A DNA stretch of 64,000 bases. It comes from Patescibacteria group bacterium. GTDB taxonomy: Bacteria; Patescibacteriota; Patescibacteriia; UBA9934; GWF2-40-263. A program made the translations under genes and the position numbers. Under the pieces are notes generated by a model. It saw nothing but the letters and a program-made list of their open reading frames with translations, did not search any database and had not been told where the DNA came from. Location of the stretch: NCBI GenBank assembly GCA_018814025.1, contig JAHJAM010000025.1, forward strand, positions 2,530 to 66,529, in the 5' to 3' direction. The stretch's first letter is position 1. Each line of letters starts with the position of its first letter. This document shows positions 1 through 64,000 of the stretch, one piece after another.

Positions 1-56
1 AGCAAGACGCGGAGAAGAAGCTCGACGCGATCAATAATCAATTAAGCTCATGGTAA
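1..56 (+). CDS. 3' end of an upstream gene of unknown function (partial, frame 3, ends with TAA at 54-56)
   Basis: Open frame QDAEKKLDAINNQLSSW* runs to 4 nt before the tyrS start. Tight operon-like spacing. Confidence 0.3.
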   Translation, partial: QDAEKKLDAINNQLSSW

Positions 57-59
57 AGT

Positions 60-1271
60 ATGAAGACCAAGACTGATGACAAAAAAATTGAAGCTTTGCT
101 GACCCGCGGCGTGGAGAAGGTTTATCCGTCAGCCGGTTGGCTGAAAAAGGAATTGAAAAAAGGAAAACAGTTAACTTTGTATTTGGGTATTGATCCGACC
201 GGACCGACTTTGCATTTGGGGCACGCGATTGTTTTGAAGAAAATGCGCGAGTTCCAGGATTTGGGCCACAAACTGATTCTTTTGATCGGGGATTTTACCG
301 GCATGATCGGGGATCCGACCGATAAAACCGCGACCCGGCAGAGTTTGACGCGCGAGCAGGTTTTAAAAAACGCGGAGCACTATCAAGCGCAGGCGAGCAA
401 GTTCATCAGTTTTTCCGGTGCCAACAAAGCCGAGCTGAAATATAACAGCCAATGGTTTGATCGGATGAGCATGCGGGAAGTCGTGGAATTATCAGCCAAT
501 TTCAGCGTCCAGCGTTTGCTGGAGCGGGATATGTTTCAGAAAAGAATGACCGAAGGCAAGACGATTCATTTACACGAGTTCATTTATCCGCTCTTGCAGG
601 CTTATGACAGCGTGGTGATGGAGGTGGACGGGGAAGTGGGCGGCAATGACCAGACTTTCAACATGCTGACGGGCCGGGATTTGATGAAAAAAATGAAGGA
701 GCGGGAAAAGTTCGTGTTAACCACCAAGCTGTTGGTTGATCCGACCGGCAAGAAAATGGGCAAGAGCGAAGGGAACATGATCACTCTGGCGGATTCGGCG
801 CAAGAGATGTTCGGCAAGGTGATGAGCTGGCCGGATGAACTGATTGTCAGGGGTTTTGAACTGCTGACCGACGCGCCGGAGAAGGAGATTAAGGAAATCG
901 AAAAAGGAATGAAGAGCGGGAAAGTCAATCCGCGCGATGCCAAAGCGCGTTTGGCTTACCAAGTGGCGAATTTTTACCATGGCGCAAAAGAAGCCGACAA
1001 AGCCCAAGATGATTTTGCGAAAATGTTCAAGCAAAAGGAGACACCGGACGACGTCAAGGAATATAAGATTAAGGGCAAGCAGCAAAATATTTTGGAGATC
1101 TTGGTTGAGAGCAAATTGGCGGCGTCAAAAACCGAGGCTCGGCGCTTAATCGACGGCGGGGGAGTGAAGGCCAACGGCCACGCGATCGAGGGTTATGATG
1201 TGGAAATTATTCCGGGCAAAAAAGGCGTGTTAATCCAAAAAGGCAAGCGGCATTTTATCAAAGTGATTTAG
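60..1271 (+). CDS. tyrS: tyrosyl-tRNA synthetase (class I, with C-terminal S4 domain)
   Basis: HIGH-type motif 'TLHLGHAIVL', KMSKS-type motif 'KKMGKSEGN', S4-like C-terminus. Confidence 0.93.
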   Translation: MKTKTDDKKIEALLTRGVEKVYPSAGWLKKELKKGKQLTLYLGIDPTGPTLHLGHAIVLKKMREFQDLGHKLILLIGDFTGMIGDPTDKTATRQSLTREQVLKNAEHYQAQASKFISFSGANKAELKYNSQWFDRMSMREVVELSANFSVQRLLERDMFQKRMTEGKTIHLHEFIYPLLQAYDSVVMEVDGEVGGNDQTFNMLTGRDLMKKMKEREKFVLTTKLLVDPTGKKMGKSEGNMITLADSAQEMFGKVMSWPDELIVRGFELLTDAPEKEIKEIEKGMKSGKVNPRDAKARLAYQVANFYHGAKEADKAQDDFAKMFKQKETPDDVKEYKIKGKQQNILEILVESKLAASKTEARRLIDGGGVKANGHAIEGYDVEIIPGKKGVLIQKGKRHFIKVI

Positions 1272-1272
1272 T

Positions 1273-2979
1273 ATGTACGTCTGGGAACAAGCGCAGAAGC
1301 AAATCAGCCAAGAATTGAAGAAACATTTGGGCCAGAAGTTTGCCGTGTCAGCGTCTGATTTATTGACGCCGCCCAATCCGAAAATGGGGCATTTGGCTTT
1401 CGTGTGTTTCGCCGCGGCCAAGAGTTTGAAGCGGAACCCTCAAGAATTGGCCGCGGAGCTGGTTTTGAAAATTAAGACCGAAGGCTTGATTCAAGCCGTG
1501 GAGGCGCAAGGGCCGTATTTGAATTTCTTTTTGGATTTGCAGAATTTTGGGGCAGCGGTTTTGAGCGAAATATTGAAAGAGGGCAAGCAGTATGGACGCA
1601 ATGCCACCGGTCAAAAGAAAAAAGTGATGGTGGAGTATGCCAATCCCAACACGCACAAGGATGTGCACGTGGGGCATTTGCGGAATTTCGTGGTCGGGCA
1701 AGTAGCCGTGAATTTATTGAACGAAAACGGCTATCAAACCATTCCGGTTTCTTATATTAATGATTTAGGCGCGAATGTGGCCGCGTGTTTGTGGGGTATT
1801 AAGAATTTATCTAAAGGGAAAGAGCCGAAGAAGCAGGATCAAATGCAGTTTTTAAGCCGGATGTACGTGAAAGCCACGGCTCAAATGCAAGCGGATCCAA
1901 AAGTTAAAGAGGCAGTGTCAAAGATCCATTTGGAATTGGAAGAACAGAAAGGCGAATATCTTAATTTGTGGAAAAAGACGCATAAGTGGTCGGAAGATTA
2001 CTTAAAATCCGTGTTTGCTGATTTTAATTTGCCGATTCAGAAGTATTATTGGGAAAGCGATTTGATTGCGGACACAAAAAAGGCCGTTCAGGAGCTATTA
2101 AAGAAGAAGATTGCCAAAAAGAGCCAAGGGGCAATTATCGTGGATTTGGAAAAGCAGAATTTAGGCGTGGACTTGCTGGTTAAATCCGATGGCGCGCTGC
2201 TTTATAACGCTAAAGACATTGCGCTGGCCGTGAAAAAGAAAAAGGATTATCAGGCAGAGCAAAGTATTTACGTAATTGATGCGCGGCAGTCGTTGGCCAT
2301 GAAACAATTGTTCGCGGTTTTAGCCAAGATGAAATTCAAGCAAGACTTGCGGCACTTGGCTTATGATTTTGTGACTCTGCCGGAGGGAGCCATGTCTTCG
2401 CGCAAGGGCACGGTGATCCGCTATGAGGATTTTCGCGATGAAGTGACGGCTTTGGCCAGGAAGGAAACCAAGAAACGGCACAAGGGCTGGAGCGCCAAGA
2501 AATTAGATCAGACCGCGCGTTCGATCGCTTTGGCGGCCATCCGTTTTTCCATGCTCAAGCAGGATTTGAACAAAGTGATTGTTTTTGATCCCCAAGAAGC
2601 CTTGGCTTTTGACGGTTATTCCGGACCTTATCTTTTGTATACTTATGCGCGGATCAATAGCATTTTGAAAAAGGCGGGCCAAGCTTCTGGCCAACCTAAA
2701 GGCGATGATTTGCAAGAAACCGTGGAGCGGGAATTGGTGATGCTGCTGGCTCAATATCCGTCCGTGGTGCGGGAAGCCGGGGAAACATTGCAGTTATCGC
2801 AATTGGTGCATTACGCCTTCGACTTGTCGAAGAAGTTTGCGGAATATTATGAGCGGGTGCCGGTGGCGCAGGCCGAGCCGGAAGTGCGGGCCACGCGTTT
2901 GGCCACGGTCAAATCCGTGCAGCAAGTACTGGCCAACGTTTTGACCTTGCTGTCGATTGAACCGGTTAAAGAGATGTAA
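1273..2979 (+). CDS. argS: arginyl-tRNA synthetase
   Basis: 'NPNTHKDVHVGHLRN' HIGH motif typical of ArgRS. DALR anticodon-binding-like C-terminus. 568 aa. Confidence 0.92.
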   Translation: MYVWEQAQKQISQELKKHLGQKFAVSASDLLTPPNPKMGHLAFVCFAAAKSLKRNPQELAAELVLKIKTEGLIQAVEAQGPYLNFFLDLQNFGAAVLSEILKEGKQYGRNATGQKKKVMVEYANPNTHKDVHVGHLRNFVVGQVAVNLLNENGYQTIPVSYINDLGANVAACLWGIKNLSKGKEPKKQDQMQFLSRMYVKATAQMQADPKVKEAVSKIHLELEEQKGEYLNLWKKTHKWSEDYLKSVFADFNLPIQKYYWESDLIADTKKAVQELLKKKIAKKSQGAIIVDLEKQNLGVDLLVKSDGALLYNAKDIALAVKKKKDYQAEQSIYVIDARQSLAMKQLFAVLAKMKFKQDLRHLAYDFVTLPEGAMSSRKGTVIRYEDFRDEVTALARKETKKRHKGWSAKKLDQTARSIALAAIRFSMLKQDLNKVIVFDPQEALAFDGYSGPYLLYTYARINSILKKAGQASGQPKGDDLQETVERELVMLLAQYPSVVREAGETLQLSQLVHYAFDLSKKFAEYYERVPVAQAEPEVRATRLATVKSVQQVLANVLTLLSIEPVKEM

Positions 2980-2989
2980 AAAGAATTAA

Positions 2990-3020
2990 AAAGAGCCTCG
3001 CGGGTGCGGGGCTCTTTGAG
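2990..3020. terminator. GC-rich hairpin followed by a T-run, between convergent argS and the radical-SAM-like gene
   Basis: AGAGCCTCGCGGGTGCGGGGCTCT stem-loop followed by TTGAGTTTG. Confidence 0.5.
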
Positions 3021-3033
3021 TTTGCAGACCAGT

Positions 3034-4218
3034 TTAGGTCTTGGGGTTGAGGGGGAAATCGCGACTGTGGAGCAAGTCATGCTCCCAATCGGTTTGGCAG
3101 TCGCAGGTGATGGTGTAGCCGTTGCCGAACACGCCAGGGTTCAGGGTTTGGCGCCAGGCCGTGATTTGACTCAGGAGCCGGTGGTCGCAATGACCGCAGT
3201 TGCGAGGCCAATCGATCGGTCGAGGAATTTCATCATCCCAGCGGCCGAGCATGACCGGACCCAGATGAGCGGTTTGTTTCAAGACCTCGATGATGGTCCA
3301 GAGCCAGGGCGGCCGGAAGCCGTTTTCCCGGTTCCAAGCAACCATTTGCGGAGTGCCGGGCGAGATGTACAGAGCTTGGAGCAACACTTCATCAACACCC
3401 GCGCCGAAGACGTAGCTGATGGATTCGATGCATTGGTCCAAAGCGTAACCTTCGCCCATGACCAAGTGCGGTTTGAGCATCAGATAGACCGAGACTCGAC
3501 CGCCGAGGTCTTTGACTAGGCGGACGCTTTTTTCAAAAGACCGTTTGCCAATACCTTTGTGCATCAACTTGTTGCGGACGTGGTCGTTTTCGGTTTCGAA
3601 GCCGATAGCGATGTCGAGCGTTTTTCTGTTAGTAGCCAGATTATCGACCAAGGGACCAACCAGTTCTGGGGTGATGTAGGGCAAGCGTGATTCAATGCGC
3701 ACGGTTTGCGCTTGGCTTTGCTCGCCGACACGGCGGATCATCTCTAGCTGGGCATCCTGCGGAATTTCTCCGGGGTTCAGGAAAGAACCGGCCGTAAAAA
3801 TGTTGATGATGTCCACGGATTCGCGCATGGTGGCGAAACCGGCTTGGAAAATGGACAGGAATTCCTGCTCGCCGATCGGTAAGTCGCCGACATATTCGTC
3901 GACCGCCTGCTGGAAGGGGCAAAAGCTGCAACCATGGTGCTTGTTCAGGGCCCAAGCGCAGCCGCCGGGCAAATACATGAAGCCATGGGTGCCGACCCGC
4001 GAGAGTTGCGGAATATATCGAGTGTCAGTGAAGTAAACGATCTCGCCGGCCATTTGGTTGAGCAGCCGGCGAGCTTTCTCAGCTGCTAACAGATTGCGGC
4101 TGAGGCTGCCCAATAAGGACATCAAATGCGTGGGCAATTCCCGGTTCCAGAATTTTCGATGAAAAATTCGGGGTTTGTTCGGGACATTGGCCCGCACCCC
4201 CCGATTGTACGGTGCCAT
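3034..4218 (-). CDS. putative Fe-S / radical-SAM-superfamily-like enzyme with a non-canonical Cys cluster
   Basis: Long ORF. Most plausible start is ATG 4218-4216 (MAPYNRG...) with GGAGA RBS. Cys cluster 'CAWALNKHHGCSFC' (Cx9Cx2C), plus a C-terminal Cys-rich region 'NCGHCDH...CDC'. 'GFETEND' glycine-rich segment. Confidence 0.55.
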   Translation of the reverse strand: MAPYNRGVRANVPNKPRIFHRKFWNRELPTHLMSLLGSLSRNLLAAEKARRLLNQMAGEIVYFTDTRYIPQLSRVGTHGFMYLPGGCAWALNKHHGCSFCPFQQAVDEYVGDLPIGEQEFLSIFQAGFATMRESVDIINIFTAGSFLNPGEIPQDAQLEMIRRVGEQSQAQTVRIESRLPYITPELVGPLVDNLATNRKTLDIAIGFETENDHVRNKLMHKGIGKRSFEKSVRLVKDLGGRVSVYLMLKPHLVMGEGYALDQCIESISYVFGAGVDEVLLQALYISPGTPQMVAWNRENGFRPPWLWTIIEVLKQTAHLGPVMLGRWDDEIPRPIDWPRNCGHCDHRLLSQITAWRQTLNPGVFGNGYTITCDCQTDWEHDLLHSRDFPLNPKT

Positions 4219-4231
4219 GATTGTCTCCTTG

Positions 4232-4360
4232 GTTTTGGGTGAAAAGAACCAGCGCGCATTATCCCATTTATCAAGGTGATGAGCAAACTTTTGAATAACT
4301 AATGCTCGTGGTATATTAGTGGCGGTTCTTTCAACCTTACCAGATCGGGAGAGTGGCAAG
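4232..4360. promoter_or_regulatory. divergent promoter region between the radical-SAM-like gene (-) and the GNAT-like gene (+)
   Basis: AT-rich region with an extended -10 like 'gTGgTATATT' around 4303-4312. Confidence 0.3.
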
Positions 4361-5137
4361 ATGACGCAATCATTTGATATCCGACAAGCAACGCCGGCCA
4401 TGGTGCCTGAAATTCAGGCTTTGGATGTGGCGGCCTGGGGCAAAGAAAGCGCGGCTTCGGAGGAGATGATCGAGAGTCGAATCAAGCTCAATCCTTTCGG
4501 CAACTATGTGGCCGTGGAAAAGGGAACGAATCGAATCGTGGGTTCGGTTTTTTCGCTGATCACCGATGACAAGCCGATCAAGACTTGGCTTGAGTCAACG
4601 GGGAACGGGACGTGCAAAGATGTGTTCAATCCCTTCGGGGAGGTGATGTTCGGAGTGAATTTGGCCGTGCTGCCGGATAGGCAGGGAATGCAGGCGGGAT
4701 TCAGTCTGTTCACCCGGGCCGTGAGTTTGGTCTGGATCTTCGGCATCAAATACGGTCGGATGGGTGCGCGCATGCCCGAGTTCCATAAATGGAGCGGTTT
4801 GTTCGCGGCCGAGGATTATGCCCATCTTTACATTTCTGACGATGAGATTTTTTTCGTCAAAAATCAGGAGATTCGCGGTACGGACTTTGATCCGATCAAG
4901 GCTCTGCGCGATCAAAACAGCCAGGAGAAGTTGTCGCCGTCAGAATGGCCGATCGGACCGCGTCGCAGTTTGCGTCAAATGAAACCGCTGGACGGGGAGC
5001 TGGCCTTTTTTTGCTCCTGCGTGGTCCGAGATCGGCCAGTGGAGATCGCGGGTTTTTTGCCTGACTATTTCCCATCTGATACGGAAAGCGAGGGTCACGC
5101 CGTGCTTTTGGAATGGCGTAACCCGGATTTTGACTGA
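4361..5137 (+). CDS. GNAT-like acyltransferase (putative)
   Basis: Start 'MTQSFDIRQATPAMVPEIQALDVAAWGKE...' is a typical GNAT N-terminus. Preceded by GGGAGAG RBS. Confidence 0.5.
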   Translation: MTQSFDIRQATPAMVPEIQALDVAAWGKESAASEEMIESRIKLNPFGNYVAVEKGTNRIVGSVFSLITDDKPIKTWLESTGNGTCKDVFNPFGEVMFGVNLAVLPDRQGMQAGFSLFTRAVSLVWIFGIKYGRMGARMPEFHKWSGLFAAEDYAHLYISDDEIFFVKNQEIRGTDFDPIKALRDQNSQEKLSPSEWPIGPRRSLRQMKPLDGELAFFCSCVVRDRPVEIAGFLPDYFPSDTESEGHAVLLEWRNPDFD

Positions 5138-5157
5138 TCTTTTTCTCGCTCACTTTA

Positions 5158-5186
5158 AGACCGGATACCTTCCGGTCTTTTTTTCT
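5158..5186 (+). terminator. rho-independent terminator
   Basis: AGACCGGA-TACCT-TCCGGTCT hairpin followed by TTTTTTT. Confidence 0.8.
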
Positions 5187-5205
5187 GGTAGAATATAGAT
5201 ACTTT

Positions 5206-6795
5206 ATGTTTAGTTTGGCTGCTTTCCTTTTTATTAACTTGTTCGCCCTTTTCTTCGGGGGAATGGTTTTGATTAGGGACAAAAAATTGAAATCGAATCG
5301 TTTGTTTTTTATCTGGGTAATTTTAATTGTTTCATGGATTACCTTAAATTTTTTTGAAGAAGAAGAATATTTAGGATTAGCAATTCGGGAAATCCTATTG
5401 AGATCGGATTTTTCAATCGCAATTATCGGGGCGGGAATTTTGTTGTTGTTCGTTTTGAATTTTCCTAAAAAAACGACACAGTTGAAGCGAGATTTGTTAA
5501 TATTGACCCCATCTTTTATCTTGGCTTTTGCGTCGCTGACAGATTTATTGCTTTACAATGTTCGGATTACCAATCAAGGGACGATAATTTTTGCAGAGAA
5601 TTTCGGTTTTTATCTTTATGGATTATTGTTGATTGGTTATTTTGCCTTTTCGATCATAATTTTGACGAAAAAATTTAAAATAAGTAAACCGCCGTTACGC
5701 GGTCAAATCAAATCGATTCTCATCGGTCTTTCTTTCAGTTTAATAATTGGAACCGTCACCAATTTGTTTTTGCAAAATATTTTATCGGTCGACGTGTTTC
5801 GTTTTGGCATGTATTCATTAATATTTTTTATCGCGGGTACGGCTTATGCCGTTTTAAAATATGAATTTTTACGAATTCGTTTTTTAGTAGTGGAGTTTTT
5901 ACTTTTAGGAATTCTCGCAACCTTGTTAGCGCAAGTATTGGTGGCAGAAGGTTTGGTCGAGGCTTTGGTGTCATTAATTTCTTTCGTGGCCATGCTGGTT
6001 TTGGGATTTACCCTAATCAGAAGCACTTATAAAGAAACTGAACAACGTAAACAATTGGAAGTATTAACAAGGAAACTTGAAGCCAGCAATAAAAAACTCA
6101 AAGAATTGGATCAGACCAAAACGACATTTCTTTCCGTGGCTTCGCATCAATTGCGCACGCCGCTGGCGATTGCCAAGGGTTATTTAACCACGCTTGAGCG
6201 GGGCATGCTGGGCAAGCTGGCGCCCAAGCAGCTCAAGGCAGTGGAAACTTTATCCAAGAGCAACAATGAGCCGGTGGCTTTAGTGAATGAACTTTTGGAT
6301 TTGTCGCGGATTGAGTCCGGGCGTTTGGTGGCCGAAGTGACTGATGTGGATTTGCTGCCGGTCATCGATGAGATTTTTGAATACTGGCAACCCAAGGCCG
6401 CGGAAAAGAAATTGAAGTTTGTTTGGAATCGGCCAAAAGGCAAGTTAATGGTGAAAGCGGATCCGGATCGAGTCAAGGAAGTGGTGAAGAATTTTATCGA
6501 TAATGGGGTGAAGTATACGGAAAAAGGCAAAGTGGCGGTGAGCGCGGGCCAGGATGAGCAAGGCGCATATTTTCGGGTAACGGATTCCGGTTATGGCATG
6601 ACCAAAGAAGATCTTAGCCATTTGTTTGAAAAATTCGCTTCCGGATCAGCTTCGAAGAAAGTAAAAATTACTTCCGGCTTCGGCTTATTCGTGGTGAAAA
6701 ATATCGTGGAAGCCATGGGCGGGTCAGTGACCGGCCAGAGCGCGGGGCCGGGACAAGGATCGACTTTCGAGGCTCGATTTAAGCCGGGCAAATAG
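5206..6795 (+). CDS. sensor histidine kinase with an N-terminal polytopic membrane domain
   Basis: Multiple TM helices. Coiled-coil. H-box 'SVASHQLRTPLAIAKGYL'. HATPase_c motifs 'DSGYGMTKEDL', 'GFGLFVVKNIVEAMGG'. Confidence 0.88.
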   Translation: MFSLAAFLFINLFALFFGGMVLIRDKKLKSNRLFFIWVILIVSWITLNFFEEEEYLGLAIREILLRSDFSIAIIGAGILLLFVLNFPKKTTQLKRDLLILTPSFILAFASLTDLLLYNVRITNQGTIIFAENFGFYLYGLLLIGYFAFSIIILTKKFKISKPPLRGQIKSILIGLSFSLIIGTVTNLFLQNILSVDVFRFGMYSLIFFIAGTAYAVLKYEFLRIRFLVVEFLLLGILATLLAQVLVAEGLVEALVSLISFVAMLVLGFTLIRSTYKETEQRKQLEVLTRKLEASNKKLKELDQTKTTFLSVASHQLRTPLAIAKGYLTTLERGMLGKLAPKQLKAVETLSKSNNEPVALVNELLDLSRIESGRLVAEVTDVDLLPVIDEIFEYWQPKAAEKKLKFVWNRPKGKLMVKADPDRVKEVVKNFIDNGVKYTEKGKVAVSAGQDEQGAYFRVTDSGYGMTKEDLSHLFEKFASGSASKKVKITSGFGLFVVKNIVEAMGGSVTGQSAGPGQGSTFEARFKPGK

Positions 6796-6899
6796 GCCGG
6801 GCTTGTGCGTATCTTCGGTTGACCGGCGGGGCAGACATGCTATGATTCAAATAATAAGTGGGGGCCAGATCTTGGATCCCTTTTTGGTATAAAAATATT

Positions 6900-7262
6900 A
6901 TGAGTGCTTCACAAAATGAAACAATTATCGCCGAGGGGGTGAAAATGGACGGTGATTTTGTCAGCCAGGGCCACGTGGTGATTGACGGCGATGTCACCGG
7001 ATCCGTGCAAACCAGTCAGTCGTTGCGCGTGGGTGAAACCGCCAAGATTCACGCGGATATTTCGGCTGGTTCGGCTGTGATTGCCGGCGAGGTTGAAGGC
7101 AATGTCCGGGTGGTGGATCGTTTGGATATTACCGAGACCGCGATGATTCACGGCGATGTGGAAACGCAAGTATTGTCCGTGGCCGCGGGGGCGCAGTTGA
7201 ACGGACGAGTAACCATGAATCAAAGCAATCAGTCGAATGCGGAGGCGTCAGAAGCTGATTAA
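6900..7262 (+). CDS. bactofilin (polymer-forming cytoskeletal protein, DUF583/CcmA family)
   Basis: Beta-helical repeats 'VVIDGDVTGSV...AKIHADISAGSAVIAGEVEGNVRVVDRLDI...'. Confidence 0.8.
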   Translation: MSASQNETIIAEGVKMDGDFVSQGHVVIDGDVTGSVQTSQSLRVGETAKIHADISAGSAVIAGEVEGNVRVVDRLDITETAMIHGDVETQVLSVAAGAQLNGRVTMNQSNQSNAEASEAD

Positions 7263-7269
7263 GATCAAC

Positions 7270-8022
7270 ATGTACTATTACATTTACGACGAATTCATTC
7301 AGGATAAGCGCTACGAAAAGGAATTGATCCGGATTGAAAATCGCTTGGCGGATCTTGGCATTACCGGCAAGATTTCCCGCTTGGCTTTATTTCGCGATCC
7401 CACGGAAATGATTGCCGATGAAGTGAGCCGGGGAGTATCCACGGTGGTAGCCGTGGGCAATGATCAAACCGTGCGGAAAATTATCGATGTGGTGGCGGAT
7501 CAGAATGTGATTTTCGGCTTGATTCCATTGGGGACGCCGAATAATTTGGCTAAACTATTAGGCTTGCCCGAAGGCGTGCCGGCTTGCGATATATTATCCG
7601 CCCGTAGCATTGAGACGATCGATCTTGGTTCCGTGAACGGGCGCCGTTTTATCTCCGGATTGTCGGTGCCGAATTTTTCCGCGGAGATTACTTATGACGG
7701 CAAATTCAAAATTGAACCGGCTCGGCCCGGGACTTTGGAAATTCGCAATCTGGCCGGGGCGGAAATTTCCCGCGAGACGCTGGCGGATCCGCGCGACGGC
7801 TTGTTTGAAACTACGATTCGGGTGGGTTTGAAGAAGGGCTGGAATTTTTTTAAAAAACAAAAATACGGAGAAAGCTTGCTGACCTCGCGGCGCTTGGCCA
7901 TTCGCAGTCGAGAACCGATTTCGTTGATCGCGGATGGAGAAGAAATGATCGATAAGCGTTTTGACATCCGAATGAACCCGCAGCCGCTGCAGGTGATTAC
8001 CAGTCGGCGGAGAATGTTTTGA
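7270..8022 (+). CDS. diacylglycerol/lipid kinase catalytic-domain protein (YegS/DagK-like)
   Basis: 'VVAVGNDQTVRKIIDVVADQNVIFGLIPLGTPNNLAK' matches the DAGK_cat GGDG-type motif region. Confidence 0.7.
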   Translation: MYYYIYDEFIQDKRYEKELIRIENRLADLGITGKISRLALFRDPTEMIADEVSRGVSTVVAVGNDQTVRKIIDVVADQNVIFGLIPLGTPNNLAKLLGLPEGVPACDILSARSIETIDLGSVNGRRFISGLSVPNFSAEITYDGKFKIEPARPGTLEIRNLAGAEISRETLADPRDGLFETTIRVGLKKGWNFFKKQKYGESLLTSRRLAIRSREPISLIADGEEMIDKRFDIRMNPQPLQVITSRRRMF

Positions 8023-8042
8023 AAATTGAATAGCATACTCGG

Positions 8043-8081
8043 CCACGTAAAAACACCAGACTCGCTGGTGTTTTTACGTGG
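8043..8081. terminator. bidirectional terminator hairpin shared by the lipid-kinase gene (+) and tRNA-Val (-)
   Basis: CCACGTAAAAACACCAG-ACTCGC-TGGTGTTTTTACGTGG, a perfect 16-bp stem with A/T runs on both sides. Confidence 0.8.
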
Positions 8082-8155
8082 TGGATGTTGAGGGATTCGA
8101 ACCCCCGACCTTCTCGGTGTAAACGAGACGCTCTAACCAACTGAGCTAAACATCC
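8079..8155 (-). tRNA. tRNA-Val (anticodon TAC)
   Basis: Reverse complement folds as GGATGTT/AACATCC acceptor, D-arm GCTC..GAGC, anticodon loop TTTACAC, T-arm GGGGG-TTCGAAT-CCCTC, encoded CCA. Confidence 0.9.
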
Positions 8156-8204
8156 AAATGACGCAGGAAGCGTATCAAAAATATTCTAATATTTCAAGGG
8201 TTGA

Positions 8205-8233
8205 TTGACCGGAAGAATTTTACAATATATAAT
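8205..8233 (+). promoter_or_regulatory. near-consensus sigma70 promoter TTGACC-N17-TATAAT
   Basis: -35 at 8205-8210 and -10 at 8228-8233 with 17-nt spacing. Followed by GGAGGG RBS and a GTG start. Confidence 0.7.
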
Positions 8234-8268
8234 TTTTCAATCGTTCTTTTTCGAGACGGGAGGGAAGC

Positions 8269-8508
8269 GTGAAGATTACTGTTTCAACAGTTCATGGTTT
8301 CATCCAGCGAACCAGTCAGCGCGGGCCGATCGACACAGGCGAGATCGTCAAAGCATTCGGGGTGAGCAACTTCAAACAGCACCAGAAGCTCGACGGCATT
8401 GTCAGTCATTTGGCTGGCCAGAATATGATTGTTCGCATCGGAACTTCTGTCCAAACTCGCAACGTGATTAAGCAGACCAAGGACACTGACGCACGGTGCA
8501 CGGTCTGA
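8269..8508 (+). CDS. small hypothetical protein (79 aa), paralogue of the 8657 gene
   Basis: GTG start 7 nt after GGGAGGG. Own promoter and terminator. 'GFIQRTSQRGPIDTGEIVKAF' resembles 'GFIQARGGPVTDMDLADHF' in the next gene. Confidence 0.6.
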   Translation: MKITVSTVHGFIQRTSQRGPIDTGEIVKAFGVSNFKQHQKLDGIVSHLAGQNMIVRIGTSVQTRNVIKQTKDTDARCTV

Positions 8509-8531
8509 TTCTCGCTTCGGCGATCTCTGAA

Positions 8532-8557
8532 ATCCCTGGGCCACCGGGGATTTTTTA
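8532..8557 (+). terminator. rho-independent terminator
   Basis: ATCCCTGG-GCCA-CCGGGGAT stem followed by TTTTTTAT. Confidence 0.6.
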
Positions 8558-8574
8558 TCCCCAACCGGTGAGGG

Positions 8575-8603
8575 TTGACGCACTTTTGGCAAACCGGTAC
8601 AAT
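8575..8603 (+). promoter_or_regulatory. near-consensus sigma70 promoter TTGACG-N17-TACAAT
   Basis: -35 at 8575-8580, -10 at 8598-8603. Downstream GGAGGGAA RBS before ATG 8657. Confidence 0.65.
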
Positions 8604-8656
8604 TCGCCGCACGTTCTTTTTTACTCCACCTTTTGGGTGTTGCCGCGGAGGGAACA

Positions 8657-8890
8657 ATGGCAGATATGAGCAACGAGGTGATCGGCTTCATTCAAGCTCG
8701 CGGGGGGCCGGTTACGGATATGGATTTGGCGGATCATTTCAACATCCTGGAGGATCCGAACCGAGTCATTCCCATCTTTCGGGCAATCAACGAGTCGCTT
8801 CGGCGCGGAACCCTGGAGCGCCTTCCAGCTACCCATCCGATCAATGGCGGTCGGCTGGTGGTCAAACTGGCCACGGACGCCATTGCCTGA
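8657..8890 (+). CDS. small hypothetical protein (78 aa), paralogue of the 8269 gene
   Basis: ATG after GCGGAGGGAAC RBS (MADMSNEVIGFIQARGGPV...). The ORF track's earlier start, 8633, lacks an RBS. Confidence 0.6.
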   Translation: MADMSNEVIGFIQARGGPVTDMDLADHFNILEDPNRVIPIFRAINESLRRGTLERLPATHPINGGRLVVKLATDAIA

Positions 8891-8904
8891 GCAATCAGGC
8901 CAAC

Positions 8905-8936
8905 TTCTTCTAAACCCTGACTTCGGTCGGGGTTTT
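8905..8936 (+). terminator. rho-independent terminator with UUCG tetraloop
   Basis: AAACCCTGAC-TTCG-GTCGGGGTTT followed by a T/A run. Confidence 0.65.
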
Positions 8937-8992
8937 TAATTAGTCTCTTGAACAAATGATTATTTTGGGATACACTTTTGCCCACAAGATAG

Positions 8993-9079
8993 GCGAACGT
9001 GGCGGAATTGGTATACGCGCTAGCTTGAGGGGCTAGTGCCCGCAAGGGCTTGAGGGTTCGAGTCCCTCCGTTCGCACCA
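8993..9079 (+). tRNA. tRNA-Leu (anticodon GAG), class II with long variable arm
   Basis: Acceptor GCGAACG/CGTTCGC, anticodon loop TTGAGGG, variable stem GCCCGCAAGGGC, T-arm GAGGG-TTCGAGT-CCCTC, encoded CCA. Confidence 0.88.
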
Positions 9080-9110
9080 AAAAACACCGTTTAATAAAGT
9101 CGGTGTTTTT
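9080..9110 (+). terminator. rho-independent terminator after tRNA-Leu
   Basis: AAAAACACCG-TTTAATAAAGT-CGGTGTTTTTT. Confidence 0.8.
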
Positions 9111-9127
9111 TGATATACTATTTCCAT

Positions 9128-9373
9128 ATGAATCCAATTATTCGCATTTTGCTCGGCTTGGCCATTATGGCGGCCGGCTTCCTAATTGTTTGGAAATCAG
9201 AAATGGTTTTCAGCTGGGTAGGACGCATCGACTGGGCTGAGATGAAGCTCGGCTCGGGCGGCACGCGCACATTTATTAAGCTTATCGGGCTGTTGGTGGC
9301 GTTCATCGGTATTTTCGTGGCCACCAATATCATCTCGGATATTTTGACCGGCTTCGCCAACATCTTCGCTTAA
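9128..9373 (+). CDS. small hypothetical membrane protein (two TM helices)
   Basis: Hydrophobic ORF. ATG 9128 preferred over the TTG at 9110, which lies inside the terminator. Confidence 0.55.
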   Translation: MNPIIRILLGLAIMAAGFLIVWKSEMVFSWVGRIDWAEMKLGSGGTRTFIKLIGLLVAFIGIFVATNIISDILTGFANIFA

Positions 9374-9400
9374 GGATCTTAAATCTTGATTTAAATTTTT

Positions 9401-9955
9401 ATGCCAACATTACCAACGGGCCGGGCGCTGCTGGATGCACCAGCGATTTTAGCGCAAACTGGTTTAGGATTAGACATGCATTATGCGGATTTCGGATCCG
9501 GCACCTTGGGCCATTTTGTTTTTCCGGCCACGGACATGGTGGGGCCCAATGGCCAGGTTTACGCCGTGGATATTTTGAAAGGCGCGTTAGCCGGCATTGA
9601 AAGCCGGGCCAAGATGGAAAAGGTCAATAATTTAAAAGCGGTTTGGGGCGATATCGAACGCCTGAAAGGAGTTGATGTTCCGGAACACAGCGTGGATTTG
9701 ATCTCGATGGTGAATATCACCGGCTTGCTGAAGAAAAGCCCCGCGGTTTTTGAAGAGATGAAGCGCCTGTTGAAACCGGGCGGCCAATTGCTCTTAGTGG
9801 ATTGGCAAATAGCGGGTGCGTCTTTTGGGCCGCCGGCCGAAAAAAGGGTATCAGCGGAAACGATCAAGCCCCTGGCCGAACAAGCGGGTTTTGTTTTGGA
9901 AAATAGTTTTCCGGCCGGTCCTCATCATTGGGGATTGATTTTCAAGCTGGCTTAA
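9401..9955 (+). CDS. class I SAM-dependent methyltransferase
   Basis: Motif I-like 'DFGSGTLGHF'. Post-I acidic 'VYAVDI'. 'LKPGGQLLLVDW' motif. Confidence 0.75.
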   Translation: MPTLPTGRALLDAPAILAQTGLGLDMHYADFGSGTLGHFVFPATDMVGPNGQVYAVDILKGALAGIESRAKMEKVNNLKAVWGDIERLKGVDVPEHSVDLISMVNITGLLKKSPAVFEEMKRLLKPGGQLLLVDWQIAGASFGPPAEKRVSAETIKPLAEQAGFVLENSFPAGPHHWGLIFKLA

Positions 9956-10010
9956 GCTTGACGGAGAGTTAATTTTTCGATTAGATGCGGACAAATAATA
10001 ATATCTCAAT

Positions 10011-10424
10011 ATGGACTTCATGAATTTTTTCACAGTGTGGCTAAGTATTGATCCGCCAACCGTCACTCAGGGTATTGGCCGCGGGCTGATCGTTTTATTT
10101 ATTTTGATGTTTTTGGCCGGCTTGGCGCTGCGGGTGGCGCGAGCGCGTCAAGATAAAGAAGACAGTTATGGCCGCGAGCTGTATCGCCGCTTGGCCAGTC
10201 TGCTCGCCACCATGGGGGTGCTGGGCATGATCTTGGGTTTTATGAGTTTTGAAAATATTAGATTTTTGGGCGGGCGCTTTTGGTATCTGATTTGGCTGGT
10301 GGCCACGGTGATTTGGATTTTCTTGATTGTCAAATACATCAAGAAGCAGGTACCCATGATGCAGGCGCGGCAAAAAGAACGCGAAGAGAAGTTAAAGTAT
10401 ATTCCCAAACCCAAACGGAAATAA
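10011..10424 (+). CDS. hypothetical membrane protein
   Basis: 137-aa ORF with 3 predicted TM helices and a basic C-terminus. Confidence 0.5.
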   Translation: MDFMNFFTVWLSIDPPTVTQGIGRGLIVLFILMFLAGLALRVARARQDKEDSYGRELYRRLASLLATMGVLGMILGFMSFENIRFLGGRFWYLIWLVATVIWIFLIVKYIKKQVPMMQARQKEREEKLKYIPKPKRK

Positions 10425-10427
10425 GTA

Positions 10428-10804
10428 TGGCGACTTGGCGGCGCTGGTTTGGCGATCAAGGCGAAAAAGCCGCGGCGCAATATTTGCAAAGCCAAGGGTT
10501 GAAGATTTTGGATCGGCAGTACGGAGTGCGCGGCGGCGAGATTGATTTGGTGGCTCAAGACGGGGAGGAAATTGTTTTCGTGGAAGTGAAAAGCCGGCGG
10601 GATGAATCTTTCGGTTTTCCGGAAGAAGCCGTGACTCCGGCCAAAATTAGAAAGATCAGGCGAGCGATTCAATATTATTTGCAGGCCAAGAAACAGGAGG
10701 ATCGGCCTTGGCGGATTGACGTGGTGGCGATTCAGTTTGCGAACGGGCAGGAACCCAAAGTCCATCACGTGAAAGCGGTTGACATGCCCGAGGGGCTTTG
10801 GTAG
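10428..10804 (+). CDS. yraN: YraN-family (UPF0102) putative endonuclease
   Basis: 'AAAQYLQSQGLKILDRQYGVRGGEIDLVAQDGEEIVFVEVKSRR' is the classic YraN core. The ORF track's longer N-terminus overlaps the upstream gene. Confidence 0.8.
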
Positions 10805-10872
10805 TATTTTGAGCACTGGAACCTGTCGGAATCGACAGGTTCATTTATTAAGAAGCTATTTAGTAATTTTTT

Positions 10873-12228
10873 ATGTCATCAGCAATTGAACAAGCAATTC
10901 GGCAAATTTGCGAAGAAAAAGGCTTAACTTTTGAGTCAGTCATTGAGGCGATCGAGTCGGCTTTGGCCGCGGCTTATCGCAAAGATTTCGGTGAAAAGAA
11001 TCAAAACATCGAAGCGGAATTTGACGCGGCCACGGGCGGAGTCAAAGTTTTTGACGTGAAGACCGTGGTTGAAGATATGGATTTAGAAGAACTGGAGCGC
11101 TTAGAGTTGGAACGGCGCGAACGAGCCGAACAATTGGCGAAAGATGTTGAACAAGCTCGAGCCAAAGGCCAAGACATTCCGGCGGTCAGTTTTGAAGAAG
11201 AAGCCGGGCCACGATTCAATCCCAAAAACGATCTTATGATCAGCGAAGCCCGGGCGCTGAAGCCGGACGCGGAGTTGGGTGAAGTGATTCGCACGGAATT
11301 AGAAATTCCCGGTGATTTCGGGCGCATGGCCGCGATGACGGCCAAGCAGGTGATCACGCAAAAATTGCGCGAGGCGGAACGGGAAATCGTGTTTAACGAG
11401 TTCAAAGAATTTGAAGGCCACTTAATCAACGGTACCGTGCAACGCCGCGAGGGCAAAATCATTTTAGTGGATTTGGGCCGGGTGGCCGGCATCGTGCGGC
11501 CGGAGGAACAAGTGCGAACCGAGCGATACAATTCCGGCGACCGAATGAGATTTTTTGTGCGCCAAGTCAGCTTAACGACCAAGGGGCCGGAAATTCTTTT
11601 GTCGCGCACGGACGAGGGGCTGGTGCGCGATTTGTTTGAAATGGAAATTCCCGAAGTGGCCGAAGGGGTGGTGGAAATCAAAAGCATCGCCCGGGATGCG
11701 GGATCGCGTTCCAAGGTCGCGGTGTTTACCGAAGACAATCAAATTGATCCGATCGGCGCTTGTATTGGCCAGCGCGGGACGCGCATTCAAACCATCATCG
11801 GCGAATTATCCGGAGAAAAAGTCGATATCATTGAATGGAACGAAGAAGCCAAGAGTTTTATCGCCAATGCTTTGTCGCCGGCAAAAATTCATCACGTGGA
11901 GATTGATGAAGCGGCGAAAAGCGCGGTGGTCCATGTGCTCAAGGATCAGTTATCTTTAGCCATTGGCCGCGGCGGACAAAATGTGCGCTTGGCCGCTCAG
12001 CTGACCGGTTGGAAGATCAGTATTTCCGAATTGGAAGGCGGAGAAATAGTGGAAGAAGCGGACGGCGCTTTACCCGAGAATCCGGAGTCAGTCGAAAAAA
12101 CGGCGGCCACGCCGGAAGCAGCGGAAGAAACCGCGGTTGAACCGGCACCAAAAGAAGAAGTGAAAGAAGCGGCGGTCGAAGCGGCCGTCGAGAATCAAGA
12201 CTCATCTAAGGAGGCAGAAGCCGAATAA
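10873..12228 (+). CDS. nusA: transcription termination/antitermination factor NusA
   Basis: N-terminal domain, S1 domain, two KH domains ('IGACIGQRGTRIQTIIGELSGEKVDIIEW', 'LAIGRGGQNVRLAAQLTGWKI'), acidic C-terminal tail. Confidence 0.92.
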   Translation: MSSAIEQAIRQICEEKGLTFESVIEAIESALAAAYRKDFGEKNQNIEAEFDAATGGVKVFDVKTVVEDMDLEELERLELERRERAEQLAKDVEQARAKGQDIPAVSFEEEAGPRFNPKNDLMISEARALKPDAELGEVIRTELEIPGDFGRMAAMTAKQVITQKLREAEREIVFNEFKEFEGHLINGTVQRREGKIILVDLGRVAGIVRPEEQVRTERYNSGDRMRFFVRQVSLTTKGPEILLSRTDEGLVRDLFEMEIPEVAEGVVEIKSIARDAGSRSKVAVFTEDNQIDPIGACIGQRGTRIQTIIGELSGEKVDIIEWNEEAKSFIANALSPAKIHHVEIDEAAKSAVVHVLKDQLSLAIGRGGQNVRLAAQLTGWKISISELEGGEIVEEADGALPENPESVEKTAATPEAAEETAVEPAPKEEVKEAAVEAAVENQDSSKEAEAE

Positions 12229-12233
12229 CGATT

Positions 12234-13163
12234 ATGGATTTATTTCATACTTATTTATATCAGCCGATTTTCAACTTGTTGATTTGGCTGTATAACGTGA
12301 TTCCGGGCGCGGATTTAGGCTTTGCCATCATTGCCTTAACCGTGGTGATTAAAACTCTTTTGTGGCCGTTGTCCCATGCTTCCTTGAAGTCGCAGAAGCG
12401 CATGCAGGATTTGCAGCCGAAGCTGGATGAAATCAAGAAGCAGTATAAGGACGACAAAGAGGGGATGAGCAAGGCCATGATGGAACTTTACTCGTCCGAG
12501 AAAGTTAATCCTTTGGGATCTTGCCTGCCGCTCTTGATTCAGCTGCCGATTATCATTGCCTTGTTTCGCGTGTTGCGCGACGGGGTGGTGACTTCGGAAA
12601 TGTTATCCTCAACTTTGTATCCATTCGTTCAGAATCCGGAAACCGTGAATCATATTTTTCTCGGGATTCAAGATTTGTCCGAGAAGAGTTTGATTTTGGC
12701 GGTGCTGGCCGGCATTTTTCAATTCATTCAAACCAAAATGCTGATGGCGCGCCGGCCGCCGAAAGATCTGCGAAAACAAGAAGGGGCGAAAGACGAAAGC
12801 ATGATGGCGGCCATGAATAAATCCATGTTGTATTTCATGCCGATCGTGACCGTGGTGATTGGCGCTTCCTTCCCATCGGGTTTAACCCTTTATTGGGTAA
12901 CAATGAACGTCGTGACCATCCTGCAGCAGCTGGTGGCGTTTCGAAAGAAGCCGGACGAAGCCGAGGTCGACTCGGCTGGAATAGTTAGAAATGATGAGAT
13001 GGGGGTTGGAAATCCGGCGGAGCCGGACCAGGCTATGCCTGGTAATGGGACACAGGTGACGGATGACGAACTGGGAATCGGGAACAGCGCGACAGAGGCA
13101 GTAGATGCGGAGTTTACGGAAAATCCCGGCGAAGCCGGGTCAGGCTCCGCCGGAAAAGACTAA
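12234..13163 (+). CDS. yidC: membrane protein insertase YidC/Oxa1 (short form)
   Basis: 'LLWPLSHASLKSQKRMQDLQPKLDEIKKQYKDDKEGMSKAMMELYSSEKVNPLGSCLPLLIQLPI' is the 60-kDa inner-membrane insertase signature. Confidence 0.9.
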   Translation: MDLFHTYLYQPIFNLLIWLYNVIPGADLGFAIIALTVVIKTLLWPLSHASLKSQKRMQDLQPKLDEIKKQYKDDKEGMSKAMMELYSSEKVNPLGSCLPLLIQLPIIIALFRVLRDGVVTSEMLSSTLYPFVQNPETVNHIFLGIQDLSEKSLILAVLAGIFQFIQTKMLMARRPPKDLRKQEGAKDESMMAAMNKSMLYFMPIVTVVIGASFPSGLTLYWVTMNVVTILQQLVAFRKKPDEAEVDSAGIVRNDEMGVGNPAEPDQAMPGNGTQVTDDELGIGNSATEAVDAEFTENPGEAGSGSAGKD

Positions 13164-13165
13164 TG

Positions 13166-13193
13166 AAAATCCCCGTTTCAGCGGGGATTTTTA
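13166..13193 (+). terminator. rho-independent terminator after yidC
   Basis: AAAATCCCCG-TTTCAGC-GGGGATTTTT. Confidence 0.75.
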
Positions 13194-13237
13194 AATCCAC
13201 TGGGCAAATGCGGGGTGAGCGTTTAAGATGTTTGGGT

Positions 13238-14149
13238 ATGACGGATTTGGAGAAAGCGATTTGGAGGACGGTTTGCTGGTTTGCGATTTTTGAGTATCCG
13301 CTGACGGCTTTTGAGTTTTGGAAATGGCTTTGGAGTCCGGGACACCAATATTCTTTGGCTGAAGTTTTTGACGCGCTGGCGGAAAGCCCATGGCTGCACG
13401 ATCGACTGCAAGTCAAACAAGGTTTTTACGCGCGGCGGCCGGGTCGGCCCATGGCCGAGCTGGTGGCGGAGCGGCAACAAAATTTTCTGGACAGCGTTCG
13501 CAAGTATAAGAAATTGCGATCCGTAATCGATTGGTTGAGCTTGGCGCCGGGCGTGCGCGGAATCGCGGCCGTCAACACCATGAGCTGGTGGCAAACTAAC
13601 GGGCAAAGCGATATTGATCTCTTTATTATCGTTCAGCCCGGATCGATTTGGCTGTCCCGTTTGTTGTTGGTCACCCCATTTGCCTTGTTGAAGAAAAGAC
13701 CGGGAGCGGCGGACCGCCTTGACCCGTTTTGTTTTACTTTTTTCGTCAGCCAGTCAGCGATTGATTTGAAACCTTTGGCCGTGTTGGGAGCGGATCCGTA
13801 TTTGGCCTATTGGACGATGGGGGTGGTGCCGGTGTTTGGCCGGGCCGGGCAATGGCGCGAGTTTCAAGCCGAGAATCAGTGGGCCAAGGAATACCTGCCC
13901 AATGCATTTATGCGTCCCATGCATCGGGAATTGGCTGCGGCCGGCTGGCGGCCCTGGCCCGGGAGTTGGAAATTTTTGGATCAAGGGGCCAGGCGCATTC
14001 AGGAACGGCGTTTCCCGGAAAAGATTCAACTGATGAAAAATCGGGATTCGCGAGTGGTGGTTAATAATGAAGTTTTGAAATTTCACGTGGATGATCCGCG
14101 CCAGGAATTCAAGCGGCGCTGGCAAGAACTAATTAATTATGAAGCGTGA
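13238..14149 (+). CDS. hypothetical protein with a nucleotidyltransferase-like 'GxSDIDL' motif
   Basis: 'WWQTNGQSDIDLFIIVQPGSIW'. Start chosen downstream of the terminator hairpin. The track's 13163 start lies inside the hairpin. Confidence 0.5.
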   Translation: MTDLEKAIWRTVCWFAIFEYPLTAFEFWKWLWSPGHQYSLAEVFDALAESPWLHDRLQVKQGFYARRPGRPMAELVAERQQNFLDSVRKYKKLRSVIDWLSLAPGVRGIAAVNTMSWWQTNGQSDIDLFIIVQPGSIWLSRLLLVTPFALLKKRPGAADRLDPFCFTFFVSQSAIDLKPLAVLGADPYLAYWTMGVVPVFGRAGQWREFQAENQWAKEYLPNAFMRPMHRELAAAGWRPWPGSWKFLDQGARRIQERRFPEKIQLMKNRDSRVVVNNEVLKFHVDDPRQEFKRRWQELINYEA

Positions 14150-15395
14150 TCAAATCGGACAATTTTTGTTGTGGCTGGCGGTGTTCCTGGGGCCTTGGCA
14201 AACGCGTTGGATTTATTCTGAGCTGACGCTCGCGGGCGAGGCGTGGGAATACGGCCGATTAGGCGTTTATGCGGTTGAAATTTTGATTGTTTTGGCCGCG
14301 CTGGCTCTGGGCCGTCCGCAGTATGATTTTTGCGCCAAGCGCGTGAGCGGCTTGGGAATTATGTTTTTGGGCCTGGGATTTTTGTCCGTGTCGCTGGCGC
14401 AAAATTCATTTTTGGCCACGGGCGCGATGCTCCATTTGGTGTCGGCCGTGATGCTTTTTTTGCTTTTGCTGGATCGCCGAGTGGCGATGGCGCAAATCCA
14501 ATTGGCATTCATCGGCGGTTTGATTTTGCCAAGCCTGTTGGGTTGGTGGCAGGTGCTGGCCGGGACCAGTCCCGGTTCGACGCTTTTGGGTTTGGCCAGC
14601 CATCAGGCGTCAGTTTTGGGACAAGCCGTGGTGGAAACGGCTCAGGGCGATCGAATCCTGCGGGCGTACGGCAGTTTTTCCCACCCTAATGTATTGGGCG
14701 GATATTTAGCCATGGCTTCATTGTTGACGGTCTGGTTGATTAATCAAACGAAACAGAATCGGCGGTTTTTGGGGTTAGCGCTGATATTTTTGACAGCCAC
14801 GTTAGTGATCACTTTCTCTCGCAGCGCTTGGCTGGCTTTGATCTTGGGCGGATTGGCCATGAGTGCAGGCTTAATTTGGCGAAAAAAGACAATCCAGCCC
14901 GCGGTTTGGAAATTTGGCGGAAGCGCTTTGCTTGTGATGGCCGTGACCATGGGGATTTTCTCCCAAGCCGTGTTCACGCGCGTGCAAGCTCAAGCGCGCT
15001 TGGAGACGCAATCGATTGAAGAGCGCCTGGCCGCCTATCATCCTTGGCCGAAGGTGATGCAAATGAATCCGCTGACCGGGGTGGGGCCGGGGAATTACCC
15101 TTTGGCTCTGGCGGCGCTCACGCCGGATCAGCCGGCGTGGAGTTATCAGCCCATGCACAACGCAGCGTTGTTAATGATGAGCGAGGTCGGCTTATTGGGT
15201 TTGGTGATGGCCGGGTGGTGGCTGCTGGCTTTTTATCGACAAATTAAATTGAATCAGGCTTGGGTTTTGGCTCTGGCCGGCGGCGCGGCGTTCATCCCCT
15301 TAGCGCTATTTGATCATTACCTTTGGAGCAGTTGGAGCGGGCTGGCGATTTTATCAATATTTTTGGCGTTTTTTTTGAGAACCGTTCGAGATTAA
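14139..15395 (+). CDS. O-antigen ligase/polymerase-like (Wzy_C/WaaL family) polytopic membrane protein
   Basis: About 10 TM helices. 'SFSHPNVLGGYLAMASLL', 'TFSRSAWLALILGGL'. Large periplasmic loop. Confidence 0.7.
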   Translation: MKRDQIGQFLLWLAVFLGPWQTRWIYSELTLAGEAWEYGRLGVYAVEILIVLAALALGRPQYDFCAKRVSGLGIMFLGLGFLSVSLAQNSFLATGAMLHLVSAVMLFLLLLDRRVAMAQIQLAFIGGLILPSLLGWWQVLAGTSPGSTLLGLASHQASVLGQAVVETAQGDRILRAYGSFSHPNVLGGYLAMASLLTVWLINQTKQNRRFLGLALIFLTATLVITFSRSAWLALILGGLAMSAGLIWRKKTIQPAVWKFGGSALLVMAVTMGIFSQAVFTRVQAQARLETQSIEERLAAYHPWPKVMQMNPLTGVGPGNYPLALAALTPDQPAWSYQPMHNAALLMMSEVGLLGLVMAGWWLLAFYRQIKLNQAWVLALAGGAAFIPLALFDHYLWSSWSGLAILSIFLAFFLRTVRD

Positions 15396-15400
15396 GGAAT

Positions 15401-15429
15401 TTGACAAGCCCAAATATTTGCATTAAATT
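15401..15429 (+). promoter_or_regulatory. sigma70-type promoter TTGACA-N17-TAAATT upstream of groES
   Basis: -35 at 15401-15406, -10 at 15424-15429. Confidence 0.6.
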
Positions 15430-15454
15430 AGCACTCTAGTAATAAGTCTGCTAA
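15428..15454 (+). promoter_or_regulatory. CIRCE-like operator (HrcA site) TTAGCACTC-N9-GTCTGCTAA
   Basis: Matches CIRCE TTAGCACTC-N9-GAGTGCTAA with 2 mismatches in the right arm. Position overlaps the -10/TSS of the groESL promoter. Confidence 0.7.
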
Positions 15455-15464
15455 TTATTTTTTT

Positions 15465-17386
<1,922 letters not shown>

Positions 17387-17403
17387 AAGAAATTCGAAAT
17401 ATG

Positions 17404-17436
17404 AAAGGCCCGACGAGAAGTCGGGTCTTTTGTTTT
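17404..17436 (+). terminator. rho-independent terminator after groEL
   Basis: AAAGGCCCGAC-GAGAA-GTCGGGTCTTTTGTTTT. Confidence 0.85.
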
Positions 17437-17485
17437 GGCGGGAATTTGTTATGATGAAGTCATTCTTAATCATAACTTTTTACTT

Positions 17486-17815
17486 ATGGAAGCGCCAAAA
17501 ACATCATCGCAAAACATCGACGATAATAAAATAATCGCGGCTATCGGATACTTGGGAATTTTGTGCTTAATTCCTTTGCTGGCGAAAAAAGACAGCGATT
17601 TTGCCATGCATCACGGCAAGAACGGTTTAATCTTGTTGATTACTTGGTTGATTCTTTGGGTCGGCAATATCATTCCGTTTTTGGGCCAAATCGTTTGGGC
17701 GTTGGGATCTCTGGTTTTGTTGGTCATGGTGGTGATCGGCATCAGCAAAGCTTTGGCCGGCGAGAAATGGGATATGCCGGTTTTGGGTCAGTACACGGAT
17801 AAAATTAAGCTGTAA
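17486..17815 (+). CDS. DUF4870-family small membrane protein
   Basis: 'IIAAIGYLGILCLIPLLAKKDSDFAMHHGKNGLILLITWLIL...IPFLGQIVWALGSLVLLVMVVIGISKALAGEKWDMPVLG' matches the DUF4870 pattern. Confidence 0.7.
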   Translation: MEAPKTSSQNIDDNKIIAAIGYLGILCLIPLLAKKDSDFAMHHGKNGLILLITWLILWVGNIIPFLGQIVWALGSLVLLVMVVIGISKALAGEKWDMPVLGQYTDKIKL

Positions 17816-17820
17816 AGAAT

Positions 17821-18949
17821 ATGAAAGAGTTAATTCGCCAAATTCAAGACCTCCAGGAGAAAGCCGGCCGAACCTGGGGGTTGCTTTGACCTGGATACGG
17901 CCAAAGTGCAGCTGAAAAGTTTGGAAGAGCAAATGGGCAATCCGGATTTTTGGCGCGATCAGGAAAAAGCCAAAGAAGTGGGCAAGCAAGCCGCGGATTT
18001 GAAAAGCGAATTAGCGGTTTGGGAAAGCTTTAATCAGGAGGCGGACGACCTGCTGGAGATGGCTCAGCTGGCGGATCAGGAAGGCGATGAGTCATTGAGC
18101 GGGGAAATCGGCTCGAAGCTCGAGAAGCTGGAAGCGGCTTTTTCAAAAATGGAATTTGCGATTTTGTTGGCCGGACCCTACGACAAGGCCAACGCGATCG
18201 TGGCCATTCATGCCGGGTCGGGCGGCACCGAAGCGCAAGATTGGTCCGAGATGTTGTTGCGCATGTTCGTGCGCTTTGCGGAACAGAAAGGCTTTGAGGT
18301 GCAAATCGTGGATGAAGCGCGGGGCGAAGAAGCCGGCTTTAAACGAGTAATGTTTCGGGTGATCGGCCGATACGCTTACGGGTATTTAAAATCTGAACAC
18401 GGGGTGCATCGATTGGTCAGGATTTCACCTTTTGACGCGGAGAAAATGCGCCACACCAGTTTTGCGCTAGTGGAAGTTTTGCCGGAGTTTGAAAATTTGG
18501 AAGAGCTGGAAATCAATCCGGATGATTTGCGCATTGATACCTTTATGGCCGGGGGCAAAGGCGGACAAAGCGTGAACACGACTTATTCGGCGGTGCGAAT
18601 CGTGCACTTGCCGACCAAGATTACGGTCAGCTGCCAAAACGAGCGCTCGCAAAAGCAAAACAAGGAAACGGCTTTGAAAATTTTAAAAGCCAAACTGCAT
18701 CAATTGCAGCTGGCTGAGGAAGCGGCCAAGAAAAAGGAATTGCGCGGCGATTATCAGAGCGCGGAATGGGGCAATCAAATCCGTTCCTACGTGCTCCAGC
18801 CGTATAAAATGGTTAAAGACCACCGGACCGAATATGAAACTTCGGACGCGGCCGGGGTTTTGGCCGGCGACTTGGAGTCGTTTATGGAAGCCTATTTGCG
18901 CTGGGAACTGGCTCAGTCTGATCGTTTTGCCCAAGCTAATCAAGAATAA
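17821..18949 (+). CDS. prfB: peptide chain release factor 2, with programmed +1 ribosomal frameshift at CTT-TGA-C (17884-17890)
   Basis: Frame-0 ORF MKELIRQIQDLQEKAGRTWGLL* ends at TGA 17887-17889, preceded by the SD-like GGGGG. The +1 frame continues DLDTAKVQLKSLEEQMG... with SPF motif 'RISPFDA' and GGQ 'GGKGGQSVNT'. Confidence 0.93.
17869..17890 (+). promoter_or_regulatory. RF2 autoregulatory frameshift site (internal SD + CTT UGA C)
   Basis: cgaaccTGGGGGttgCTTTGAC, analogous to E. coli AGGGGGuauCUUUGAC. Confidence 0.85.
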
Positions 18950-18950
18950 T

Positions 18951-19883
18951 ATGACCAAGATTAAAAAAGCGATCGTCACCGGCGGCGCCGGATTTATCGG
19001 CTCGCACATCGTGGACGCGCTCATCAAGCGGCGAATTAAAGTGGCGGTGGTGGATGATTTATCAACCGGCCAGAAAAAGAATTTGAATCCGAACGCCAAG
19101 TTTTTCCAAGTCTCGATTGCCAGTCCGCAATTTCCACAAATCATCAAAAAATTAAAGCCGGATGTGATTTTTCATTGCGCGGCGCAGATCAACGTGCGCG
19201 AGTCAGTGAACGATCCTTTGAAGGACGCACGGCAAAATATTTTGGGAACCTTGGCTTTGGCTCAAGCGGCCGCGGACGCGAATGTCAAAAAGATTATTTT
19301 TTCCTCCTCGGGCGGGGCCATGTTTTCGGATGCTATCAAGCCGCCGTATTCGGAGAAGCAGGAGGCGCAGCCGGTTTCGCCTTACGGCATTGCCAAGCGG
19401 GCCGGAGAAATGTATTTGGATTTTTTTCATCAAACCCACGGTTTGCCGTATGTGGCTTTGCGCTACGCCAACGTCTATGGTCCGCGGCAGAACGATAAAG
19501 GCGAGGCCGGGGTCATTGCGATTTTTGCCGGCCGGATGCTGAAGGGGCAGCCGGTGAAAATTAACGGCACCGGCCGGCAGACTCGGGATTTCGTTTATGT
19601 GGATGATGTGGTCAAGGCGAATATGTTGGCAATGCGCAAAAACGCGACCGGGATTTTTCACGTGGGCACGGGCCGGCAAACGGAGATTAAAACGATTTTT
19701 AAAAAGATCAATGCTTTGACCGGCGGTTTGATGCCGCAACGCCATAACGCGGCTCAGCCCGGGGAAGTGATGCGCAGCGCGCTGGATTGCCGGAAAGCCA
19801 AACAGAGTTTAGCTTGGCAGCCGAGCGTGAAAATGGACGAAGGGTTGAAGAAGACGGTTGAATGGTTCAGGAAACAAAAGTAA
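18951..19883 (+). CDS. NAD-dependent epimerase/dehydratase (UDP-sugar 4-epimerase, GalE-like)
   Basis: Rossmann 'VTGGAGFIGSH'. Catalytic YxxxK 'SPYGIAKRAGE'. Start at ATG 18951, MTKIKKAIVTGG. The track's 18834 start overlaps prfB. Confidence 0.85.
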   Translation: MTKIKKAIVTGGAGFIGSHIVDALIKRRIKVAVVDDLSTGQKKNLNPNAKFFQVSIASPQFPQIIKKLKPDVIFHCAAQINVRESVNDPLKDARQNILGTLALAQAAADANVKKIIFSSSGGAMFSDAIKPPYSEKQEAQPVSPYGIAKRAGEMYLDFFHQTHGLPYVALRYANVYGPRQNDKGEAGVIAIFAGRMLKGQPVKINGTGRQTRDFVYVDDVVKANMLAMRKNATGIFHVGTGRQTEIKTIFKKINALTGGLMPQRHNAAQPGEVMRSALDCRKAKQSLAWQPSVKMDEGLKKTVEWFRKQK

Positions 19884-19885
19884 TT

Positions 19886-20485
19886 ATGGCGGAAGCGACT
19901 CGGCAGCAAATTCAAAAAGCGATCGACACCCTCAAAGCCGGGGGTGTCGTGGTCTTTCCCACGGAAACTTCGTACGGCTTGGGCGCGGACGCGACCAATC
20001 GGCAAGCGGTCAGGCGGGTGATGGCGATTAAGGGACGAAGCGAGAGCAAACCGCCGCCGGTCATGGTGGCGGATCTGAAGATGGCTTGGGAACACGGGAT
20101 TTTTTGTCAGCGTCTGCGAGCCTTGGCCAAGCAGTTTTGGCCCGGACCGCTGAATATCATCGTACCCAAGAAAAAGAACAGTCTCATTTTGATCGGCCAA
20201 GGTGAAGTGGCGCTGCGGGTTTCTGGCAGTGCGGTGGCCCGCGAATTGGTCAGAAAATTGGGCCGGCCGATAGTGGCCACTTCCGCGAATTTGGCCGGAG
20301 CCCCGGCCTGCTATTCAATGGCGGCTTGGCGCAAACAAACGGCCGGGCGGGCCTTACAGCCGGATTATATTTTGGACGTCGGCGCTCTGCCGCGCAATCC
20401 GGCTTCGACCATCATTAAGAAACAAAACGGAAAAATTATCGTGGTGCGGCAAGGCGCGATCCAGTTGCCGGAAAAATATGTTTAA
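19886..20485 (+). CDS. tsaC: L-threonylcarbamoyladenylate synthase (YrdC/TsaC family)
   Basis: 'GGVVVFPTETSYGLGADATN' is the YrdC signature. About 200 aa single-domain form. Confidence 0.85.
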   Translation: MAEATRQQIQKAIDTLKAGGVVVFPTETSYGLGADATNRQAVRRVMAIKGRSESKPPPVMVADLKMAWEHGIFCQRLRALAKQFWPGPLNIIVPKKKNSLILIGQGEVALRVSGSAVARELVRKLGRPIVATSANLAGAPACYSMAAWRKQTAGRALQPDYILDVGALPRNPASTIIKKQNGKIIVVRQGAIQLPEKYV

Positions 20486-21251
20486 AGCGAAAAAATCTTA
20501 CAGCCAAAATTGGCTGGTTGATCACTCGGTGGTGAAACAAATGATTCAGGCCGCGGACCTTCAAGCCGGGGAGCGGGTTTTAGAGATCGGTCCGGGCAAA
20601 GGCATGTTGACTCAAGCTTTGGTTGAGGCCGGAGCGAAAGTTTTAGCCGTGGAAGCGGATCGGGATTTGATTGCGCCCTTGCAGAAGCGGTTTGGCGATC
20701 AGATTAAATTGGTCAGGAAAGATATTTTATCGGTTGATTTATCCGGGCTGGGTCTGAAAGACGGAAAATATAAATTAATTGCCAATTTGCCTTACAGCAT
20801 TACCTCCGCGATTTTAGAAAAGTTTTTAGCCCAGGCGCCCAAACCTAGTCGCCTGGTGGTGATGGTACAAAAAGAGGTGGCGGATCGGATTGTGGCTGAA
20901 CCGCCGAAGATGGGGGTCTTGTCCGTGGCTTGCCAAATTTATGCCCAAGGAAAAAAGATCGTGAAAGTGCCGGCCAAATCTTTTCGGCCGGTTCCCAAAG
21001 TCGATTCAACCGTGGTGCGTTTGGATTTGGTGAAGACGAAAAAGGGGGTGGATCCGGAAGCCGTGATCGCTTTGGCCAAAGTCGGCTTTGCGGCGCGCCG
21101 CAAACAGCTGCAGCGCAACTTAGCGGCGGCGCAGCTGGGGGATTCGGAGGCCATCAAACAGGTCTTGCAAAATATCGGTTTAGACAAACAGGCGCGAGCG
21201 GAAAATTTGACTGTGGATAATTGGATCGAACTTCATCAAAAACTTAAATGA
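20478..21251 (+). CDS. rsmA: 16S rRNA (adenine1518/1519-N6)-dimethyltransferase
   Basis: 'SQNWLVDHSVVKQMI...ERVLEIGPGKGMLTQAL...NLPYSITSAIL' is the KsgA signature. Confidence 0.9.
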   Translation: MFKAKKSYSQNWLVDHSVVKQMIQAADLQAGERVLEIGPGKGMLTQALVEAGAKVLAVEADRDLIAPLQKRFGDQIKLVRKDILSVDLSGLGLKDGKYKLIANLPYSITSAILEKFLAQAPKPSRLVVMVQKEVADRIVAEPPKMGVLSVACQIYAQGKKIVKVPAKSFRPVPKVDSTVVRLDLVKTKKGVDPEAVIALAKVGFAARRKQLQRNLAAAQLGDSEAIKQVLQNIGLDKQARAENLTVDNWIELHQKLK

Positions 21252-21266
21252 TTAGCCGGCAAATAT

Positions 21267-21287
21267 TACCACAACCCGGTTGTGGTA
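21267..21287. repeat. REP-like palindromic repeat family A, copy 1 (TACCACAAC-ccg-GTTGTGGTA)
   Basis: 21-nt element with 9-bp inverted arms. Identical copy at 21321-21341. Reverse-orientation copy at 32501-32523. Half-copy at 32910-32924. Confidence 0.85.
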
Positions 21288-21320
21288 AATGGTTTGCATC
21301 AATAATAATAGTCTTTTTTA

Positions 21321-21341
21321 TACCACAACCCGGTTGTGGTA
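21321..21341. repeat. REP-like palindromic repeat family A, copy 2
   Basis: ATACCACAACCCGGTTGTGGTAT, 54 nt after copy 1 in the same orientation. Confidence 0.85.
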
Positions 21342-21456
21342 TAGGTTTGGTTGCTCGCTCGACCCTTCGATGAATTCAAGTAGAGTAAGCTCGGGGCTGT
21401 TTGTATTTATGCACAGTATTTTTATACGCGTTTTTCTGTTATAATATCAGCAACCT

Positions 21457-22152
21457 ATGGAAGAAATTCGGTTGCAAAAGCGCCCCCGTTCAGCTCTTTC
21501 TGTTGAGCAGAAGGTGGCTTTTGTATTATTGCTGATTTTAGGCATGGGCGGATTGATTTTAGGCATGCTTTCTTTCGGCGCGAACATTCGCCGGCCTTTT
21601 GATATTCAGCTGGCCAATTACACGGGCGAGCCGGTTTACGGAACCGACGAAATGGAACGCCGCGAACTGGCGGCTTTGAAGAATAAAGATTCGGATCAAG
21701 ACGGACTTTCGGATTACGATGAATTGTACGTGTTTAAAACCAGCCCGTACTTGTCTGATTCGGATTCGGACGGGATTGACGATCGCACGGAAATTTTTGC
21801 AGGCGAGGATCCCAACTGTCCGAGCGGCAAAGAATGCGGAGCGTTTTTCGCGGGCGAGGAAACCAGTCAAGGGGAGACGGCCACCAGCTTGCTGCCGCCG
21901 CTCACCACCACGCCGGCGGCCGGCAGTTTCGGCAACGTGACCCTCGAGTCGCCGCAAGATATTTTGGAGTATTTTCAAAGTTTGAGCACGGATGAAATTC
22001 GCGACATGCTCAAGCAGCAGGGGGTGCCGGCGGAAACTTTGGATGAATTGGATGATGCCAGTTTGCGCGAATTGATTGAATCGTCTTTGACTAAAGCCAT
22101 GGCGGAAAATCAATTCGATCAGTTTTTAACCGAAGAACCGGCGCAGTATTAG
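21457..22152 (+). CDS. membrane-anchored calcium-binding repeat protein (DxDxDG motifs, thrombospondin type-3/dockerin-like)
   Basis: N-terminal TM 'VAFVLLLILGMGGLILGML'. 'DSDQDGLSDYDE', 'DSDSDGIDDRTE' Ca-binding-like motifs. Stop is 15 nt before the giant gene. Confidence 0.65.
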   Translation: MEEIRLQKRPRSALSVEQKVAFVLLLILGMGGLILGMLSFGANIRRPFDIQLANYTGEPVYGTDEMERRELAALKNKDSDQDGLSDYDELYVFKTSPYLSDSDSDGIDDRTEIFAGEDPNCPSGKECGAFFAGEETSQGETATSLLPPLTTTPAAGSFGNVTLESPQDILEYFQSLSTDEIRDMLKQQGVPAETLDELDDASLRELIESSLTKAMAENQFDQFLTEEPAQY

Positions 22153-22166
22153 CGCCAGCCAGATTT

Positions 22167-25100
22167 ATGAAATTGTTCCAAAGCAAAACCAGGAAGCTGT
22201 TCGCCGGGTTTTTTGCGTTTGGCCTCACCTTGTCGATTGTCTCGGCGGGCATTTTCAGTTTGGTTCAGCCGGCCTGGGCGCAAGATGTCCTGAGCACCGG
22301 GCAAGCGGCTTTGGAAGCCACCAGCAGCCAAACGCCGACCGCGGGGACATCCGTCAGCGCGGGAAATCCGGCCGAGGGTCCGGCCAAAGCCTTGGGGACC
22401 GTGAATCAAAACGTGATTAAGCCATCGATTCAAATGGTTTTGGTCTCGGTTTTGTTAAATTCTTTCCAATTCCTGCTCGACCGGTTGGCCTATGAAGCGG
22501 CCGTGGCCATCGCGTCATTAGGCGCCGGGGAAACGCCGTTAATCGTTCAAAAAGAAGGCCAGGATTTGTGGGCGGATATCGGCATGGACGTGGCCGGGGA
22601 GTTTGTGGGCGGCTTGAGCGACATGAGCACGGATTTCGTGGGGTTTAATCTTTGCGCGCCGCCCAATCCTTTAGTGCGTATGAGCATTCAATTGGGCATC
22701 AAGCAAGCTTATCAGCCGCCGGAGCCGAAATGCGATATTTTGAAAGTCGGCCAAAACTGGGAAGGGTTTATTAACTCAGCCATTCAGTTATCAGACAATC
22801 CGGGCGACGCGATCATTGAAGAATTTGCCAAATCCTTGAAGCCGGGCCGGAATGAGCTGAGCGCTTCGGTGGAGATTATGCTGGAGGCCGAACACCGAAT
22901 TGATTTGGCTAAAGCCACCGGGTTTCAGCAAGCTTTAGCCGGCGACGGTTTTAAGTCAGTGACTGATTTCGTGACCGGTCAAGTGACCACGCCTTCCAGC
23001 GTGTTGCAGAAGCAATTTGAAAAAACCACCATCGAGGATCGCGATAAGGCCGCGGCCTTTCACATGCAGACCCTGATCACCAATCCGGATTATCTTTGGG
23101 CCATGCTGTTTAACACCATGAGCATTTTTACCAACACTTTGCTGTCGGAATCGCTCAATCGGATTTATACCGGCATGTTCGAAGCTTCGCCGGAGATCGA
23201 TCCTTTCAACGTTGAATATATTTCTAACAATAACCGCCAATCAGCCATTGACCGTTTTTCCAGCTACTCCTCAACTCAACCAACTTCAATTACCAATTAC
23301 AACATCATCGCCGAGTTCGTGACTTGCCCTTCGGGCGGAGTGGCGATTCCCAACATTAATAACTGCGTGATGGACGCGAATTTCGCGACCGCGGTTTCGC
23401 GCGCGGCTTCAAAGAATCCCATGACCGTTCAAGAGGCGATTGACGAAGGGCTTTTGCATGGCGATTGGCCGCTGGTCAGTCCGGATGATCGGACCAAAAA
23501 TGAAAATTCGCTGTGTTATACCTTCGGCTATTGTTATGGCAATTTAGTGAAATTGCGCAAAGCCCGGATTATCCCGGTGGGGTGGGAATTGGCGGCCAAG
23601 CGCAGCCAGCAGGGCGCGCCCGCGACTTTGCAGGAAGTGGTTGACGGTTTTGACCACTGCAACAGCCAAGGCACGATCGATAGCAGTTCAAATCGTTTTT
23701 GCCATTTGATTGATCCGAACTGGGTTTTGAAATATCCGGAAACTCAATGCCGGGCTTTTGTCAGCGGCGAACAGATTATCAGCGGCTACAGTTCGGGCCG
23801 GGCCAATACCTGCGTGGATATGCCCAGCTGCATTTCCGAAAATAATGACGGCAGCTGCGATGGCGGCTTCGGCTACTGCGTGCGCGAGAAGAATATTTGG
23901 CGTTTCCGCGGCGATGAATGTCCGGTGCAATACGCCAGCTGTTTGAAGTTTACCAACGCGGATACCAAATCGCAAAAGAGTTTATTGGTGAACACGGTTG
24001 ATTTTGGCGTGTGCGGCCAAGGCAACGCGGGCTGTTTGTGGTATCGCACGAATAAATATATCGATGACAAGGGCAATACGGACCCTTCGGACGATACTTA
24101 CGAATTTTTGCCGGCCGGGGTCAGCTACATGACGGTCGCGCGCGACGCCGCGGTTGAATACGCGGGCTCAACCCGAACCTTTGGCTATTACGCGCACGAG
24201 GATCGGATTTATTTTGACCGGGACGCGGAAGAATGTGCGTCTCAAGACGCTGGTTGTACCAAGCTATATAAAATTGCTGATAATTTAGTTTTGAATGCGG
24301 TTGCAAATGGAAGTTTTGAACAAGATGAGAATAATGACGGGGTGCCGGATGGCTGGATTGGCTTGGAAGCCACGGATCGCGAGAGTGATACTGATGAAGT
24401 TCAGACCGGCGAATATGCCTTGCATATTCATAATGAACCAAACGTGTTTAGCCAGTCCGGCATTCAATTGGCACCGAATACTTTTTATACTTTCAGCCTT
24501 TATGCCAAGCAGGGGAGTGCGGGGGCAACAGCGGCGAATGCTAAGATCAGGATTTATGACGCGTTTGGCGGCTTGATTGATCTGACCGGCTTGTCCACGA
24601 CTTGTACGGTGCAAAGCAATTACTTCCGTTTAGAGTTGCTAAACTTGAACAATGATTATTCTCGTTATGAATGTTCTTTTACTACGCCGGGCACGACCGC
24701 GGCCGCGTCATTAGAAATTGATCCGTTTAACCGAGCCCGTTTCGACGCTATTCAAATCGAGAAAGGCGCGGTGGCGTCCAATTTTGCGGATGGCTATAAT
24801 CGCGAGGGCGCGACCGCTTATCTGAAATTGGCGCCGGACTATTTGGGATGCGAAGGCAAAGCCACGGATCCCCAAGCCTGCGAGCAATATACCCAAGTTT
24901 GTACCGAACAAGAGGTGGGTTGTAATTTGTACACGCCCAAGGGCGGCGGACCGGCGATTCCGGCCATCATCAGCGCGGTGGATGCGTGTCCGGCCGAATG
25001 CGTGGGCTACGCGGCTTTTAAGCAAGAAGCCACCAAATATGAGCTGGCCTTTTTCCCGGAATATTTTATCGCGGACACGGCCGCCAGCTGTACGGCCGAG

Positions 25101-28100
25101 CAAGTGGGCTGCGACAGCTTCACGAATTTGGATGCTTTGGACCAAGGCGGAGAGGGAATTGAATATTATTCCGATTTGCGGGCTTGTTTGACGCCGGCGG
25201 ACGCGGGCGACAATACGGGCGCGGACCGGGCCGCTAATTATTTCACTTGGGAAGGCACGGATCAGGCCGGCTATCAGCTGCGTTCCTGGTGGCTTTTGCA
25301 ATCAAACCTGAGCGATGCGCCATGTTCGAATTGGACCATGAGCGGCGCCTCCTCCTTAATATGTAACGACAGCGGGTCAGGGCTGGCGGCTTGCGACAGC
25401 CATGACGATTTGGTGAACAATCCGGATTGCCGCGAGTTTTTCGATGAAAACGGAGTCCGCCATTATCGCGAATATTCCAAGACCGTTACCATTAGCGAGG
25501 ATTGCCACCCATACCGCAAGACCATTGCCTTGCGCGACGACTGTTTGGCTTCCGACGGCTATTACACCCCGGCCGGCGAGTGCCGGTACTTTGGCGTGCC
25601 TGTGGAAAGCCAGAGCTGTTCGGCTTCGGCGGTCGGCTGTCGATCATATACGGGCGGGGCCGCGCGCAATCAAAGCGTGGTTTTCGATGATAATCTTGAG
25701 AGCGGCACCGTGGCCAATTACATGACGGAAAACGGCATCAACATTGCTTTTAGCAATGAGTCGCTGGCGCCGGACGGACATTCTTTGCGCGTTTATAATG
25801 CCAGCGGCACGGAATTTATCGCCACTACTCAGGCGATTATGACCAGCGAATGCGCGACCGCGGGCGGCTGTGCCAATCAAAATAGCGAGATGAACGGCGA
25901 GTGCGTGATTGCACAAGGAGAAATTGATTGCGGTCCGCTGCGCGACAAAATCGCGGCCGGCAAGACATTTAATTTGGAATTTTTAGCCAAAGGCAATGGC
26001 GCCATCAAGGCCGCTTTAATCGAACACGGCGGCGCGGATGACCTGCATTATTTCGGCGAAGCGCAACTGACCGGCGCTTGGCGGCTTTACACGCTTGGTC
26101 CATTGGATACCAGCGATTTGGATTACATTGATCGGACCACGGTTTTAGGTTTTCAAACCAGCGGAGCCACGGAATTTTTCTTGGATAATATCCGCCTGAC
26201 GCAAGCTGAAGATAACATTACTTTGATTAAAGATTCTTGGGTGACGCCCGCGGCTTGCGATCAAACGCCCAACGGCCTGAGTTCGCCGCAGTATTACCTG
26301 GGCTGCCAGGAATATTCGGATGTCACCAACCGTCCCAATTATCTTTATCAGTTCAGCCGCTTGTGCGGGGAAGATAAGGTCGGCTGCGAGGCTTATTATC
26401 AAACTTACAATTCGCAATCGCCTTACGGCCAAGTCAATAATGCGCGCTGTTTGAATGGCGCGGCGCCGAATGGCTCGCCGGTCGGCGCTTTGACCGCCTG
26501 CCAGTTTAACGGCCGGACCGTGTGTTCGATTGCGCCCGGAACCAATTTCTGTTTGTTCAATTTAGATCAAGCCATTAGCCGGCCTTTGCCCGCCAAGATC
26601 GTTTTGGGTCCGGAAGCCAAACTGGTTTCCGGGGATCGGCCGGTCTATTTGATTGATGACGGTTCAACTTCGTGTTCGGCGGCCAATGTTGGCTGTACGG
26701 AAATCGGCCAGCCCACGTTTAATCGCGACAAAACTCAAGTCACGGGTTTTGAATCCGCCTATTTCATGAATAATCCGGATGAGTATGAAAATACTCTTTG
26801 CGCCCACAAGGCTTTATTCTGTGCTGAGTGGTCATCGACCAAAGACGGCAATTTCTACTTCAAAGATCCGCTGGATCAAACTTGTGAATACAAGACCGGC
26901 ATCACCATCGATCGGCGCGAGTTTTTTGGCTGGTTCCGTAAAGGCAGCAATGAGCCGTGCGATTGGAATGATTTGAACCAGGACGGCGCCTACCATCCGG
27001 CGGATGATTCAGCTTTAATCAAGGAAGGCGGCAAATTTGAAGTTTGGCGCAATGGCGACAGCCAGTATTCGGGCTGGGTCGCGCAATGCGATCAGAATAT
27101 GGATTTGTGCACGGAATTTTTAGACCCGACCGATTCGCAAGAAGGGCGAAACCCGCTGGGCACGTCCTATTATTTCAAAAACAACGACGCTTTAAGCGAA
27201 AGCTCTCTGGCCGCGACTCAGCGCTGCGACGGCTTAGTCAGCCAGAAGCAGGGTTGCGTGCTGTTCCACAATTCCAGCATTTCCGACATGTATTATTCGG
27301 CCGAGCCCAGCTACATTGCTTCCGAACGCGCGGATATCTTGTTCGGGGACGCACAATTTGCCAAGGTTGATCCGATTGATTGCACCAATTACGATCCGAA
27401 CGAAAATCGGCTGGGGAAAAACCTATGCGAGCTGCGCTGCGCTTACCGCACGGGCGGCTTGGCTAATCCGCTCAAGACCTTGGCGACCACGGCTTCAACC
27501 GCTGATGCGAACCTGCTGTATTCAGGCGCTTGCGTGGATAATTCCGATTGCCCAAGCCAAGTGGCGGCCAACGGCTTGACTTACGCGGGCAACTGCGTGA
27601 GCGTGGAGCCGGCGGCACGCTTTACCAATAACACTAATGCCATTGTGAAAGTGGTGCGCGATCGCGCTTGCGCCCAGTGGCTGACGTGCGAATCAAAGAG
27701 CGTGACTTTTGATGACCAGCAGCAGAAGTGGGTGGAGGTGTGCGAGAATTTGGAGCTGTGCTCGCGCTATACCCGGGAAGGGGACACCACCGAGTGCACG
27801 GCCGCGGATCAGCCTGAACCGTATGTGCTGGATGCGCTGTACTATGCGGCCCGCGACGTAACTTGGACCGGGGTGGAATATTCCGGCTACTCGATTCCGG
27901 ATCAGCTGCCCGTGGATCTTTATGACCAGGTGGATTTGAATCCCAGCAAGTGGTGCGTCAGTACCGCTTCGGGGCGGCCTTACCGCGATGAGCAAACTGA
28001 TTTAGGCGTGCCTTGCACCAGTGATGACGGTTGCGATTATCTGGCCGCGGCCGGCGACTATTATTGCAGTCCGGCCAACGAACAGTATTATGTTTTGGCC

Positions 28101-31100
28101 AATGTGGCCGGGCCGTGCACGGAAGATTACAACACGGCTTGTACCGTGGGCTTTTGTGAGGATCATCCGAATATTGCCTGCGGCAATTCCAGCCATTGTC
28201 CCGATAATGGCGAGATCTGCGTGGTGGGCTATTGCCAGGACGTATATTTGGCGATTGGCTGTGATACGAACACGCAGTGCAACGGCGTTTCCGGCGGCCG
28301 AAACATCTGCGATCCGGTGGCGCGCAAGTGCGTGAATCAATTGACAACCGGCGAAAACGCCACGGCTTGCCGCAGTGCCGGCGACTGTACGGGCATCAAT
28401 CCGACCTGCACGCCCAGCGCCTTATCTCGAGTCGGCACCTGTTTTAATCAGCAGTGCTTGCTGGATATCAAAGGCCAGCCTTACAGTGCGAAACAGGACA
28501 AGGTGATTAACCCGGAGTGCCGCGGCTATCCGGAAATCGATTCGCCGTTTTCCGGTATCCCGGGCACGGTGGTGACCAAATATACGACCAAACCACCACC
28601 GACCGATTTCCTGCCGCAAGCTCAGGAGAAAAAAGTCGGCTACGGCCAAGTGAATATTTGCGCGCCGATTCAAACCGCGGCCGGGGTTTGGGCTTATACT
28701 TCTGATTGTTTGTGCAGTTATGAAAAGATGACTTACGGCGACGGGATCAAAACCTTTTATTATCCCAAAGGCACGGATCTGGATAATTTAGAAGGCGTGT
28801 GCGTGGGCGGACAATTCGACAGCTATACTTGCGCCAAGGATTCCGAATGCGGGTGCGCACGCGACAGCAGCTGCGAGGGGAATGAAATTAGCCTGGGCAT
28901 CTGCGCGCTGCCTAAGAAAAAAGAAACTTATCAAGGCTGGACCGGCCATTGCATTGAACGGGATTCGTCCACGCATATTTATGTGGAACAAGAAAAGAAC
29001 GCGTGTTTAACTTGGCTGCCCGTGGATCGGCTGACCGGGGCCACTGATTTGTACGGAAAAGATTTGGAAGCCGGACAATTCATCAATCAAGACGTTTTCT
29101 ATTGTTCCGAAACCGGCTATTACATGGATTTGTATCCGACCGGCACGGTTTTTGATGATTACAGTAATATTGTGGGCATTGATTATGCTTGCGCGTCGTC
29201 AATAGACGCTCCGGGAAATTTTCAGTGTGAGCAGGGCGAACGGGATAGTTGTGAAAAAAATGCTTACTGTCCGGCAGGCTGGGTGGCGCTGGTGGGTGTT
29301 TGCCATGGAAGTAGCAAGACGGAGACCAGTTTAGGGTATTGTACGGCGGATGTGTTGAATGAAAATTCAGACCTCCGAACCAAAATGCCGATTCAGGCCG
29401 CTGATCTGGCCTTGCCGCCGCTGGCACCGAATCTTAATGATTGTCCATATTTTTGCGTGCCAAAAAACAGTTATCATTCCGAGGGCAATGATGTCGGAAC
29501 GGCCTGCTTCGGTTCCGGACAGCTTTCAACAACTAATGTGGACGGCACTTCGGTTTTTGCCACCCCTTATTATCTGAACGATAACTTAGGAGTCGCGAAC
29601 GGCGAATCGTTTGCCAGCAGTACGGGCGCCTTCAAGAAATATTCCGACTGCGTGGTGCGCGGCGTGCCGGTGGGAACGAGCGAATACGAAACAGACTGGT
29701 ATTATAATTCCAGTTTTGAAGACGAAAATAGCGGATGGTATAAGGGGTATGGCTGGAAGCGCAATACTGATCTCAGTCCGGGCGAAATTGCGGTAGATTT
29801 CGGTCTCGGGCACGCCGCTTATGGTATTTTGCATCGGGCCGTGGGCGCCGGATATAAACATTGCGAAAGTTTAGGACAGGCTTGCACGACCGATGCTCAA
29901 TGTTTGGGTAATTATTCGACGGCGTTTGGTCCGGGCGGCATTCCGTCCAGTTTGACTGGCGCAACACTTCTGGCGTTTGAGGCGTTTTTGAATCAAGTTG
30001 CCCCATTTGTCGGCCAGTGCGGAACTTACGGCGGACCCGAGACGACCAGCGGATCGATTCGGCCTTATTACGGCTGTTATGAACTGACCCAAGTTTCTCA
30101 AGAAGTGACTACGGGTGCGGCCTTGGCGGAAAGCAACAAAGCCTGGACCAATCGTTTGTGGCAGAGCGCGGATCCGCTTTATCAAACCAAGACCAATATG
30201 CCCCAATGGACCGGTTCGGCTACCCAACCTTTGGAATATACGGTGCTGGATGCTCCCGCACCGGCCGGACAGGCTTTGTTTGCGGATTATTTCCAGCGCG
30301 ACGGGCTGACCAATAGATATCTCATGCGGGATTTTGCCGATGCTTTCCCCTTGCCGGTGCGGACTGATTTGGGCGGTTTTGCCATCGGTACAGTGGGTTT
30401 GGATATCAAAGCCGGCATTACGGACGCGGAAGCTTACAAATATCCGAGTTTGAATCAGTATAAAACCGGAGCCAGCAGTACGGCTTTGAAATCCGGGCAC
30501 ACGCCATACAGCTTAGCGCTCTCTTATGAAGACTTGGGAAATGGTTCTGAACTATCCGCGGTTTCAGGGGACATCGCTTTAGACCAGTATGGCCGTTTTG
30601 GAAACAGCAATAGTACGGAGGTAGGCGTCAGTCCGGATCCGGACGGGCAACAAAGCGTGCGCCGTTTGTTATCACAATTTTTTGCAAAAACATATGCGGT
30701 TTATCAATATGTTTGGAATGACAACCGCGGCACGTATGTGAAACAGCCGGACGCGGCCGGGGAGCAGTACGAATCAATGGATATTTCCAGCCAGGGCGAT
30801 GCTTTGGGCACAGAGTTTAATCAATATTCCGGCAATGGCGGACAGGTGCCGGTAGTGAAGTCAGTGGGTTCATGCCAAAACGGCTTATGCGCCGAAGGTA
30901 CGTCCGGCACGATGTCGGTCAACGGCATCGACGATGAAGATATTGTGATGAATGGCTATCAAACTTTCCAAGCCACGTTAAGCTTCTTTACCTATGCCCA
31001 GCCCAACCAATTGCCGATCCGCCAGATTATTGTGGATTGGGGAAATGGCACCGAGGAGGGGTCGATGGACACTTGGACGAATTGGCCTTTAACCAGCCAC

Positions 31101-31643
31101 AGCGGTTCTTCGGCCGCGGATAATTATTATAAAAATCATCGCGGCACTGACGGTTATGGCGGGGAAGTTTGGTGCGATGAAGGACGCATGGGGTTTGGCG
31201 GCAGCGGCGAAGCGTGCGAAAGCTCTTACCTGACTTTTGTGAATTCTTACCGATGTACCCCAACCATACTGACGGAATTGGATACAGCCGGGCGCGTGTG
31301 CCGGTTCCTAACTTTGCCAAACGGCGAGCGGAGATTGGAATATTCGCCGTGTATTGATCAGGGCTTGCAGGCTTGCGGCTTCCAGCCGCGCGTGTATGTG
31401 AAGGATAACTGGGGCTGGTGCACGGGGTATTGTACGAGTAATCCGGATGAGACACCGCTGGATGGTATTGATAATCCACCTGATTCAACTAATCAATGTT
31501 ATGGAAGTGAGTGTGATTTTGTGAGCTGTCCGAGTACGGGGCTGGGTGGTACTCCAACGTCAGATGTGTGCCCTGATGGTGAGTTTAGCGGTATAGATGA
31601 TCCATGGATATATTTTGACGGAGTGATTAAAATTCAGCCGTAG
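22167..31643 (+). CDS. giant secreted cysteine-rich surface protein (3158 aa) with two CBM4/9-like jelly-roll domains
   Basis: Uninterrupted 9.5-kb ORF. Signal peptide 'FAFGLTLSIVSAGIFSLVQPAWAQD'. More than 150 Cys. 'NAVANGSFEQDENNDGVPDGW...FDAIQIEKG' (nt ~24300-24780). 'FDDNLESGT...FFLDNIRLTQAE' (nt ~25690-26210). Confidence 0.9.
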   Translation: MKLFQSKTRKLFAGFFAFGLTLSIVSAGIFSLVQPAWAQDVLSTGQAALEATSSQTPTAGTSVSAGNPAEGPAKALGTVNQNVIKPSIQMVLVSVLLNSFQFLLDRLAYEAAVAIASLGAGETPLIVQKEGQDLWADIGMDVAGEFVGGLSDMSTDFVGFNLCAPPNPLVRMSIQLGIKQAYQPPEPKCDILKVGQNWEGFINSAIQLSDNPGDAIIEEFAKSLKPGRNELSASVEIMLEAEHRIDLAKATGFQQALAGDGFKSVTDFVTGQVTTPSSVLQKQFEKTTIEDRDKAAAFHMQTLITNPDYLWAMLFNTMSIFTNTLLSESLNRIYTGMFEASPEIDPFNVEYISNNNRQSAIDRFSSYSSTQPTSITNYNIIAEFVTCPSGGVAIPNINNCVMDANFATAVSRAASKNPMTVQEAIDEGLLHGDWPLVSPDDRTKNENSLCYTFGYCYGNLVKLRKARIIPVGWELAAKRSQQGAPATLQEVVDGFDHCNSQGTIDSSSNRFCHLIDPNWVLKYPETQCRAFVSGEQIISGYSSGRANTCVDMPSCISENNDGSCDGGFGYCVREKNIWRFRGDECPVQYASCLKFTNADTKSQKSLLVNTVDFGVCGQGNAGCLWYRTNKYIDDKGNTDPSDDTYEFLPAGVSYMTVARDAAVEYAGSTRTFGYYAHEDRIYFDRDAEECASQDAGCTKLYKIADNLVLNAVANGSFEQDENNDGVPDGWIGLEATDRESDTDEVQTGEYALHIHNEPNVFSQSGIQLAPNTFYTFSLYAKQGSAGATAANAKIRIYDAFGGLIDLTGLSTTCTVQSNYFRLELLNLNNDYSRYECSFTTPGTTAAASLEIDPFNRARFDAIQIEKGAVASNFADGYNREGATAYLKLAPDYLGCEGKATDPQACEQYTQVCTEQEVGCNLYTPKGGGPAIPAIISAVDACPAECVGYAAFKQEATKYELAFFPEYFIADTAASCTAEQVGCDSFTNLDALDQGGEGIEYYSDLRACLTPADAGDNTGADRAANYFTWEGTDQAGYQLRSWWLLQSNLSDAPCSNWTMSGASSLICNDSGSGLAACDSHDDLVNNPDCREFFDENGVRHYREYSKTVTISEDCHPYRKTIALRDDCLASDGYYTPAGECRYFGVPVESQSCSASAVGCRSYTGGAARNQSVVFDDNLESGTVANYMTENGINIAFSNESLAPDGHSLRVYNASGTEFIATTQAIMTSECATAGGCANQNSEMNGECVIAQGEIDCGPLRDKIAAGKTFNLEFLAKGNGAIKAALIEHGGADDLHYFGEAQLTGAWRLYTLGPLDTSDLDYIDRTTVLGFQTSGATEFFLDNIRLTQAEDNITLIKDSWVTPAACDQTPNGLSSPQYYLGCQEYSDVTNRPNYLYQFSRLCGEDKVGCEAYYQTYNSQSPYGQVNNARCLNGAAPNGSPVGALTACQFNGRTVCSIAPGTNFCLFNLDQAISRPLPAKIVLGPEAKLVSGDRPVYLIDDGSTSCSAANVGCTEIGQPTFNRDKTQVTGFESAYFMNNPDEYENTLCAHKALFCAEWSSTKDGNFYFKDPLDQTCEYKTGITIDRREFFGWFRKGSNEPCDWNDLNQDGAYHPADDSALIKEGGKFEVWRNGDSQYSGWVAQCDQNMDLCTEFLDPTDSQEGRNPLGTSYYFKNNDALSESSLAATQRCDGLVSQKQGCVLFHNSSISDMYYSAEPSYIASERADILFGDAQFAKVDPIDCTNYDPNENRLGKNLCELRCAYRTGGLANPLKTLATTASTADANLLYSGACVDNSDCPSQVAANGLTYAGNCVSVEPAARFTNNTNAIVKVVRDRACAQWLTCESKSVTFDDQQQKWVEVCENLELCSRYTREGDTTECTAADQPEPYVLDALYYAARDVTWTGVEYSGYSIPDQLPVDLYDQVDLNPSKWCVSTASGRPYRDEQTDLGVPCTSDDGCDYLAAAGDYYCSPANEQYYVLANVAGPCTEDYNTACTVGFCEDHPNIACGNSSHCPDNGEICVVGYCQDVYLAIGCDTNTQCNGVSGGRNICDPVARKCVNQLTTGENATACRSAGDCTGINPTCTPSALSRVGTCFNQQCLLDIKGQPYSAKQDKVINPECRGYPEIDSPFSGIPGTVVTKYTTKPPPTDFLPQAQEKKVGYGQVNICAPIQTAAGVWAYTSDCLCSYEKMTYGDGIKTFYYPKGTDLDNLEGVCVGGQFDSYTCAKDSECGCARDSSCEGNEISLGICALPKKKETYQGWTGHCIERDSSTHIYVEQEKNACLTWLPVDRLTGATDLYGKDLEAGQFINQDVFYCSETGYYMDLYPTGTVFDDYSNIVGIDYACASSIDAPGNFQCEQGERDSCEKNAYCPAGWVALVGVCHGSSKTETSLGYCTADVLNENSDLRTKMPIQAADLALPPLAPNLNDCPYFCVPKNSYHSEGNDVGTACFGSGQLSTTNVDGTSVFATPYYLNDNLGVANGESFASSTGAFKKYSDCVVRGVPVGTSEYETDWYYNSSFEDENSGWYKGYGWKRNTDLSPGEIAVDFGLGHAAYGILHRAVGAGYKHCESLGQACTTDAQCLGNYSTAFGPGGIPSSLTGATLLAFEAFLNQVAPFVGQCGTYGGPETTSGSIRPYYGCYELTQVSQEVTTGAALAESNKAWTNRLWQSADPLYQTKTNMPQWTGSATQPLEYTVLDAPAPAGQALFADYFQRDGLTNRYLMRDFADAFPLPVRTDLGGFAIGTVGLDIKAGITDAEAYKYPSLNQYKTGASSTALKSGHTPYSLALSYEDLGNGSELSAVSGDIALDQYGRFGNSNSTEVGVSPDPDGQQSVRRLLSQFFAKTYAVYQYVWNDNRGTYVKQPDAAGEQYESMDISSQGDALGTEFNQYSGNGGQVPVVKSVGSCQNGLCAEGTSGTMSVNGIDDEDIVMNGYQTFQATLSFFTYAQPNQLPIRQIIVDWGNGTEEGSMDTWTNWPLTSHSGSSAADNYYKNHRGTDGYGGEVWCDEGRMGFGGSGEACESSYLTFVNSYRCTPTILTELDTAGRVCRFLTLPNGERRLEYSPCIDQGLQACGFQPRVYVKDNWGWCTGYCTSNPDETPLDGIDNPPDSTNQCYGSECDFVSCPSTGLGGTPTSDVCPDGEFSGIDDPWIYFDGVIKIQP

Positions 31644-31663
31644 TGGGAAAATTTGGAGATTAA

Positions 31664-31690
31664 AAAAGACCAGTGCTAGGCACTGGTCTT
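31664..31690. terminator. bidirectional terminator between the giant gene (+) and the lipoprotein gene (-)
   Basis: AAAAGACCAGTGC-TAG-GCACTGGTCTT, a perfect 11-bp stem. Confidence 0.8.
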
Positions 31691-31711
31691 AAGTTTGGCG
31701 GCCTCTGCCAG

Positions 31712-32286
31712 CTATTTGCGAGAGTACACGCAGTTGAGTTCGTTGCCTCCAACAAGGATGGCGTGGTGCTGGAAACTCTCGCCGTCATTGGCAATGGTGC
31801 CGTCGATGCAGTAGCCGACGCTATTGCATCCTTCGTAGTGGTTGCCCACGATTTCGGCGTTGATGTTGGCGAAGCCGCGCATTTCGATCTTGCCGTTGTT
31901 GACCAAGGTGAGAAGCTCGCGTTCTTCCTGGCAGTTTGCATCGCTGGTGATATAGAACTCTTTGAGCGGGATGCCGGCTGTAATGGTCAGGAGGACCAAC
32001 TCGCCATTGTCATCCACATCGGCAGTAGCCGGTACGCTCAGAAATGATGAGCCTTGGCTTTCGATCTCGTAGACGCCGGCCGCGTGGACCTTGTGCTCGC
32101 AGGTCATGGCATTGGTGCAGACCACCTCGCCGTCGACCAGGAAGTCGCCGGGCGGAACGCCTTGGGTGATGCTCATGGAGAGCGTGGCTGTGAAAGAACC
32201 GGGGTTGCCGCCGTCGGGATCGAATTCGGCAGGGCCGCACGCCAGAATGGGCGCGGCGAGGAGAAGCATCATTATCTTCTTCATCG
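31712..32286 (-). CDS. hypothetical lipoprotein
   Basis: Start MKKIMMLLLAAPILAC (lipobox-like LAC) after GAGGTGA RBS. The track's ORF extends further upstream without an RBS. Confidence 0.7.
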
Positions 32287-32500
32287 TATCACCTCGTTTT
32301 TGCCCCGCAGTGCGGGTTGGGTTAAAGAGCTTATCTCTACTTAAATTAGACAGCAAACTTTTGGTTTTGTCAAGGTGGCTCCGGACAAACGGTGAATAAT
32401 GAAGCAGGTATTATTTAGCTAATATTAGCCAAGACTCTTGACATATTGTGTTTTTTGTGATATATTTATCAGTCTTCAAAGTTGAGTAATCATCATCCCA

Positions 32501-32523
32501 ATACCACAACCGGGTTGTGGTAT
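32501..32523. repeat. REP-like palindromic repeat family A, inverted-orientation copy (ATACCACAACCGGGTTGTGGTAT)
   Basis: Same arms as the 21267/21321 copies, but the asymmetric centre is CGG instead of CCG, i.e. opposite orientation. Confidence 0.85.
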
Positions 32524-32543
32524 CGGTGAACAGGAGGTTTAGG

Positions 32544-32819
32544 ATGTTTAACAAGAAGCGAGCGGAAAAAATGGTGGGCGCGGCGGCTTGTACGCTGCAG
32601 TTGGTCCTGATCTTTGGCGGGTACTCGGATCAGATTCGGCAGATGCTTAAGGCCGAGTCGTTGGCCGGCGTGTCCATTACGCTGTTCGTGCTAGTGCTCA
32701 TCTCACACTTGTTCTGGACAGTGTATGCGCTGATCAAGCGCGACAAGGCCGTGCTGATTCCGCAGATCCCGGGATTCCTATTGGCCGCTTCGATTGTGGT
32801 CATAATTATTTCTAAATAG
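32544..32819 (+). CDS. small hypothetical membrane protein (3 TM, 91 aa)
   Basis: ATG 32544 after CAGGAGG RBS. Hydrophobic. Confidence 0.55.
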   Translation: MFNKKRAEKMVGAAACTLQLVLIFGGYSDQIRQMLKAESLAGVSITLFVLVLISHLFWTVYALIKRDKAVLIPQIPGFLLAASIVVIIISK

Positions 32820-32909
32820 TATTCAGTCCGTGTTTATACCTCCGACTTAGGTCGGAGGTTTTTTATCCAAGCAACCCCGGGTGGAGGCTTGGTATGGCAG
32901 GTACTCGCA

Positions 32910-32924
32910 ATACCACAACCCGGT
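32910..32924. repeat. partial family-A REP copy (ATACCACAACCCGGT) abutting a family-B repeat
   Basis: Left arm plus centre only. Confidence 0.6.
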
Positions 32925-32929
32925 AACCG

Positions 32930-32950
32930 TTTCCATCATCCGGCTATGGA
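32930..32950. repeat. REP-like repeat family B (TTCCATCATCCGGCTATGGAA), left flank of the RAYT gene
   Basis: Imperfect palindrome. Reverse-complement copies at 33672-33692 and 33582-33602. Related copy CCATCATCCGGTGATGG at 51012-51028. Confidence 0.8.
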
Positions 32951-32953
32951 AAA

Positions 32954-33565
32954 TTATTTCATAAATTCTTGATAAGATTTTTGATCCATAAATTCTTCGT
33001 CTAGCCATTTAGGATCGACAATGTTATTTGCACCTGAAGAATTTAGAAAGTCAGCGTAGCTGGACCAAGGGTAGTCACGCAGAAATTGGTTTATTTGATC
33101 CCAATTTGTGTGTGGTTTGTTAATGAGTTTCAGTGGATTGCAGTGAATATATTTAGTTAAGTAGATAAGTTGTCTCTCGTTTGTAACTTGTTTGATCTTG
33201 TAGGGCCCCTCAAATAACCTACCCGTTCTCTTGTGTTTTAGGTTGAAATATTTTGTGTATCCGTTACCTAATCGTTGAAAAAAATGTGATATTCCATTGT
33301 CAGAATTTTGTTGGAGTAAGATGTGAAAGTGGTTTGGCATTAAACAGTAACACCGGATGTTGACCAGTTTTGTCCGACATGTGTTTTTATTGTAGCCGTT
33401 ATTTCTAGTTAATGTACATGTTGCTTTGCGATTGATTTGATTAAAGACTGCCATTCCTTTCAAGAATCTTTGATAGTCATTTTTATCGTCAAAGATAATT
33501 CGTTTATCAACTCCGCGATTATAGATGTGACAATATTGTCCATTGTAAAATTCCATTCTTTTCAT
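32954..33565 (-). mobile_element. REP-associated tyrosine transposase (RAYT; IS200-like HuH/Y1 transposase)
   Basis: HuH motif 'CLMPNHFHILLQ'. Catalytic Tyr region 'LIYLTKYIHCNPLK'. About 200 aa. Likely start MKRMEFYNGQ at 33565, but the ORF is open to 33664. Flanked by inverted family-B palindromes. Confidence 0.8.
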
Positions 33566-33671
33566 AAAGAATTCCAAAGCCGGATGATGGAAAATAAAAC
33601 TTCCACCAACTGGTGTTTGGTGGAAGTACACTGATAATATCGCACATTTTTTCATGATTGTCAACTACAAA

Positions 33672-33692
33672 TTCCATAGCCGGATGATGGAA
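33672..33692. repeat. REP-like repeat family B, right flank of RAYT (TTCCATAGCCGGATGATGGAA)
   Basis: Inverted relative to 32930-32950. Near-duplicate 90 nt upstream at 33582-33602 (AATTCCAAAGCCGGATGATGGAAA). Confidence 0.8.
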
Positions 33693-33701
33693 AGTTTGGT
33701 A

Positions 33702-34082
33702 CGATATTTTTGAGGAGTGGCGACTGGTAGCGAGCGAGTGGTGGCTTTATGCCGTCGACTGTTCAAACGGATTCGACTGCATGGAAGGCCATGAGTCGAC
33801 TTTGGCACCAGACCGGTTGGAATGAAGGCGAATTCCATTCCGGGCCGGTGTGCCCGCCCATCCGGGCTAAGCGGTTTCCAAGAAGCCTTTTGGAAAACGC
33901 ATCCGTGGCTACCACGGTTTTTTCGGCCGCCGGGTGGCGTAGCTCAAGCGGAGCTCGACACCCAATCCTCACTGCCGGTGAGTTCTGACTTGTTCGCAAG
34001 TCCGAGCTCGCCGGCTTTTTTGTTGTGTGCTAATATTTTTTTGAGGCCAGACTGTCAGCCCTGAAACGCTACCACTCCTCAA
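33702..34082 (+). ncRNA. candidate structured noncoding element (~380 nt, GC-rich) bounded by inverted repeats; identity unresolved
   Basis: No credible ORF on either strand. Terminal inverted repeats TTGAGGAGTGG..TGGTAGCG (33702-33724) and CGCTACCACTCCTCAA (34066-34082). Internal hairpins (TTCCAAGAAGCCTTTTGGAA; CGTGGCTACCACG). GCCGGC+T6 at ~34008-34020. Confidence 0.3.
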
Positions 34083-34091
34083 CGGTCGCCG

Positions 34092-34124
34092 CTCCTCGTC
34101 TCGATTTCGATCAAACGAGGAGGA
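34092..34124 (+). promoter_or_regulatory. RBS-sequestering hairpin upstream of the small lipoprotein gene
   Basis: CTCCTCGT (34093-34100) pairs with ACGAGGAG (34115-34122), overlapping the SD GAGGAGGA 7 nt before ATG 34129. Confidence 0.5.
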
Positions 34125-34128
34125 TCCA

Positions 34129-34335
34129 ATGAAAACCCAGACACACCAAGTACTACCCGTTTTTTCCGCACTCGCGGTTTGCTTCATCTGCGGGTTTGGT
34201 GGTTGCAGTGCGCCGGAGAAACCGATCCGCGCGCTTTTCCCTGCTTTGAATCGGTCAGCGGGATTGGAAGGCGACGAGCATGACCGAACAGTAGGGTCGG
34301 CTTGGGTCGATTTGGATTCAGGTCTGGTGGTTTAA
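34129..34335 (+). CDS. small putative lipoprotein (68 aa)
   Basis: Strong SD. Signal peptide with Cys-containing lipobox-like 'FGGCSAPE'. Followed by a terminator. Confidence 0.55.
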   Translation: MKTQTHQVLPVFSALAVCFICGFGGCSAPEKPIRALFPALNRSAGLEGDEHDRTVGSAWVDLDSGLVV

Positions 34336-34342
34336 GCCTCAC

Positions 34343-34385
34343 GGCCGGTCGGAGTTCTGCTCCGACCGGCTCTTTTCTTTTGCGT
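34343..34385 (+). terminator. rho-independent terminator
   Basis: CCGGTCGGAG-TTCTG-CTCCGACCGG followed by CTCTTTTCTTTTG. Confidence 0.8.
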
Positions 34386-34430
34386 TTGAATCAGGCAAGA
34401 TATTAGGTATTCAATCTTAATCAAGTCAAT

Positions 34431-35690
34431 ATGATCGATAGCAAACTTATCCAAGAACAGCCGGATTTGGTGGCCGCTAACAATCAAAAGCGGGGAGCCA
34501 AAATTGATATTTCCGCGGCGCAAAATTTGCTATCCGAGCGTTCATCTTTGATTGGTGAGGTTGAGAAATTGCGCGCTCAAGGCAATGAAATTGCGGGCCA
34601 GATCCCCAAAGTAGCGGATGAGGCGCGGGCGGCTTTGGTGGCGGAAGGGAAGAATATTAAGGATCAAGTGAAAGTTAAGGACGAAGAGCTAAACAAAGTC
34701 CAAGCCCAATTGGATGAAGAATTGCACAAATATCCCAATGTTTTGCGCGAAGACGTGCCTGAGGGCTCGGACGAAAGTGCGAATCAAGAAATGCGAAAAA
34801 TCGGCGAGCCACCAAAATTTGAGTTCGAAGTTAAAGATCATTTGGAGTTGGGGGAGAACTTGGGTTTGATCGACGTGGAACGAGCCGCGAAAATTTCCGG
34901 CAGCCGTTTCGCTTACTTCAAGGGCGAATTCGTGCAGCTGGAATTTGCCTTAATTAATTACGTTTTGTCGGTTTTGGTGCCGGAAGGCTTTCGGCCGGTT
35001 TTGCCGCCGCACATCATTTCCACCAAGGCTATGCGCGCCATGGGCTATTTGGATCACGGCGGGGAAGAAGAAGTTTATCACTTAAAAAATGACGACGCGG
35101 TGTTAATCGGCACTTCGGAGCAGGCGGTGGGACCGATGTTCATGGATGAAATGATCGCGGGCGAGGAATTGCCGTTGCGCTTTGTGGCCTTCTCGCCTTG
35201 TTATCGCCGGGAAGCCGGGAGCTACGGTAAGGACGTGCGCGGCATTTTGCGCATGCACCAATTCGACAAGCTGGAAATGTTCAGCTATGTCTTGCCTGAG
35301 CAGTCGGATCAGGAACATGAATTTTTGCTGGCCATGCAAGAGCGGCTTATGCAAGGCTTGAAACTGCCGTATCGGGTGATGAAACTGTCGGCCGGAGATA
35401 CGGGCGCGCCTTCGGCGCGCACTTATGACATTGAAACTTGGATGCCGTCGCAAAATACTTACCGAGAGACTCATTCAACCTCAAATACGACAGATTATCA
35501 GTCGCGCCGTCTAAACACGCGCTACAAAAATGGCAAAGAGAAAGGCTACGTGCATATGTTAAACGGCACGGCTTTCGCGATTGGCCGAATCATGATTGCG
35601 ATTATGGAAAATTATCAACAGGCCGAAGGCAGCATTGAAGTGCCGGATATTTTGCGGCCGTGGCTGGGCAAAGATAAAATTGGAAGTTAA
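34431..35690 (+). CDS. serS: seryl-tRNA synthetase
   Basis: N-terminal coiled-coil arm. Class II motifs ('FRRE...GS', 'GTAFAIGRIMIAIMENYQ'). Confidence 0.93.
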   Translation: MIDSKLIQEQPDLVAANNQKRGAKIDISAAQNLLSERSSLIGEVEKLRAQGNEIAGQIPKVADEARAALVAEGKNIKDQVKVKDEELNKVQAQLDEELHKYPNVLREDVPEGSDESANQEMRKIGEPPKFEFEVKDHLELGENLGLIDVERAAKISGSRFAYFKGEFVQLEFALINYVLSVLVPEGFRPVLPPHIISTKAMRAMGYLDHGGEEEVYHLKNDDAVLIGTSEQAVGPMFMDEMIAGEELPLRFVAFSPCYRREAGSYGKDVRGILRMHQFDKLEMFSYVLPEQSDQEHEFLLAMQERLMQGLKLPYRVMKLSAGDTGAPSARTYDIETWMPSQNTYRETHSTSNTTDYQSRRLNTRYKNGKEKGYVHMLNGTAFAIGRIMIAIMENYQQAEGSIEVPDILRPWLGKDKIGS

Positions 35691-35756
35691 CATGTTATTC
35701 ACAAAGCGTTTGTCAAAAATTTTGAACGCGTTTTGGGAAAAATAATCATTGAAGTT

Positions 35757-35786
35757 TAAAGCGATCCGGGCGGATCGCTTTTTGTT
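35757..35786 (+). terminator. rho-independent terminator after serS
   Basis: AAAGCGATCC-GGGC-GGATCGCTTTTTGTTTTG. Confidence 0.85.
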
Positions 35787-36120
35787 TTGTTAAAAATACA
35801 TAACGCGAAATTTGGCTTAAATCAGCCCAATTATGCCTTGACCTCGCTAAAATAATATGATGTTGTGAAAATAGGAGGAAGCGCTTAATCTATCCGGTTC
35901 GGGCGAGAAGATGGGTAAAGTGACGGAGGATAATCTTTTCCATCGGCCCCGTGGAGAAAGCGCTCCTGAAAAATAAAAAATTAATGCGCTTGGTGGAAGT
36001 GCATTTCGAGCCAACGTTGTCGAACGGCTCGTCTCGGAGCAGGAGTACTAATGCTCCGGACGAGACAGTCGACCAGACCGGTCAACTGCTCGCGGTTCTT
36101 TACAACTCAAGGAGCAGGCG

Positions 36121-38127
36121 ATGAAGAAAATCTTTTGGCTGATCGGCATGCTGGCGGGCTGCACCATCGAATGGCAGCCGACTCATCAATATTATACCGA
36201 GGGGGAGATTGAAGAGCCGAGCGCGCCGGTGGCCGAAGCCGCGCCGGAATCAGAGCCCGGGGATCAGCCCGCGGATTTGGGCGGCGCCAATGAAGGCGCA
36301 ATCAGCCAGCTGCCGTTTGCTTTCGGGCAAAGCCGGCGCTGCGTCCAAGGCGCACACGACCCCTTCAGTCATAACGGGTATTCCACCCGCTATGACTTGG
36401 ACTTGGACACCAGCAATAGCGAAGACGAGGAGATTTATGTGCCGGTTTCCGGGGTGGCTTACGCGCACCAAAACAATCCGGAAATAAATTTCGGCCGGCA
36501 CGTGAACATTGATTTGGGCGACGGCACCTACGTCACGATCGCTCATTTCAAAGAGATATTTTTGCACGACGGCGCGCCCGTGGCCGCCGGCCAGCTGATG
36601 GGCCTGGAAGGCTGTACAGGTTTTTGCACGGGCGATCATGTGCATTTCGGCCGGCATCGGGGCGCGGCCTGGGAGGAAGCGCAACACGGAGAATCCATCC
36701 CAGTCCAGGTGCAAACCGAGAACGGGGTTTGGTCTTCCGAATCATTTGTTTGCGGTTTGGAGAACGGACAATCCTATCGTTCGAAATTATTGGAGATCGG
36801 CACTCACCCCAACGGCACTTTGGTGAAATCCGCGCATGCGTCTAAGACTTATTTGTTGGATCAAGGACGGCGGCGCTGGATTACCAATCAGGATGTGTTC
36901 TGGAGCCGGGGCTACGATTTTCAAGACGTGATCATGGTTTCGGATGAAGAGCTGCAAGCGTATCCGGCCGGGTCGGACTTGGATCAGGCCGGCGGCGTGT
37001 TCGCGGCTTACGACGGCAATCAAGAGCTGTGGCTGTTTGTCGGCCACGAGTCGCAGACGGATCGCCAGCGCCAGCGCGTGGGCCGATTGGATTGGCCGGC
37101 GGTGCTGGCGTCCTGGGGTTTGAATCCCGCGGACGCGAATGATTTGCGGCCTTACACGGTCAATAGCTCCTCTTTTTTCGCCCAATGGCCGCCGTATCAG
37201 GGCTGGGCGACTTTTCGAGACGGCGCTTTGCTGACTCAGGTTTCCAGCTCGGACGTGTTGGTGGTCAGTGATGGCGCGGCCGTGCCGATTGAAACCTGGC
37301 CCGCATTTTTGCAGCCGGGTTTCCGGCCGGATCGGATCTTAACCATCGAGGACGGTAGTTTAGATTATCATTTTGCCGTGGTGGGATCTTGTGCGAACGC
37401 GAGCGGCATTTGCTTGCGGGCAGGGGATTTGCATCAATACGGTTCATTGGATTTGGGCGTGCCGGCCAGGGCCAGACCGCAACCGGAAGTCATTCTGCCG
37501 GATCCGGAACCGGAACCTGAATCTGAACCGGAAGTGATTCCCGAGCCCGAACCAGAGGTTATTCCGGATCCCGAACCGGAACCGGAAGTGATTTTGCCTG
37601 ATCCGGAACCGGAACTGGAAGTGATCCCAGAGCCAGAACCCGAGCCCGAACCGGAGGTTACTCCGGATCCGGAACCAGAGCCTGAACCGGAAATTGAGAT
37701 TGTGCCCGATCCCGAGCCTGAATCTGAACCGGAGCCGCCAGCGCCTTCGTATTTGAGCGTGCGCTGGACCACGCCTTTTGGGGTGCGGGCTGAACGCATC
37801 ACTCTGTCCGGCGAATACACTTTTGCGGACGGCAGTCTGGGTTTTTTCTGGCACGAACTCAAGACCGTGCATGACGCTGCGGAAATCGCGATCCTGTTTT
37901 ATGGCGCAGCCGCCGGGGACAGTTTCCGATTTTCAGTTGAGTTTGCGGATGCCAACGGCTATGTGAGCTGGTCATGCATCGGTCCTTACGTGACCGGTAC
38001 GAATCAGCGCGGAACGCTGCAGGGAAGCGCGTCCGCGCATGTGGATAATCAAGAAGTAAATGTCCAAACCGCGGGCGATCCTTCGGGACAAACCACGGGC
38101 TGCGGACTGATCGTTCATCTGCCTTGA
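36121..38127 (+). CDS. M23-family (LytM-like) peptidoglycan endopeptidase lipoprotein with a Pro/Glu-repeat linker
   Basis: Lipoprotein signal 'LIGMLAGCT'. M23 motifs '[17 protein letters not shown]...[14 protein letters not shown]'. PEPEPE low-complexity region (aa ~455-540). Confidence 0.8.
37480..37740 (+). repeat. imperfect tandem nucleotide repeats (CCGGAACC/GGAACCGGAA units) encoding the PEPE linker
   Basis: Repeated gatccggaaccggaacc / gaaccggaagtgattcc units. Confidence 0.7.
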
Positions 38128-38132
38128 ATTCT

Positions 38133-38198
38133 AACCCCAGATTTTCGCTAAAATCTGGGGTTTTTTTCTTAGAAAAAGCCAGAGCCCGGCTCTGGCTT
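38133..38198 (+). terminator. two tandem rho-independent terminators
   Basis: AACCCCAGATTTTCGCTAAAATCTGGGGTTTTTTT, then AAAGCCAGAGCC-CGG-CTCTGGCTT. Confidence 0.85.
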
Positions 38199-38256
38199 GG
38201 GGAAAGGGATTTATCCACGATTTTTGCAACCAAATATGGTATAATTTCTCTTAGTT

Positions 38257-41004
38257 ATGCAAAGGTTTCAGACTCGGAGCCTAGAAGTGTTTTTGCGCTT
38301 GCAAGAGCGCTGGAACAAACATAAGAATCATCCATTAACTTGGTTGGGAATTTTTGTATTAGTCGCCGTGGCCGCGGGTTTGCTTTTCGTGAATCCGGTC
38401 TGGGCTCAGACGACGCCGGCCGCGACTGACGCGGTCAGTGAAAACCTGGTCAAGCGTTTTGCGGGTTGGATTGCGGGCATTGTAATCGAATACGTGGTGC
38501 CGGCCGTGACCCAGGTGTTTTTGTTGATTATCAGCATCGTGATCACCATCATGCAATACAATAGTTTTTCCACTTCCACGGTGGTGGGTACGGGCTGGGT
38601 GATTGTGCGCGATATCATGAATATTTTCTTTGTCATGGTGCTGATCGTGATTGCCATGGGCACTATCTTTGGCGGCGGCAAGTTTAAGTGGACCCAGCAA
38701 GTGCCGCGCTTAATGCTGTTTGCTTTGCTGATTAATTTTTCGCGGACCATTTGCGGCATCATGATTGATTTTGGCCAAGTGATCATGCTGACTTTTGCCA
38801 ACGCTTTGAAAGATTTGGCCTCGGGCAATTTTATTCAATTGTTCGGGATCATGGATTTTTACCAGTATAGCCAGACTGGAGTTTCGGCCGCGACCACTTC
38901 AAAATACGAGCTGTTGCTGGTGGCTTTGATGACGCTTTTCGTGATGCTGGCCGTAACCATCACCATGGGTATTTTTGTGATGATTTTGATTTATCGCATT
39001 GTCATGCTTTGGATTTTGGTGGTGCTTTCGCCTTTGGCTTTTTTCTTGGGCGGGGCCAGGGATTTGTTCGGACAAGAAGGCTACATCAAATGGTGGACGC
39101 AGTTTAAGTGCGCGGTGGTGATCGGCCCGGTGCTGGCATTTTTCTTATGGCTGACTTTATCCGTGGCCGGATCCGGCAGCGTTTCCATTACCGAAGGCCT
39201 GACCACGGCTTCGACCAGTACTGATAATCCGTCAGACATGCTGACTAAGATTTTTGAAAAAGGAAACTTTATCAGCTTATTGATCGGTTTGGGCATGATG
39301 TACGCGGGGTTTGACGCGGCCTCAAGTTTTTGCGGCAGCGAAGCCATGTTCAGCGGCATGATCGGCCGAGCCAAAGGTGCAGTCGGGACGGCCGCTAAGT
39401 GGACAGCCGGCGGAGCCGCGGGCTTGGCGATTTTGGGCACGCGCCAAGGAGCGAAAGCTGTGAGTTCAGTGGGGACCGGCGTGGGTAAAGCCGCGGCCGG
39501 CGCGGGTTCGGCGGCTTTGATCGGGGGCACGGCCGGTTTGGTGGCCAGCAACAGCGGGTTAGCTCGAGTGACCGGTAAATTGTTGCGCACCCCAACAGCG
39601 CAAGGCCGAGCTGAGGTGGCGCGCGATTTGGCCGGATCTAAGAATAAGACCGTGGCACGCTTAGCCGGCGGCTATGCTGATACTTTGGATAAGCGGGTAG
39701 CTGCCGATTATGTCGAGGCGGGCAAAGGCATGGAAGGCGCCAGCCGCCAGACCAAGCTTGATTATTTGGATAGCGTGGCGCGCGGGGGCAAACCGACTTT
39801 GCCGGGCGAGCAAAAGCGGGCGGCCATGGCTTTCAGCCAGGCCATGGGCGATCCCAAGGCTTTGGAACAATTGGAAAAGAAAGGCCAGCTTAAGAGTCTT
39901 TATGATATGTTCGGCAAAGATTTGGAACGCATCTCCGGCGGCGATGATAAAATGGCGGATCGGCTCGGCGCTTTTGAGGAATCACGGCCTGATTTGACCG
40001 GCGATACTGATAAGATTGATGCTTCGAATATTGGGAAATTAGGCTTGGGCGCGTTCGCGGCCAAATCGGTTAGTGACAGCTTGCGTGGCCGACCGGCTCC
40101 GGTCGGATCTAAAGCGAATGATTTGTACGAGCATGTGGCGCAGGGATATTTGGGACCGGCTAAACAAGCGGCTTTGCTTGAAGGCGAGTCCGGAATGTTT
40201 AAGAAAATGAGTGGCGAAGAATTAGCCCAGCTGGCGCCGGAACGAATAGCGGATAAAATTGATGTGACTATGGTTGAGAAGAGTCCGGGCATGGTGGCCA
40301 ATGTCATGAACAGCACTAATCCGCAAGTGCAACAGGCGGTTCGCGGTTTGGATCCGAGTGTTTTGGATCGAATGATGCGCGCGCACGCGGGCATTTCGGC
40401 CACCGGTCAAGTGGAAGATGCTGATAAGTTTAAGTCAGCCATTAGCGCCAACCCGAGCCTGGTTTCGACCTTTACGCCGGCCATGATGAGCGGCGGGGCT
40501 TCAAAAGCGATTGCGGAAAATTTCGGGGTGAAAGAATGGCAAAAAGCCAGCGCGCAAATTCAAAAGAATCCGGATGAGAATGTGGAATTGCGCATGAATT
40601 TGGCTCAAGCTTCGGATGAAGCGGCTCAAGGAGAAGATTACAATGACCAATCAGTCAAAGCCGCGGCCATGTTTGATCAACAAATGTCAGCCATGGATGC
40701 GCGGGAGACTGCGGAGATTGAGCGTCGAACTTCGGCCACGGAAATTGTGAACACAGCCGCGGCTCAGGAACAAATTACGCAAATTACCAAGAAATTGAGA
40801 TCGGATAGCACGGCTTTTGACCAGGCGCGCGAAAAAATGCTGGCGGCGCAAGGCCGGTCCCGAGCGGCCGTGGAAGCGAATGATTACGTGAAGGCAACCA
40901 AGTTTGACGACATCGCCCATAAGTATGAATTGCAGTCGGAAAATTTAGCCGCCAAGATCGCGGAAGCCAATCGAAAAATTGAAGCCTTGGAAGGCAATGC
41001 GTAA
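38257..41004 (+). CDS. polytopic membrane protein, VirB6/TrbL/TcpH-like (T4SS channel component) with a long Ala/Lys/Glu-rich C-terminal domain
   Basis: Signal-like N-terminus. Eight or more TM helices in the first ~420 aa. A C-terminal ~500-aa hydrophilic low-complexity/coiled-coil region. The architecture matches Gram-positive VirB6-like proteins. Confidence 0.5.
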   Translation: MQRFQTRSLEVFLRLQERWNKHKNHPLTWLGIFVLVAVAAGLLFVNPVWAQTTPAATDAVSENLVKRFAGWIAGIVIEYVVPAVTQVFLLIISIVITIMQYNSFSTSTVVGTGWVIVRDIMNIFFVMVLIVIAMGTIFGGGKFKWTQQVPRLMLFALLINFSRTICGIMIDFGQVIMLTFANALKDLASGNFIQLFGIMDFYQYSQTGVSAATTSKYELLLVALMTLFVMLAVTITMGIFVMILIYRIVMLWILVVLSPLAFFLGGARDLFGQEGYIKWWTQFKCAVVIGPVLAFFLWLTLSVAGSGSVSITEGLTTASTSTDNPSDMLTKIFEKGNFISLLIGLGMMYAGFDAASSFCGSEAMFSGMIGRAKGAVGTAAKWTAGGAAGLAILGTRQGAKAVSSVGTGVGKAAAGAGSAALIGGTAGLVASNSGLARVTGKLLRTPTAQGRAEVARDLAGSKNKTVARLAGGYADTLDKRVAADYVEAGKGMEGASRQTKLDYLDSVARGGKPTLPGEQKRAAMAFSQAMGDPKALEQLEKKGQLKSLYDMFGKDLERISGGDDKMADRLGAFEESRPDLTGDTDKIDASNIGKLGLGAFAAKSVSDSLRGRPAPVGSKANDLYEHVAQGYLGPAKQAALLEGESGMFKKMSGEELAQLAPERIADKIDVTMVEKSPGMVANVMNSTNPQVQQAVRGLDPSVLDRMMRAHAGISATGQVEDADKFKSAISANPSLVSTFTPAMMSGGASKAIAENFGVKEWQKASAQIQKNPDENVELRMNLAQASDEAAQGEDYNDQSVKAAAMFDQQMSAMDARETAEIERRTSATEIVNTAAAQEQITQITKKLRSDSTAFDQAREKMLAAQGRSRAAVEANDYVKATKFDDIAHKYELQSENLAAKIAEANRKIEALEGNA

Positions 41005-41034
41005 GCGTTAACCAGTTTCATAAGCAGGAGGATT

Positions 41035-43257
41035 ATGGCTAATCAGCCAAAGACAATGCAAGATTTACCGGAGGCGGTCGTGGATTTTTTAAACGGCCTG
41101 GAAGGTTTTGAATATATCAGCCATTTCATTAAGAAATTCGGTTTAAAACCAGAACAAGATATTGAAGTGATTAATTTGGTTTTGGATACGGTTTTGGGCC
41201 AAGTGGTTTTCGCGGATTTGCCGGAAGAAATAGAGGTGCTGTTCGGATTTGATGCCGAACAAGCTAAGCAAGCAGCCATTGAGCTGGCTGGCCATCGCTT
41301 GTTGCCAATTTCCGGCGTGATCGGGAATGTGGCCGAGCAGATTAAGAATTGGGGAGGGGATTTGGAACAATTTAAAAGCCAAGGCACGGTCGTAATGCCG
41401 GAGCTGACCGCGGAATCTTTTGTGCAAGGGGCTTTGAAGGATTTGGGCGTGGCCATGGAAAATGAAGTGCTGCAGCACCGTTTGGAATTGGTTTTGGTTT
41501 CTTACGCCAAAGGCGTGCGGGATCAGAGCGAAGCTCTGGGCACCATGACCCGGGCGCAAAAAGTCGGGGGTTTGGATATGGCGCAGGAAGATGCCGAAGT
41601 TCTGCTGAAGGAAATTGATCAGAAGATGGCGTTTATAAATATTTCGTTTAAGGAGAAAGTAGGTAGGGAAGAAGTAGGTAGGGTAAAAGTTCAGGATGTG
41701 AAGCCGCCGGTGAGGCAGGTTAGAAACGATAAGATGATGGTTGGAAAGGAGCAAACGCGGGTTGGAAGTGATTTGACCAAGAAAAAGAACAAAAGGGATC
41801 CGGAAATAGAGAAGATGCTGGCGACTTTGAAAGCGGATCAGGAAAAATCAAAGGCATTACTTAGTCAATTGAAGAATCAAAAAGTTAGAAATGAACAAAC
41901 GCAAGTTGGAAATGTTTTAACTAAGAAAAAAGACCCGGAAATAGAGAAGATGCTGGCGACTTTGAAAGCGGATCGGGAGAAGTCGCGGGAGCTGTTGAAG
42001 CAATTGAAGAATCAAAAAATTAAAAATGAGCAAAAACAGGTTGGAAATGAGAAGATGAGGGTTGGAAATAAGGATACGATTAAAACCGCGAAAAAGGATT
42101 TAATAGTTGAGAATGAAGCTTTGGCGAGAAATAATGGCGCGCCCACGGCCGCGGTCAAAGCGGAAGTTAAGAAGCCGGTTAAATTAGCGCCAAAAAAGCC
42201 AAACAAAAAATCAGTCGATACTTCGATATTAAATAAGAAAGCCAAAACCGGTTTGGGGGCTGATGTTTTCGACGATGAGGATGAGGCTGAGGTTCAACGA
42301 ATCGCTTCGGTCAGAGCCAAATCTTTGGCCGGCGCCAATGATCCGATTCAGGCGCTGATTGAGCAAATTATCGGGACGGCCAAGCTGAAATTTTCGGATG
42401 AAGAGATTAAACAGCGATTTATCAAAGCCGTGGAATCGCGGATTCGCGATGTGCGGGACATTTACGAAGTGCGGGCGCAATTGGAAAGCTCCAAGGATCA
42501 AGGCGGAGTGGGCTTGGCCGGGGCTCAGCTGGCGGAAACCGTGCAAGTGATCGATCGCTTGGTGAATGAACATCAAACCAAGCTGCAAGCCGAGTCGGAA
42601 AAGAAACAACACGAGTCAATGGCGCAAAAGCGGGCACAAACCGCGCAGGCCGCGCTGGCCGCCAAGCAGCTGGCAGATCAATTAATGGCCAAGCGCTACG
42701 CGGAAATCACGGGCCGAGCGCCGAGCGAGGCGGTGATCGGATCAGTGACCGGAAGCAACTCGGCCGGATCCGCGGAAGCAACCCTAGCCCGCCAAGAACA
42801 GCAAATTGACGCGCATCAAGTCAAGCAAGCGGTGATGGGCGCGCAGCGGATTGCGCCGAAAACCGCGAAACTCTCGGCCTCGAGCATTATGGCCGCGGCC
42901 GGCGCCAAGCCTCAAGTTCAGGATGTGCGCTTCACCCGCCGCTTAGCCGGTCCGGTGGAAGAGCTGCGCAATATGACGATCGTGGAATTCCGCCGCTTAT
43001 CAACCGATCCGCAAGCGGCCAGCGAAAAGATCAAAGATAAAATCGCCTTGGTTGAAGATCAAGGCTACGAACAAAAAATCGCGGCCATTAAAGGCTGGCG
43101 CTCCTCGCCGATCAACCAAGCGTATTTAAGCTTATCGCGCGAAGCTTTGCTTTCGGGCAAGCGGATCTCGGACTTATTAAAGGAGAAGGGGGAGGGAAGC
43201 TTAACCGAGGCCGAGCTGGTGGCGATTATGAAGCTCAACGGCGAGTTGCATTTCTGA
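41035..43257 (+). CDS. hypothetical coiled-coil protein with 45-aa tandem repeats
   Basis: Preceded by AGGAGGA RBS. Lys/Glu/Gln-rich. ~2.5 copies of the 'DPEIEKMLATLKAD.EKS..LL.QLKNQK..NEQ.QVGN' unit. Confidence 0.6.
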   Translation: MANQPKTMQDLPEAVVDFLNGLEGFEYISHFIKKFGLKPEQDIEVINLVLDTVLGQVVFADLPEEIEVLFGFDAEQAKQAAIELAGHRLLPISGVIGNVAEQIKNWGGDLEQFKSQGTVVMPELTAESFVQGALKDLGVAMENEVLQHRLELVLVSYAKGVRDQSEALGTMTRAQKVGGLDMAQEDAEVLLKEIDQKMAFINISFKEKVGREEVGRVKVQDVKPPVRQVRNDKMMVGKEQTRVGSDLTKKKNKRDPEIEKMLATLKADQEKSKALLSQLKNQKVRNEQTQVGNVLTKKKDPEIEKMLATLKADREKSRELLKQLKNQKIKNEQKQVGNEKMRVGNKDTIKTAKKDLIVENEALARNNGAPTAAVKAEVKKPVKLAPKKPNKKSVDTSILNKKAKTGLGADVFDDEDEAEVQRIASVRAKSLAGANDPIQALIEQIIGTAKLKFSDEEIKQRFIKAVESRIRDVRDIYEVRAQLESSKDQGGVGLAGAQLAETVQVIDRLVNEHQTKLQAESEKKQHESMAQKRAQTAQAALAAKQLADQLMAKRYAEITGRAPSEAVIGSVTGSNSAGSAEATLARQEQQIDAHQVKQAVMGAQRIAPKTAKLSASSIMAAAGAKPQVQDVRFTRRLAGPVEELRNMTIVEFRRLSTDPQAASEKIKDKIALVEDQGYEQKIAAIKGWRSSPINQAYLSLSREALLSGKRISDLLKEKGEGSLTEAELVAIMKLNGELHF
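41715..42075 (+). repeat. 135-nt tandem repeat (~2.5 copies) inside the 41035 gene
   Basis: Unit starts 41797 (gatccggaaatagagaagatgctggcgactttgaaagcggatc...) and 41932 (gacccggaaatagagaagatgctggcgactttgaaagcggatc...). Confidence 0.8.
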
Positions 43258-43269
43258 TAAGATGAGATT

Positions 43270-43704
43270 ATGCCCCAACAGTTTACCGTGCCACAATTTA
43301 TCGACGCGGAGGATAAAATCCTCGGACCGATCACCATCCGCCAGTTTGTCATCTTATTAGTGGCGTTTATGACGGATGCGGTTTTGTACAAACTTCTGCC
43401 GTTTGTGCCTTTTCTTTTGGTGGCCATTCCCTTAATCGCCGTGGCCGGCATTATCGCTTTTGTGAAGATTAACGGCATGCCCTTTCATTATTTTATTTTG
43501 AATTTGCTGCAAACTCTGAAGCGGCCGCAACTGAGAGTGTGGGATAAGACGATTAACGATTCGGAGCTGCGGGATTTGATCAAAGTGGTCAAAGAACCCC
43601 CGCCGCCGCCGCCGGAACGCAAGGCGCCGGTCTCCCGGTCGCGCTTGAACGAATTAACCTTAGTCGTCAACACTGGCGGACTTTATAAACCCGAGGGTGA
43701 ATAA
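43270..43704 (+). CDS. small two-TM membrane protein, VirB3/PrgI/TcpE-like
   Basis: 144 aa. Two adjacent hydrophobic helices. Located immediately upstream of the VirB4-like ATPase, as in Gram-positive T4SS. Confidence 0.45.
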   Translation: MPQQFTVPQFIDAEDKILGPITIRQFVILLVAFMTDAVLYKLLPFVPFLLVAIPLIAVAGIIAFVKINGMPFHYFILNLLQTLKRPQLRVWDKTINDSELRDLIKVVKEPPPPPPERKAPVSRSRLNELTLVVNTGGLYKPEGE

Positions 43705-43709
43705 ACAAT

Positions 43710-44387
43710 ATGCAAAGCAAACAAATGGCAAAATCTAAACCCGGGCCGGCCACGCAGCGCTATTTGGATATCGCGGAAATCCGCGATGATTTGGTGATCA
43801 TGAAGGACGGTACGGTGCGGGGCGTGCTCATGGTTTCCAGCATCAACTTCGCCCTTAAATCCGTGGATGAGCAAGAGGCGACCATCCAGGCCTACATGTC
43901 TTTTTTGAACAGTTTGGAATATCCGATTCAGATCGTGATTCAATCGCGTAAGATGAACATTGACGCCTACCTCGAATCTTTAAACGAACAATACAAAAAA
44001 TCCGTGAATGATTTGCTGCGGGCGCAAATTCTCGATTACCGCAATTTCGTTCAAGAATTGGTCAGTTTGGGAGAGATTATGCAGAAGCGCTTTTACGTGG
44101 TCGTGCCTTATGATCCGATCAGTAATAAGAAAAAGAATTTTTTCAGCCGCTTATCCGAGGCGATTTCGCCGGTGGCCGCGGCCAAGCTTTCCAATAAACA
44201 AATGAAGGATCGGCTCGATCAATTGGGCCGCCGGCTGGAAATGACCGCCGGCCAGCTGGAGTCCATGGGCTTGCAGGTGGCGCGTTTGGATACGCAAAGC
44301 CTGATTGAATTGTATTACACGGCTTACAATCCCGATCTTTTTGAAGATCAGAAATTGGATGATATTTCCAAGATCCGGACCGACTAA
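43710..44387 (+). CDS. VirB4/TraC-family N-terminal domain (split gene, part 1)
   Basis: GAGGGTGA RBS. 'DGTVRGVLMVSSINFALKSVDEQEATIQAYMSFLNSLEYPIQIVIQSRK' resembles the N-terminal region of Gram-positive VirB4-like ATPases. Same reading frame as the next ORF. Confidence 0.55.
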   Translation: MQSKQMAKSKPGPATQRYLDIAEIRDDLVIMKDGTVRGVLMVSSINFALKSVDEQEATIQAYMSFLNSLEYPIQIVIQSRKMNIDAYLESLNEQYKKSVNDLLRAQILDYRNFVQELVSLGEIMQKRFYVVVPYDPISNKKKNFFSRLSEAISPVAAAKLSNKQMKDRLDQLGRRLEMTAGQLESMGLQVARLDTQSLIELYYTAYNPDLFEDQKLDDISKIRTD

Positions 44388-44411
44388 TTTTTAATCAGCA
44401 AATGAGAATTT

Positions 44412-46568
44412 ATGGCCATTGAAATAGGCAAAATCCAAAAAGGCGCCATGCCCGCGCCGCCGCCGGCGCCGGTCAAACCCAAAGAAATGACCGAGGTGGA
44501 GAAACAAGCGGCCGAAACCAAAATTTTGTTGGAAGAGGAAAGGATCTACCGCCAAGGCGTGGTCACGGTTCGGGATTTGATTTCCCCGGCCGCTTTCGAA
44601 GTCAATCCGACTTTTTTGAAAATTTCCGGGATTTACGTGCGCACCATGTTCGTGATCACTTATCCGCGCCACTTGGGCGTGGGCTGGTCTTCGCCTTTGA
44701 TCAACCTGAATAAGACTTTGGATATCGCCATGTTTTTCTATCCGGTCAAGGCGAACATTATTTTGAAGCAATTGCAGAAGAAGGTCGGTATTTTAGAAGC
44801 CGGGATCATGGCGGACGCGGAAAAAGGTGCGCCGCGCGACCCGCTGCGGGAAACGGCCTTGCGCGACATTGAAGCTTTGCGCGACGCCTTAACTCAGGGC
44901 GTGGAGCATTTTTTCCAATTCGGTTTTTACGTGACCATGTATGCCAAGAATGAAGAGGAGCTGGAAAAGACTTCGCAAGAATTCGAGGCCATGCTGGGCA
45001 GCAAGTTGATTTACAGCAAAGCCGGCTACTATCAGGCCGAGCAGGGCTTCAACTCAACTTTGCCTCTGGGCAACGACGAGCTGATGATCAGCTATAACAT
45101 GAATACTTCGCCGATCGCGGCTTCCTTTCCGTTTATCAGTTCGGATTTGACTTCGGACAACGGGATTTTATTCGGCATCAACCGGCATAACAACTCTTTG
45201 ATTCTGTTTGACCGCTTCAGCTTGCAGAATGCCAATTCGGTGGTGTTCGCGACTTCGGGGGCGGGCAAATCCTACGCGATCAAATTAGAAATTTTGCGCT
45301 CATTGATGATGGGCGTGGAAGTGATCGTGATTGATCCGGAAATGGAATATAAGCATTTGTCCGACGCCGTGGGCGGCACTTACGTGAATGTTTCTCTGGC
45401 TTCGCCGGCCAAAATCAACCCGTTTGATTTGCCTAGAAAAGTGGGCGAGGACACGAAAGTCGACGACATTATTCGCAGTGCGGTGATCACCCTCAAGGGC
45501 TTGTTGCGGATTATGATCGGCAAGCCGATCGGCGAAGCCGGCAAGGTCGGTTTTGAACCGGAAGAGGATTCGATTTTGGACCGGGCCTTGATTGAAACTT
45601 TTGCCAAAAAAGACATTACGGCCGAGACCGCGAATTTGTCAGCCGTGGAGCCGCCGATCATGCAGGATTTTCAAGATGTGCTGGAAGGCATGGAAGGGGC
45701 GGATGATTTGGTGGCGCGTTTGAAAAAATATACGGAGGGCACCTTCTCCGGCTTGCTGAATTCGCCGACCACGGTGGAAATGAACAATCAGCTGGTGATC
45801 TTTTCCGTGCGCGATTTGGAAGATGAACTGCGGCCCATGGCGATTTATACCATCGTCAATTATATTTGGAACGTGGTGCGCGCCGAGCGGAAAAAGCGCA
45901 TTTTGGTGATTGACGAAGCTTGGTGGCTGATGCAGCACGACGATTCCGCGAAATTCATTTTTGCTCTGGTCAAGCGCTGCCGTAAGTATTTCATGGGCGT
46001 GACCACCATCACCCAGGACGTGAATGACTTTTTGCGCTCGCCTTACGGCCAGGCCATTGTGACCAACTCTTCAATGCAAATTCTTTTGAAGCAGTCGCCG
46101 GCCGGCATTGATAAAATTCAAGAAACTTTCCAGCTGACGGACGGAGAAAAATATCTTTTGTTGGAATCGGCCGTGGGCGAGGGGATTTTCTTCGCCGGAG
46201 CCAAACACGCGGCCATCAAGGTGGTGGCTTCGTACACAGAGGATCAAATCGTGACCACGAATCCGGCTCAACTTTTGGAAATTGAGGGCGCGAAAAAGGA
46301 ATTTGATGAAAAAATGGCGGCCGAAGAAACGGCCAGAAAGGAAAGCGCGGGACCGGGCGGATCAGTCCAAGCCCAAAGTGAAGAACCAGTTGAGGAACCG
46401 GCGGAAGCGGCGGTTGAAGAATTAAGCGCGGAGCAAATCGAAGCCCAAAAGGTCCAAGCCCAAGCCGCGGCCGCCTTTTTAGCCAAAGAGCAAGGCGGAG
46501 CCGCGCCCGGTACCGAAGCCGCGGGCCGAGCTGAAGCGGATAAATTACGCGAATCTTTAAAGGTTTAA
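44412..46568 (+). CDS. VirB4/TrsE/PrgJ-family type IV secretion ATPase (split gene, part 2)
   Basis: Walker A 'FATSGAGKSY'. Walker B 'RILVIDEAWWLM'. CagE/TrbE/VirB4 family. Acidic C-terminal tail. Confidence 0.85.
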   Translation: MAIEIGKIQKGAMPAPPPAPVKPKEMTEVEKQAAETKILLEEERIYRQGVVTVRDLISPAAFEVNPTFLKISGIYVRTMFVITYPRHLGVGWSSPLINLNKTLDIAMFFYPVKANIILKQLQKKVGILEAGIMADAEKGAPRDPLRETALRDIEALRDALTQGVEHFFQFGFYVTMYAKNEEELEKTSQEFEAMLGSKLIYSKAGYYQAEQGFNSTLPLGNDELMISYNMNTSPIAASFPFISSDLTSDNGILFGINRHNNSLILFDRFSLQNANSVVFATSGAGKSYAIKLEILRSLMMGVEVIVIDPEMEYKHLSDAVGGTYVNVSLASPAKINPFDLPRKVGEDTKVDDIIRSAVITLKGLLRIMIGKPIGEAGKVGFEPEEDSILDRALIETFAKKDITAETANLSAVEPPIMQDFQDVLEGMEGADDLVARLKKYTEGTFSGLLNSPTTVEMNNQLVIFSVRDLEDELRPMAIYTIVNYIWNVVRAERKKRILVIDEAWWLMQHDDSAKFIFALVKRCRKYFMGVTTITQDVNDFLRSPYGQAIVTNSSMQILLKQSPAGIDKIQETFQLTDGEKYLLLESAVGEGIFFAGAKHAAIKVVASYTEDQIVTTNPAQLLEIEGAKKEFDEKMAAEETARKESAGPGGSVQAQSEEPVEEPAEAAVEELSAEQIEAQKVQAQAAAAFLAKEQGGAAPGTEAAGRAEADKLRESLKV

Positions 46569-46569
46569 T

Positions 46570-47133
46570 ATGACGCGCAAACAAAAAATAGGAATCGGGA
46601 TGGCGCTAATTGCGGTGATAATCATGTTGATTTGGCTCTGGCTGCTGCGCGGGCCAGCGCCGGCCGTACCGCCGGCCGTGATCGCACCCGCGATTGAGGA
46701 AGAAACCCAGGCGCCGACATCGGTCCCGACTCAGGAAATGGCGGCCGAGCAGGCGAAGCGGGATGAGTCCGCGGGTTTGCAGTCTTTGGCGAAAACTTTT
46801 ACCGAACGCTATGGCAGTTTTTCCACGGAAGCGAATTTTGCCAATTTGTCGGATGTGATGATTATGATGACGCCGAGCTTTTCGGCTCAAACTCAAGCCG
46901 ATATCGAGGCGGCGAGCTTGGGAGAAAATTTTTACGGCGTGACCACCAAAGTGGTTAGTGTGAGCGTGGATCAATTGGATGAGGAAGCGGGTTTGGCAAA
47001 GTTGACGATTAACACCCAGCGCCAGGAAGCCGTGGACAGCCCGCAGAATATCTCGGTCAAATATCAAGATTTAGTTTTGAATTTTGAAATGATTAGCGGA
47101 ACATGGAAAGTCTCGTCCGCCGTTTGGCAATAG
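46570..47133 (+). CDS. membrane-anchored hypothetical protein (possible VirB8/PrgL/TcpC-like)
   Basis: N-terminal TM 'IGIGMALIAVIIMLIWLWLL'. About 150-aa extracytoplasmic domain. Position after VirB4. Confidence 0.35.
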   Translation: MTRKQKIGIGMALIAVIIMLIWLWLLRGPAPAVPPAVIAPAIEEETQAPTSVPTQEMAAEQAKRDESAGLQSLAKTFTERYGSFSTEANFANLSDVMIMMTPSFSAQTQADIEAASLGENFYGVTTKVVSVSVDQLDEEAGLAKLTINTQRQEAVDSPQNISVKYQDLVLNFEMISGTWKVSSAVWQ

Positions 47134-47801
47134 AATCGATTTGGCCGCGGTTTTGCATCCGTTGCGGTCGCGAGGGGGAAGTATTTTGCCGGCCTTGCCA
47201 GGAGGCTTACCGGCCGAGGATTTCTTTTGCGGCTTGTCCATTTTGCGGACGAGGCGGGTCTGATCGAGTCTGCGACGAGTGCGGGCCGAAAACGTATTTG
47301 GACGGCGTGATCAGCTTGGCCGCTTACGGAGATCCGGTCGTTCGCGAAGCGATCGGACTTTGGAAGTACCACGGCGATGAACAAGCTCAAGCCACGATTG
47401 AATTATGGGTGCGGCAGCTGGCTCAAAGTTTGCGGCTGGCCGAGGCAGTTGAGGCCGTCAGTTTTATCCCTTTGCATGAGAGTAAAAAGCGCAGCCGCGG
47501 GTTTGATCAGGCTCAAGAATTGGCCAAAATGGTGGCGCGCCTGATCAATCGGCCGGTTCAAGAAGTTTTGCGGCGCGACCGGAAGACCCGGGCTCAAGCC
47601 CAGCTGACCAATGAACAGCGGCTGGTCGGAGATCTGGATGGAATTTTTCGAGTGCAGGGGAATCTGCCCCAGAGCGTGGTTTTGTGCGATGACGTGTTTA
47701 CCAGCGGGGCCACCATGGATGCGGCCGCGCGAGAATTGAAAGAACACGGCGTAAAAACGGTTTTCGGATTAACTTTAGCCAAAGGTTCATTAAAGACTTG
47801 A
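47103..47801 (+). CDS. comFC: ComF-family protein (ComFC; zinc ribbon + phosphoribosyltransferase domain)
   Basis: 'CIRCGREGEVFCRPCQ...CPFCG' double zinc ribbon. PRTase motif 'VVLCDDVFTSGATMDAA'. Confidence 0.8.
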   Translation: MESLVRRLAIESIWPRFCIRCGREGEVFCRPCQEAYRPRISFAACPFCGRGGSDRVCDECGPKTYLDGVISLAAYGDPVVREAIGLWKYHGDEQAQATIELWVRQLAQSLRLAEAVEAVSFIPLHESKKRSRGFDQAQELAKMVARLINRPVQEVLRRDRKTRAQAQLTNEQRLVGDLDGIFRVQGNLPQSVVLCDDVFTSGATMDAAARELKEHGVKTVFGLTLAKGSLKT

Positions 47802-47857
47802 TTTATTTCAGAAATTGGCTTATTCTTACCCCACCAGGACGCAAGTTTTGGCAGCAC

Positions 47858-47951
47858 GGAGAGGTACCCAAGAGGCTGAAGGGGCGGGTTTGCTAAACCT
47901 GTAGGTCGGGGTTTTCTCGGCGCGGGGGTTCGAATCCCCCCCTCTCCGCCA
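47858..47951 (+). tRNA. tRNA-Ser (anticodon GCT)
   Basis: Acceptor GGAGAGG/CCTCTCC. Anticodon loop TTGCTAA. Long variable arm. T-arm GGGGG-TTCGAAT-CCCCC. Encoded CCA. Confidence 0.85.
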
Positions 47952-48045
47952 TCGAGCTTAGCTCGATTGTTCCGCGGTTAGCCAAAGCTCAGCTTTGGCC
48001 GCACTCGAGATAAGCTCGATGATGAGTCGAGCTCAGCTCGACCAC
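47952..48045 (+). repeat. tRNA-Ser-associated ~95-nt repeat, copy 1 (three AGCT-centred hairpins)
   Basis: TCGAGCTtAGCTCGA, CCAAAGCTcAGCTTTGG, GTCGAGCTcAGCTCGAC modules. ~90% identical copy at 48172-48265. Confidence 0.8.
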
Positions 48046-48081
48046 AAACCGTGAGGGTAAACAGTTTGAACTTTGTCGCAA

Positions 48082-48171
<90 letters not shown>

Positions 48172-48265
48172 TCGAGCTTAGCTCGATTGTTCTACGGTTA
48201 GCCAAAGCTGAGCTTTGGCTGTACTCGAGATAAGTTCGATAATTAGTCGAGCTTAGCTCGACCAA
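48172..48265 (+). repeat. tRNA-Ser-associated ~95-nt repeat, copy 2
   Basis: tcgagcttagctcgattgttctacggttagccaaagctgagctttggctgtactcgagataagttcgataattagtcgagcttagctcgacc. Confidence 0.8.
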
Positions 48266-48288
48266 TGAAAATAATTTTCTCTTGATTT

Positions 48289-48783
48289 ATGGAGGATCAA
48301 AAAGTAAAAATTGCCGGCCGGCCCTTGCTTGATTGGGAAGTGGACGAATTCATGAAGCATGATCGTTCCCCGGCTTGGTATATCGTAGCGGCCGTGATCG
48401 GTTTGAGCTTAATCATTTATGCGGTGGCCACGGCGAATTTTCTGTTCGCGGTCATCATGCTGATGATCGGCATCATTATCCTGATCTCTTCATTTACCGA
48501 ACCGAACGCGATTGAAGTTTTTATCACCACCATGGGGGTGGTCGTGGGCGATTCTTTTTACGAATATAAAGATATTAAAGATTTTGCCGTGATTTACGAA
48601 CCGCCGGAGGTGAATCTTTTATACCTGAATTTCAAGTCGCCTTGGCAGCCGGTGATGGCGATTCCGCTGAAAGAATTAGATCCGAATACGGTTCGAGAAA
48701 TTTTATTGAATTACCTGGCTGAAGATTTGGAACAAGAGGAAGAACGCTTGACAGACGTGTTGCGCCGGCTGTATAAGTTGTAG
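48289..48783 (+). CDS. hypothetical membrane protein (two TM helices)
   Basis: 164-aa ORF. Hydrophobic pair 'WYIVAAVIGLSLIIYAVATANFLFAVIMLMIGIIILI'. Confidence 0.55.
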   Translation: MEDQKVKIAGRPLLDWEVDEFMKHDRSPAWYIVAAVIGLSLIIYAVATANFLFAVIMLMIGIIILISSFTEPNAIEVFITTMGVVVGDSFYEYKDIKDFAVIYEPPEVNLLYLNFKSPWQPVMAIPLKELDPNTVREILLNYLAEDLEQEEERLTDVLRRLYKL

Positions 48784-48804
48784 GCTTCGTCAAAAATTTT
48801 TTAT

Positions 48805-48881
48805 GCGGTCGTAGCTCAGATGGATAGAGCATCAGCTTGCGGAGCTGAGGGTCGCAGGTTCGAATCCTGCCGATCGCACCA
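48805..48881 (+). tRNA. tRNA-Arg (anticodon read as GCG)
   Basis: Acceptor GCGGTCG/CGATCGC. Anticodon stem TCAGC/GCTGA with loop TTGCGGA. T-arm GCAGG-TTCGAAT-CCTGC. Encoded CCA. Confidence 0.75.
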
Positions 48882-48885
48882 CAAA

Positions 48886-48911
48886 GTACTCCAGTTTGTC
48901 TGGAGTTTTTT
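48886..48911 (+). terminator. rho-independent terminator after tRNA-Arg
   Basis: GTACTCCAG-TTTGT-CTGGAGTTTTTTG. Confidence 0.8.
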
Positions 48912-48955
48912 GTTTGTTTGGCAAAAAAGAGGCGAATGAGTAAGATAAAATCACT

Positions 48956-51007
48956 ATGGCGATTCACTTGAGCACATCAGTGGCGGCTTTGCCCGGCATT
49001 GGGGCCGGGGCCGCGAAGGATTTGAAAAACCTGGGCGTGGTTTGCGTGCGCGATTTGTTGGAATATTTTCCTTTTCGCTATGATGATTTTTCAAAAATCA
49101 AAGCCATCGCCGATTTGCGGCATGGCGATACGGTCACTGTGACGGGCCGGATTCGAGCCATTGAATCGCGCCAAGCGAAAAATCGCCGGCTGACTTTAAC
49201 GGAGGCGATCGTGGAGGACGGTACCGGAGAAATCAAAGTGATCTGGTTTAATCAGCCTTATCTGGAAAAAACTTTGTCGATTGGGAAAGTGGTTTCTTTA
49301 GCCGGGACCGTGGATTCGAAATTCGGCAAAACTTTAGTCAATCCGATTTACGAAGCCGCGCACACGAATATTCACACGGGCCGAATTGTGCCGGTTTACG
49401 GCCGAACCGGGGCTTTGACCATCCGTCGCTTGCGCGGCGCCATGCAAACGGCTTTGGCCGCGGCGGATGAAATTGTGGAGTGGCTGCCGGGGAAAGTCCG
49501 AGGGCAGGAACATTGGCCGGACGAGCCCGAGGCGCTGCGGGCGGTTCATTTTCCCAAGGACAATCAAGAATTGGCGCGGGCGATTGAGCGGCTGAAATTT
49601 GACGAGCTGTTTTTGCATCAGATGCTGTTTGCGGAAGTGCGCCGGCAAAAGGAGGTTAAGGAAGCCAAGGCTTGGGCGATCGATGAGTCTTATCTTAAGG
49701 AATTCGTTCAGCGTTTGCCGTTTGAATTAACCACGGATCAAAAAATGGCGGTTTGGGAAATCGTGCAGGATTGTGCCAAGGATCACCCCATGAACCGATT
49801 GTTGGAAGGGGATGTGGGCAGCGGCAAAACCGTGGTGGCGGCCATGGCTTTGGCGCACGCGATCAAACAAGGCGGCAAAGCCGCGTATCTGGCGCCCACG
49901 GAAATTTTAGCCAAGCAAGTGCATCAAGAATTGTCGAAATATTTATCCGGAGTGGAAGTGGCGCTGTTTACGGCCGGGCAAGTGAAATTGGGGCAGGAGG
50001 AGATTAGCCGAAATAATTTATTAGCGCTCTTAGCTCGAGGCGACTGCGCCTGCGTGGTGGGCACGCAGACTTTGATTCAAGAAGGCGTGAGTTTGCCGGA
50101 TCTGGGCTTGATCGTGATTGATGAACAGCATCGTTTTGGCGTGCGCCAGCGGCATGCCTTGCTGGAAACCGGGGATCGGCCGGCGCCGCATCTTTTGTCC
50201 ATGACGGCCACGCCGATTCCGCGCTCTTTGGCTTTGACTTTGTACGGCGATCTGCAGCTTTCGATCATCCGCCAAAAACCCAAGGGCCGCAAGCCGATCG
50301 CCACCCGGATCGCTTTTGAAAAAGCCAAAGCCGCCATGTGGCAGCAGGTGGAAGCGGAAATTAAAAACGGCCATCGGGCTTACGTGATTTGTCCGCTGAT
50401 CGATCCGTCAGACAAGCTGGGGACTCAGTCCGTGACTGAAACCGCCCAGGTTTTATCCAAGGGAGTATTGAAAAAAGTTAAGGTGGGAATTTTGCACGGC
50501 AAGCTGAAATCCGATGAGAAAGAACAGGTGATGAATGATTTTAAGAGCGGTCGAATTGAAGTTTTGGTGGCCACCACCGTAGTGGAAGTGGGAGTGGATG
50601 TGCCGGATGCGACCATGATGGTTATTTTGGGCGCGGAGCGGTTCGGTTTGGCGCAACTGCACCAGTTGCGCGGCCGGGTCGGGCGCAGCGAACGCCAATC
50701 GTATTGTTATCTGGCGCCGGAGACTTTTTCATCAAATACCAAAGAACGCTTAATGGCCATGGTGCATTGTGAGGACGGTTTTGAATTGGCGGAGCGGGAT
50801 TTGCAACTGCGCGGCGCCGGCAATGTTTTCGGCACGGCCCAATCCGGGTTTCCGGATTTTAAATTGGCCACGGTCGGGGACGCGGATTTAATCAAAAAAG
50901 CCCATGAATGGGCTCAGGAAATTTTGGCCAAAGATCCGCATTTGGATCGCAAGCCGTTATTGCGGCAAAAAATTGATGATGCGCTGGCGCAAGCTCATCT
51001 GGAGTAA
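48956..51007 (+). CDS. recG: ATP-dependent DNA helicase RecG
   Basis: Wedge domain. Helicase motif I 'GDVGSGKTVVA'. Motif II 'DEQHRFGV'. Confidence 0.92.
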   Translation: MAIHLSTSVAALPGIGAGAAKDLKNLGVVCVRDLLEYFPFRYDDFSKIKAIADLRHGDTVTVTGRIRAIESRQAKNRRLTLTEAIVEDGTGEIKVIWFNQPYLEKTLSIGKVVSLAGTVDSKFGKTLVNPIYEAAHTNIHTGRIVPVYGRTGALTIRRLRGAMQTALAAADEIVEWLPGKVRGQEHWPDEPEALRAVHFPKDNQELARAIERLKFDELFLHQMLFAEVRRQKEVKEAKAWAIDESYLKEFVQRLPFELTTDQKMAVWEIVQDCAKDHPMNRLLEGDVGSGKTVVAAMALAHAIKQGGKAAYLAPTEILAKQVHQELSKYLSGVEVALFTAGQVKLGQEEISRNNLLALLARGDCACVVGTQTLIQEGVSLPDLGLIVIDEQHRFGVRQRHALLETGDRPAPHLLSMTATPIPRSLALTLYGDLQLSIIRQKPKGRKPIATRIAFEKAKAAMWQQVEAEIKNGHRAYVICPLIDPSDKLGTQSVTETAQVLSKGVLKKVKVGILHGKLKSDEKEQVMNDFKSGRIEVLVATTVVEVGVDVPDATMMVILGAERFGLAQLHQLRGRVGRSERQSYCYLAPETFSSNTKERLMAMVHCEDGFELAERDLQLRGAGNVFGTAQSGFPDFKLATVGDADLIKKAHEWAQEILAKDPHLDRKPLLRQKIDDALAQAHLE

Positions 51008-51011
51008 CTTT

Positions 51012-51028
51012 CCATCATCCGGTGATGG
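51012..51028. repeat. palindromic repeat family B copy (CCATCATCCGGTGATGG) between convergent recG and radA
   Basis: Near-perfect palindrome related to the RAYT-flanking repeats. Probably also serves as a bidirectional terminator. Confidence 0.7.
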
Positions 51029-51035
51029 ACAAGTG

Positions 51036-52355
51036 TCAGAGTAAATCTTTAATGGTTTTAACGATTTTGACTTCGAGCTTGGTCGGAGTTTTTTGGTGTT
51101 TGGGCACAATGGCGTGTTCGAGGCCAAAGCGCTGGGCTTCGGTTAGGCGTCTTTCCAAATAGGGCACGGATCGAATCTCGCCGCCCAAACCGACTTCGCC
51201 CACAAGCACGGTGGCGGCCTGGCCGATCACGCCTTTTTCCGCGGATAAGATGGCGGCGCAAACCGCTAAATCCGCGGCCGGTTCTTTGACGGTTAAGCCG
51301 CCGATGACATTAATGTAAATATCCCGCTCGCCCAGCTTGAGGCCGGCGTGTTTGGATAAAATCGCGCTCAACATCTGTAGGCGATTTTGGTCAAAGCCGG
51401 AGGCGCGGCGAATCGGGTTGCCGTACGCGGTTTTTTCCACTAAAGCTTGGATTTCCACCAGAAAGACACGCGAGCCTTCGGCGAGGGCCGTGATGACTGA
51501 GCCGGGCACATTGACTCGTTCTTCCAAAAAACGAGCCGAGGGATTGGCCACGGCTTGCAGGCCGTTTTGAGTCATGGCAAAAACCCCGACTTCGTCAGTG
51601 GAGCCGAAACGGTTTTTGCTGGCGCGAAGCAGGCGGTAAAGATGCTGAGGATCACCCTCGATCGACAAGACCACATCCACTAAGTGTTCGAGCATTTTTG
51701 GACCGGCCACGCTGCCGTCTTTGGTAACTTGGCCGATGAGCAAAATCGGGATGTCCGTGCGCTTGGCCAAATCCAACAATAAACTGGTGGCGTAGCGAAC
51801 CAGGTTGGGACTGCCGGCCGGACTGTCCATTTCCAAGGAGTTCAGGGTTTGGACCGAATCGATAATAGCTAAGCCGGGTTTTTCTTTTTCAATGGCCGAG
51901 ATCAAGCTTTCGATCGGGTAGGGCTCGAGAAAGTTGATGTGCTCAAGCGAGGCGGCCAAACGAGAAAATCTTTGCGCCAGTTGATGCGCGGATTCTTCGC
52001 CGGAAATATAAAGCACCGGTTTATCTTTTTGACTAATGTTTCCGGCTAAGGATGTCACTAAGGTAGATTTGCCAATGCCGGGTTCGCCGGAAATTAAAGT
52101 TAAGCTGCCAGGAACCAAGCCACCACCTAAAACGCGATCCACTTCCGGATCGCCGGTTGAGAGGCGCTCGGGCCGGCGGGTTTGCTCAAGATCAAAAAGC
52201 CGCGCGCTGGTCGGCGCCGCGGCTTTATTCTTTAGGGGTTTCAGAGCCGGGACAACCGTTTCCTCCTGTTCAATTAGAGTGCCCCATTTGCCGCACTGGT
52301 CGCAACGGCCGGACCATTTGGCGGATTGGGCATCGCAATAGGTGCAATGATGCAT
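51036..52355 (-). CDS. radA: DNA repair protein RadA/Sms
   Basis: N-terminal zinc finger 'CTYCDAQSAKWSGRCDQCGKWG'. Walker A 'GEPGIGKST'. KNRFG motif. Lon-protease-like C-terminal domain. Confidence 0.92.
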   Translation of the reverse strand: MHHCTYCDAQSAKWSGRCDQCGKWGTLIEQEETVVPALKPLKNKAAAPTSARLFDLEQTRRPERLSTGDPEVDRVLGGGLVPGSLTLISGEPGIGKSTLVTSLAGNISQKDKPVLYISGEESAHQLAQRFSRLAASLEHINFLEPYPIESLISAIEKEKPGLAIIDSVQTLNSLEMDSPAGSPNLVRYATSLLLDLAKRTDIPILLIGQVTKDGSVAGPKMLEHLVDVVLSIEGDPQHLYRLLRASKNRFGSTDEVGVFAMTQNGLQAVANPSARFLEERVNVPGSVITALAEGSRVFLVEIQALVEKTAYGNPIRRASGFDQNRLQMLSAILSKHAGLKLGERDIYINVIGGLTVKEPAADLAVCAAILSAEKGVIGQAATVLVGEVGLGGEIRSVPYLERRLTEAQRFGLEHAIVPKHQKTPTKLEVKIVKTIKDLL

Positions 52356-52360
52356 AAGGT

Positions 52361-53686
52361 TTATTTGCAGGTCGTGGACATTTTGGGTTTTTCAAAATGC
52401 CAAGGCTCGGAGCTGAGCACGCAGAAGCCCTGGGCTTTCATTTCCGCAATCAGCGTGGCTTGGCAGGCATTGGCAAAACAGGCAGACAAGTCGCCCAAGC
52501 ATTCTTTTTGGCTGATGCAAGGAATCCATTTATCTTCATACTTTTCCGCGGCCCAAATGTCAACGGCTCGGGCCGTGGTGTGCGGGCAATTTTTCGGGTC
52601 GAGATTTTTTAAAATGCAGGTTGAGGGCCGGTTCGGTTTTCGATTGCAGGTGGCTGAGCCGGGCTCGTTTTGACAATTTTGTCTGATCAAAGCGATTTGC
52701 TTTTCCACCGAACGGAAACCGGAAGAAATATACAGCCCATAGTTTTTTCCGTTCAAGTTGCCGGCGGCTTGTTCCACGGCTTGGGCGGCCTCTTGAGTGA
52801 TCAGCGAACCGGCGGGCTTGGGATTGAGAATATTGGCGCCGGCCGCGTTGCGCAAATCCGCGGGCGGAGCCAGGCCGCTGATCGAATTTTCTTCGCCTTC
52901 GCCAAAAGGCAGGCCCGGGGCCGAAGCCACTTGCTGGACGATAACCGGACGCAATAAGGTCAATTCCGGATTCACGGTATAAAGAATGGCGTAGGTGCCC
53001 AAGAGCAGAACGAAACCGATCACGGCGTTGGAAATGCGAGTCTTGGCTTCGCCGGCATCGCCGCGGCCGGCGGATAAAACATACTGCAGCCCGCCAATCA
53101 TGACCATAACGATGGCAATGGTTAAGGAAGCGCCGATCAGCCACTGATAGACAGAGGAAAAATATTCGCCAATGAAGTCGATAGAAAGTTTATTGCCTTT
53201 GCGCAAAGGCTCGGAAAAGCTCAAGCCGGGAATGGGCACGGCCAGTTGGGGCGTTTGGTAGGGCACGATTTTGATTTCCGCGTTGGGATCGGTTTGCACT
53301 CCGGAAAAGCTGCGCTGTTCGCATTCGGCCAGGGCGTTTTTTTACGCGGTCGGGGCGGTGCTTGGGTCAGCGATAAACAGTTGATTGATAAAACTGACGT
53401 CGTAGTATTTTTTGTCGATGCGCAAGCCCACGTCATTGGGACAGGCGACGTTGCAATAATATAATCCCTGATCCGCGCCGGGTTCGGAAACCGGAGTCAC
53501 GACTTGGCAATATTTGCCAATTTCATCTTTAAAGTTCGCGTCGTCAACTCGGAAATAACAAAGACAGCGCGCATTGACTGCTTGCGCTCGGGCGACCGGG
53601 GCGGCGGAAAGAAACAAAAGACCGAACAGTCCGATGAGCACGGGTCCGAGCATTAGGAGTTTAAGGGTTTTGGCGGTTGGCGACAT
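52361..53686 (-). pseudogene. cell-wall hydrolase paralogue (Cys-rich N-domain + two-TM module + M15/VanY-like D,D-carboxypeptidase) interrupted by one in-frame TAA at 53342-53344
   Basis: ORFs 53342-53686 and 52361-53299 are in the same frame. Read-through gives '...TA*KNALAECEQRSFSGVQTD...', aligning with 'NQAQRDCANRAFSAVAG' of the intact paralogue (53691-55067). M15 motifs 'SGFRS', 'HTTARAVD', 'EPWHFE'. Confidence 0.65.
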
Positions 53687-53690
53687 GAAT

Positions 53691-55067
53691 TTAACGTTTG
53701 ATGCAAGTTAGAACCGGGCCCGCGCCTTTGAAAGTGACGTGAATGTGCGGGCCGGAGGTATTGCCGGATTGTTCAATGGTTTGGCAGCCGCAGTCTTCTC
53801 GGCTGAAGGGGTCGTCGCAAGGGGTGCCGGTTTGATTGCACCAGCCGTTTTCCGCAGCTTTCCACCCATCCGGCGGCGTTTCGCCTTGGCAGCAGCGGCC
53901 GCCCACGTGGCCGATCAGTTCGCCTTGAATGACGGAATCGCCATCAGCCAGAGGAGTGCCGTCGCCGCGAATGAAATCTTTCACATGGCAGATGTAGGCG
54001 ACGGCGCCGCTGCTTTTGATGGTTAAAGTATTGCCGCAAGGATTATCCGCTTCGCTTCTTTTTAAAACCGTGACCGTGCCGCTGAAGGGGGAGCGGATCG
54101 GGGAATCCCAGGGCGCGACCCAGTCAATGGATTTAATATTTTGCCATTGGTAGTTTTGATCCCGGAAATGGTAGTTGCAGGATTCTTTTTGTCCGGTGGG
54201 CGAGGTGAAGCCGCCGGCCAATTTACACTGATCTTGGTTTTGCTGGGCCAAGGCATAGGCTTGATCGCAGTTGCTGCCCGCCCCGCTGGTTAAATCGCCT
54301 TCGTTGCCCACGGTTTCCATGGCCAAGACCGGATCAATAGTTTTCAAGCGCAGCGGACCCAGCACGGTCAATTCCGGATTAACCGTGTAAAGAATAATGT
54401 AAGTGCTCAAGAGCAGAATCAAGCCGATGACCGCATTGGTGATTCGGGTTTTGGCCGCGCCCACGTCGCCGCGGCCGGCGGATAAAACATATTGCAGGCC
54501 GCCGATCATGATCATGACAATGGCGATGGTGAGCGAGGCGCCGAGCAGCCATTGGTAGACGCCGGAAATGTATTGGCCGATAAAATCAATGGTCAGGTAT
54601 TGGCCTTGCTTGAGAGGTTCGCTGAAAGAAAGATTGGGAATGGCCACGCCCAGCACCGGAACGGTGAATTTTTTCGTGCCGGCCACATTGCCGGCCACGG
54701 CGGAAAAAGCGCGATTGGCGCAATCCCGCTGGGCTTGGTTGTAAGCCGGGTCAGCCACGTCTCCGAGGAATTGAACGATGTTGAGATCGAGCGCGTAGCG
54801 GGGATCGGTGACGAACAGTTTGAGTTTTGCCTCGCAGGCTTCACGGCAAAATTTATCCGGATTGGCCGGCTGTTGATTCAGACCAGTGGCAAATTCTTGG
54901 CAGTGGGTGCCGATTTGCTGGCTTGTGTCCGCGTAGGAGACTTTGAAATTACACAAGCAAGCCGTGTCCGCGGCTTGGGCCAGAGACGGGGCGGCCAAAA
55001 ATAGGCTCAGCAGCAGGCCGAGCAGAATCGGACTGATTAATTTACGGCCGCAAGGCATTTTCCACAT
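53691..55067 (-). CDS. secreted/membrane-anchored M23 (LytM-like) peptidoglycan endopeptidase with Cys-rich N-domain and two-TM module
   Basis: Signal peptide. 'CLCNFKV' Cys-rich domain. Shared module 'IPNLSFSEPLKQG...IGGLQYVLSAGRGDVGAAKTRITNAVIGLILLL'. M23 C-terminal motif 'SGPHIHVTF'. Confidence 0.75.
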   Translation of the reverse strand: MWKMPCGRKLISPILLGLLLSLFLAAPSLAQAADTACLCNFKVSYADTSQQIGTHCQEFATGLNQQPANPDKFCREACEAKLKLFVTDPRYALDLNIVQFLGDVADPAYNQAQRDCANRAFSAVAGNVAGTKKFTVPVLGVAIPNLSFSEPLKQGQYLTIDFIGQYISGVYQWLLGASLTIAIVMIMIGGLQYVLSAGRGDVGAAKTRITNAVIGLILLLSTYIILYTVNPELTVLGPLRLKTIDPVLAMETVGNEGDLTSGAGSNCDQAYALAQQNQDQCKLAGGFTSPTGQKESCNYHFRDQNYQWQNIKSIDWVAPWDSPIRSPFSGTVTVLKRSEADNPCGNTLTIKSSGAVAYICHVKDFIRGDGTPLADGDSVIQGELIGHVGGRCCQGETPPDGWKAAENGWCNQTGTPCDDPFSREDCGCQTIEQSGNTSGPHIHVTFKGAGPVLTCIKR

Positions 55068-55695
55068 AAGAGATAAGGCTGGCGGTTGAAAGGGCGCCGG
55101 CGTAAGACCGTTGATTGATAAAGAGGGTGGGGGTGGCGGTTAAGCCCAGGGCTTGGGCTTCGGCCAAATCCCGTTCAATGACGGGCAAAGGATCTTGCTG
55201 ATCAACGCAGCGCGCGAAGGAGTCCAAATCCAACCCGAGTTCTTGAGCCATGACCATGAATTGATCTTGAGATAATTGGTTTTGCCGAGCGAATAATAAA
55301 TCATGATAAGGCCAGAATTGATTTTGCTGGTCCGCGCAATGAGCGGCCACGGCCGCGGGCGAGGCCAGGGGGTGCAGGGATTGGTTGGGCAGATTTTTCC
55401 AAACGATTTGAACTTGAGTCGGATAGGTTTGATGCACGGTGGCGAGCGAAGCGGCCAGCTGTTGGCAGGCGGAACATAAAAAATCAGAAAAGACGAGAAT
55501 CTTGACCGGAGCCTGCAGACTACCCAGGGCCGGATTGATAAATGTGGCCGTGGGCAAGCCGTTGCCCGAGTTTTCTAAAGCCGCGATTTTATCCGCCAGC
55601 GGCGCGCGAATCGGCAGGAGATGGAAAATAAACAGGACAAAAATAATCACCGTGGTGACGCCGAGGGATAAGAAGATAAGCCATTTGTGCGGCAT
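55042..55695 (-). CDS. DsbA/BdbD-like thiol:disulfide oxidoreductase (thioredoxin fold, membrane-anchored)
   Basis: N-terminal TM. CxxC active site 'DFLCSACQQL'. Confidence 0.8.
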   Translation of the reverse strand: MPHKWLIFLSLGVTTVIIFVLFIFHLLPIRAPLADKIAALENSGNGLPTATFINPALGSLQAPVKILVFSDFLCSACQQLAASLATVHQTYPTQVQIVWKNLPNQSLHPLASPAAVAAHCADQQNQFWPYHDLLFARQNQLSQDQFMVMAQELGLDLDSFARCVDQQDPLPVIERDLAEAQALGLTATPTLFINQRSYAGALSTASLISYVENALRP

Positions 55696-55707
55696 AGGGG
55701 GAGGCGT

Positions 55708-56919
55708 TTATTTGAGTTTGAGACTGCTAAGCTGGCCGGAAACCGCATCCGTGAAATACAAGGTGCGGCCGTCGCCGCTGACCGTGAGATTTTCCATGGC
55801 CAGGTTTTGCGTGGGGATGGCCAGCAAGCTGGTGCGGCCGGTGGCCAGATCAACCTGATAGAGATTGTCCGGCAGGTTGCGGTACAGGGTGCGCTGAAAG
55901 CCGGCGTTGGTAGGCAGGTTTTGGGGCACGGCGCAGTAGGCTTCGGAATTGGAAGTGAAAGTGCATTTATCCGCCCAAGTATTCAGGCCCAGGCTGCGGC
56001 GGTTTTCACCCATGGTGGCCGGGCTGGCATCAACAATCCAGAGCAAAGGCTTTTCGCCGCTGTAAGCGCCGGAAGCCGAATATAGGAGCTGGCGGCCGTC
56101 CGGGGACCAGTTGGGCAAGAAACCCAAGCCTTCAATGATTAATCCTTTGTAGTTTTCGTGATTTTGGCCGATGGGCAGGATCATTTTTCGATCCAAGCCG
56201 CCGCTTAACGGTTCGGCCGTGTCCGCGAAGGCGATTACTTTATTGCTGGGCGACCAGCTGACTTGAACTTTATCCGCATTTAAGCCCAAGGCTTGAACAG
56301 CTTTGACATTGGAGCCGTCCGCGTTGCTGGTCACTAGCCAGCGATTGTCCGGATCAACGGCCATGTTTTTGGCCACGATTTGGTCCGAGCTATCGGAAAA
56401 ATCAAAGTCCTGCCAATGCTTGGGCAGAGTGACTTGCTGCTGGGTGGCAAAGTCGTAAACGATATTGGAGCCGTCCGGAAATTCAATAATGGCTTTATTG
56501 GCGTCCCCGTTCCAGACTACATTTTCGGCTTGCGGGAATTGCTGTTCAGATAAGCTGATCACATTGCCTTGGTCGTCGATTTGGTAAAAGCGGCCGTCGT
56601 TAGCATCGTAATAGTTGACTTGATTGCCGCTGACGGCGGTGTTGCTGACCGCGGAAGAGGTGAGAGTGGTGGTTTGCGTTTCGCGTCCTTGGGCCACGGT
56701 ATCGGCCAAGCTAACGCCGGCTCCGGGCGCAACTGGGATGGGCGAGCCTTCGCCGGCCGTGGGCAGATCCGGGGTTTCAGTGGCCGGCGGGGCCACGATT
56801 TCTTCGGGCGGGGTTTCAATCACCCCGCGGAAAAAGGCGAAGTAAAGGCCGGCGCCAATCAGGAGGATGGAGCCGATGAAGGCCACGATCATTAAAATTT
56901 GTTTCGTTTGGTCATTCAT
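55708..56919 (-). CDS. membrane-anchored TolB-like beta-propeller (PD40 repeat) protein
   Basis: N-terminal TM. Pro/Thr-rich linker. Repeated 'WSPDG/WSPSN' PD40-like blades. Confidence 0.65.
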   Translation of the reverse strand: MNDQTKQILMIVAFIGSILLIGAGLYFAFFRGVIETPPEEIVAPPATETPDLPTAGEGSPIPVAPGAGVSLADTVAQGRETQTTTLTSSAVSNTAVSGNQVNYYDANDGRFYQIDDQGNVISLSEQQFPQAENVVWNGDANKAIIEFPDGSNIVYDFATQQQVTLPKHWQDFDFSDSSDQIVAKNMAVDPDNRWLVTSNADGSNVKAVQALGLNADKVQVSWSPSNKVIAFADTAEPLSGGLDRKMILPIGQNHENYKGLIIEGLGFLPNWSPDGRQLLYSASGAYSGEKPLLWIVDASPATMGENRRSLGLNTWADKCTFTSNSEAYCAVPQNLPTNAGFQRTLYRNLPDNLYQVDLATGRTSLLAIPTQNLAMENLTVSGDGRTLYFTDAVSGQLSSLKLK

Positions 56920-56928
56920 AAAATGAAG

Positions 56929-58236
56929 CTAAAAAATAAAGTTGCCAAGATTTTCGAGTAAAAATTGTATGGCTTCGATTGAGCCTTCGGCAGCCATGGC
57001 AATAAAGCCGATAATGATTAAAATCATGGCACCGATGATTAAGACAATTAGCAGAACGATCAGGTCAGCCAGAACAATGGAGGCTCGAGCCAGGGAGTCA
57101 GGCAAGATGGGAATTTTCCAGGCTTGGAAAGAAGGCGGAGACAAGAAGCGACTTTTGCCTTTTTTGACCATTGATCCCCAAATAAGTTGGAGATTGAACC
57201 AAGCCAGACCGAGAATCGTCCCAAAGGAAAAGTCGACCATTAGGGGCAGGAGCGATCGGTCGATTTGATGATTAACCTGGTCGCGCTTGGCGTGTCCGCC
57301 TTTTCGCGCGGCTGATTTTTGAGCTTGTTGTTTTTTATCTTGTTTCGCTTCTTGTTTGGATTGTCGAGTCGCTTGTCTTTGGCTATTGAGTTGGCCTTTG
57401 GCATCTCGCTTGCTCGCGCTTGAAGCCAGCGGATCAGAGGATTGAGGAACAGTTCGCGCGGCTTGTTTATTGGCATTCAACTGTCCGGCCGGATCAGAGG
57501 CTTGAGCCGGCAGATTCAAACTGGGGGTGGGACGAATCGGAGCCGCTTGCGGGGCTTGAGCCAAAGCCTTGCGCTCGCCCAGAGCGGAACCGATTTGACT
57601 CGGTGTTTGACTGCGGTCCTTTGAGCCTTTGCCAGTTGTTTCCATTCCAATATCCGAACTTTTGGTTGGGGCGCGATTATTTCGACGACTGTTTAAATTC
57701 GATGACGAGTTTGGGATCTGATCTTCTTCTTCTTCGTTTTCCCGAGCTTTCAGTTGATTGGCAGTGTCGATTTTAGAACCGGTATCTTTAACGGATTGGC
57801 CGGTTTTTGAAACTGTCTTGCCGGCTTGACGGGCTGCTTGACCGCCAGCTTCCATGCCTTTGCCAGCGGCTTGAGCACCAAGACCAGCACCTTTGGTTAG
57901 GCCGCCGAGACCCATTAATGGAACACCGGCAATAGCACCAATACCAGTGGATGAAAGTGCGGCTCCGGCCGAGGCCATGCCTGCACCGGCTGCGCCCATG
58001 CCTTTTCCAGCCATTTGGGCGCCGCGGCCGCCGGCTTGAACAGCTCCACCGGCGACTTGCATGCCAGTTCCAGCCACTTGCATCCCTGTTCCAGCCGCTT
58101 TCATTCCGGTGGCGGCAGTTTGAGCGGTTCTTTGGGTAACTTGGGGATGGTGATTTTGTTGAGCCAAAAATTGCTGCTGCCTTAAACGGGCTGCCATTTC
58201 GCTTTGTTGGGCATATTGTGTGGCAGCTTCAGCCAT
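56929..58236 (-). CDS. hypothetical low-complexity membrane protein (Ala/Gly/Gln/Met-rich repeats, C-terminal TM)
   Basis: 'AAGTGMQVAGTGMQVAGGAVQAGGRGAQMAGKGMGAAGAGM' repeats. C-terminal hydrophobic helices. Confidence 0.5.
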   Translation of the reverse strand: MAEAATQYAQQSEMAARLRQQQFLAQQNHHPQVTQRTAQTAATGMKAAGTGMQVAGTGMQVAGGAVQAGGRGAQMAGKGMGAAGAGMASAGAALSSTGIGAIAGVPLMGLGGLTKGAGLGAQAAGKGMEAGGQAARQAGKTVSKTGQSVKDTGSKIDTANQLKARENEEEEDQIPNSSSNLNSRRNNRAPTKSSDIGMETTGKGSKDRSQTPSQIGSALGERKALAQAPQAAPIRPTPSLNLPAQASDPAGQLNANKQAARTVPQSSDPLASSASKRDAKGQLNSQRQATRQSKQEAKQDKKQQAQKSAARKGGHAKRDQVNHQIDRSLLPLMVDFSFGTILGLAWFNLQLIWGSMVKKGKSRFLSPPSFQAWKIPILPDSLARASIVLADLIVLLIVLIIGAMILIIIGFIAMAAEGSIEAIQFLLENLGNFIF

Positions 58237-58262
58237 ATAAAGATGAAGTTATTTTACCACAT

Positions 58263-58289
58263 AAAAACCGCTCTTTCGAGCGGTTTTTT
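58263..58289. terminator. palindromic terminator hairpin downstream of htpX
   Basis: AAAAACCGCTC-TTTCG-AGCGGTTTTTT. Confidence 0.75.
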
Positions 58290-59184
58290 ATACACCGATT
58301 TGGCGGAGTTTTTTGATGCGCTCCATGATGGGCGGGTGCGTGGAAAACAGGTGTTCAAATTTTTTGGTCACGTAGGGATCAAAGGGGTTGGCGATGAACA
58401 AATGGGCCGTGGCGTGGTTGGCATTTTTCAGGGGGCGATCGTGCTGGGCGATTTTTTCCAAGGCTCGGGCCAGGCCTTCGGGGTAGCGGGTCAGCAAGGC
58501 GCCGGAAGCATCGGCCAAGTATTCGCGCGAGCGGGAAACCGCCAGTTTAATCAGCTCGGCGATGAACGGGGAAAGCACGGCCAGAATCAAGCCAGCCAAG
58601 AATAAGAACATGGCCAATTGGCCGGCTTCATCATTGGAACGGCGGCCGCGGCTAAATAGAAAAGTGCGCATCAGCCAATCCGAAAGCAAGAGAATCACGC
58701 CGACTAAAACAATGACGATCGTCATGACGCGGATATCGTAGTTTTTGATGTGGGCCAGTTCATGGGCAATCACGCCTTCGAGTTCGAGTTTATCCATGAT
58801 TTGGATCAAGCCTGTGGTCAGAGCCAGGGAAGCGTGGGCCGGATCGCGGCCCGTGGCAAAAGCATTGGGCGAAGGGTCGTTGATGACATAAACTTTGGGC
58901 ATGGGCAGGCCGGCGGCGATGGTCAGGTTTTCCACGATCAGATAAACCTGAGGCAAGTCGCGCTTTTGGATTTGCTTGGCGCCGGTGGAGATTAAGGCCA
59001 CGGAATCGCCTTTAAAATAACCAAACAAAGTCATGACCGTGGCAATGATGGCGGCCGCGATCAAGCCGGCTTCGGCCGAGCCCGTGTACTGGCCGAAGAT
59101 CCAGCCTAACAAAAGGATGACCACCGCGAAGATGGCCATCAGAAAAATTGTTTTTCGTTTGTTGCGGGCGATTTCGGAGTACAT
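58288..59184 (-). CDS. htpX: HtpX-like zinc metalloprotease (peptidase M48)
   Basis: HExxH 'HELAHIKNYD'. Four TM helices. Confidence 0.88.
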   Translation of the reverse strand: MYSEIARNKRKTIFLMAIFAVVILLLGWIFGQYTGSAEAGLIAAAIIATVMTLFGYFKGDSVALISTGAKQIQKRDLPQVYLIVENLTIAAGLPMPKVYVINDPSPNAFATGRDPAHASLALTTGLIQIMDKLELEGVIAHELAHIKNYDIRVMTIVIVLVGVILLLSDWLMRTFLFSRGRRSNDEAGQLAMFLFLAGLILAVLSPFIAELIKLAVSRSREYLADASGALLTRYPEGLARALEKIAQHDRPLKNANHATAHLFIANPFDPYVTKKFEHLFSTHPPIMERIKKLRQIGV

Positions 59185-59195
59185 AGAGAGGGAGA

Positions 59196-59250
59196 AAGTA
59201 GAAAGTAGAGAGTAGAAAGTGAACGAAACACCTTCTACTTTCTACTTTTA
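59196..59250 (-). terminator. long hairpin (GTAGAAAGTAGA repeats) downstream of lemA
   Basis: gtagaaagtagagagtagaaagtgaacgaaacaccttctactttctac forms a ~16-bp stem followed by a pyrimidine run on the minus strand. Confidence 0.55.
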
Positions 59251-59802
59251 AAATTTGACCTGCGGGGGCTCATTCACGATATCCGGAGCGTCGAAGAAAG
59301 CATATTTCTTAAAGCCCAGCAGATTGCCGATGAGGTTGGTGGGGAAGACTTGCAGCTTGGTGTTGAAGTCGCGGACATTGCCGTTGTAGAAGCGGCGGGA
59401 AGCTTGAATTTTATCTTCCGCGTCAGCCAATTCTTGTTGAAGATGAAGGAAGTTTCCCGCGGCTTGCAGGGCCGGGTATGATTCGGCCACGGCAAACAAG
59501 GATTTCAAGGTTTGGGAAAGCGCGTTTTCCGCTTGGGCATGAGCCTCCGGGGTGGTGGCTTGCATGGCTTGCGAACGAGCTTGAGTGACTTTGGTGAACA
59601 CGCCTTCTTCGTGCTGGGCATAGGCTTTGACCGTCTCCACAATGTTGGGAATGAGGTCATAGCGGCGTTTTAATTGGACTTCGATGACGGACCAGGCTTC
59701 ATCGGTGCGGTTGCGTGAGAGGATTAAGCCGTTGTATGTTAGAATTAACCAGCCGGCGACAACAACAATGACGCCAAGGACGATCCAGAGAGCTATCATC
59801 AT
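59248..59802 (-). CDS. lemA: LemA-family membrane protein
   Basis: N-terminal TM. 'NGLILSRNRTDEAWSVIEVQLKRRYDLIPNIVETVKAYAQHE' is the LemA signature. Confidence 0.88.
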   Translation of the reverse strand: MMIALWIVLGVIVVVAGWLILTYNGLILSRNRTDEAWSVIEVQLKRRYDLIPNIVETVKAYAQHEEGVFTKVTQARSQAMQATTPEAHAQAENALSQTLKSLFAVAESYPALQAAGNFLHLQQELADAEDKIQASRRFYNGNVRDFNTKLQVFPTNLIGNLLGFKKYAFFDAPDIVNEPPQVKF

Positions 59803-59871
59803 AAAAAATTAGTATTAGGGTTTAAGATTAGTTAAACTTTACGTAAATTCAGCATAAAAGTCAATAAATAT

Positions 59872-61215
59872 ATGGAATTCCCCGAAGAAATATTTCGTTC
59901 CTATGATATCCGCGGCACCGTGGATCAATTAAGTCCGGAATTAGCGTATCGAGTCGGGCAGGCGATGGTGAAAATGACCGGGGCGAAGAAAGTGGTGGTG
60001 GGCTATGACATGCGAGCCACCAGTCCGGAGTTGGCGCAAAAGGCGATTGAGGGGATTACCTCAATGGGCGCGAACGTGGTCAACATCGGCCAAGCCACTA
60101 CGCCGCTGTTGAACTTTGCTTTATCTTATTATCCGGATCATGAGGCCGGGCTGATGGTCACGGCCTCGCATAACCCGGCCGAATATAACGGTTTTAAAAT
60201 GATGCGCGGGGATGCCATGCCGATTAGCGGGAAGGAGGTTCAAAAGTTAATAAAAGAAGAGGAGGTAGGGGAAGAGGTAGGTAGGGTGAAAGGGGAAGTG
60301 ACTACTAAAGAAGTAGTTGATGAGTATTTGGATTACGTGGTGAAGAAAGCCGCGGCGCCGGATTTGAAAGGAATGAAAGTGGTGATTGATGCGGGCAACG
60401 GCATGAGCGAGGTGGTGCTGCCGAAATTGTTTGCGCGCTTGGCCTGCGAAATGATCCCCATGTATTTTGAACCGGACGGCACTTTTCCCAATCATGAAGC
60501 CAATCCGATCAAGCTTGAAACTTTGACGGATTTGAAAAAGAAAGTGCTGGCGGAAAAGGCGGATTTGGGCATTGCTCTGGACGGGGACGGGGATCGAGTG
60601 ATTTTTGTGGATGAAAAAGGCGACCATATCAATGGCGACGTGATGCTGGCGATTTTGGCTGATTCACGTTTGAAGGGAAATCCGGAAAGGCCGGTGGTGT
60701 GGAGCGCGAACGCCAGCTGGGCGGTGCGGGACGCGATTGAGGCGAACCGGGGCTTGAGCATTATGGAAAAAGTCGGGCGCACCAATATTATCAAGCGCGT
60801 GAAAAAAGAAGCGGCCGTGATTGGCGGGGAAGTATCAGCCCATTATTTTTATCCGGAGTTTTCCGGCTTGGAATCAACGGATTTTACGATTCTGCTGGTC
60901 TTAAAGCTGTTGAAGAAGTCCGGGGGGCCAATGTCTGAACTGGTCAAGCCGTTTGCCAAGTATGTGATTTCCGGGGAAATTAATTTTGCAGTGAAGGATA
61001 AGGAAGCGGCGATTGAATCATTAGGGAAAAAGTATAAGGGCCAAGCCCTTGAGATTAGCACTTTGGATGGGATTCGAGCGGAATTTAAGGACTGGTGGTT
61101 CAATATTCGACCGTCCAATACCGAGCCTTTGATTCGTTTGAATTTAGAAGCCAAGAGCCAAGAATTGATGGCCACGAAACGAGACGAGATCGCGGCTTTC
61201 ATCAAGAGCCTTTAA
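59872..61215 (+). CDS. phosphoglucomutase/phosphomannomutase (alpha-D-phosphohexomutase)
   Basis: Active-site 'VTASHNPAEYNGFK'. Mg-binding 'DGDGDR'. Sugar-binding 'GGEVSAHYFY'. Confidence 0.88.
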   Translation: MEFPEEIFRSYDIRGTVDQLSPELAYRVGQAMVKMTGAKKVVVGYDMRATSPELAQKAIEGITSMGANVVNIGQATTPLLNFALSYYPDHEAGLMVTASHNPAEYNGFKMMRGDAMPISGKEVQKLIKEEEVGEEVGRVKGEVTTKEVVDEYLDYVVKKAAAPDLKGMKVVIDAGNGMSEVVLPKLFARLACEMIPMYFEPDGTFPNHEANPIKLETLTDLKKKVLAEKADLGIALDGDGDRVIFVDEKGDHINGDVMLAILADSRLKGNPERPVVWSANASWAVRDAIEANRGLSIMEKVGRTNIIKRVKKEAAVIGGEVSAHYFYPEFSGLESTDFTILLVLKLLKKSGGPMSELVKPFAKYVISGEINFAVKDKEAAIESLGKKYKGQALEISTLDGIRAEFKDWWFNIRPSNTEPLIRLNLEAKSQELMATKRDEIAAFIKSL

Positions 61216-61253
61216 GATTTGCGGAAGGGGAGGAAAACTAGTAAAATTGGTTC

Positions 61254-62378
61254 ATGTTTTTAACCATCATCACTTTCATCTTAGTTCTCGGCCTGCTTGT
61301 GTTTGCACATGAGTTGGGTCATTTTATTTCCGCCAAAAAAATGGGCATGAAGGTGGATGAGTTCGGCTTTGGCTATCCGCCGCGCATCTGGGGCTGGCGG
61401 CATCCCAAGAGCGGTACGATATATTCGATTAACTGGATTCCGGTGGGCGGGTTCGTGCGCATCAAGGGCGAAAGCGGCGAGTTTAAGCATGATCGGGACA
61501 GTTTTTCCGCCAAGGCGGCTTGGCGGCGGTTTATTGTTTTGGTGGCGGGCGTGGTGATGAATATCGTGTTGGCGGCCGGGCTGCTGTCCATCGGTTTTAT
61601 GATCGGCTTGCCCAGTGCCATTGATGAAAACACGCCTCCCAGCGCGATTGTCAAAGAAGAGCAACTGATCATTATGCGAGTCATGGACGGCTCGCCCGCG
61701 GCCGAGGCCAAAGTCACGGCCGGGGACGCTTTAGTTTCCATTGACGGGAAAATTTTTGAGACATCGGAGGCGGCGCGCGAGTATATCGGCGAGCGCGCGG
61801 CAGCGGGCATTGATTTAACTTTGCAAAAAGAAAGCGGCGATTATTATGATGCCCGAATCATGTCGCGATTTATTCCGGAGGCGGACATGGTGGGTATTGG
61901 CGTGGGTATTGTCAAAACCGGCATTGTTTCTTATCCGCCGCACATCGCGGTGGGGCAAGGCATTTCCGCCACTTGGCTGTTGACCGGCGAAATCACCAAA
62001 GCCTTTGGCGGGATCATCCACGGTTTGTTAACTACGGGCCAGGCGGGCGTGGATATTTCCGGACCGGTCGGGATCGCGGTCATGTCCGGTGAGTTTGCCC
62101 AAATGGGGTTTGTTTATTTGTTGCAGTTTATGGCCATCCTTTCCATTAATCTGGCGATTATTAATATTTTACCCTTGCCGGCTTTGGATGGCGGACGCAT
62201 TCTGTTCTTGATTATTGAGAAAATTCGCCGCCGGCCAGTCAGCGAGAAGGTCGAGGGCGTGATTCACACCATCGGTTTTGCCCTGCTCATGCTGATCGTG
62301 GTGGTGGTGACTTACCAAGATTTTGCGCGCTACGGCGGACGCATGTGGGAGGGGATTAAGGGATTGTTTGGAGCATAG
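61254..62378 (+). CDS. rseP: RIP metalloprotease RseP (site-2 protease, M50) with PDZ domain
   Basis: HExxH in TM1 'FAHELGHFISAKK'. PDZ. 'LDGGR' motif 'ALDGGRILF'. Confidence 0.88.
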   Translation: MFLTIITFILVLGLLVFAHELGHFISAKKMGMKVDEFGFGYPPRIWGWRHPKSGTIYSINWIPVGGFVRIKGESGEFKHDRDSFSAKAAWRRFIVLVAGVVMNIVLAAGLLSIGFMIGLPSAIDENTPPSAIVKEEQLIIMRVMDGSPAAEAKVTAGDALVSIDGKIFETSEAAREYIGERAAAGIDLTLQKESGDYYDARIMSRFIPEADMVGIGVGIVKTGIVSYPPHIAVGQGISATWLLTGEITKAFGGIIHGLLTTGQAGVDISGPVGIAVMSGEFAQMGFVYLLQFMAILSINLAIINILPLPALDGGRILFLIIEKIRRRPVSEKVEGVIHTIGFALLMLIVVVVTYQDFARYGGRMWEGIKGLFGA

Positions 62379-62506
62379 TTTCCTCGTCGTCATTGCGAGG
62401 AATGAGTTATTCATCGAATGACGAAGCAATCTCAAATGACTCGAGATTGCCGCGCGTCGACAAAATACTCCGCTCGCAATGACGAATTGATGAATATAAG
62501 AAAATT
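62379..62506 (+). promoter_or_regulatory. pheS leader with nested long-range inverted repeats
   Basis: CGTCATTGCGAG (62388-62399) pairs with CTCGCAATGACG (62483-62494). Inner palindromes GCAATC/GATTGC, TCGAATGACGA. Confidence 0.35.
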
Positions 62507-63580
62507 ATGAAAGAAGAATTTGAACAACTTAAAGATCTAGCCCAAGAGGCTTTGAAATCAGTACTCGATCGCGACAAACTCGAGGTTTTAAAGATCGAGT
62601 TCTTAGGGCGCAAAGGCAAGATGGCCGAGCTCATGAAGCAAATCGTGAACGTGGCGGATGAGGAGCGAAAATTGATCGGGGCTTTGGCTAATGAGGTTAA
62701 GACCGGTTTGGAATCAGCGTTTTCCGCCAAAGAACAAGAATTGGCCGGGGCTGAAGAAGCGGGCCGAGCCGAGAAAGAATGGCTTGATATCAGCGAACCG
62801 GGCGCTTGGTCCAAAGAAGGCCATTTGCATCCGGTGACCACGGCCATTGGCGAGATTTCCGATATCTTTGCTCGTTTGGGTTTTGCGTGCGTGCGCGCGC
62901 CCGAAGTGGAATGGGATTATTATGCTTTTGAATCTTTAAACATGCCGCCGGACCATCCGGCGCGGGACGACTGGGAGACTTTTTTTATCGCGGACGGCGC
63001 CCAAACCGCGCAGGGCAAAGGCGAGAAGCAGGGCAAAATGGTTTTGACCCCGCACACTTCCAATTCGCAAAATCGGGAAATGGCCAAAGGCAAGCTGCCG
63101 ATTCGGATGATCAACATTAATCGAACTTATCGCCGGCAGTCGGATGTTTCGCACACGCCCATGTTCCACCAGTTCGAGGGTTTGATGATTGATCAGGGCG
63201 TGACCATCGCGCATTTGAAAGGCGTGCTGGATTATTTTGCGCGCACTTATTTTGGAGCAGAACGCAAAACGCGTTTGCGGCCGCATCATTTCCGTTTTAC
63301 CGAACCCAGTTTTGAAATTGATATTAGCTGTGGTGTTTGCCAAGGCCACGCGAGCTCGGACTCAACTTGCCGTTTGTGCAAAGCCGGTTGGCTGGAGTTG
63401 GGCGGAGCCGGCATGGTGCATCCTAACGTGATTCGCGCCGGCGGCTTGGATCCGGAGAAATACACGGGCTTTGCTTTTGGCTGGGGTATCGAGCGCACGC
63501 TCATGATGCGCGAGGGCATGCAAGTGGATGATATCAGGACGCTGTATCGGAATGATTTAAGATTTGTAAAACAATTTTGA
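62507..63580 (+). CDS. pheS: phenylalanyl-tRNA synthetase alpha subunit (with CxxC...CxxC zinc-ribbon insertion)
   Basis: Class II motifs 'FHQFEGLMID', 'GFAFGWGIERTLM'. 'CGVCQGHASSDSTCRLC'. Confidence 0.92.
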   Translation: MKEEFEQLKDLAQEALKSVLDRDKLEVLKIEFLGRKGKMAELMKQIVNVADEERKLIGALANEVKTGLESAFSAKEQELAGAEEAGRAEKEWLDISEPGAWSKEGHLHPVTTAIGEISDIFARLGFACVRAPEVEWDYYAFESLNMPPDHPARDDWETFFIADGAQTAQGKGEKQGKMVLTPHTSNSQNREMAKGKLPIRMININRTYRRQSDVSHTPMFHQFEGLMIDQGVTIAHLKGVLDYFARTYFGAERKTRLRPHHFRFTEPSFEIDISCGVCQGHASSDSTCRLCKAGWLELGGAGMVHPNVIRAGGLDPEKYTGFAFGWGIERTLMMREGMQVDDIRTLYRNDLRFVKQF

Positions 63581-63588
63581 TAAGAGAC

Positions 63589-63733
63589 CTCCCCCCGGCC
63601 CCCTCCTTCGTAAGGAGGGGGAGAAACGCGAGGGAATAACCTCCCCCCGGCCCCCTCCTTCGTAAGGAGGGGGAGTCCGAGAGGATGCAGTACGTCCTCC
63701 TCCCCCTTACGAAGGGGGAGGTCGGGAGGGGGT
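63589..63733. repeat. three copies (two direct, one inverted) of a ~36-nt SD/anti-SD-like hairpin element in the pheS-pheT spacer
   Basis: CCTCCCCCCGGCCCCCTCCTTCGTAAGGAGGGGGAG at 63589-63624 and 63649-63684. Inverted copy CTCCTCCCCCTTACGAAGGGGGAGGTCGGGAGGGGGTC at 63695-63733. Confidence 0.85.
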
Positions 63734-63746
63734 CTTGAAAAGTATT

Positions 63747-64000
63747 ATGAATATCCTAGTAAGCTACAACTGGCTCAAAGAATACTTACAGACGAATTTA
63801 TCGGCTGAGGATTTTGCAGCCAAGACCACGAACGCGGGCAACAGTGTTGAGTATATTGAAAACATGGCGCATCGCTTCGACAACATGGTGGTGGGGGAGA
63901 TTACCAACATCAAAGATCACCCGAATGCGGATCGCCTGAAAATTGCGGAAGTGAAAATTGGGACCATGAAAAAAGTGGAGATTGTATGCGGGGGCGTGAA
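63747..64000 (+). CDS. pheT: phenylalanyl-tRNA synthetase beta subunit (5' partial)
   Basis: 'MNILVSYNWLKEYLQTNLSAEDFAAKTTNAGNSVEYIE...' is the typical PheT N-terminus (tRNA-binding domain). Runs off the window end. Confidence 0.85.
   Translation, partial: MNILVSYNWLKEYLQTNLSAEDFAAKTTNAGNSVEYIENMAHRFDNMVVGEITNIKDHPNADRLKIAEVKIGTMKKVEIVCGGV

Follow-up and report, generated by a model that had tools for sequence, protein, structure and literature searches.

The locus

The stretch of DNA analysed here (the window; 64,000 nt from a Patescibacteria group bacterium) carries two units side by side on the plus strand (Table 1). Unit 1 is a structured noncoding RNA, and unit 2 consists of a leader, a 68-codon ORF and a terminator (T2), with serS beyond. 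Upstream, on the opposite strand, is a RAYT flanked by REP hairpins (TTCCAWAGCCGGATGATGGAA, at 32931-51, 33572-92 and 33672-92). The preliminary description had delimited a GC-rich noncoding element of ~380 nt closed by inverted repeats; the functional RNA is shorter, and the supposed 3' arm belongs to the next unit. The GC enrichment is real but modest (58.5% in the RNA versus 51.4% in the 64 kb), the contrast being mostly due to the RAYT island at 37%. The ORF and its own terminator, also described previously, are present and are conserved in both relatives discussed below.

Table 1. Features of the locus, numbered from the first nucleotide of the window.
Feature	Positions	Strand	Evidence or remark
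RAYT/IS200-like Y1 transposase island, low GC	32931-33692	-	Pfam Y1_Tnp; gene 32954-33655
Promoter-like motif P1, TGGTACGAT (extended -10 type) plus 6 nt, directly before GAGG	33697-33711	+	Motif conservation
5' block (A1 33711-26, A2 33736-44) with Shine-Dalgarno (SD)-mimicking GAGGAG seed	33710-33747	+	Conservation, complementarity
Unit 1 structured noncoding RNA, ~310 nt	33712-34022	+	Fold z, codon scores, homolog covariation
Hc, three-tier hairpin	33804-33854	+	Same architecture in L027
Hd, short hairpin GCCC-AUCC-GGGC	33856-33867	+	L027 version 12 nt longer
He, hairpin	33871-33900	+	Two to three compensatory pairs versus L027
Hf, hairpin CCGUGG-CUA-CCACGG, then U6	33903-33923	+	Terminator-like scan match
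Hg, variable hairpin	33932-33963	+	32 nt in window, 17 nt in L027
Closing helix P1, 3' strand UCCUC	33966-33970	+	Partner is 5'-terminal GAGGA 33712-16
T1, intrinsic-terminator-like hairpin, 18 bp, UUCG loop, then U6	33974-34021	+	Pair probability 1.00
Promoter-like motif P2, TGCTAATAT plus 6 nt before GAGG	34028-34042	+	Motif conservation
Unit 2 leader	34043-34128	+	B1, B2, SD-sequestering hairpin, SD
68-codon ORF, rare small-protein family, motif CGFGGC[SRQK]AP	34129-34335	+	Homologs
GCCUC (34336-40), then terminator T2 (34343-71 plus U-rich tail)	34336-34383	+	Fold, double changes

Distribution of the cassette

An HMM search with the small-ORF family led to the protein P0129 and from there to the loci L027-L029, which hold the whole cassette of a second Patescibacteria species; the homolog of the unit 1 RNA lies at 1013-1295 of L027. 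A synteny search based on SerRS homologs added a relative at 83% (L004) that has the leader and the ORF and whose contig begins at the U-tail of T1, and found the cassette absent from relatives at ~70% identity. The element sits upstream of the small ORF and serS at the same position in three species, and so far the unit 1 RNA is found only in a small Uhrbacteria-like clade of Patescibacteria. A profile search with the small-ORF alignment reached the more distant locus L015, where the ORF adjoins tyrS and is not accompanied by the RNA. Across the small-ORF subfamily loci L009, L015 and L030-L037 the structure model has no match, and the upstream leaders differ. Exact scans gave five chance matches only for a leader 18-mer in genome contigs, none for a 21-mer of the 5' block in metagenome contigs, and chance matches only for 16-mers in viral contigs.

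A noncoding RNA with a conserved fold

Codon log-odds lie between -0.19 and -0.25 for the five ORFs (57-80 aa) of 33665-34187, within the off-frame range (for real 80-codon chunks the mean is +0.49 and the 5th percentile +0.19). Pfam gave no match above threshold for the three long ORFs of the element region that were tested, and together these results bear out the earlier claim that the region is noncoding. On the plus strand unit 1 folds with z = -6.9 to -7.9 (100 shuffles) and is more stable than the minus strand (z = -5.9). This is the second-lowest value of 128 segments of the same size sampled from the 64 kb (mean -0.86, sd 1.8), the lowest of which contains a tRNA-Ser gene. Neither CsrB-like GGA enrichment nor TCGAC/CGACUG repeats in the element were significant after multiple testing.

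The preliminary description had proposed covariation analysis on homologs, and L027 made this possible, with two full RNA sequences (window and L027) and one leader (L004) as the sample. Identity between the window and L027 is 92% in the 5' block, 47-66% in the body and 67% in the ORF. Manual comparison of 52 base pairs in nine shared helices found 35 unchanged, 4 with one-sided and 12 with compensatory changes, and 1 broken. In an alignment fitted to the proposed structure, which favours that structure, 98.7% of cells are paired and 11 double-sided changes are counted, against 0-2 in slid controls and 0/500 in shuffles; the shared helices thus hold 11-12 double compensatory changes. The same helices emerge when RNAalifold is run on the window and L027. 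With a structure model based on the window only, L027 scores 47.4 bits (E about 1e-10), versus 22.1 bits with a model of the sequence only. Unit 1 therefore has the conserved, covariation-supported structured domain looked for in a riboswitch, as judged from two sequences. The noncoding stretch is a real folded RNA of an undescribed family, represented by these two full sequences.

The helices of the body differ in how far they have diverged. Hc has an outer stem GGCAC:GUGCC, a 3-nt bulge, a middle stem ACCGGU:GCCGGU, a single bulged G in the 3' strand and an inner stem UGGAAUG:CAUUCCG that carries the 11-nt loop AAGGCGAAUUC. In L027 both sides are changed in 6/7 inner pairs and in one middle pair, and the loop sequence AAGGCNAANNC is kept. 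Direct reading in both species shows the apical GCCUU of He (33885-89) to be complementary to AAGGC of the Hc loop, a possible kissing-loop contact. Hf is kept in L027 together with its GCUAC loop and U6, and one of its U-A pairs has become C-G there, a compensatory change; Hf may act as a pause site within the RNA or as a weak terminator. The outer five pairs of Hg show two double-sided changes in the manual alignment with L027, and 33748-33799 is a variable region in the two sequences compared. Closing helix P1 is predicted with a pair probability of 0.97 in the window and 0.99 (7 bp) in L027, and it shows no covariation because its sequence is invariant. Two further observations concern the body. 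The GCUAC loop of Hf resembles B1, and a 35-nt seed plus a terminator would be enough for the job proposed below, so that the conserved 250-nt body is more than that job needs.

Comparison with known RNA families

No signature of a known RNA family had been recognised previously, and database searches agree. Rfam 15, which includes RNase P, tmRNA, SRP, 6S, T-box, FMN and other riboswitches, HEARO, ROOL, GOLLD and raiA, gave no match over the window at gathering score. At E<=10 nothing relevant appeared in 33500-34500 or 33695-34030 (chance matches below 21 bits), nor was anything found in the homolog loci. ARAGORN found no tmRNA, and no tRNA match in unit 1. Motifs picked out by eye as candidates for tmRNA, RNase P, SRP or T-box (GGAUUCGAC, UCCGGGC and GGGUGGC) are in the wrong context and none is kept in L027.

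The T-box leaders merit separate mention, as the element likewise lies upstream of serS, an aminoacyl-tRNA synthetase gene, and has a GGGUGGC followed by a terminator, in which UGGC would fit the G73 discriminator of the tRNA-Ser genes of the window. However, no T-box model matches; GGGUGGC is in the stand-alone hairpin 33932-63, which neither overlaps nor competes with T1, and is GGGAAGC in L027; and the element is cut off from serS by another ORF and the conserved terminator T2 of that ORF (window, L004 and L028).

Putative promoters and terminators

Both units are preceded by a promoter-like motif. The combination TGNTANNNT-N6-GAGG is found in the 64 kb only at motif P1 and at 34028 (0.14 occurrences expected), and among 37 loci only at the equivalent sites of L027-L029 and L004. 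The L027 equivalent of motif P1 is TGATAATAT-TTTCTT-GAGGAG. For motif P2, L004 has TGATAAGAT and L027 has TGTTAAGCT, and in each the N6-GAGG spacing is preserved; in the three species TG, TA, T and the spacing are constant, and the next 20 nt vary. A generic sigma-70 scan called neither motif. The promoter function of both is a prediction from sequence.

The several internal hairpins and the GCCGGC+T6 run reported previously are all present; the run is the 3' side of the 18-bp UUCG-loop hairpin at 33974-34015, followed by U6, i.e. T1, which is predicted to be a terminator. At this site L027 has an 11-bp GC-rich hairpin and UCUUUCUUUU, and the U-tail can be seen at the start of L004. At the end of unit 2, GCCUC pairs with the 5' end of the unit (GAGGC), and this 5'-3' closure is part of the lowest-energy structure predicted for the window, L028 and L004. 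T2 shows compensatory double changes in both L004 and L027. T1 resembles T2, which is beyond doubt a terminator, and halves of the two are near-identical within a genome (22/24 for the 5' halves in the window, 36/38 in L028); outside their promoter and terminator modules, units 1 and 2 showed no sign of paralogy.

The 5' block and the Shine-Dalgarno sequence of unit 2

The most conserved part of the RNA is its 5' block, with 33/36 positions identical in L027. As described previously, the ends of the element are complementary: TTGAGGAGTGG (33710-20) pairs 11/11 with CCACTCCTCAA (34072-82), and GACTGGTAGCG (33722-32) pairs 10/11 with CGCTACCACTC (34067-77). This complementarity had suggested a P1-like closing stem, but the 3' arm lies beyond T1 and motif P2, in the leader of unit 2. 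There it coincides with two tandem CUCCUC boxes, B1 (34067-82, CGCUACCACUCCUCAA) and B2 (34083-98, CGGUCGCCGCUCCUCG), upstream of the SD (GAGGAGGA, 34117-24). The 5' block is complementary to B2 over 16 bp including G-U pairs, and to B1 either through A2 or over 16 nt interrupted by a 7-nt bulge. Together with the internal UCCUC it therefore has three alternative partners. When the 5' 37 nt were compared with both strands of the 64 kb, the best duplex partner was the leader at 34061-34100, with -54.1 kcal/mol (next best -46.5, mean -23.4, sd 5.8).

The leader also contains the RBS-sequestering hairpin recognised previously. In the minimum-energy fold of the leader alone, CUCCUCGU (34092-99) pairs with ACGAGGAG (34115-22) around an inner GAU-UUCG-AUC. 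The predicted pairing probability of the SD is ~1.0 in the leader alone and falls to 0.16-0.38 when the 5' block is supplied in cis or in trans. The predicted net ddG of the switch is about -18 kcal/mol in the window and about -19 in L028, where three central SD bases are still predicted to be paired afterwards. As in an activating small RNA, A1 is predicted to form 16 bp with B2, which shares bases with the anti-SD strand; once the 5' block is paired to B1 and B2, the SD of the 68-codon ORF is thus predicted to become free.

Both pairing partners are conserved. Across B1-B2, 25/25 bases of L027 are identical to the window, in which the stretch is 28 nt, and B1 is identical in L004. The SD hairpin persists in both relatives: the changes in L004 are wobbles, and L027 has U-A in place of a G-C pair and an apex that has been remodelled. 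There is no true double covariation for A1 with B1 or B2 because the pairing blocks are almost invariant, and the few substitutions fall as follows. With U changed to C at 33726, the U-G pair formed with B2 becomes C-G. The three positions at which B2 of L004 differs would all still pair with an A1 of unchanged sequence, and the U-to-C change at 33742 gives a C-A mismatch in the A2:B1 helix of L027. The registers A1:B2, A2:B1 and A1:B1 are indistinguishable from the present sequences.

The 68-codon ORF

Homologs of the small ORF are P0121, P0123, P0129 and some twelve cluster representatives. The serine codon is AGT in the window ORF but TCG or TCC in distant homologs, and indels relative to L004 are multiples of three. 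The product had been labelled a lipoprotein, and judged by eye the window protein does fit a PROSITE-style lipobox rule. The label is not supported by comparison, since no signal peptide was found in P0129, P0123, L015 or the other homologs examined, and the cysteine belongs to the conserved GFGGCxAP motif, of which each protein has 1-3 copies. The small protein of L004 has a charged residue inside the hydrophobic region.

Interpretation

We propose that unit 1 is an independently transcribed structured RNA with a 5' seed that switches on the neighbouring 68-codon ORF, a reading that we prefer tentatively and with slightly less than even confidence. The RNA would start at GAGG downstream of the extended -10-like motif and be closed by the short GAGGA:UCCUC helix just before its own putative intrinsic terminator. 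Its first ~35 nt, an SD look-alike, would be able to pair with the tandem boxes of the adjacent leader. In the leader alone B2 would pair with the SD and hide it; with the 5' block on B1 and B2, the SD hairpin could not form and translation would be on, i.e. an anti-anti-SD (anti-antisense) switch. The pairing would most likely take place in trans, between two side-by-side transcripts, with cis pairing possible in molecules that read through T1. The body (Hc-Hg) probably decides whether the seed is locked in closing helix P1 or available, perhaps by binding a factor or ligand.

Alternatively, transcription could run from 33712 through T1 into the ORF, making one long cis-acting leader of the riboswitch or sensor type, in which the body would be the aptamer, T1 and Hf-U6 the attenuators, and the 5' block would choose between B1 (SD hidden by B2) and B2 (SD free). 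This we consider rather unlikely. The preliminary description had suggested a large riboswitch or leader controlling translation initiation, and part of that reading stands: the RNA is conserved and structured, with covariation, and its 5' end competes with the SD for the anti-SD box. The element also lies directly upstream of the ORF in three species, has an aptamer-like size and multi-stem junction and two hairpin-plus-U6 elements in series, and in the full-length fold is predicted to close its domain with a 29-bp helix (A1:B2 plus A2:B1) that frees the SD. However, T1 is strong in both species and has no conserved alternative antiterminator structure (a candidate CUCAC:GUGAG hairpin is only 3 bp in L027), motif P2 is conserved between T1 and B1 in three species, the regulated gene hints at no ligand, and no known riboswitch matches. 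As T1 and motif P2 lie between the RNA and the leader, a separate small RNA is favoured over a single large riboswitch.

Distinctly unlikely, in our estimate, is that the RNA has another primary job, e.g. as a protein-binding or housekeeping RNA, and that the complementarity of its 5' end to the leader serves as a stalk for processing, for instance by RNase III when precursors read through, or arose as a side effect when two units sharing promoter and terminator modules were duplicated in tandem. The start motif, the 5' GAGG:CCUC pairing before a terminator and the near-identical terminator halves common to units 1 and 2 would fit such a duplication, and the conserved body of 250 nt with its conserved loop exceeds the needs of an antisense seed. 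Against it, the two pairing partners are the most conserved segments and B2 overlaps the anti-SD strand, no gene for an RNA-binding protein is linked, and three species are too narrow a distribution for a housekeeping RNA.

The earlier alternative of a MITE, i.e. a REP-type mobile element or RAYT cargo with the inverted repeats as transposition ends, is very improbable: a 16-nt inverted repeat does lie at the element ends and the RAYT with its REP hairpins ends 19 nt upstream, but blastn found no second copy of the element in the 64-kb window (the one repeated sequence is the 21-nt REP, which is unrelated), the RAYT protein is itself single-copy on record by exact look-up, the GC contents of island and element differ (37% versus 58%), L027/L028 have the element at the same place with a 190-aa lipoprotein gene homolog, and no RAYT island, directly upstream, the compensatory changes point to selection on RNA pairing, and the supposed 3' 'arm' is a conserved stretch of the ORF leader. 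A protein-coding gene or decayed pseudogene is next to untenable, for although ORFs of 78-80 aa exist in three frames and a duplicated unit 2 may be the ancestor of unit 1, codon scores and Pfam speak against coding, length differences between the window and L027 are not frame-preserving, and substitutions follow base pairs, not codons.

Relation to known regulatory systems

Small RNAs that activate translation by an anti-antisense mechanism include DsrA, RprA and ArcZ on rpoS, RNAIII on hla and GlmZ on glmS. As at this locus, an upstream strand of the target leader hides the SD and the seed is at the 5' end of the regulator, and, as we propose here, a separately promoted and terminated RNA binds the inhibitory strand so that the SD is released. 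In contrast to those systems, the proposed regulator is here encoded immediately upstream of its target on the same strand, measures ~310 nt and has a conserved body of several helices, faces two target boxes in tandem, and carries a seed that mimics the SD and is held in the closing helix of the RNA itself. In sequence it is unrelated to any of those RNAs, Hfq dependence cannot be assumed in a host from the candidate phyla radiation (CPR), and the present system is known from sequence prediction.

With translational riboswitches built on an anti-anti-SD/anti-SD/SD platform, the locus shares the three-strand competition (5' block, B2 and SD), a large upstream structured domain and a closing helix that involves the 5' end; unlike them, it has a conserved terminator and a promoter-like motif between domain and platform, and it has no riboswitch match in Rfam. 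Riboswitch-derived or riboswitch-gated small RNAs such as SreA/SreB and EutX/Rli55 are likewise structured, sensor-like RNAs that end at a terminator and can act on another transcript. Their sensor is a known aptamer class, whereas here the fold is new and sensing is hypothetical. The toxin mRNAs of hok/sok-type type I systems also combine a small ORF, 5'-3' pairing (predicted here as GAGGC:GCCUC), a sequestered SD and a neighbouring RNA complementary to the leader. Unlike these toxins, the ORF products of L027, L015 and P0123 are not hydrophobic, and the RNA at this locus is not antisense-encoded and is predicted to open the SD, not to block it.

A further-reaching possibility is that the RNA is the first of a new class of large riboregulators in CPR bacteria, in which the body would sense a ligand, protein or physical signal and gate the SD-mimic seed, making it a trans-acting 'riboswitch small RNA' that controls the hitherto unrecognised GFGGCxAP small-protein family beside aminoacyl-tRNA synthetase genes; we regard this as unlikely.

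Significance

Patescibacteria (the candidate phyla radiation) are mostly uncultured and their regulatory RNAs are poorly charted; searches of Rfam and of the full-text literature found no Patescibacteria-specific structured noncoding RNA. The narrow known distribution (three species) limits the general importance of the element unless more members are found. It nonetheless combines ~300 nt of covariation-supported fold that belongs to no known family with a concrete target, the predicted three-way competition for the SD. If confirmed, it would be a new RNA family, a compact model of translation control in reduced genomes, and a handle on the unstudied GFGGCxAP small-protein family.

A probable structured RNA upstream of serS

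The element lies in the 465-nt intergenic gap between a RAYT (Y1 transposase) gene and a 68-codon ORF, and is very probably a conserved structured RNA of a new family. The sequence features listed in the preliminary description are present as described, including the complementarity of the element's ends; the label "GC-rich" holds only mildly (58.5% against 51.4% for the window) and mostly arises from comparison with the low GC (37%) of the transposase island. On the + strand, 430 nt fold at -195.9 kcal/mol (z = -7.9; - strand z = -5.9) and the 315-nt core by itself has z = -6.9. Of 128 same-size windows scanned across the 64 kb (mean z -0.86, sd 1.8), a single one, holding a tRNA-Ser gene, fell below the RNA region.

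The RNA is closed by helix P1, which ends three nt ahead of terminator hairpin T1; between them are a variable 5' domain and then hairpins Hc, Hd, He, Hf and Hg. The second species with the whole cassette (contigs L027-L029) has an 11-bp GC-rich hairpin with a U-rich tail as the counterpart of T1 in L027. Hf (CCGUGG-CUA-CCACGG followed by U6), whose GCUAC loop and U-run are also kept in L027, could be a pause site or weak terminator. By direct reading of both species, the Hc loop AAGGC is complementary to GCCUU at the He apex, and a kissing contact with both sides invariant is possible.

Other identities for the element fared less well. No match to it was found in Rfam 15 at gathering score, which returned five tRNAs only, or among hits at E<=10 on the RNA region, where nothing was relevant, in line with the earlier failure to recognise a known family. 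A MITE, or RAYT cargo, had been proposed from the inverted repeats and the adjacent transposase gene. This reading is rejected: the element is single-copy in the 64 kb, the RAYT REP hairpins (TTCCAWAGCCGGATGATGGAA) are unrelated to it, and in L027/L028 a homologue of the window's 190-aa lipoprotein gene lies directly upstream, without a RAYT. A T-box is rejected, with no model match and a GGGUGGC hairpin that is neither conserved nor competing with T1, and ARAGORN found no tmRNA. Codon scores, indels and substitution pattern speak against a protein-coding reading: as first supposed, there is no plausible CDS, ORFs crossing the region having codon log-odds of -0.19 to -0.25 (genuine 80-codon chunks of this genome: mean +0.49, 5th percentile +0.19), and the three long ORFs tested there gave no Pfam match above threshold.

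Positions of cassette features and of small-protein family genes
Feature	Locus	Positions	Strand	Remark
RAYT/IS200-like Y1 transposase gene	window	32954-33655	-	low GC; Pfam Y1_Tnp
Composite start motifs	window	33697-33715, 34028-34046
Composite start motifs	L027	998-1016, 1297-1315
Composite start motif	L004	10-28
Structured RNA (unit 1)	window	33712-34022
5' block A1; A2	window	33711-26; 33736-44
Hc	window	33804-33854
P1, 3' strand	window	33966-70		5' GAGGA with UCCUC; 7 bp in L027
T1	window	33974-34015		18 bp, UUCG loop, then U6
Leader (unit 2)	window	34043-34128
Leader boxes B1; B2	window	34067-82; 34083-98
SD hairpin arms	window	34092-99 (B2 3' part); 34115-22
68-codon ORF	window	34129-34335	+	precedes serS
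Unit 2 closure, GCCUC	window	34336-40
serS	window	34431-35690
Small-protein family genes	L004	114-323
	L009	607-867
	L015	about 2966-3120
	L027	1395-1604
	L030	2915-3112
	L036	about 1888-2073
	L037	about 898-1161

Distribution and genomic context

A protein identical to the window SerRS is encoded on GCA_018822945.1 contig JAHJJE010000042; the best named relatives of this SerRS are in Candidatus Uhrbacteria, and the genome is an Uhrbacteria-like Patescibacteria MAG. Through SerRS homologues we reached L004 (SerRS 83% identical), where the leader is followed by a 69-codon ORF, the terminator and serS; the very first bases of this contig are the U-tail of the hairpin upstream, so the RNA body falls outside it. 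The cassette is absent from relatives with about 70% SerRS identity, and searching genome, metagenome and viral collections for exact patterns produced chance matches or none. A word search with the small protein returned almost no neighbours; a profile search of 1.84 billion representatives recovered a small family of homologues, of which the full-length member P0129 is encoded on three short contigs, L027-L029, with the entire cassette followed by serS.

The RAYT island (32931-33692, 37% GC, a single transposase gene) is missing from the homologous locus L027/L028, and so looks like a recent insertion beside the RNA gene. The transposase gene is flanked by three copies of the 21-nt hairpin repeat TTCCAWAGCCGGATGATGGAA (inverted 32931-51, direct 33572-92 and 33672-92), and a fourth, degenerate copy is at 51010-30. 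A second REP-like type, unrelated to this one, occupies the pheS-pheT spacer (63585-63735, fold z ~ -6.7), where the GC-rich palindromic unit CCTCCCCCCGGCCCCCTCCTTCGTAAGGAGGGGGAG occurs in three copies, one of them inverted relative to the other two. Upstream of the locus is a single 3158-aa ORF (22167-31643) with a signal-peptide-like N-terminus. Upstream of serS in L007 (69% SerRS identity), positions 1800-2475 hold the end of a SPASM-type cysteine-rich protein and a 50-aa peptide with C-terminal ACYCNCGCACYVVPS, an arrangement resembling a radical-SAM modified-peptide cluster; in L006 a radical SAM/SPASM gene follows serS.

Conservation between two species

Identity between the window and L027 is 78% in the start motif, 92% in the first 36 nt of the RNA, 54% in variable region V1, 66% in the core Hc-Hf, 47% in Hg, 59% in the P1 3' strand plus T1, 78% in the SD hairpin and 67% in the ORF; in B1-B2 all 25/25 L027 bases match (window segment 28 nt). 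Between the two full RNA sequences (window and L027), nine helices are common to both; of their 52 pairs, 35 are the same in the two species, 4 differ on one side, 12 differ on both sides yet still pair, and 1 is broken. The clearest compensatory case is Hc, which in both species has an outer stem of 4-5 bp, a 3-nt 5' bulge, a middle stem of 5-6 bp, one bulged G on the 3' side and a 7-bp inner stem; the last is compensatory in 6/7 pairs, while its 11-nt loop, AAGGCNAANNC, is unchanged. A covariance model from the window sequence only (33800-33925) aligned over its full length to L027 1090-1226, scoring 47.4 bits (E ~1e-10) against 22.1 bits for a sequence-only model, and 98.7% of cells are paired in this two-sequence alignment, which was fitted to the model. 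Two-sided pair changes number 11, against 0-2 with partners slid by 1-3 columns and 0/500 shuffles, and RNAalifold independently predicts the same helices.

Two predicted transcription units

The composite motif TGNTANNNT-N6-GAGG has two sites in the window (0.14 expected), and its only other sites among 37 loci examined are the matching positions in L027-L029 and L004; it marks only the starts of both cassette units and is conserved in three species. It resembles an extended -10 element whose start would be at GAGG; we can only infer promoter function because a generic sigma-70 scan did not call the motif. In both predicted transcripts the 5' GAGG pairs with CCUC 2-4 nt ahead of the terminator, in unit 2 as GAGGC:GCCUC in the minimum-energy fold of all three species. 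Between T1 and the unit-2 terminator T2, the 5' halves agree at 22/24 positions in the window and 36/38 in L028. The two terminators of one genome resemble each other more than terminators do across genomes, suggesting tandem duplication or gene conversion. Given these common start, closure and terminator features, units 1 and 2 have the look of tandem relatives assembled from one set of promoter and terminator modules; beyond these, no similarity between them is detectable. Elsewhere, TATTAGAATATTTTT (8177-8191, - strand) precedes tRNA-Val and is similar to the -10 and AT-rich spacer of these motifs; a TTGAAA/C-N17-TACNCT arrangement lies upstream of both tRNA-Val and tRNA-Leu.

The small ORF and its family

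The 68-codon ORF is probably translated, since its start, SD and stop are conserved and its indels are multiples of three. Its codon usage is atypical (score -0.11), and the motif serine codon is AGT in the window and TCG or TCC in distant homologues. The earlier designation as a lipoprotein is not convincing: the signal-peptide-like N-terminus is confined to the window protein, and the cysteine lies in a conserved motif, [CLM]G[FY]GGC[SRQK]AP..P, present one to three times per protein in the ~15 cluster representatives found among the 1.84 billion. The family has no Pfam match, and its repeated cores might hint at a modified-peptide precursor. At six separate loci the family gene adjoins an aminoacyl-tRNA synthetase gene, namely serS (window, L004, L028, L009), tyrS (L015) or a class II synthetase gene (L037), and in L030-L036 it adjoins a sigma-70 gene.

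Members of the sigma-70-associated subfamily have in common a leader of 100-200 nt and a different conserved upstream element, TTTTTATCCACA...TGGCAA (L030 2680-2914, L036 1660-1890 and L037 760-897); in L015 a UCCUCC / GGAGGA / GGAGGAGG arrangement could also sequester the SD. Downstream of the L037 member, a GC-rich stretch of ~420 nt (1165-1592, fold z = -4.3) converges on the class II synthetase gene and has a terminator-like hairpin at its end; it matches neither Rfam nor the structure model of the window RNA, and may be another structured RNA tied to the family.

Proposed control of translation

The hairpin proposed to sequester the ribosome binding site is borne out, CUCCUCGU pairing with ACGAGGAG at a predicted SD pairing probability of ~1.0 in the leader alone. 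In L004 it survives with two changes to wobble pairs, and in L027 it persists with U-A replacing one G-C pair and with a rebuilt apex. The leader is the best energetic partner of the 5' 37 nt in the window, both strands (-54.1 kcal/mol; next best -46.5, mean -23.4). Three pairing options with this leader are available to the 5' block: A1 with B2 over 16 bp, three of them G-U; the originally described register with B1, 16 nt with a 7-nt bulge; and A2 with B1. A1:B2 and A2:B1 form both in the full-length fold and when two molecules are cofolded, with a predicted net gain of ~ -18 kcal/mol and SD pairing probability falling to 0.16-0.38; in L028 the gain is ~ -19 kcal/mol and three central SD bases remain paired in an alternative structure. 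In L027, U33726 is C, turning a U-G pair with B2 into C-G; three transitions in L004 B2 would all still pair with an unchanged A1. These substitutions fit A:B pairing, but the near-invariance of both blocks makes the evidence weak; a further change in L027, at 33742, gives a C-A mismatch in A2:B1.

The 5' block would then regulate the neighbouring ORF by freeing its SD, whether the RNA works as a small transcript of its own or within read-through molecules. That the block frees the SD within a single read-through leader, as the full-length fold would allow, seems to us rather unlikely. The form acting in trans, as a separate small RNA, we propose tentatively, at a little under an even chance. 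In such a small RNA the seed would be locked in P1 while the RNA is free, and the conserved 250-nt body would gate it. DsrA on rpoS and RNAIII on hla are anti-antisense activators, and translational riboswitches have anti-anti-SD platforms; the regulatory logic proposed here would match both.

Follow-up and report, generated by a model that had tools for sequence, protein, structure and literature searches.

Results

The window, meaning the whole 64-kb stretch of DNA analyzed, carries at positions 38257-47801 seven closely packed, co-directional genes, separated by gaps of 1 to 30 bp and with a single overlap, between the virB8-like gene and comF (Table 1). These genes form one operon in the order virB6-like gene, 740-aa gene, prgI/virB3, trsD, virB4, virB8-like gene, and comF. 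An earlier, sequence-only reading of this DNA had described six co-directional genes plus comFC at this site, and all of the open reading frames (ORFs) that it claimed are present. Components were assigned with curated hidden Markov models (HMMs), except for VirB6 and VirB8, which were assigned by structure prediction and fold search. A strong terminator hairpin lies upstream of the operon, and comF is closely followed by two tRNA-Ser genes and one tRNA-Arg gene; a minus-strand "ORF" at 47978-48265 overlaps tRNA-Ser and was rejected as spurious. Housekeeping genes make up the rest of the window, and the whole stretch has an even GC content with no compositional shift.

Table 1 Features of the operon and its surroundings (window positions)
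Position	Strand	Feature	Assignment or remark
36121-38127	+	M23 peptidase lipoprotein with Pro/Glu-rich linker	PF01551, 7e-10; LAGC lipobox
38133-38162		Terminator hairpin	
38257-41004	+	VirB6-like polytopic membrane protein, 915 aa	Structure prediction and fold search; first gene of operon
41035-43257	+	Conserved 740-aa protein	No transmembrane (TM) segment, no signal peptide
41800-42049		Tandem repeat within the 740-aa gene	
43270-43704	+	PrgI/VirB3-like 2-TM protein	PF12666
43710-44387	+	TrsD-like protein; first part of VirB4 N-terminal domain, split off	NCBIfam
44412-46568	+	VirB4-family ATPase, MPF_FATA related	conju_CD1110
46570-47133	+	VirB8-like bitopic protein, 187 aa	Structure prediction and fold search
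47103-47801	+	ComF (ComFC/GntX family)	TIGR00201, below cut-off; last gene of operon
48956-51007	+	recG	NCBIfam RecG, 1.9e-232
51036-52355	-	radA	RadA-type domains
52361-53299	-	VirB2-like (PF18895, T4SS_pilin) 2-TM hairpin fused to VanY/M15 peptidase	Pfam
53691-55067	-	Signal peptide, Cys-rich domain, VirB2-like hairpin, and M23 peptidase	Pfam

The predicted 2-TM VirB3/PrgI-like protein matches PF12666 (PrgI) above its cut-off (E = 2.6e-10, 41.1 bits, cut-off 27) and has two hydrophobic helices at positions 17-63. The TrsD-like protein matches positions 98-262 of VirB4_plasma (2e-11), TrsD/TraD (4.5e-7), and positions 18-139 of CD1110. VirB4 itself matches conju_CD1110 over positions 175-729 of 752 (1.4e-99, 334 bits, cut-off 325), retains intact Walker A (SGAGKS) and Walker B (VIDEAW) motifs, and finds a Firmicute VirB4, that of Thermoanaerobacter (4ag5, 4.6e-44), as its best PDB match. 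These NCBIfam matches bear out the proposal of an intact VirB4 ATPase behind a separate ORF for the VirB4 N-terminal domain. Because trsD and virB4 are separate ORFs in all 76 related loci in which both were found (median gap, 5 bp), a frameshift was ruled out as the cause of the split; prgI and trsD are likewise separate ORFs in 75 related loci.

Scans of the 915-aa, 740-aa, and 187-aa proteins against Pfam, NCBIfam, and PHROG returned nothing useful. Structure prediction and fold search identified a VirB6 fold in the 915-aa protein, which ends in a long hydrophilic C-terminal tail and had been called VirB6/TcpH-like; this is an "extended VirB6," TcpH-like architecture. The same approach identified a VirB8 fold in the small membrane-anchored protein that had been placed at the VirB8/PrgL position, which consists of an N-terminal TM anchor, a linker, and an NTF2-like domain. 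The likeness to type IV secretion system (T4SS) components suggested for the products of the first, third, and sixth genes is thus upheld, by structure for the VirB6- and VirB8-like proteins and by profile HMM for PrgI/VirB3.

The product of the second gene had been described as repeat rich. It does contain a single 135-bp tandem duplication (1.9 copies), but it is a member of a conserved family and not simply a repeat protein. An N-terminal domain (residues 1-200) is followed by a Lys-rich insertion (approximately 205-400), a conserved middle region (440-520), and a conserved C-terminal region (625-740); the insertion, which holds the corresponding 45-aa duplication, is lineage specific and absent from most relatives. 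In all 58 related loci compared, the gene has the virB6-like gene on one side and prgI on the other, and the C-terminal half of the protein is represented by 2,256 cluster representatives. The protein belongs to a large uncharacterized family. It has no match in Pfam, NCBIfam, PHROG, or the PDB, and Pfam scans of 38 and of 37 family members found none; PDB profile searches with the 740-aa and 187-aa family alignments gave low-complexity or chance matches alone.

The last gene encodes a double zinc ribbon followed by a PRTase-like domain, the layout expected of the ComF family (Cys4 zinc fingers before a type I PRTase fold), and matches TIGR00201 over its full length, with an E value of 3.7e-19 and a score under the curated cut-off of 233 bits. 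Among 39 ABY1 ComF orthologs, ComF was the best match in every case and TIGR00201 aligned end to end, with a best E value of 9e-35 and all scores below 233 bits. A single-sequence search of the PDB with ComF gave no match, and a profile search matched only the PRTase domains of PRPP synthetases and other phosphoribosyltransferases, with no ComF structure among them. As had been proposed, the gene lies directly downstream of the small gene at the VirB8 position, which it overlaps by 31 nt. Of 73 related loci, 71 have comF at most 1.5 kb after virB4, and of 62, 41 show an overlap between comF and the virB8-like gene ahead of it. These counts make comF part of the operon; it is the final gene and not a mere neighbor. 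The linkage has persisted despite divergence of ComF to a median identity of 32% across related loci, which argues for selection.

Neighboring genes include candidates for cell wall hydrolases. The M23 lipoprotein gene immediately precedes the virB6-like gene in 21 of 46 loci and is a separate transcription unit, since the terminator cuts it off from the operon; its product is a possible VirB1-type cell wall hydrolase. Downstream, family matches support the reported recombination helicase genes recG and radA, which are beside the operon in 19 of the 41 loci with at least 7 kb of downstream sequence; the hairpin/M15 fusion gene is a conserved neighbor after radA in 19/41 loci. The two hydrolases described as anchored by pilin-like segments are both PF18895-hydrolase fusions with paralogous hairpins, and homologs of the Cys-rich M23 fusion carry many different hydrolase domains. 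PF18895 domains occur in the window only as these two M15/M23 fusions, 6 to 8 kb downstream, and there is no free-standing pilin. The locus is further linked to a DsbA and to a giant secreted protein rich in Cys, and a Y1 (REP-type) transposase is encoded 4.6 kb upstream of the cluster.

We scanned nearly all ORFs of at least 80 aa across the 64 kb and found no relaxase, coupling protein (T4CP), or integrase. The sequence-only reading had seen neither a relaxase nor VirD4 in the window, and a nearby relaxase/T4CP pair, which it would have taken as the mark of an ordinary conjugative element, was not detected. Window scans also found no VirB7/VirB9/VirB10 outer-membrane core families; such a core is not expected in a monoderm. 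Five jackhmmer rounds started from the VirB4 P-loop found no second VirB4/VirD4-like ATPase at distances of up to 10 kb in any of the 80 related loci. When 126 flanking ORFs of related loci that had lacked a match were surveyed with Pfam, the 25 families listed were all housekeeping or metabolic.

The best 80 of 394 genomic relatives of VirB4 are all Patescibacteria MAGs, with 70 to 82% identity. The nearest belong to Uhrbacteria, Magasanikbacteria, and Falkowbacteria (class ABY1), not Saccharibacteria, and the earlier framing around Saccharibacteria was therefore abandoned. Gene order is retained in essentially all 80 related loci, in which the median identity of VirB4 (73%) exceeds that of SerRS (62%), RadA (51%), and RecG (47%); the serS, M23, recG, and radA flanks are far less stable than the adjacency of comF. 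The locus agrees with a recently described Patescibacteria clade of T4SSs in its VirB4 relatives, separate TrsD and PrgI, VirB6- and VirB8-like parts, and a relaxase-less comF/recG/radA setting; of the VirB2-like pilins, it shows the hydrolase fusions alone. We conclude with high confidence that the cluster is a chromosomal, vertically inherited T4SS of this clade in an ABY1 (Uhrbacteria-like) bacterium, derived from Gram-positive MPF_FATA conjugation machinery and encoded in one operon.

Discussion

A 2025 study (Quinonero-Coronel et al., Microb Genom 11:001409; PMC12102498) already described this clade of Patescibacteria T4SSs, noted that a relaxase is missing, and reported the association with comF, recG, and radA in ABY1; the present result is a correct rediscovery of that type of locus. 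The same study reports that T4CP homologs are common in Patescibacteria but far from virB4 (PMC12102498), and a gene for a T4CP or a relaxase may lie outside the window in this genome. The hedged view that such systems may serve DNA import or host interaction and not conjugation is also in print (PMC12102498, PMC10633639). The window therefore gives confirmation and some detail, not discovery. It adds support from predicted structures for the identity of the ABY1 VirB6 and VirB8 proteins, counts for the adjacency and overlap of comF, the conserved 740-aa partner, and the occurrence of PF18895 hairpins in the window as hydrolase fusions alone.

We tentatively propose that the operon encodes a non-conjugative, contact-dependent conduit to another cell, which plausibly imports DNA and hands it to the co-translated ComF. 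By analogy with the R388 and pCF10 systems, VirB3, TrsD, and VirB4 would form a membrane-bound ATPase, VirB8 a ring surrounding it, and VirB6 the channel, while the VirB2-like hairpin/cell wall hydrolase fusions and the M23 lipoprotein would act outside the membrane. Incoming single strands would be taken up at the cytoplasmic face by ComF and passed to recombination (RadA, RecG) or nucleotide salvage. A stronger version, which we consider unlikely, holds that the ABY1 T4SS and ComF are one physical DNA-import machine for monoderm competence or nucleotide scavenging, in which a VirB6/VirB4 translocon replaces or bypasses ComEC and delivers host DNA straight to ComF, with the 740-aa protein as a cytoplasmic adaptor replacing the coupling protein.

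It is reasonably possible instead that the machine works outwards or for attachment and feeding, as a protein or effector exporter or a VirB2-type surface structure for epibiotic contact, and that comF is merely co-transcribed, through shared regulation or by historical accident, while ComF does its own work together with ComEC and type IV pili. In Southlakia epibionticum, the only Patescibacterium tested, epibiotic growth depends on the T4SS (SEML1_0006-0019; Wang et al. 2023 Cell) and its pilin array but not on com genes (review, PMC12857230). The dispensable genes there are comEC, comF, and dprA, and transformation needs ComEC; the conserved core role of the T4SS is thus not ComF-dependent transformation. 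Moreover, the linkage of comF is specific to ABY1 (PMC12102498) and could reflect co-regulation only. The sub-threshold score of the ComF assignment also counts against DNA import. The hydrolase fusions and the giant secreted Cys-rich protein fit attack on a host envelope or adhesion at least as well as DNA import, and the DsbA and the M23 lipoprotein linked to the locus point the same way. However, the surroundings contain no recognizable effector, chaperone, or coupling protein, and the constancy of comF adjacency and overlap beside less stable flanks is more than a passenger gene predicts. DNA import with delivery to ComF is by a modest margin our preferred reading, ahead of protein export and adhesion.

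Two further explanations carry much less weight. That the T4SS secretes chromosomal DNA to the environment or to host cells, with ComF handling the outgoing strand, is very improbable: the gonococcal genetic island (GGI) T4SS of Neisseria gonorrhoeae is a precedent (cited in PMC12102498), and comF, recG, and radA are indeed linked to this T4SS, but every known DNA-exporting T4SS depends on a relaxase plus a coupling protein, neither of which was found in the window. Moreover, to our knowledge ComF is restricted to uptake pathways. The reading as an ordinary integrated conjugative element, whole or in decay, is largely refuted, with a probability close to negligible. The best matches of VirB4 to conjugative families (CD1110, TraC), the tRNA genes just downstream of comF, and the upstream Y1 transposase would suit such an element. 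Yet the 64 kb yielded no replication genes in addition to no relaxase, T4CP, or integrase, composition is uniform, and no att-like direct repeats flank the cluster; the tRNAs are conserved neighbors in related genomes and, in the window, their 3' ends face away from the cluster. All genes are intact, strongly conserved class-wide, and set in housekeeping synteny, and the conserved trsD/virB4 split is no sign of decay by frameshift.

With the Patescibacteria system, a T4SS was for the first time shown to be indispensable for growth of the cell that carries it. Translational coupling of comF to the virB8-like gene in ABY1 is the clearest genomic hint, already present in the literature, that DNA may be a substrate. 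If DNA import is correct, it bears on nucleotide supply and gene exchange in auxotrophic, ultra-small bacteria.

Comparison with known systems

The archaeal Ced system (CedA/A1/A2/CedB), cited as a DNA importer (PMC12102498), pairs a VirB4/HerA-like ATPase with a polytopic membrane protein in a single-membrane cell; its import directionality would be a further likeness if the window system imports DNA, as we infer. It differs in that there are no CedA homologs in the window, and similarity to CedB is weak and limited to the P-loop (5.8e-13, 48 bits, cut-off 700). Helicobacter pylori ComB is likewise a T4SS without relaxase or T4CP, and H. pylori uses ComFC downstream of DNA entry. Its comFC lies outside the comB operons. 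Unlike the window system, ComB operates in a diderm, includes VirB7/9/10, and has ComEC take over the DNA at the inner membrane; it does show that a system without a T4CP can import DNA (review, PMC12857230).

TcpH of Clostridium perfringens pCW3, an "extended VirB6," shares with the 915-aa protein an N-terminal polytopic VirB6-like domain and a hydrophilic tail several hundred residues long, with no sequence similarity detected between the two. The MPF_FATA systems of pGO1/pIP501 (TrsC-TrsD-TrsE) and CTn2 CD1110 encode the VirB3-like protein, TrsD, and VirB4 in equal order, together with a VirB8 fold, a VirB6-like polytopic protein, and a cell wall hydrolase, and have no outer-membrane parts. 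In contrast to these, the window locus has no relaxase or coupling protein but has VirB2-like hairpins, and, instead of belonging to a mobile element, it forms a comF-containing operon of the core chromosome. The closest counterpart is the Patescibacteria clade itself, which is chromosomal and combines an MPF_FATA-related VirB4 and a separate TrsD beside it with PrgI/VirB3, VirB6, and a locus devoid of relaxase and T4CP. The clade also has PF18895 VirB2-like proteins nearby, for which the window offers hydrolase fusions alone. In ABY1, this clade also has VirB8 homologs and the association with comF, recG, and radA. There is no essential difference between that system and the operon described here, which is one instance of it.

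An operon of seven genes with T4SS components and comF

Seven co-directional genes form a very compact block, and every open reading frame that an earlier sequence-only reading had proposed for it was recovered at its predicted position. A hairpin with a 13-bp stem and a T-run lies between the upstream M23 peptidase gene and the block; downstream of comF come three tRNA genes, the gene of a small membrane protein, and another hairpin. On the basis of these flanking elements and the tight spacing, the block looks like a single seven-gene operon ending in comF. The sequence-only reading had described a type IV secretion system (T4SS)-like module adjoining comFC; its components stand, and its boundary is moved to make comF the last operon gene.

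Table. Features of the window, with distance from each operon gene to the next (negative, overlap)
Coordinates	Strand	Feature	Distance to next gene
3034-4401	-	RaSEA-like radical SAM protein, 455 aa	
22167-31643	+	secreted protein, 3158 aa	
32930-33693		region of RAYT-like gene	
32954-33664	-	RAYT-like transposase	
36121-38127	+	M23 peptidase lipoprotein	
38133-38162		hairpin with T-run	
38257-41004	+	VirB6-like	30 bp
41035-43257	+	740-aa protein	12 bp
43270-43704	+	PrgI/VirB3	5 bp
43710-44387	+	TrsD	24 bp
44412-46568	+	VirB4	1 bp
46570-47133	+	VirB8-like	-31 nt
47103-47801	+	ComF	
47858-48881		tRNA region	
47978-48265	-	spurious ORF in tRNA region	
51009-51049		palindromic element, recG-radA intergenic region	
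52361-53299	-	gene in PF18895-hydrolase region	
53342-53686	-	gene in PF18895-hydrolase region	
53691-55067	-	gene in PF18895-hydrolase region	
55042-55695	-	gene in PF18895-hydrolase region	

Curated profile HMMs identify four of the seven products. The proposed PrgI/VirB3-like protein matches PF12666 (41 bits versus a cut-off of 27) and has two hydrophobic helices; the product read as a separate VirB4 N-terminal domain indeed matches N-terminal regions of several VirB4 models, together with the TrsD/TraD family. VirB4 itself, with Walker A and B intact as anticipated, passes the cut-off of a CD1110-type model (334 versus 325 bits; positions 175-729 of 752 covered); among solved structures it comes closest to the Thermoanaerobacter VirB4 C-terminal domain (E = 4.6e-44). 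The product read as ComFC has ComF architecture (a double zinc ribbon and a PRTase-like domain) and can be aligned with TIGR00201 over its full length, but its score, like those of all 39 orthologues analysed, falls short of the curated cut-off.

No sequence-level annotation was obtained for the remaining three products, two of which (VirB6-like and VirB8-like) were resolved via structure prediction. A Foldseek search with the VirB6-like model placed five TrwI chains on top with weak E-values (~0.08-0.13), supporting the VirB6-like assignment at moderate strength. The third, the 740-aa protein, yielded no hydrophobic segments when these were looked for; conservation is seen at both ends, with the C-terminal domain spanning residues 625-740, and in the middle, and a Lys-rich insertion, missing in most relatives, holds a single 45-aa tandem duplication. 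Its C-terminal half matches 2256 cluster representatives (50% identity clusters) among 1.84 billion proteins, and in the best 150 of these 2256 matches the aligned stretch ends at, or no more than 2 residues from, the protein C terminus. Pfam and PDB searches with family members gave no meaningful match. We consider this member of a large uncharacterized family a candidate T4SS component of Patescibacteria not recognized before.

Conservation of the operon across class ABY1

A collection of genomes at species level contains 394 confirmed relatives of this VirB4. Of these, the top 80 come without exception from Patescibacteria metagenome-assembled genomes (MAGs), with 70-82% identity, labelled Uhrbacteria, Magasanikbacteria, Falkowbacteria, or similar; the nearest relatives thus belong to GTDB class ABY1 and not to Saccharibacteria, whose T4SS-like genes the sequence-only reading had cited as an analogy. 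Operon gene order is retained in essentially every locus spanning the operon. Counting only loci with enough sequence for a given feature, the four genes upstream of virB4 are present in 55-58 of 58, the virB8-like gene adjoins virB4 in 61 of 73, and comF lies on the same strand within 1.5 kb downstream in 71 of 73, overlapping the preceding gene in 41 of 62 (median gap, -31 nt). The operon is clearly more stable than its flanking genes: recG, radA, and a pilin-hydrolase gene are present in 19/41 loci, and the M23 lipoprotein gene lies directly 5' of the operon in 21/46. Median identity to the window in the same loci is 73% for VirB4, 62% for SerRS, 51% for RadA, and 47% for RecG, a comparison somewhat biased by the choice of loci through VirB4 similarity; despite this bias, the large gap indicates that VirB4 is a core gene under strong purifying selection.

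Chromosomal setting

Elsewhere the window is ordinary chromosomal DNA, with genes for TyrRS, ArgRS, NusA, YidC, GroEL, Sua5, KsgA, SerRS, RecG, RadA, HtpX, LemA, RseP, and PheS, among others; in NCBI, proteins of this MAG are tagged KJ611_. In line with the sequence-only reading, in which neither relaxase nor VirD4 was visible, relaxase, coupling protein, and integrase were all undetected among the ORFs scanned in the 64-kb window. GC content is even along the whole window, and no direct repeats bracketing the cluster were found. Behind comF lie tRNA-Ser(gct), tRNA-Ser(tga), a gene for a membrane protein of 164 aa, and tRNA-Arg(gcg). The three tRNA genes also follow comF in most related loci, in variable orientation, and this speaks against a role as integration sites. 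The 3' part of each tRNA-Ser, together with ~90 nt beyond, is covered by a direct repeat of 122 nt (91% identity). Palindromic TTTCCATCATCCGG...ATGGAAA elements flank a gene for a RAYT-like REP-associated tyrosine transposase, with a further copy between recG and radA. Another gene product resembles RaSEA, a radical SAM protein of archaeosine biosynthesis (TIGR01210; E = 6.5e-42, below cut-off), an annotation unusual for a bacterium.

Cell wall hydrolases and a giant secreted protein near the operon

The two downstream genes described as pilin-anchored hydrolases do encode a PF18895 (T4SS pilin) hairpin fused to a VanY/M15 or M23 peptidase domain. The two hairpins are close paralogues, and in the window PF18895 occurs only in such fusions to cell wall enzymes. 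Database relatives of the hairpin are joined to M23, VanY, M15_4, NlpC/P60, C39-like, or Amidase_2 domains; this variety suggests a modular family of putative pilin-anchored or pilus-displayed hydrolases. Beside the fusions lie a DsbA-like gene and one for a small, secreted protein rich in Cys. The M23 lipoprotein upstream of the operon has an LAGC lipobox and an unclassified C-terminal domain, and tandem repeats of 24/33/99 bp encode its long (PEPE/V-I-P)n linker; a strong terminator follows its gene in the window.

The 3158-aa secreted protein has a signal peptide, 4.2% Cys, and a weak CBM_4_9 match. Its gene lies 6.6 kb from the operon in the window, and in five related loci (L037, L042, L044, L049, and L066) its relatives are encoded on the strand of the virB6-like gene and end 0-240 bp before it. 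This protein may be an ancestral partner of the T4SS, either adhesin or substrate.

Discussion

We have established the parts list, operon structure, and class-wide conservation of this system, and its locus carries no detectable conjugation-specific genes. A survey of T4SS genes across Patescibacteria (Quinonero-Coronel et al. 2025, PMC12102498) describes a monophyletic VirB4 clade related to MPF_FATA, with TrsD as its most frequent partner and PrgI/VirB3, VirB6, and VirB2-like pilins including PF18895 nearby; VirB8 homologues are few and "nearly all" from ABY1, most genomes are without relaxases, and homologues of the type IV coupling protein (T4CP) lie mostly far from virB4. In ABY1 the survey also notes a link of the system with comF, recG, and radA. 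The hairpin-hydrolase fusions are not discussed in that survey. In Southlakia, Tn-seq showed the T4SS to be essential for epibiotic growth; comEC, comF, and dprA did not count among the fitness genes, and transformation requires ComEC (Wang et al. 2023, PMC10633639), points repeated in a 2025 review (PMC12857230). The sequence-only finding, whose overall interpretation is supported once taxon and operon boundary are corrected, thus independently and correctly rediscovers a locus type, and a hypothesis, that had already been published; added here are confirmation by structure of VirB6 and VirB8 in ABY1, quantified comF coupling, and three side observations.

By analogy with the Gram-positive systems and that of R388, a membrane-anchored motor would be made up of VirB3, TrsD, and VirB4, with VirB8 around it; VirB6 would be the channel, and the hydrolases would open the cell wall. 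DNA secretion is very unlikely and an ICE remnant highly improbable; both are poorly supported. Protein export or a contact structure, with comF merely co-regulated, is the main rival and a serious possibility: the Southlakia data show a conserved essential role independent of com genes, the comF linkage is ABY1-specific, and host attack or adhesion would agree with both the giant secreted protein linked to the locus and the extracellular hydrolase fusions. We nonetheless modestly, and tentatively, favor import of DNA that would be handed over to ComF, because comF is kept as the translationally coupled last gene despite drift to ~32% identity in related loci, because coupling protein and relaxase are absent at the locus, and because ComB and Ced, two systems that lack a T4CP, import DNA.

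Follow-up and report, generated by a model that had tools for sequence, protein, structure and literature searches.

Two adjacent minus-strand genes in a contig of an ultrasmall bacterium of the Patescibacteria group each encode a Cys-rich domain, a VirB2-type pilin hairpin and a peptidoglycan hydrolase, and across related genomes the pilin core is a conserved handle on which the enzyme head is exchangeable. With slightly less than even confidence, we read the two products, A and B, as surface-displayed, hydrolase-headed pilins on a VirB2-type handle, assisted by a DsbA-like protein and probably handled by a type IV secretion system (T4SS). This suggests that a secretion machine may carry wall-cutting enzymes on its surface. 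No paper on such pilin-hydrolase fusions was found in the literature. Features of the window, the whole 64-kb stretch of DNA that was analysed, are collected in Table 1.

Table 1. Coordinates of the fusion genes, their neighbours and the T4SS-like module in the window
Feature	Coordinates	Strand	Basis
T4SS-like module	36121..47133	+	
M23 lipoprotein of the T4SS cluster	36121..38127	+	
915-aa polytopic protein, putative VirB6-like role	38257..41004	+	
740-aa protein	41035..43257	+	
PrgI/VirB3-like	43270..43704	+	
TrsD/TraC-like	43710..44387	+	
VirB4	44412..46568	+	
187-aa TM protein	46570..47133	+	
164-aa two-TM ORF between the pair and VirB4	48289..48783		
Gene A, whole span: same front end as B plus VanY/M15 peptidase	52361..53686	-	
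A C-terminal fragment, 312 aa, GTG start, MBU0646561.1	52361..53299	-	
A VanY/M15B head	about 52394..52804	-	Pfam, PDB profile
A pilin hairpin	52955..53170	-	in 312-aa fragment
In-frame TAA (nonsense codon) interrupting A	53342..53344	-	
A N-terminal fragment, 114 aa, MBU0646562.1: signal peptide and most of Cys-rich domain	53342..53686	-	
Gene B, 458 aa, MBU0646563.1 ("hypothetical protein"): signal peptide, Cys-rich N-domain, pilin hairpin, M23 peptidase, in order	53691..55067	-	ORF, Pfam
B residues about 255-458, M23/LytM-type metallopeptidase head, 12 Cys	53694..54305	-	Pfam, Foldseek
B residues 129-245, conserved pilin module	54333..54683	-	PF18895, short-pilin HMM, AF2 model
B hairpin proper	54372..54587	-	inside pilin module
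B residues 32-128, Cys-rich N-terminal ectodomain, six Cys	54684..54974	-	AF2 model
Membrane-anchored DsbA-like thiol-disulfide oxidoreductase, CSAC motif	55042..55695	-	Pfam
403-aa membrane-anchored protein, PD40 beta-propeller repeat	55708..56919	-	PD40 E 2.9e-10
435-aa protein, first gene of the run: low-complexity N-part (GMQVAGTG repeats), two C-terminal TM helices	56929..58236	-	

Architecture of the two paralogues

A and B are tandem paralogues whose N-terminal parts are 50% identical (about 221 residues; BLASTP E 6e-62) and whose C-terminal domains are unrelated. Identity reaches 39% in the signal peptide, 28% in the Cys-rich domain, 50% in the pre-TM collar and 83% in the hairpin (78% at the nucleotide level). 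An earlier sequence-only reading had proposed a shared three-part architecture with a highly conserved hairpin and different C-terminal hydrolases, and all of these domains were recovered in both genes, but that reading had missed that A is split by an in-frame stop codon. Only 32 of the 60 identical hairpin residues use the same codon, which indicates an old paralogy under purifying selection rather than gene conversion.

The Cys-rich domain of B carries a conserved C-x-C...C-x3-C pattern, in which C37, C39, C74 and C78 are nearly invariant among 101 sequences. Its AF2 model (pLDDT 89) has a predicted beta-beta-alpha-beta-alpha fold for which Foldseek returned no solved structural relative in the PDB at E<=1e-3. 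The pilin module then runs from a beta "collar" (P.L.V.IPG.SF) through TM helix 1, a short basic loop (AK.RI.NA) and TM helix 2 to VNP.LT, with helices modeled at residues 162-196 and 202-229 and flexible linkers on either side (pLDDT <50 at 121-131 and 236-253). In the models, a small beta-sheet pairs the segment before TM1 with that after TM2, which would place both add-ons on the same, outer side. The C-terminal domain scores 29.3 bits against the Pfam M23 cut-off of 28.7, is modeled at pLDDT >90 (78 for the whole protein), and matches NMB0315, Csd1/2, LytM and lysostaphin (structures 3slu, 5j1l, 2b13 and 4qpb; Foldseek E 3e-6 to 1e-4). In 22 homologues, H300, D315, H361, H441 and H443 are invariant and ten Cys are conserved. 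The Cys tally of N-domain plus head is 6+12 in B and 6+10 in A, the majority conserved in homologues.

Judged by profile comparison, the C-terminal domain of A is VanY/M15B-like. It scores 23.7 bits with Pfam VanY, just below the cut-off of 25; its family profile matches the solved structures of YodJ (5e-10), VanX (7e-9) and LdcB; and S-x-x-R, H-x6-D and E-x-W-H are invariant. The NCBI label of the fragment is "D-alanyl-D-alanine carboxypeptidase family protein".

A stop codon in gene A

Homology of A to B and to an intact 439-aa orthologue (P0023; 60% identity over 430 aa) continues unbroken across the TAA, which aligns with a Glu of the orthologue and thus derives from GAA. A is split identically in a second, independent assembly of the window's own strain (L001; 15 SNPs over 20.9 kb), so the split is not an assembly error. 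Since A is broken, at least one of the two genes is dispensable or altered in this strain, a point against the reading as hydrolase-headed pilins. We think it very unlikely that the locus is simply decaying, with A a pseudogene left from a duplicated gene that is being lost and with no special function here. Such decay would fit the fixation of the TAA in two assemblies, the GTG restart with no well-spaced Shine-Dalgarno upstream, and the loss of a conserved sixth N-domain Cys (C122) in the untranslated gap. Past the stop, however, the 312 codons bear no further lesion and keep every VanY motif. The resulting fragment holds the collar, hairpin and VanY head and has no signal peptide of its own; homologues naturally free of the N-domain also occur (P0033, P0036, P0003 and P0009), although these retain a signal peptide. 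Decay would in any case concern A only, since B is unbroken and retains its full set of catalytic residues and conserved Cys.

Pilin identity of the hairpin

Both proteins pass the cut-off of PF18895 (T4SS_pilin), B with 31.7 bits over positions 6-69 of the 71 in the profile and A with 29.6 bits. When eight short pilins alone, seven from one Microgenomates gene array and one from Saccharibacteria, were made into a profile, its only matches in the window were A and B (E 1e-14 and 6e-14), the next ORF scoring E 0.42. PF18895 was matched by all 35 diverse cores and TrbC/VirB2 at E<=1 by 25 of them (best 1.9e-4), and the core also has a weak match to the Mycoplasma ICE pilin-like family NF045849. 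The pilin comparison called for earlier thus succeeded at the level of profiles but not of solved structures: neither sequence-profile nor Foldseek searches, both of low power with two-helix hairpins, brought up VirB2, TraA or TrbC, which counts against the reading as hydrolase-headed pilins. Short pilins and fusion cores share the motif GG..(Y/W)...G.GD..K...AK.RITNA.IG, and M, G, K and P residues are invariant over the 35 divergent cores, so constrained is the core beyond what an anchor needs. On sequence grounds, the hairpin is a genuine Patescibacterial VirB2/TrbC-type pilin core, as the sequence-only reading had suspected, rather than a generic anchor found in unrelated contexts.

The closest known counterparts are pilin arrays of Patescibacteria, such as the essential six-gene VirB2-like array in the T4SS locus of Southlakia epibionticum (PMC10633639) and 441 arrays of 2-11 genes each in 383 assemblies (PMC12102498). 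The surveys used PF18895 as their query, required >50% profile coverage, and so probably counted such fusions as "VirB2"; the retrieved main-text passages of the two papers make no mention of enzyme-VirB2 fusions. Like the arrays, which come from the same phylum, A and B have the same core and loop motif, are tandem paralogues of low overall identity, and neighbor a T4SS of VirB4/PrgI/TrsD type beside which neither a relaxase nor a coupling protein was seen. Array pilins are short, however (about 100-150 aa; compare L038), whereas A and B, at about 440-460 aa, flank the core with a Cys-rich domain on its N-terminal side and an enzyme on its C-terminal side; the operon that they share with DsbA-like and PD40 genes is separate from the T4SS cluster.

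Head exchange at a conserved slot

The same core recurs with varied heads in relatives: PF18895 was present in 109 of 110 close representatives. Pfam heads in this set were C39_2 (17), VanY (15), NlpC/P60 (12), M23 (10) and M15_4 (8), followed by SLT (6), Amidase_2 (2), and 3D, glucosaminidase and GDSL lipase (1 each), and many further heads are unassigned. In relatives of the ABY1/Uhrbacteria lineage the slot is ordered PD40 protein, DsbA-like protein, one to three fusions, RadA. Its single fusions carry VanY, M23 or NlpC/P60; multiple fusions combine M23 with VanY (the window), VanY-like with M15_4, C39_2 with VanY and a headless copy, VanY with Amidase_2, M23 with NlpC/P60, or M23 with C39_2.

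A constant N-terminal part followed by many alternative C-terminal enzymes, including a lipase and many unassigned heads, together with tandem cassettes and headless or broken copies in one slot, is also what polymorphic effectors against hosts or competitors would show, with the pilin core routing exchangeable toxin heads via the T4SS onto or into a neighboring cell. Polymorphic toxins and the X-Tfe effectors of the bacteria-killing Xanthomonadales/Xanthomonas T4SS likewise combine one conserved recognition or trafficking module with many wall- or lipid-degrading domains. The X-Tfe module, however, is reportedly a soluble C-terminal XVIPCD that binds VirD4, and each effector is said to be paired with a cognate immunity gene. 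Here the module is a two-TM hairpin, an improbable passenger for soluble-effector translocation; the window showed no VirD4 coupling protein; the fusions are followed by another fusion or by RadA, not by a small immunity-like gene; and the slot is chromosomal and syntenic rather than on a mobile element. We therefore regard an effector role as unlikely, even though the Patescibacteria in cultivation live as epibionts and need their T4SS to grow on the host (PMC10633639; PMC12857230).

Operon neighbors

Gaps within the run range from -26 to +13 nt, with the DsbA-like gene overlapping the start of B by 26 nt. The adjacent DsbA-like CxxC protein proposed earlier was recovered (Thioredoxin_4 87 bits, DSBA 51 bits). 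The neighboring propeller keeps its PD40 repeat but not its TolB label: as a TolB orthologue it was rejected, the TolB equivalog scoring 18 bits against a cut-off of 343. It is nonetheless the most conserved gene of the operon. The 435-aa protein gave no family match, and its relatives vary in length or the gene is absent. In 27 of 37 fetched loci (L002-L038, the window's own strain excluded) a DsbA-like homologue precedes the first pilin fusion by no more than 300 nt, and in relatives the DsbA-like gene is itself preceded by a PD40 homologue (E 1e-142 to 1e-192). Linkage of the fusions to both genes is strongly conserved.

The arrangement resembles that of F-plasmid TrbB/TraF-type oxidoreductases, thioredoxin-fold proteins encoded beside pilin or pilus-assembly genes. 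The window's protein has weak matches to TraF (E 0.0024) and TrbB (E 0.0094), far below the family cut-offs; unlike them it is of the generic Thioredoxin_4/DsbA type, and its presumed substrates are Cys-rich ectodomains, not a pilus-assembly factor.

Relation to the T4SS and proposed function

The nearby T4SS-like module was confirmed, with PrgI, TrsD/TraC-like, VirB4 and polytopic 915-aa proteins. It contains no short pilin gene, and with no other pilin core anywhere in the window, A and B are the sole VirB2 homologues within 64 kb of this T4SS. Between the pair and VirB4 lie RadA, RecG, three tRNA genes, ComFC and the two-TM ORF. Each of the five ABY1-type loci that were retrieved with 10-kb flanks, L001 of the window's own strain among them, has VirB4, PrgI and the TrsD-like gene 5.8-7.7 kb from the fusions; in L037 a distance of 1.3 kb separates VirB4 from a fusion downstream of it. 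The linkage to VirB4 thus holds in the closest lineage but not throughout: L006 keeps the DsbA-like gene and fusion pair with no T4SS gene within 10 kb and no PD40 gene nearby, which counts against hydrolase-headed pilins.

The pair also sits in a housekeeping neighborhood (LemA, HtpX, ClpB, RadA, RecG) that is syntenic across the lineage, so gene order inherited with that neighborhood may be all that keeps it near the T4SS. Small-genome Patescibacteria still require some wall hydrolases, and A and B could be housekeeping autolysins on a recycled pilin-derived anchor that has lost contact with the T4SS, its hairpin being kept for oligomerizing or for binding the PD40 or DsbA-like protein. The core setting with one to three copies per genome, head types that are those of normal autolysins, and L006 all agree with this. 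A plain anchor, however, would not hold 83% identity beside flanks at 28%, nor keep the loop motif of short array pilins; housekeeping enzymes seldom have their catalytic class replaced at one locus between close relatives; and one copy is disrupted in this strain. We consider autolysins somewhat unlikely.

If A and B are instead hydrolase-headed pilins, they would be Sec-exported, with the hairpin in a predicted N-out/C-out topology, its basic loop cytoplasmic, and extended N-terminally by a disulfide-rich domain and C-terminally by a peptidoglycan hydrolase. B would act as an M23 endopeptidase and A as a VanY/M15B carboxypeptidase that in this strain is cut into two ORFs. The Cys-rich ectodomains would most likely be oxidized by the upstream membrane-anchored DsbA-like protein, and the PD40 propeller protein would belong to the same conserved operon. 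Most likely, the handle would insert in the membrane as VirB2 pilins do and be recognized by the nearby T4SS; VirB4 would dislocate it, and the T4SS would build it into a pilus-like structure at its base, along it or at its end. Wall-cutting enzymes would thereby stand outside the cell, where they might open the cell's own wall around the machine or attack that of the host cell on which the bacterium lives. A homopolymer with two globular domains per subunit would be sterically demanding, which counts against a pilus built on such handles, and we know of no experiment or structure of a pilus built from any PF18895 protein, even less from one with a head of roughly 200 aa. The T4SS cluster's own M23 lipoprotein counts against hydrolase-headed pilins as well.

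The sequence-only reading had also suggested that the pair could be VirB1/PrgK-like wall-remodelling components or surface filament subunits. The monoderm VirB1 analogues PrgK of pCF10, TraG of pIP501 and TcpG, cited in PMC12102498, resemble A and B as membrane-anchored extracytoplasmic peptidoglycan hydrolases with modular catalytic domains and genetic linkage to a T4SS of monoderm type. They differ in combining SLT/lysozyme-like and CHAP domains with a plain N-terminal TM anchor inside the transfer operon, whereas A and B bear VanY and M23 heads on a pilin core, and a separate M23 lipoprotein belongs to the T4SS cluster. A and B may act as VirB1/PrgK-like components or as filament subunits; SLT-headed members of the fusion family exist elsewhere (6/110).

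The concept of a carrier pilin has a parallel in the bimodular type IV pili (T4P) pilins of Streptococcus sanguinis, in which the pilin moiety displays a grafted functional module on the filament. Fold and machine differ there, and the T4P modules are adhesive, not wall-hydrolytic.

Gene run around the two hydrolase paralogues

Genes A and B are paralogues built of a signal peptide, a Cys-rich domain, a two-helix membrane hairpin (hereafter the core) and a C-terminal wall-hydrolase domain (the head), and proteins that join core and head are called fusions here. Identity between the two is 50% across the N-terminal ~221 residues (E 6e-62), and no alignment extends beyond that point. Neighbors in the run 52361-58236 overlap by up to 26 nt or lie at most 13 nt apart, so the run is likely co-transcribed. 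The protein encoded by its first gene combines GMQVAGTG-type repeats with a Q/K-rich middle and has no family match; the corresponding ORF of relatives is anywhere from ~134 to ~610 aa long and is often undetectable.

The DsbA-like assignment of the gene upstream of B was confirmed by Pfam (Thioredoxin_4, 87.1 bits; DSBA, 51.3 bits) and by its CxxC motif, and the N-terminal hydrophobic segment ahead of the thioredoxin fold is that of an exported or membrane-anchored protein. The TolB-like label proposed for the neighboring propeller protein fared poorly: the TolB equivalog TIGR02800 scored 18.4 bits against a cut-off of 343, Pfam detected one PD40 repeat only, the top PDB sequence match had E 0.06, and no Tol or Pal partner genes were found within the window.

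Features of the A/B gene run and of the T4SS-like region (window positions)
Feature	Coordinates	Strand	Basis	Remarks
435-aa low-complexity protein, two C-terminal TM helices	56929..58236	-	ORF	
403-aa membrane-anchored protein, PD40 propeller repeat	55708..56919	-	ORF, Pfam	
217-aa DsbA-like thioredoxin-fold protein	55042..55695	-	ORF, Pfam	CSAC motif
Gene B, 458 aa	53691..55067	-	ORF	
Gene A, interrupted, 441 aa read through	52361..53686	-	ORF	
A N-terminal piece, 114 aa				MBU0646562.1; signal peptide and most of Cys-rich domain
A C-terminal piece, 312 aa				MBU0646561.1; GTG start at 53299; 'D-alanyl-D-alanine carboxypeptidase family protein'
RadA	51036..52355		gene order	5 nt downstream of A
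RecG	48956..51007			
ComFC-like	47103..47801			
T4SS-like block	36121..47133			M23 lipoprotein, 915-aa polytopic protein, PrgI, TrsD/TraC-like, VirB4
P-loop VirB4, 718 aa	44412..46568	+		
TrsD/TraC-like protein, 225 aa	43710..44387	+		
PrgI	43270..43704			
M23 lipoprotein	36121..38127	+		
IS200-type Y1 transposase	32954..33664	-		E 1.7e-8
SemiSWEET-like transporter, 100 aa	32517..32819	+		MtN3_slv E 1.7e-9
3158-aa protein	22167..31643	+		

Pilin signature of the membrane hairpin

The sequence-only reading had likened the hairpin to VirB2/TrbC-type pilins, and profile searches bear this out. The PF18895 (T4SS_pilin) cut-off of 26.6 bits is passed by B (31.7), A (29.6) and the core of B alone (34.9). 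All 35 divergent cores match PF18895, 25 match TrbC/VirB2 at E<=1 (best 1.9e-4) and 15 match DUF6112, and NCBIfam gave sub-threshold matches only: a Mycoplasma ICE 'pilin-like conjugal transfer protein' for the core, TrbB for the DsbA-like protein and TolB for the propeller protein. Agreement also came from an HMM of eight short pilins, seven from a Microgenomates array (L038, 109-147 aa) and one from Saccharibacteria (L039). Against the six-frame window it matched B (E 1e-14) and A (5.7e-14), with the next ORF at E 0.42; conversely, the core HMM matched the seven array pilins at E 3e-5 to 1e-14. By eye, short pilins and fusions have in common the motif GG..(Y/W)...G.GD..K...AK.RITNA.IG.

Between A and B the hairpin is 83% identical and the Cys-rich domain 28%. 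Only 32 of 60 identical hairpin residues use the same codon, which reflects purifying selection on old paralogues; with nearly half of these residues differing in codon, recent gene conversion was ruled out as the source of core identity.

Hydropathy and AF2 place two hydrophobic helices at residues 162-196 and 202-229, joined by a short basic loop (SAGRGDVGAAKTR), and the signal of B shows by eye an n-region, an h-region and an AQA-type site. A cleavable signal combined with the positive-inside rule would put both add-ons outside the cell. In the models, a small beta-sheet is predicted to link the segment before helix 1 with the segment after helix 2, and disordered linkers would reach both add-ons. 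The size of the proteins (458 and 441 aa) is unlike that of a small pilin, which is about 70-120 aa when mature; the pilin module spans residues 129-245, with ~97 aa ahead of it and ~210 aa behind.

Structural searches gave a divided answer for B: the M23 head was recognized in its predicted structure, but the high-confidence model of the N-module had no Foldseek match in the PDB at E<=1e-3, leaving the hairpin and Cys-rich domain unplaced. A solved-structure profile search with the 35-core alignment likewise returned no VirB2, TraA or TrbC, its best match being PsbZ at E 0.66 (noise). Taken together, the sequence profiles, the constraint on the hairpin and the models point to a pilin core rather than a generic anchor.

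Enzyme heads of B and A

The M23 assignment of the B head, marginal in Pfam (29.3 bits, cut-off 28.7), gained support from Foldseek. In the AF2 model of B (22 homologues; mean pLDDT 78), the C-terminal domain exceeds 90 and resembles NMB0315, Csd1/Csd2, LytM and lysostaphin (3slu, 5j1l, 2b13, 4qpb; E 3e-6 to 1e-4). Residues H300, D315, H361, H441 and H443, together with ten Cys, vary little or not at all. The first His lies 15 residues ahead of the Asp rather than in HxxxD spacing, so it is a putative Zn ligand. For A, the VanY/M15B-like identity also stands, although Pfam alone (VanY, 23.7 bits) falls below the cut-off of 25: a profile of VanY-type relatives reaches the solved M15B enzymes YodJ (5e-10), VanX (7e-9) and LdcB (5e-3), and also VanXY. 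A-type heads have invariant S70, R73, H117, D124, E175, W177 and H178 (S-x-x-R, H-x6-D, E-x-W-H). Given the fold match and conserved residues of B, and the profile and motifs of A, both heads look catalytically competent.

Interruption of gene A

Every part of the claimed two-paralogue architecture is present, but A is not a single ORF. A TAA at codon 115 (53342-53344, in translation of 52361..53686) splits it upstream of the VanY/M15B domain. Homology to B runs across the TAA (KNALAECEQRSFSGV versus NQAQRDCANRAFSAV), and the read-through aligns with an uninterrupted 439-aa orthologue (P0023) at 60% identity over 430 residues, with Glu opposite the TAA. The same split is found in a second assembly, GCA_018822945.1 (L001, the window's own strain), which differs by 15 SNPs, none of them in A or B, over 20.9 kb (99.93% identity). 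An assembly error was ruled out because this independent assembly has the same split, and the nonsense codon is therefore real in the population. Recoding or an alternative code was also rejected, since the codon is TAA, other window genes are normal with table 11 and P0023 has Glu at this site.

No well-spaced Shine-Dalgarno sequence precedes the GTG restart, the N-domain loses its sixth conserved Cys to the untranslated gap, and the 312-aa ORF has no leader or signal peptide. A is therefore either a recently formed pseudogene or a derivative in two pieces whose enzyme half is unsignalled. Reading the locus as just decaying would concern A only, and we regard it as very improbable.

A family of pilin-hydrolase fusions

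With B as query, a word-indexed search retrieved 62 relatives, and all with a usable organism name are Patescibacteria. In these, the core is joined to M23, VanY, NlpC/P60, Peptidase_C39_2, M15_4 or Amidase_2, and some have 200-450-aa tails without a Pfam match. When the core profile was run exhaustively with HMMER against 1.84 billion cluster representatives, 60,630 matches reached E<=1e-3, 17,861 reached <=1e-10 and 225 reached <=1e-30; the best 150 are mostly 330-530 aa long, with the core at about residues 100-230. PF18895 is present in 109 of 110 close representatives. Their heads include C39_2 (17), VanY (15), NlpC/P60 (12), M23 (10), M15_4 (8), C70 (8), SLT (6) and Amidase_2 (2), with one each of 3D, glucosaminidase, GDSL lipase and C10, and many further heads in the family have no assigned domain. 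Judged by domain content, one constant handle carries almost the full repertoire of predicted peptidoglycan-cleaving chemistries. Public names for the family are 'hypothetical protein', 'TrbC/VirB2 family protein', 'pilin' and 'D-alanyl-D-alanine carboxypeptidase family protein'.

Some top matches hold 3-16 tandem cores (P0097, 1775 aa; P0071, 1147; P0075, 820; P0126; P0164). Such 'poly-pilins' may be genuine polyproteins or the result of gene calls run together.

Patescibacterial VirB2-like pilins and their tandem arrays have been described and are essential in Southlakia epibionticum (PMC10633639), and a survey of 3,035 genomes used PF18895 (PMC12102498). A review treats these pilins as an exception to the absence of VirB2 from Gram-positive T4SSs (PMC12857230), and they are the only exception reported for such monoderm systems (PMC10633639, PMC11665869, PMC12857230). 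Enzyme fusions to VirB2 are not mentioned in the passages of PMC12102498 retrieved by term search, and no description of pilin-hydrolase fusions was found in the portions of the full-text literature retrieved, including PMC12102498, PMC12857230, PMC10633639, PMC11665869 and PMC12419801. The fusions are no new machine; they are a large, previously unremarked architectural class of Patescibacterial pilins, marked by head swapping at the level of the locus and by an operon in which the DsbA-like and PD40 genes are conserved.

Head exchange at a conserved locus

In all, 39 related loci (L001-L039) were collected, the nearest named relatives being Candidatus Uhrbacteria MAGs; one syntenic genome, GCA_004297215.1, is classed as ABY1 in the PMC12102498 supplement. 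The order PD40 - DsbA - fusion(s) - RadA recurs in about twenty loci. By local HMM, 27 of the 37 loci besides the window's strain (L002-L038) have a DsbA-like gene <=300 nt upstream of the first fusion. Between one and three fusions occupy this slot, and their heads vary from genome to genome: single heads are VanY, M23 or NlpC/P60; pairs are M23+VanY (the window), VanY-like+M15_4, VanY+Amidase_2, M23+NlpC/P60 or M23+C39_2; and the three-gene content is C39_2+VanY with a headless copy.

Headless copies, consisting of N-domain and core with a tail of <=13 aa, were seen at L009 8381..9100 and L023 5389..6201. Slot fusions among L008, L016-L018, L022 and L037 have ~230-440-aa C-terminal domains without a Pfam match, which are candidate new wall-active or other domains. 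In L020, a 611-aa fusion with a weak M15_4 head (5476..7308) directly follows the PD40 gene; no separate DsbA-like ORF is present there, and the N-terminal 170 residues of the fusion are unmatched by the DsbA profile. Many of the loci come from third-party (TPA) MAGs titled 'uncultured Gammaproteobacteria bacterium' (L008-L011, L017, L019-L021, L024, L025, L027-L030, L036, L037); with their Patescibacteria-type gene content, the title looks like a placeholder or mislabel.

Constant N-terminal modules with varied enzymatic C-termini also characterize polymorphic toxins, and the fusions share this layout, so they might be true translocated effectors. Polymorphic toxins, however, have a cognate immunity gene directly downstream, whereas here A follows B and RadA begins 5 nt after A, as in relatives. 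With no immunity gene, no VirD4 and a core that is a membrane hairpin, we consider this reading improbable.

The slot lies in a core-genome neighborhood, and in L006 the fusion keeps its upstream DsbA-like gene, the rest of the neighborhood is gone and no T4SS gene is near. Both points favor ordinary autolysins on a recycled pilin-derived anchor, but extreme core conservation and head turnover speak against such an origin, which we hold to be unlikely, if a serious contender.

Relation to the T4SS

The A/B pair lies 5.8 kb from VirB4, with RadA, RecG, three tRNAs, a 164-aa ORF and ComFC between them. Five ABY1-type loci were retrieved with flanks of 10 kb, L001 from the window's own strain among them, and in all five the VirB4/TrsD-like/PrgI block is 5.8-7.7 kb away, past RadA, RecG and ComFC; in L037, VirB4 has a fusion 1.3 kb downstream of it. 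The T4SS-like block has no short pilin, and the core HMM, Pfam on small two-TM ORFs and the short-pilin HMM found no other pilin gene in the window, which leaves A and B as the sole VirB2 homologues within these 64 kb. The small ORF at 43270..43704, considered as a pilin, was rejected as PrgI.

The idea that A and B serve as VirB1/PrgK-like components does not fit well. Hydrolases of that type have SLT/lysozyme-like and/or CHAP domains and are encoded inside the transfer operon, whereas A and B carry VanY and M23, have no SLT or CHAP match, and lie outside the cluster on the opposite strand. VirB1 homologues sometimes have M23 or LysM domains (PMC12102498). The cluster has an M23 lipoprotein of its own, a candidate VirB1 analogue distinct from A and B; its gene stands first in the cluster, and the protein joins a lipoprotein-type signal (LAGC) to a long PEPEPE-repeat linker.

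A possible carrier role

The reading that fits best, because it accommodates a constrained pilin core, two tethered Cys-rich ectodomains, a conserved oxidoreductase, exchangeable wall-hydrolase heads and a nearby T4SS without another pilin, is that A and B are pilins turned carriers and linked to the T4SS. We adopt it tentatively, at somewhat short of an even chance, and the functional link to the T4SS is one that we infer. After export by Sec and oxidation by the DsbA-like partner, fusions would insert in the manner of VirB2, as N-out/C-out hairpins, and would then be available to the T4SS. In Agrobacterium, the T4SS pulls VirB2 out of the membrane with VirB4. The fusions may end as sparse subunits, a cap or a basal collar, or may remain in the membrane beside the machine, and the wall they cut would be the producer's or the host's.

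A bolder version makes the T4SS filament an enzyme-bearing 'drill', in which head-carrying pilins polymerize into or cap a VirB2-type pilus and open the host wall. Fusions, hardened by disulfides, would possibly be the sole pilins in ABY1 lineages. Head swapping would follow the wall chemistry of the host, with the DsbA-like and PD40 proteins as dedicated maturation partners. We think this improbable; if true, it would assign a concrete task to a T4SS on which epibiotic growth depends and which works without relaxase and coupling proteins. That essentiality comes from the one species tested, and reviews call the function unknown (PMC10633639, PMC11665869, PMC12857230).

Under the carrier reading or otherwise, the vague question of the T4SS role becomes experimentally specific now that the pilin core is found joined to almost all classes of wall-cleaving enzyme and encoded beside a disulfide oxidoreductase in one conserved operon. 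The family is a naturally occurring case of domains displayed on the scaffold of a T4SS pilin, and for enzyme discovery it supplies hydrolase heads rich in disulfides as well as head domains that have no assignment. Even if the fusions are ordinary membrane autolysins, 'VirB2 homologue' counts in Patescibacterial genome surveys need rereading; the PMC12102498 supplement enters PF18895 matches as 'VirB2', without lengths.

Other genes near the T4SS-like block

VirB4 function appears split: the TrsD/TraC-like protein is similar to the N-terminal portion of ATPases of the VirB4 family (NF045975 E 2e-11; TrsD 4.5e-7), and the P-loop VirB4 follows it directly; this pair also occurs in relatives. 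Genes of recombination and competence (ComFC-like, RecG, RadA), two tRNA-Ser and one tRNA-Arg are always found between the VirB4 block and the fusions in ABY1 relatives (L001-L005), as in the window; these intervening genes may reflect inherited order only, or a DNA-related T4SS role. The 3158-aa protein has one N-terminal hydrophobic segment and a single, sub-threshold CBM_4_9 match (23.6 versus 25.9 bits), and resembles the very large surface proteins that are frequent in Patescibacteria. Beside the semiSWEET-like gene lies the transposase, in a region of lower GC (0.46).
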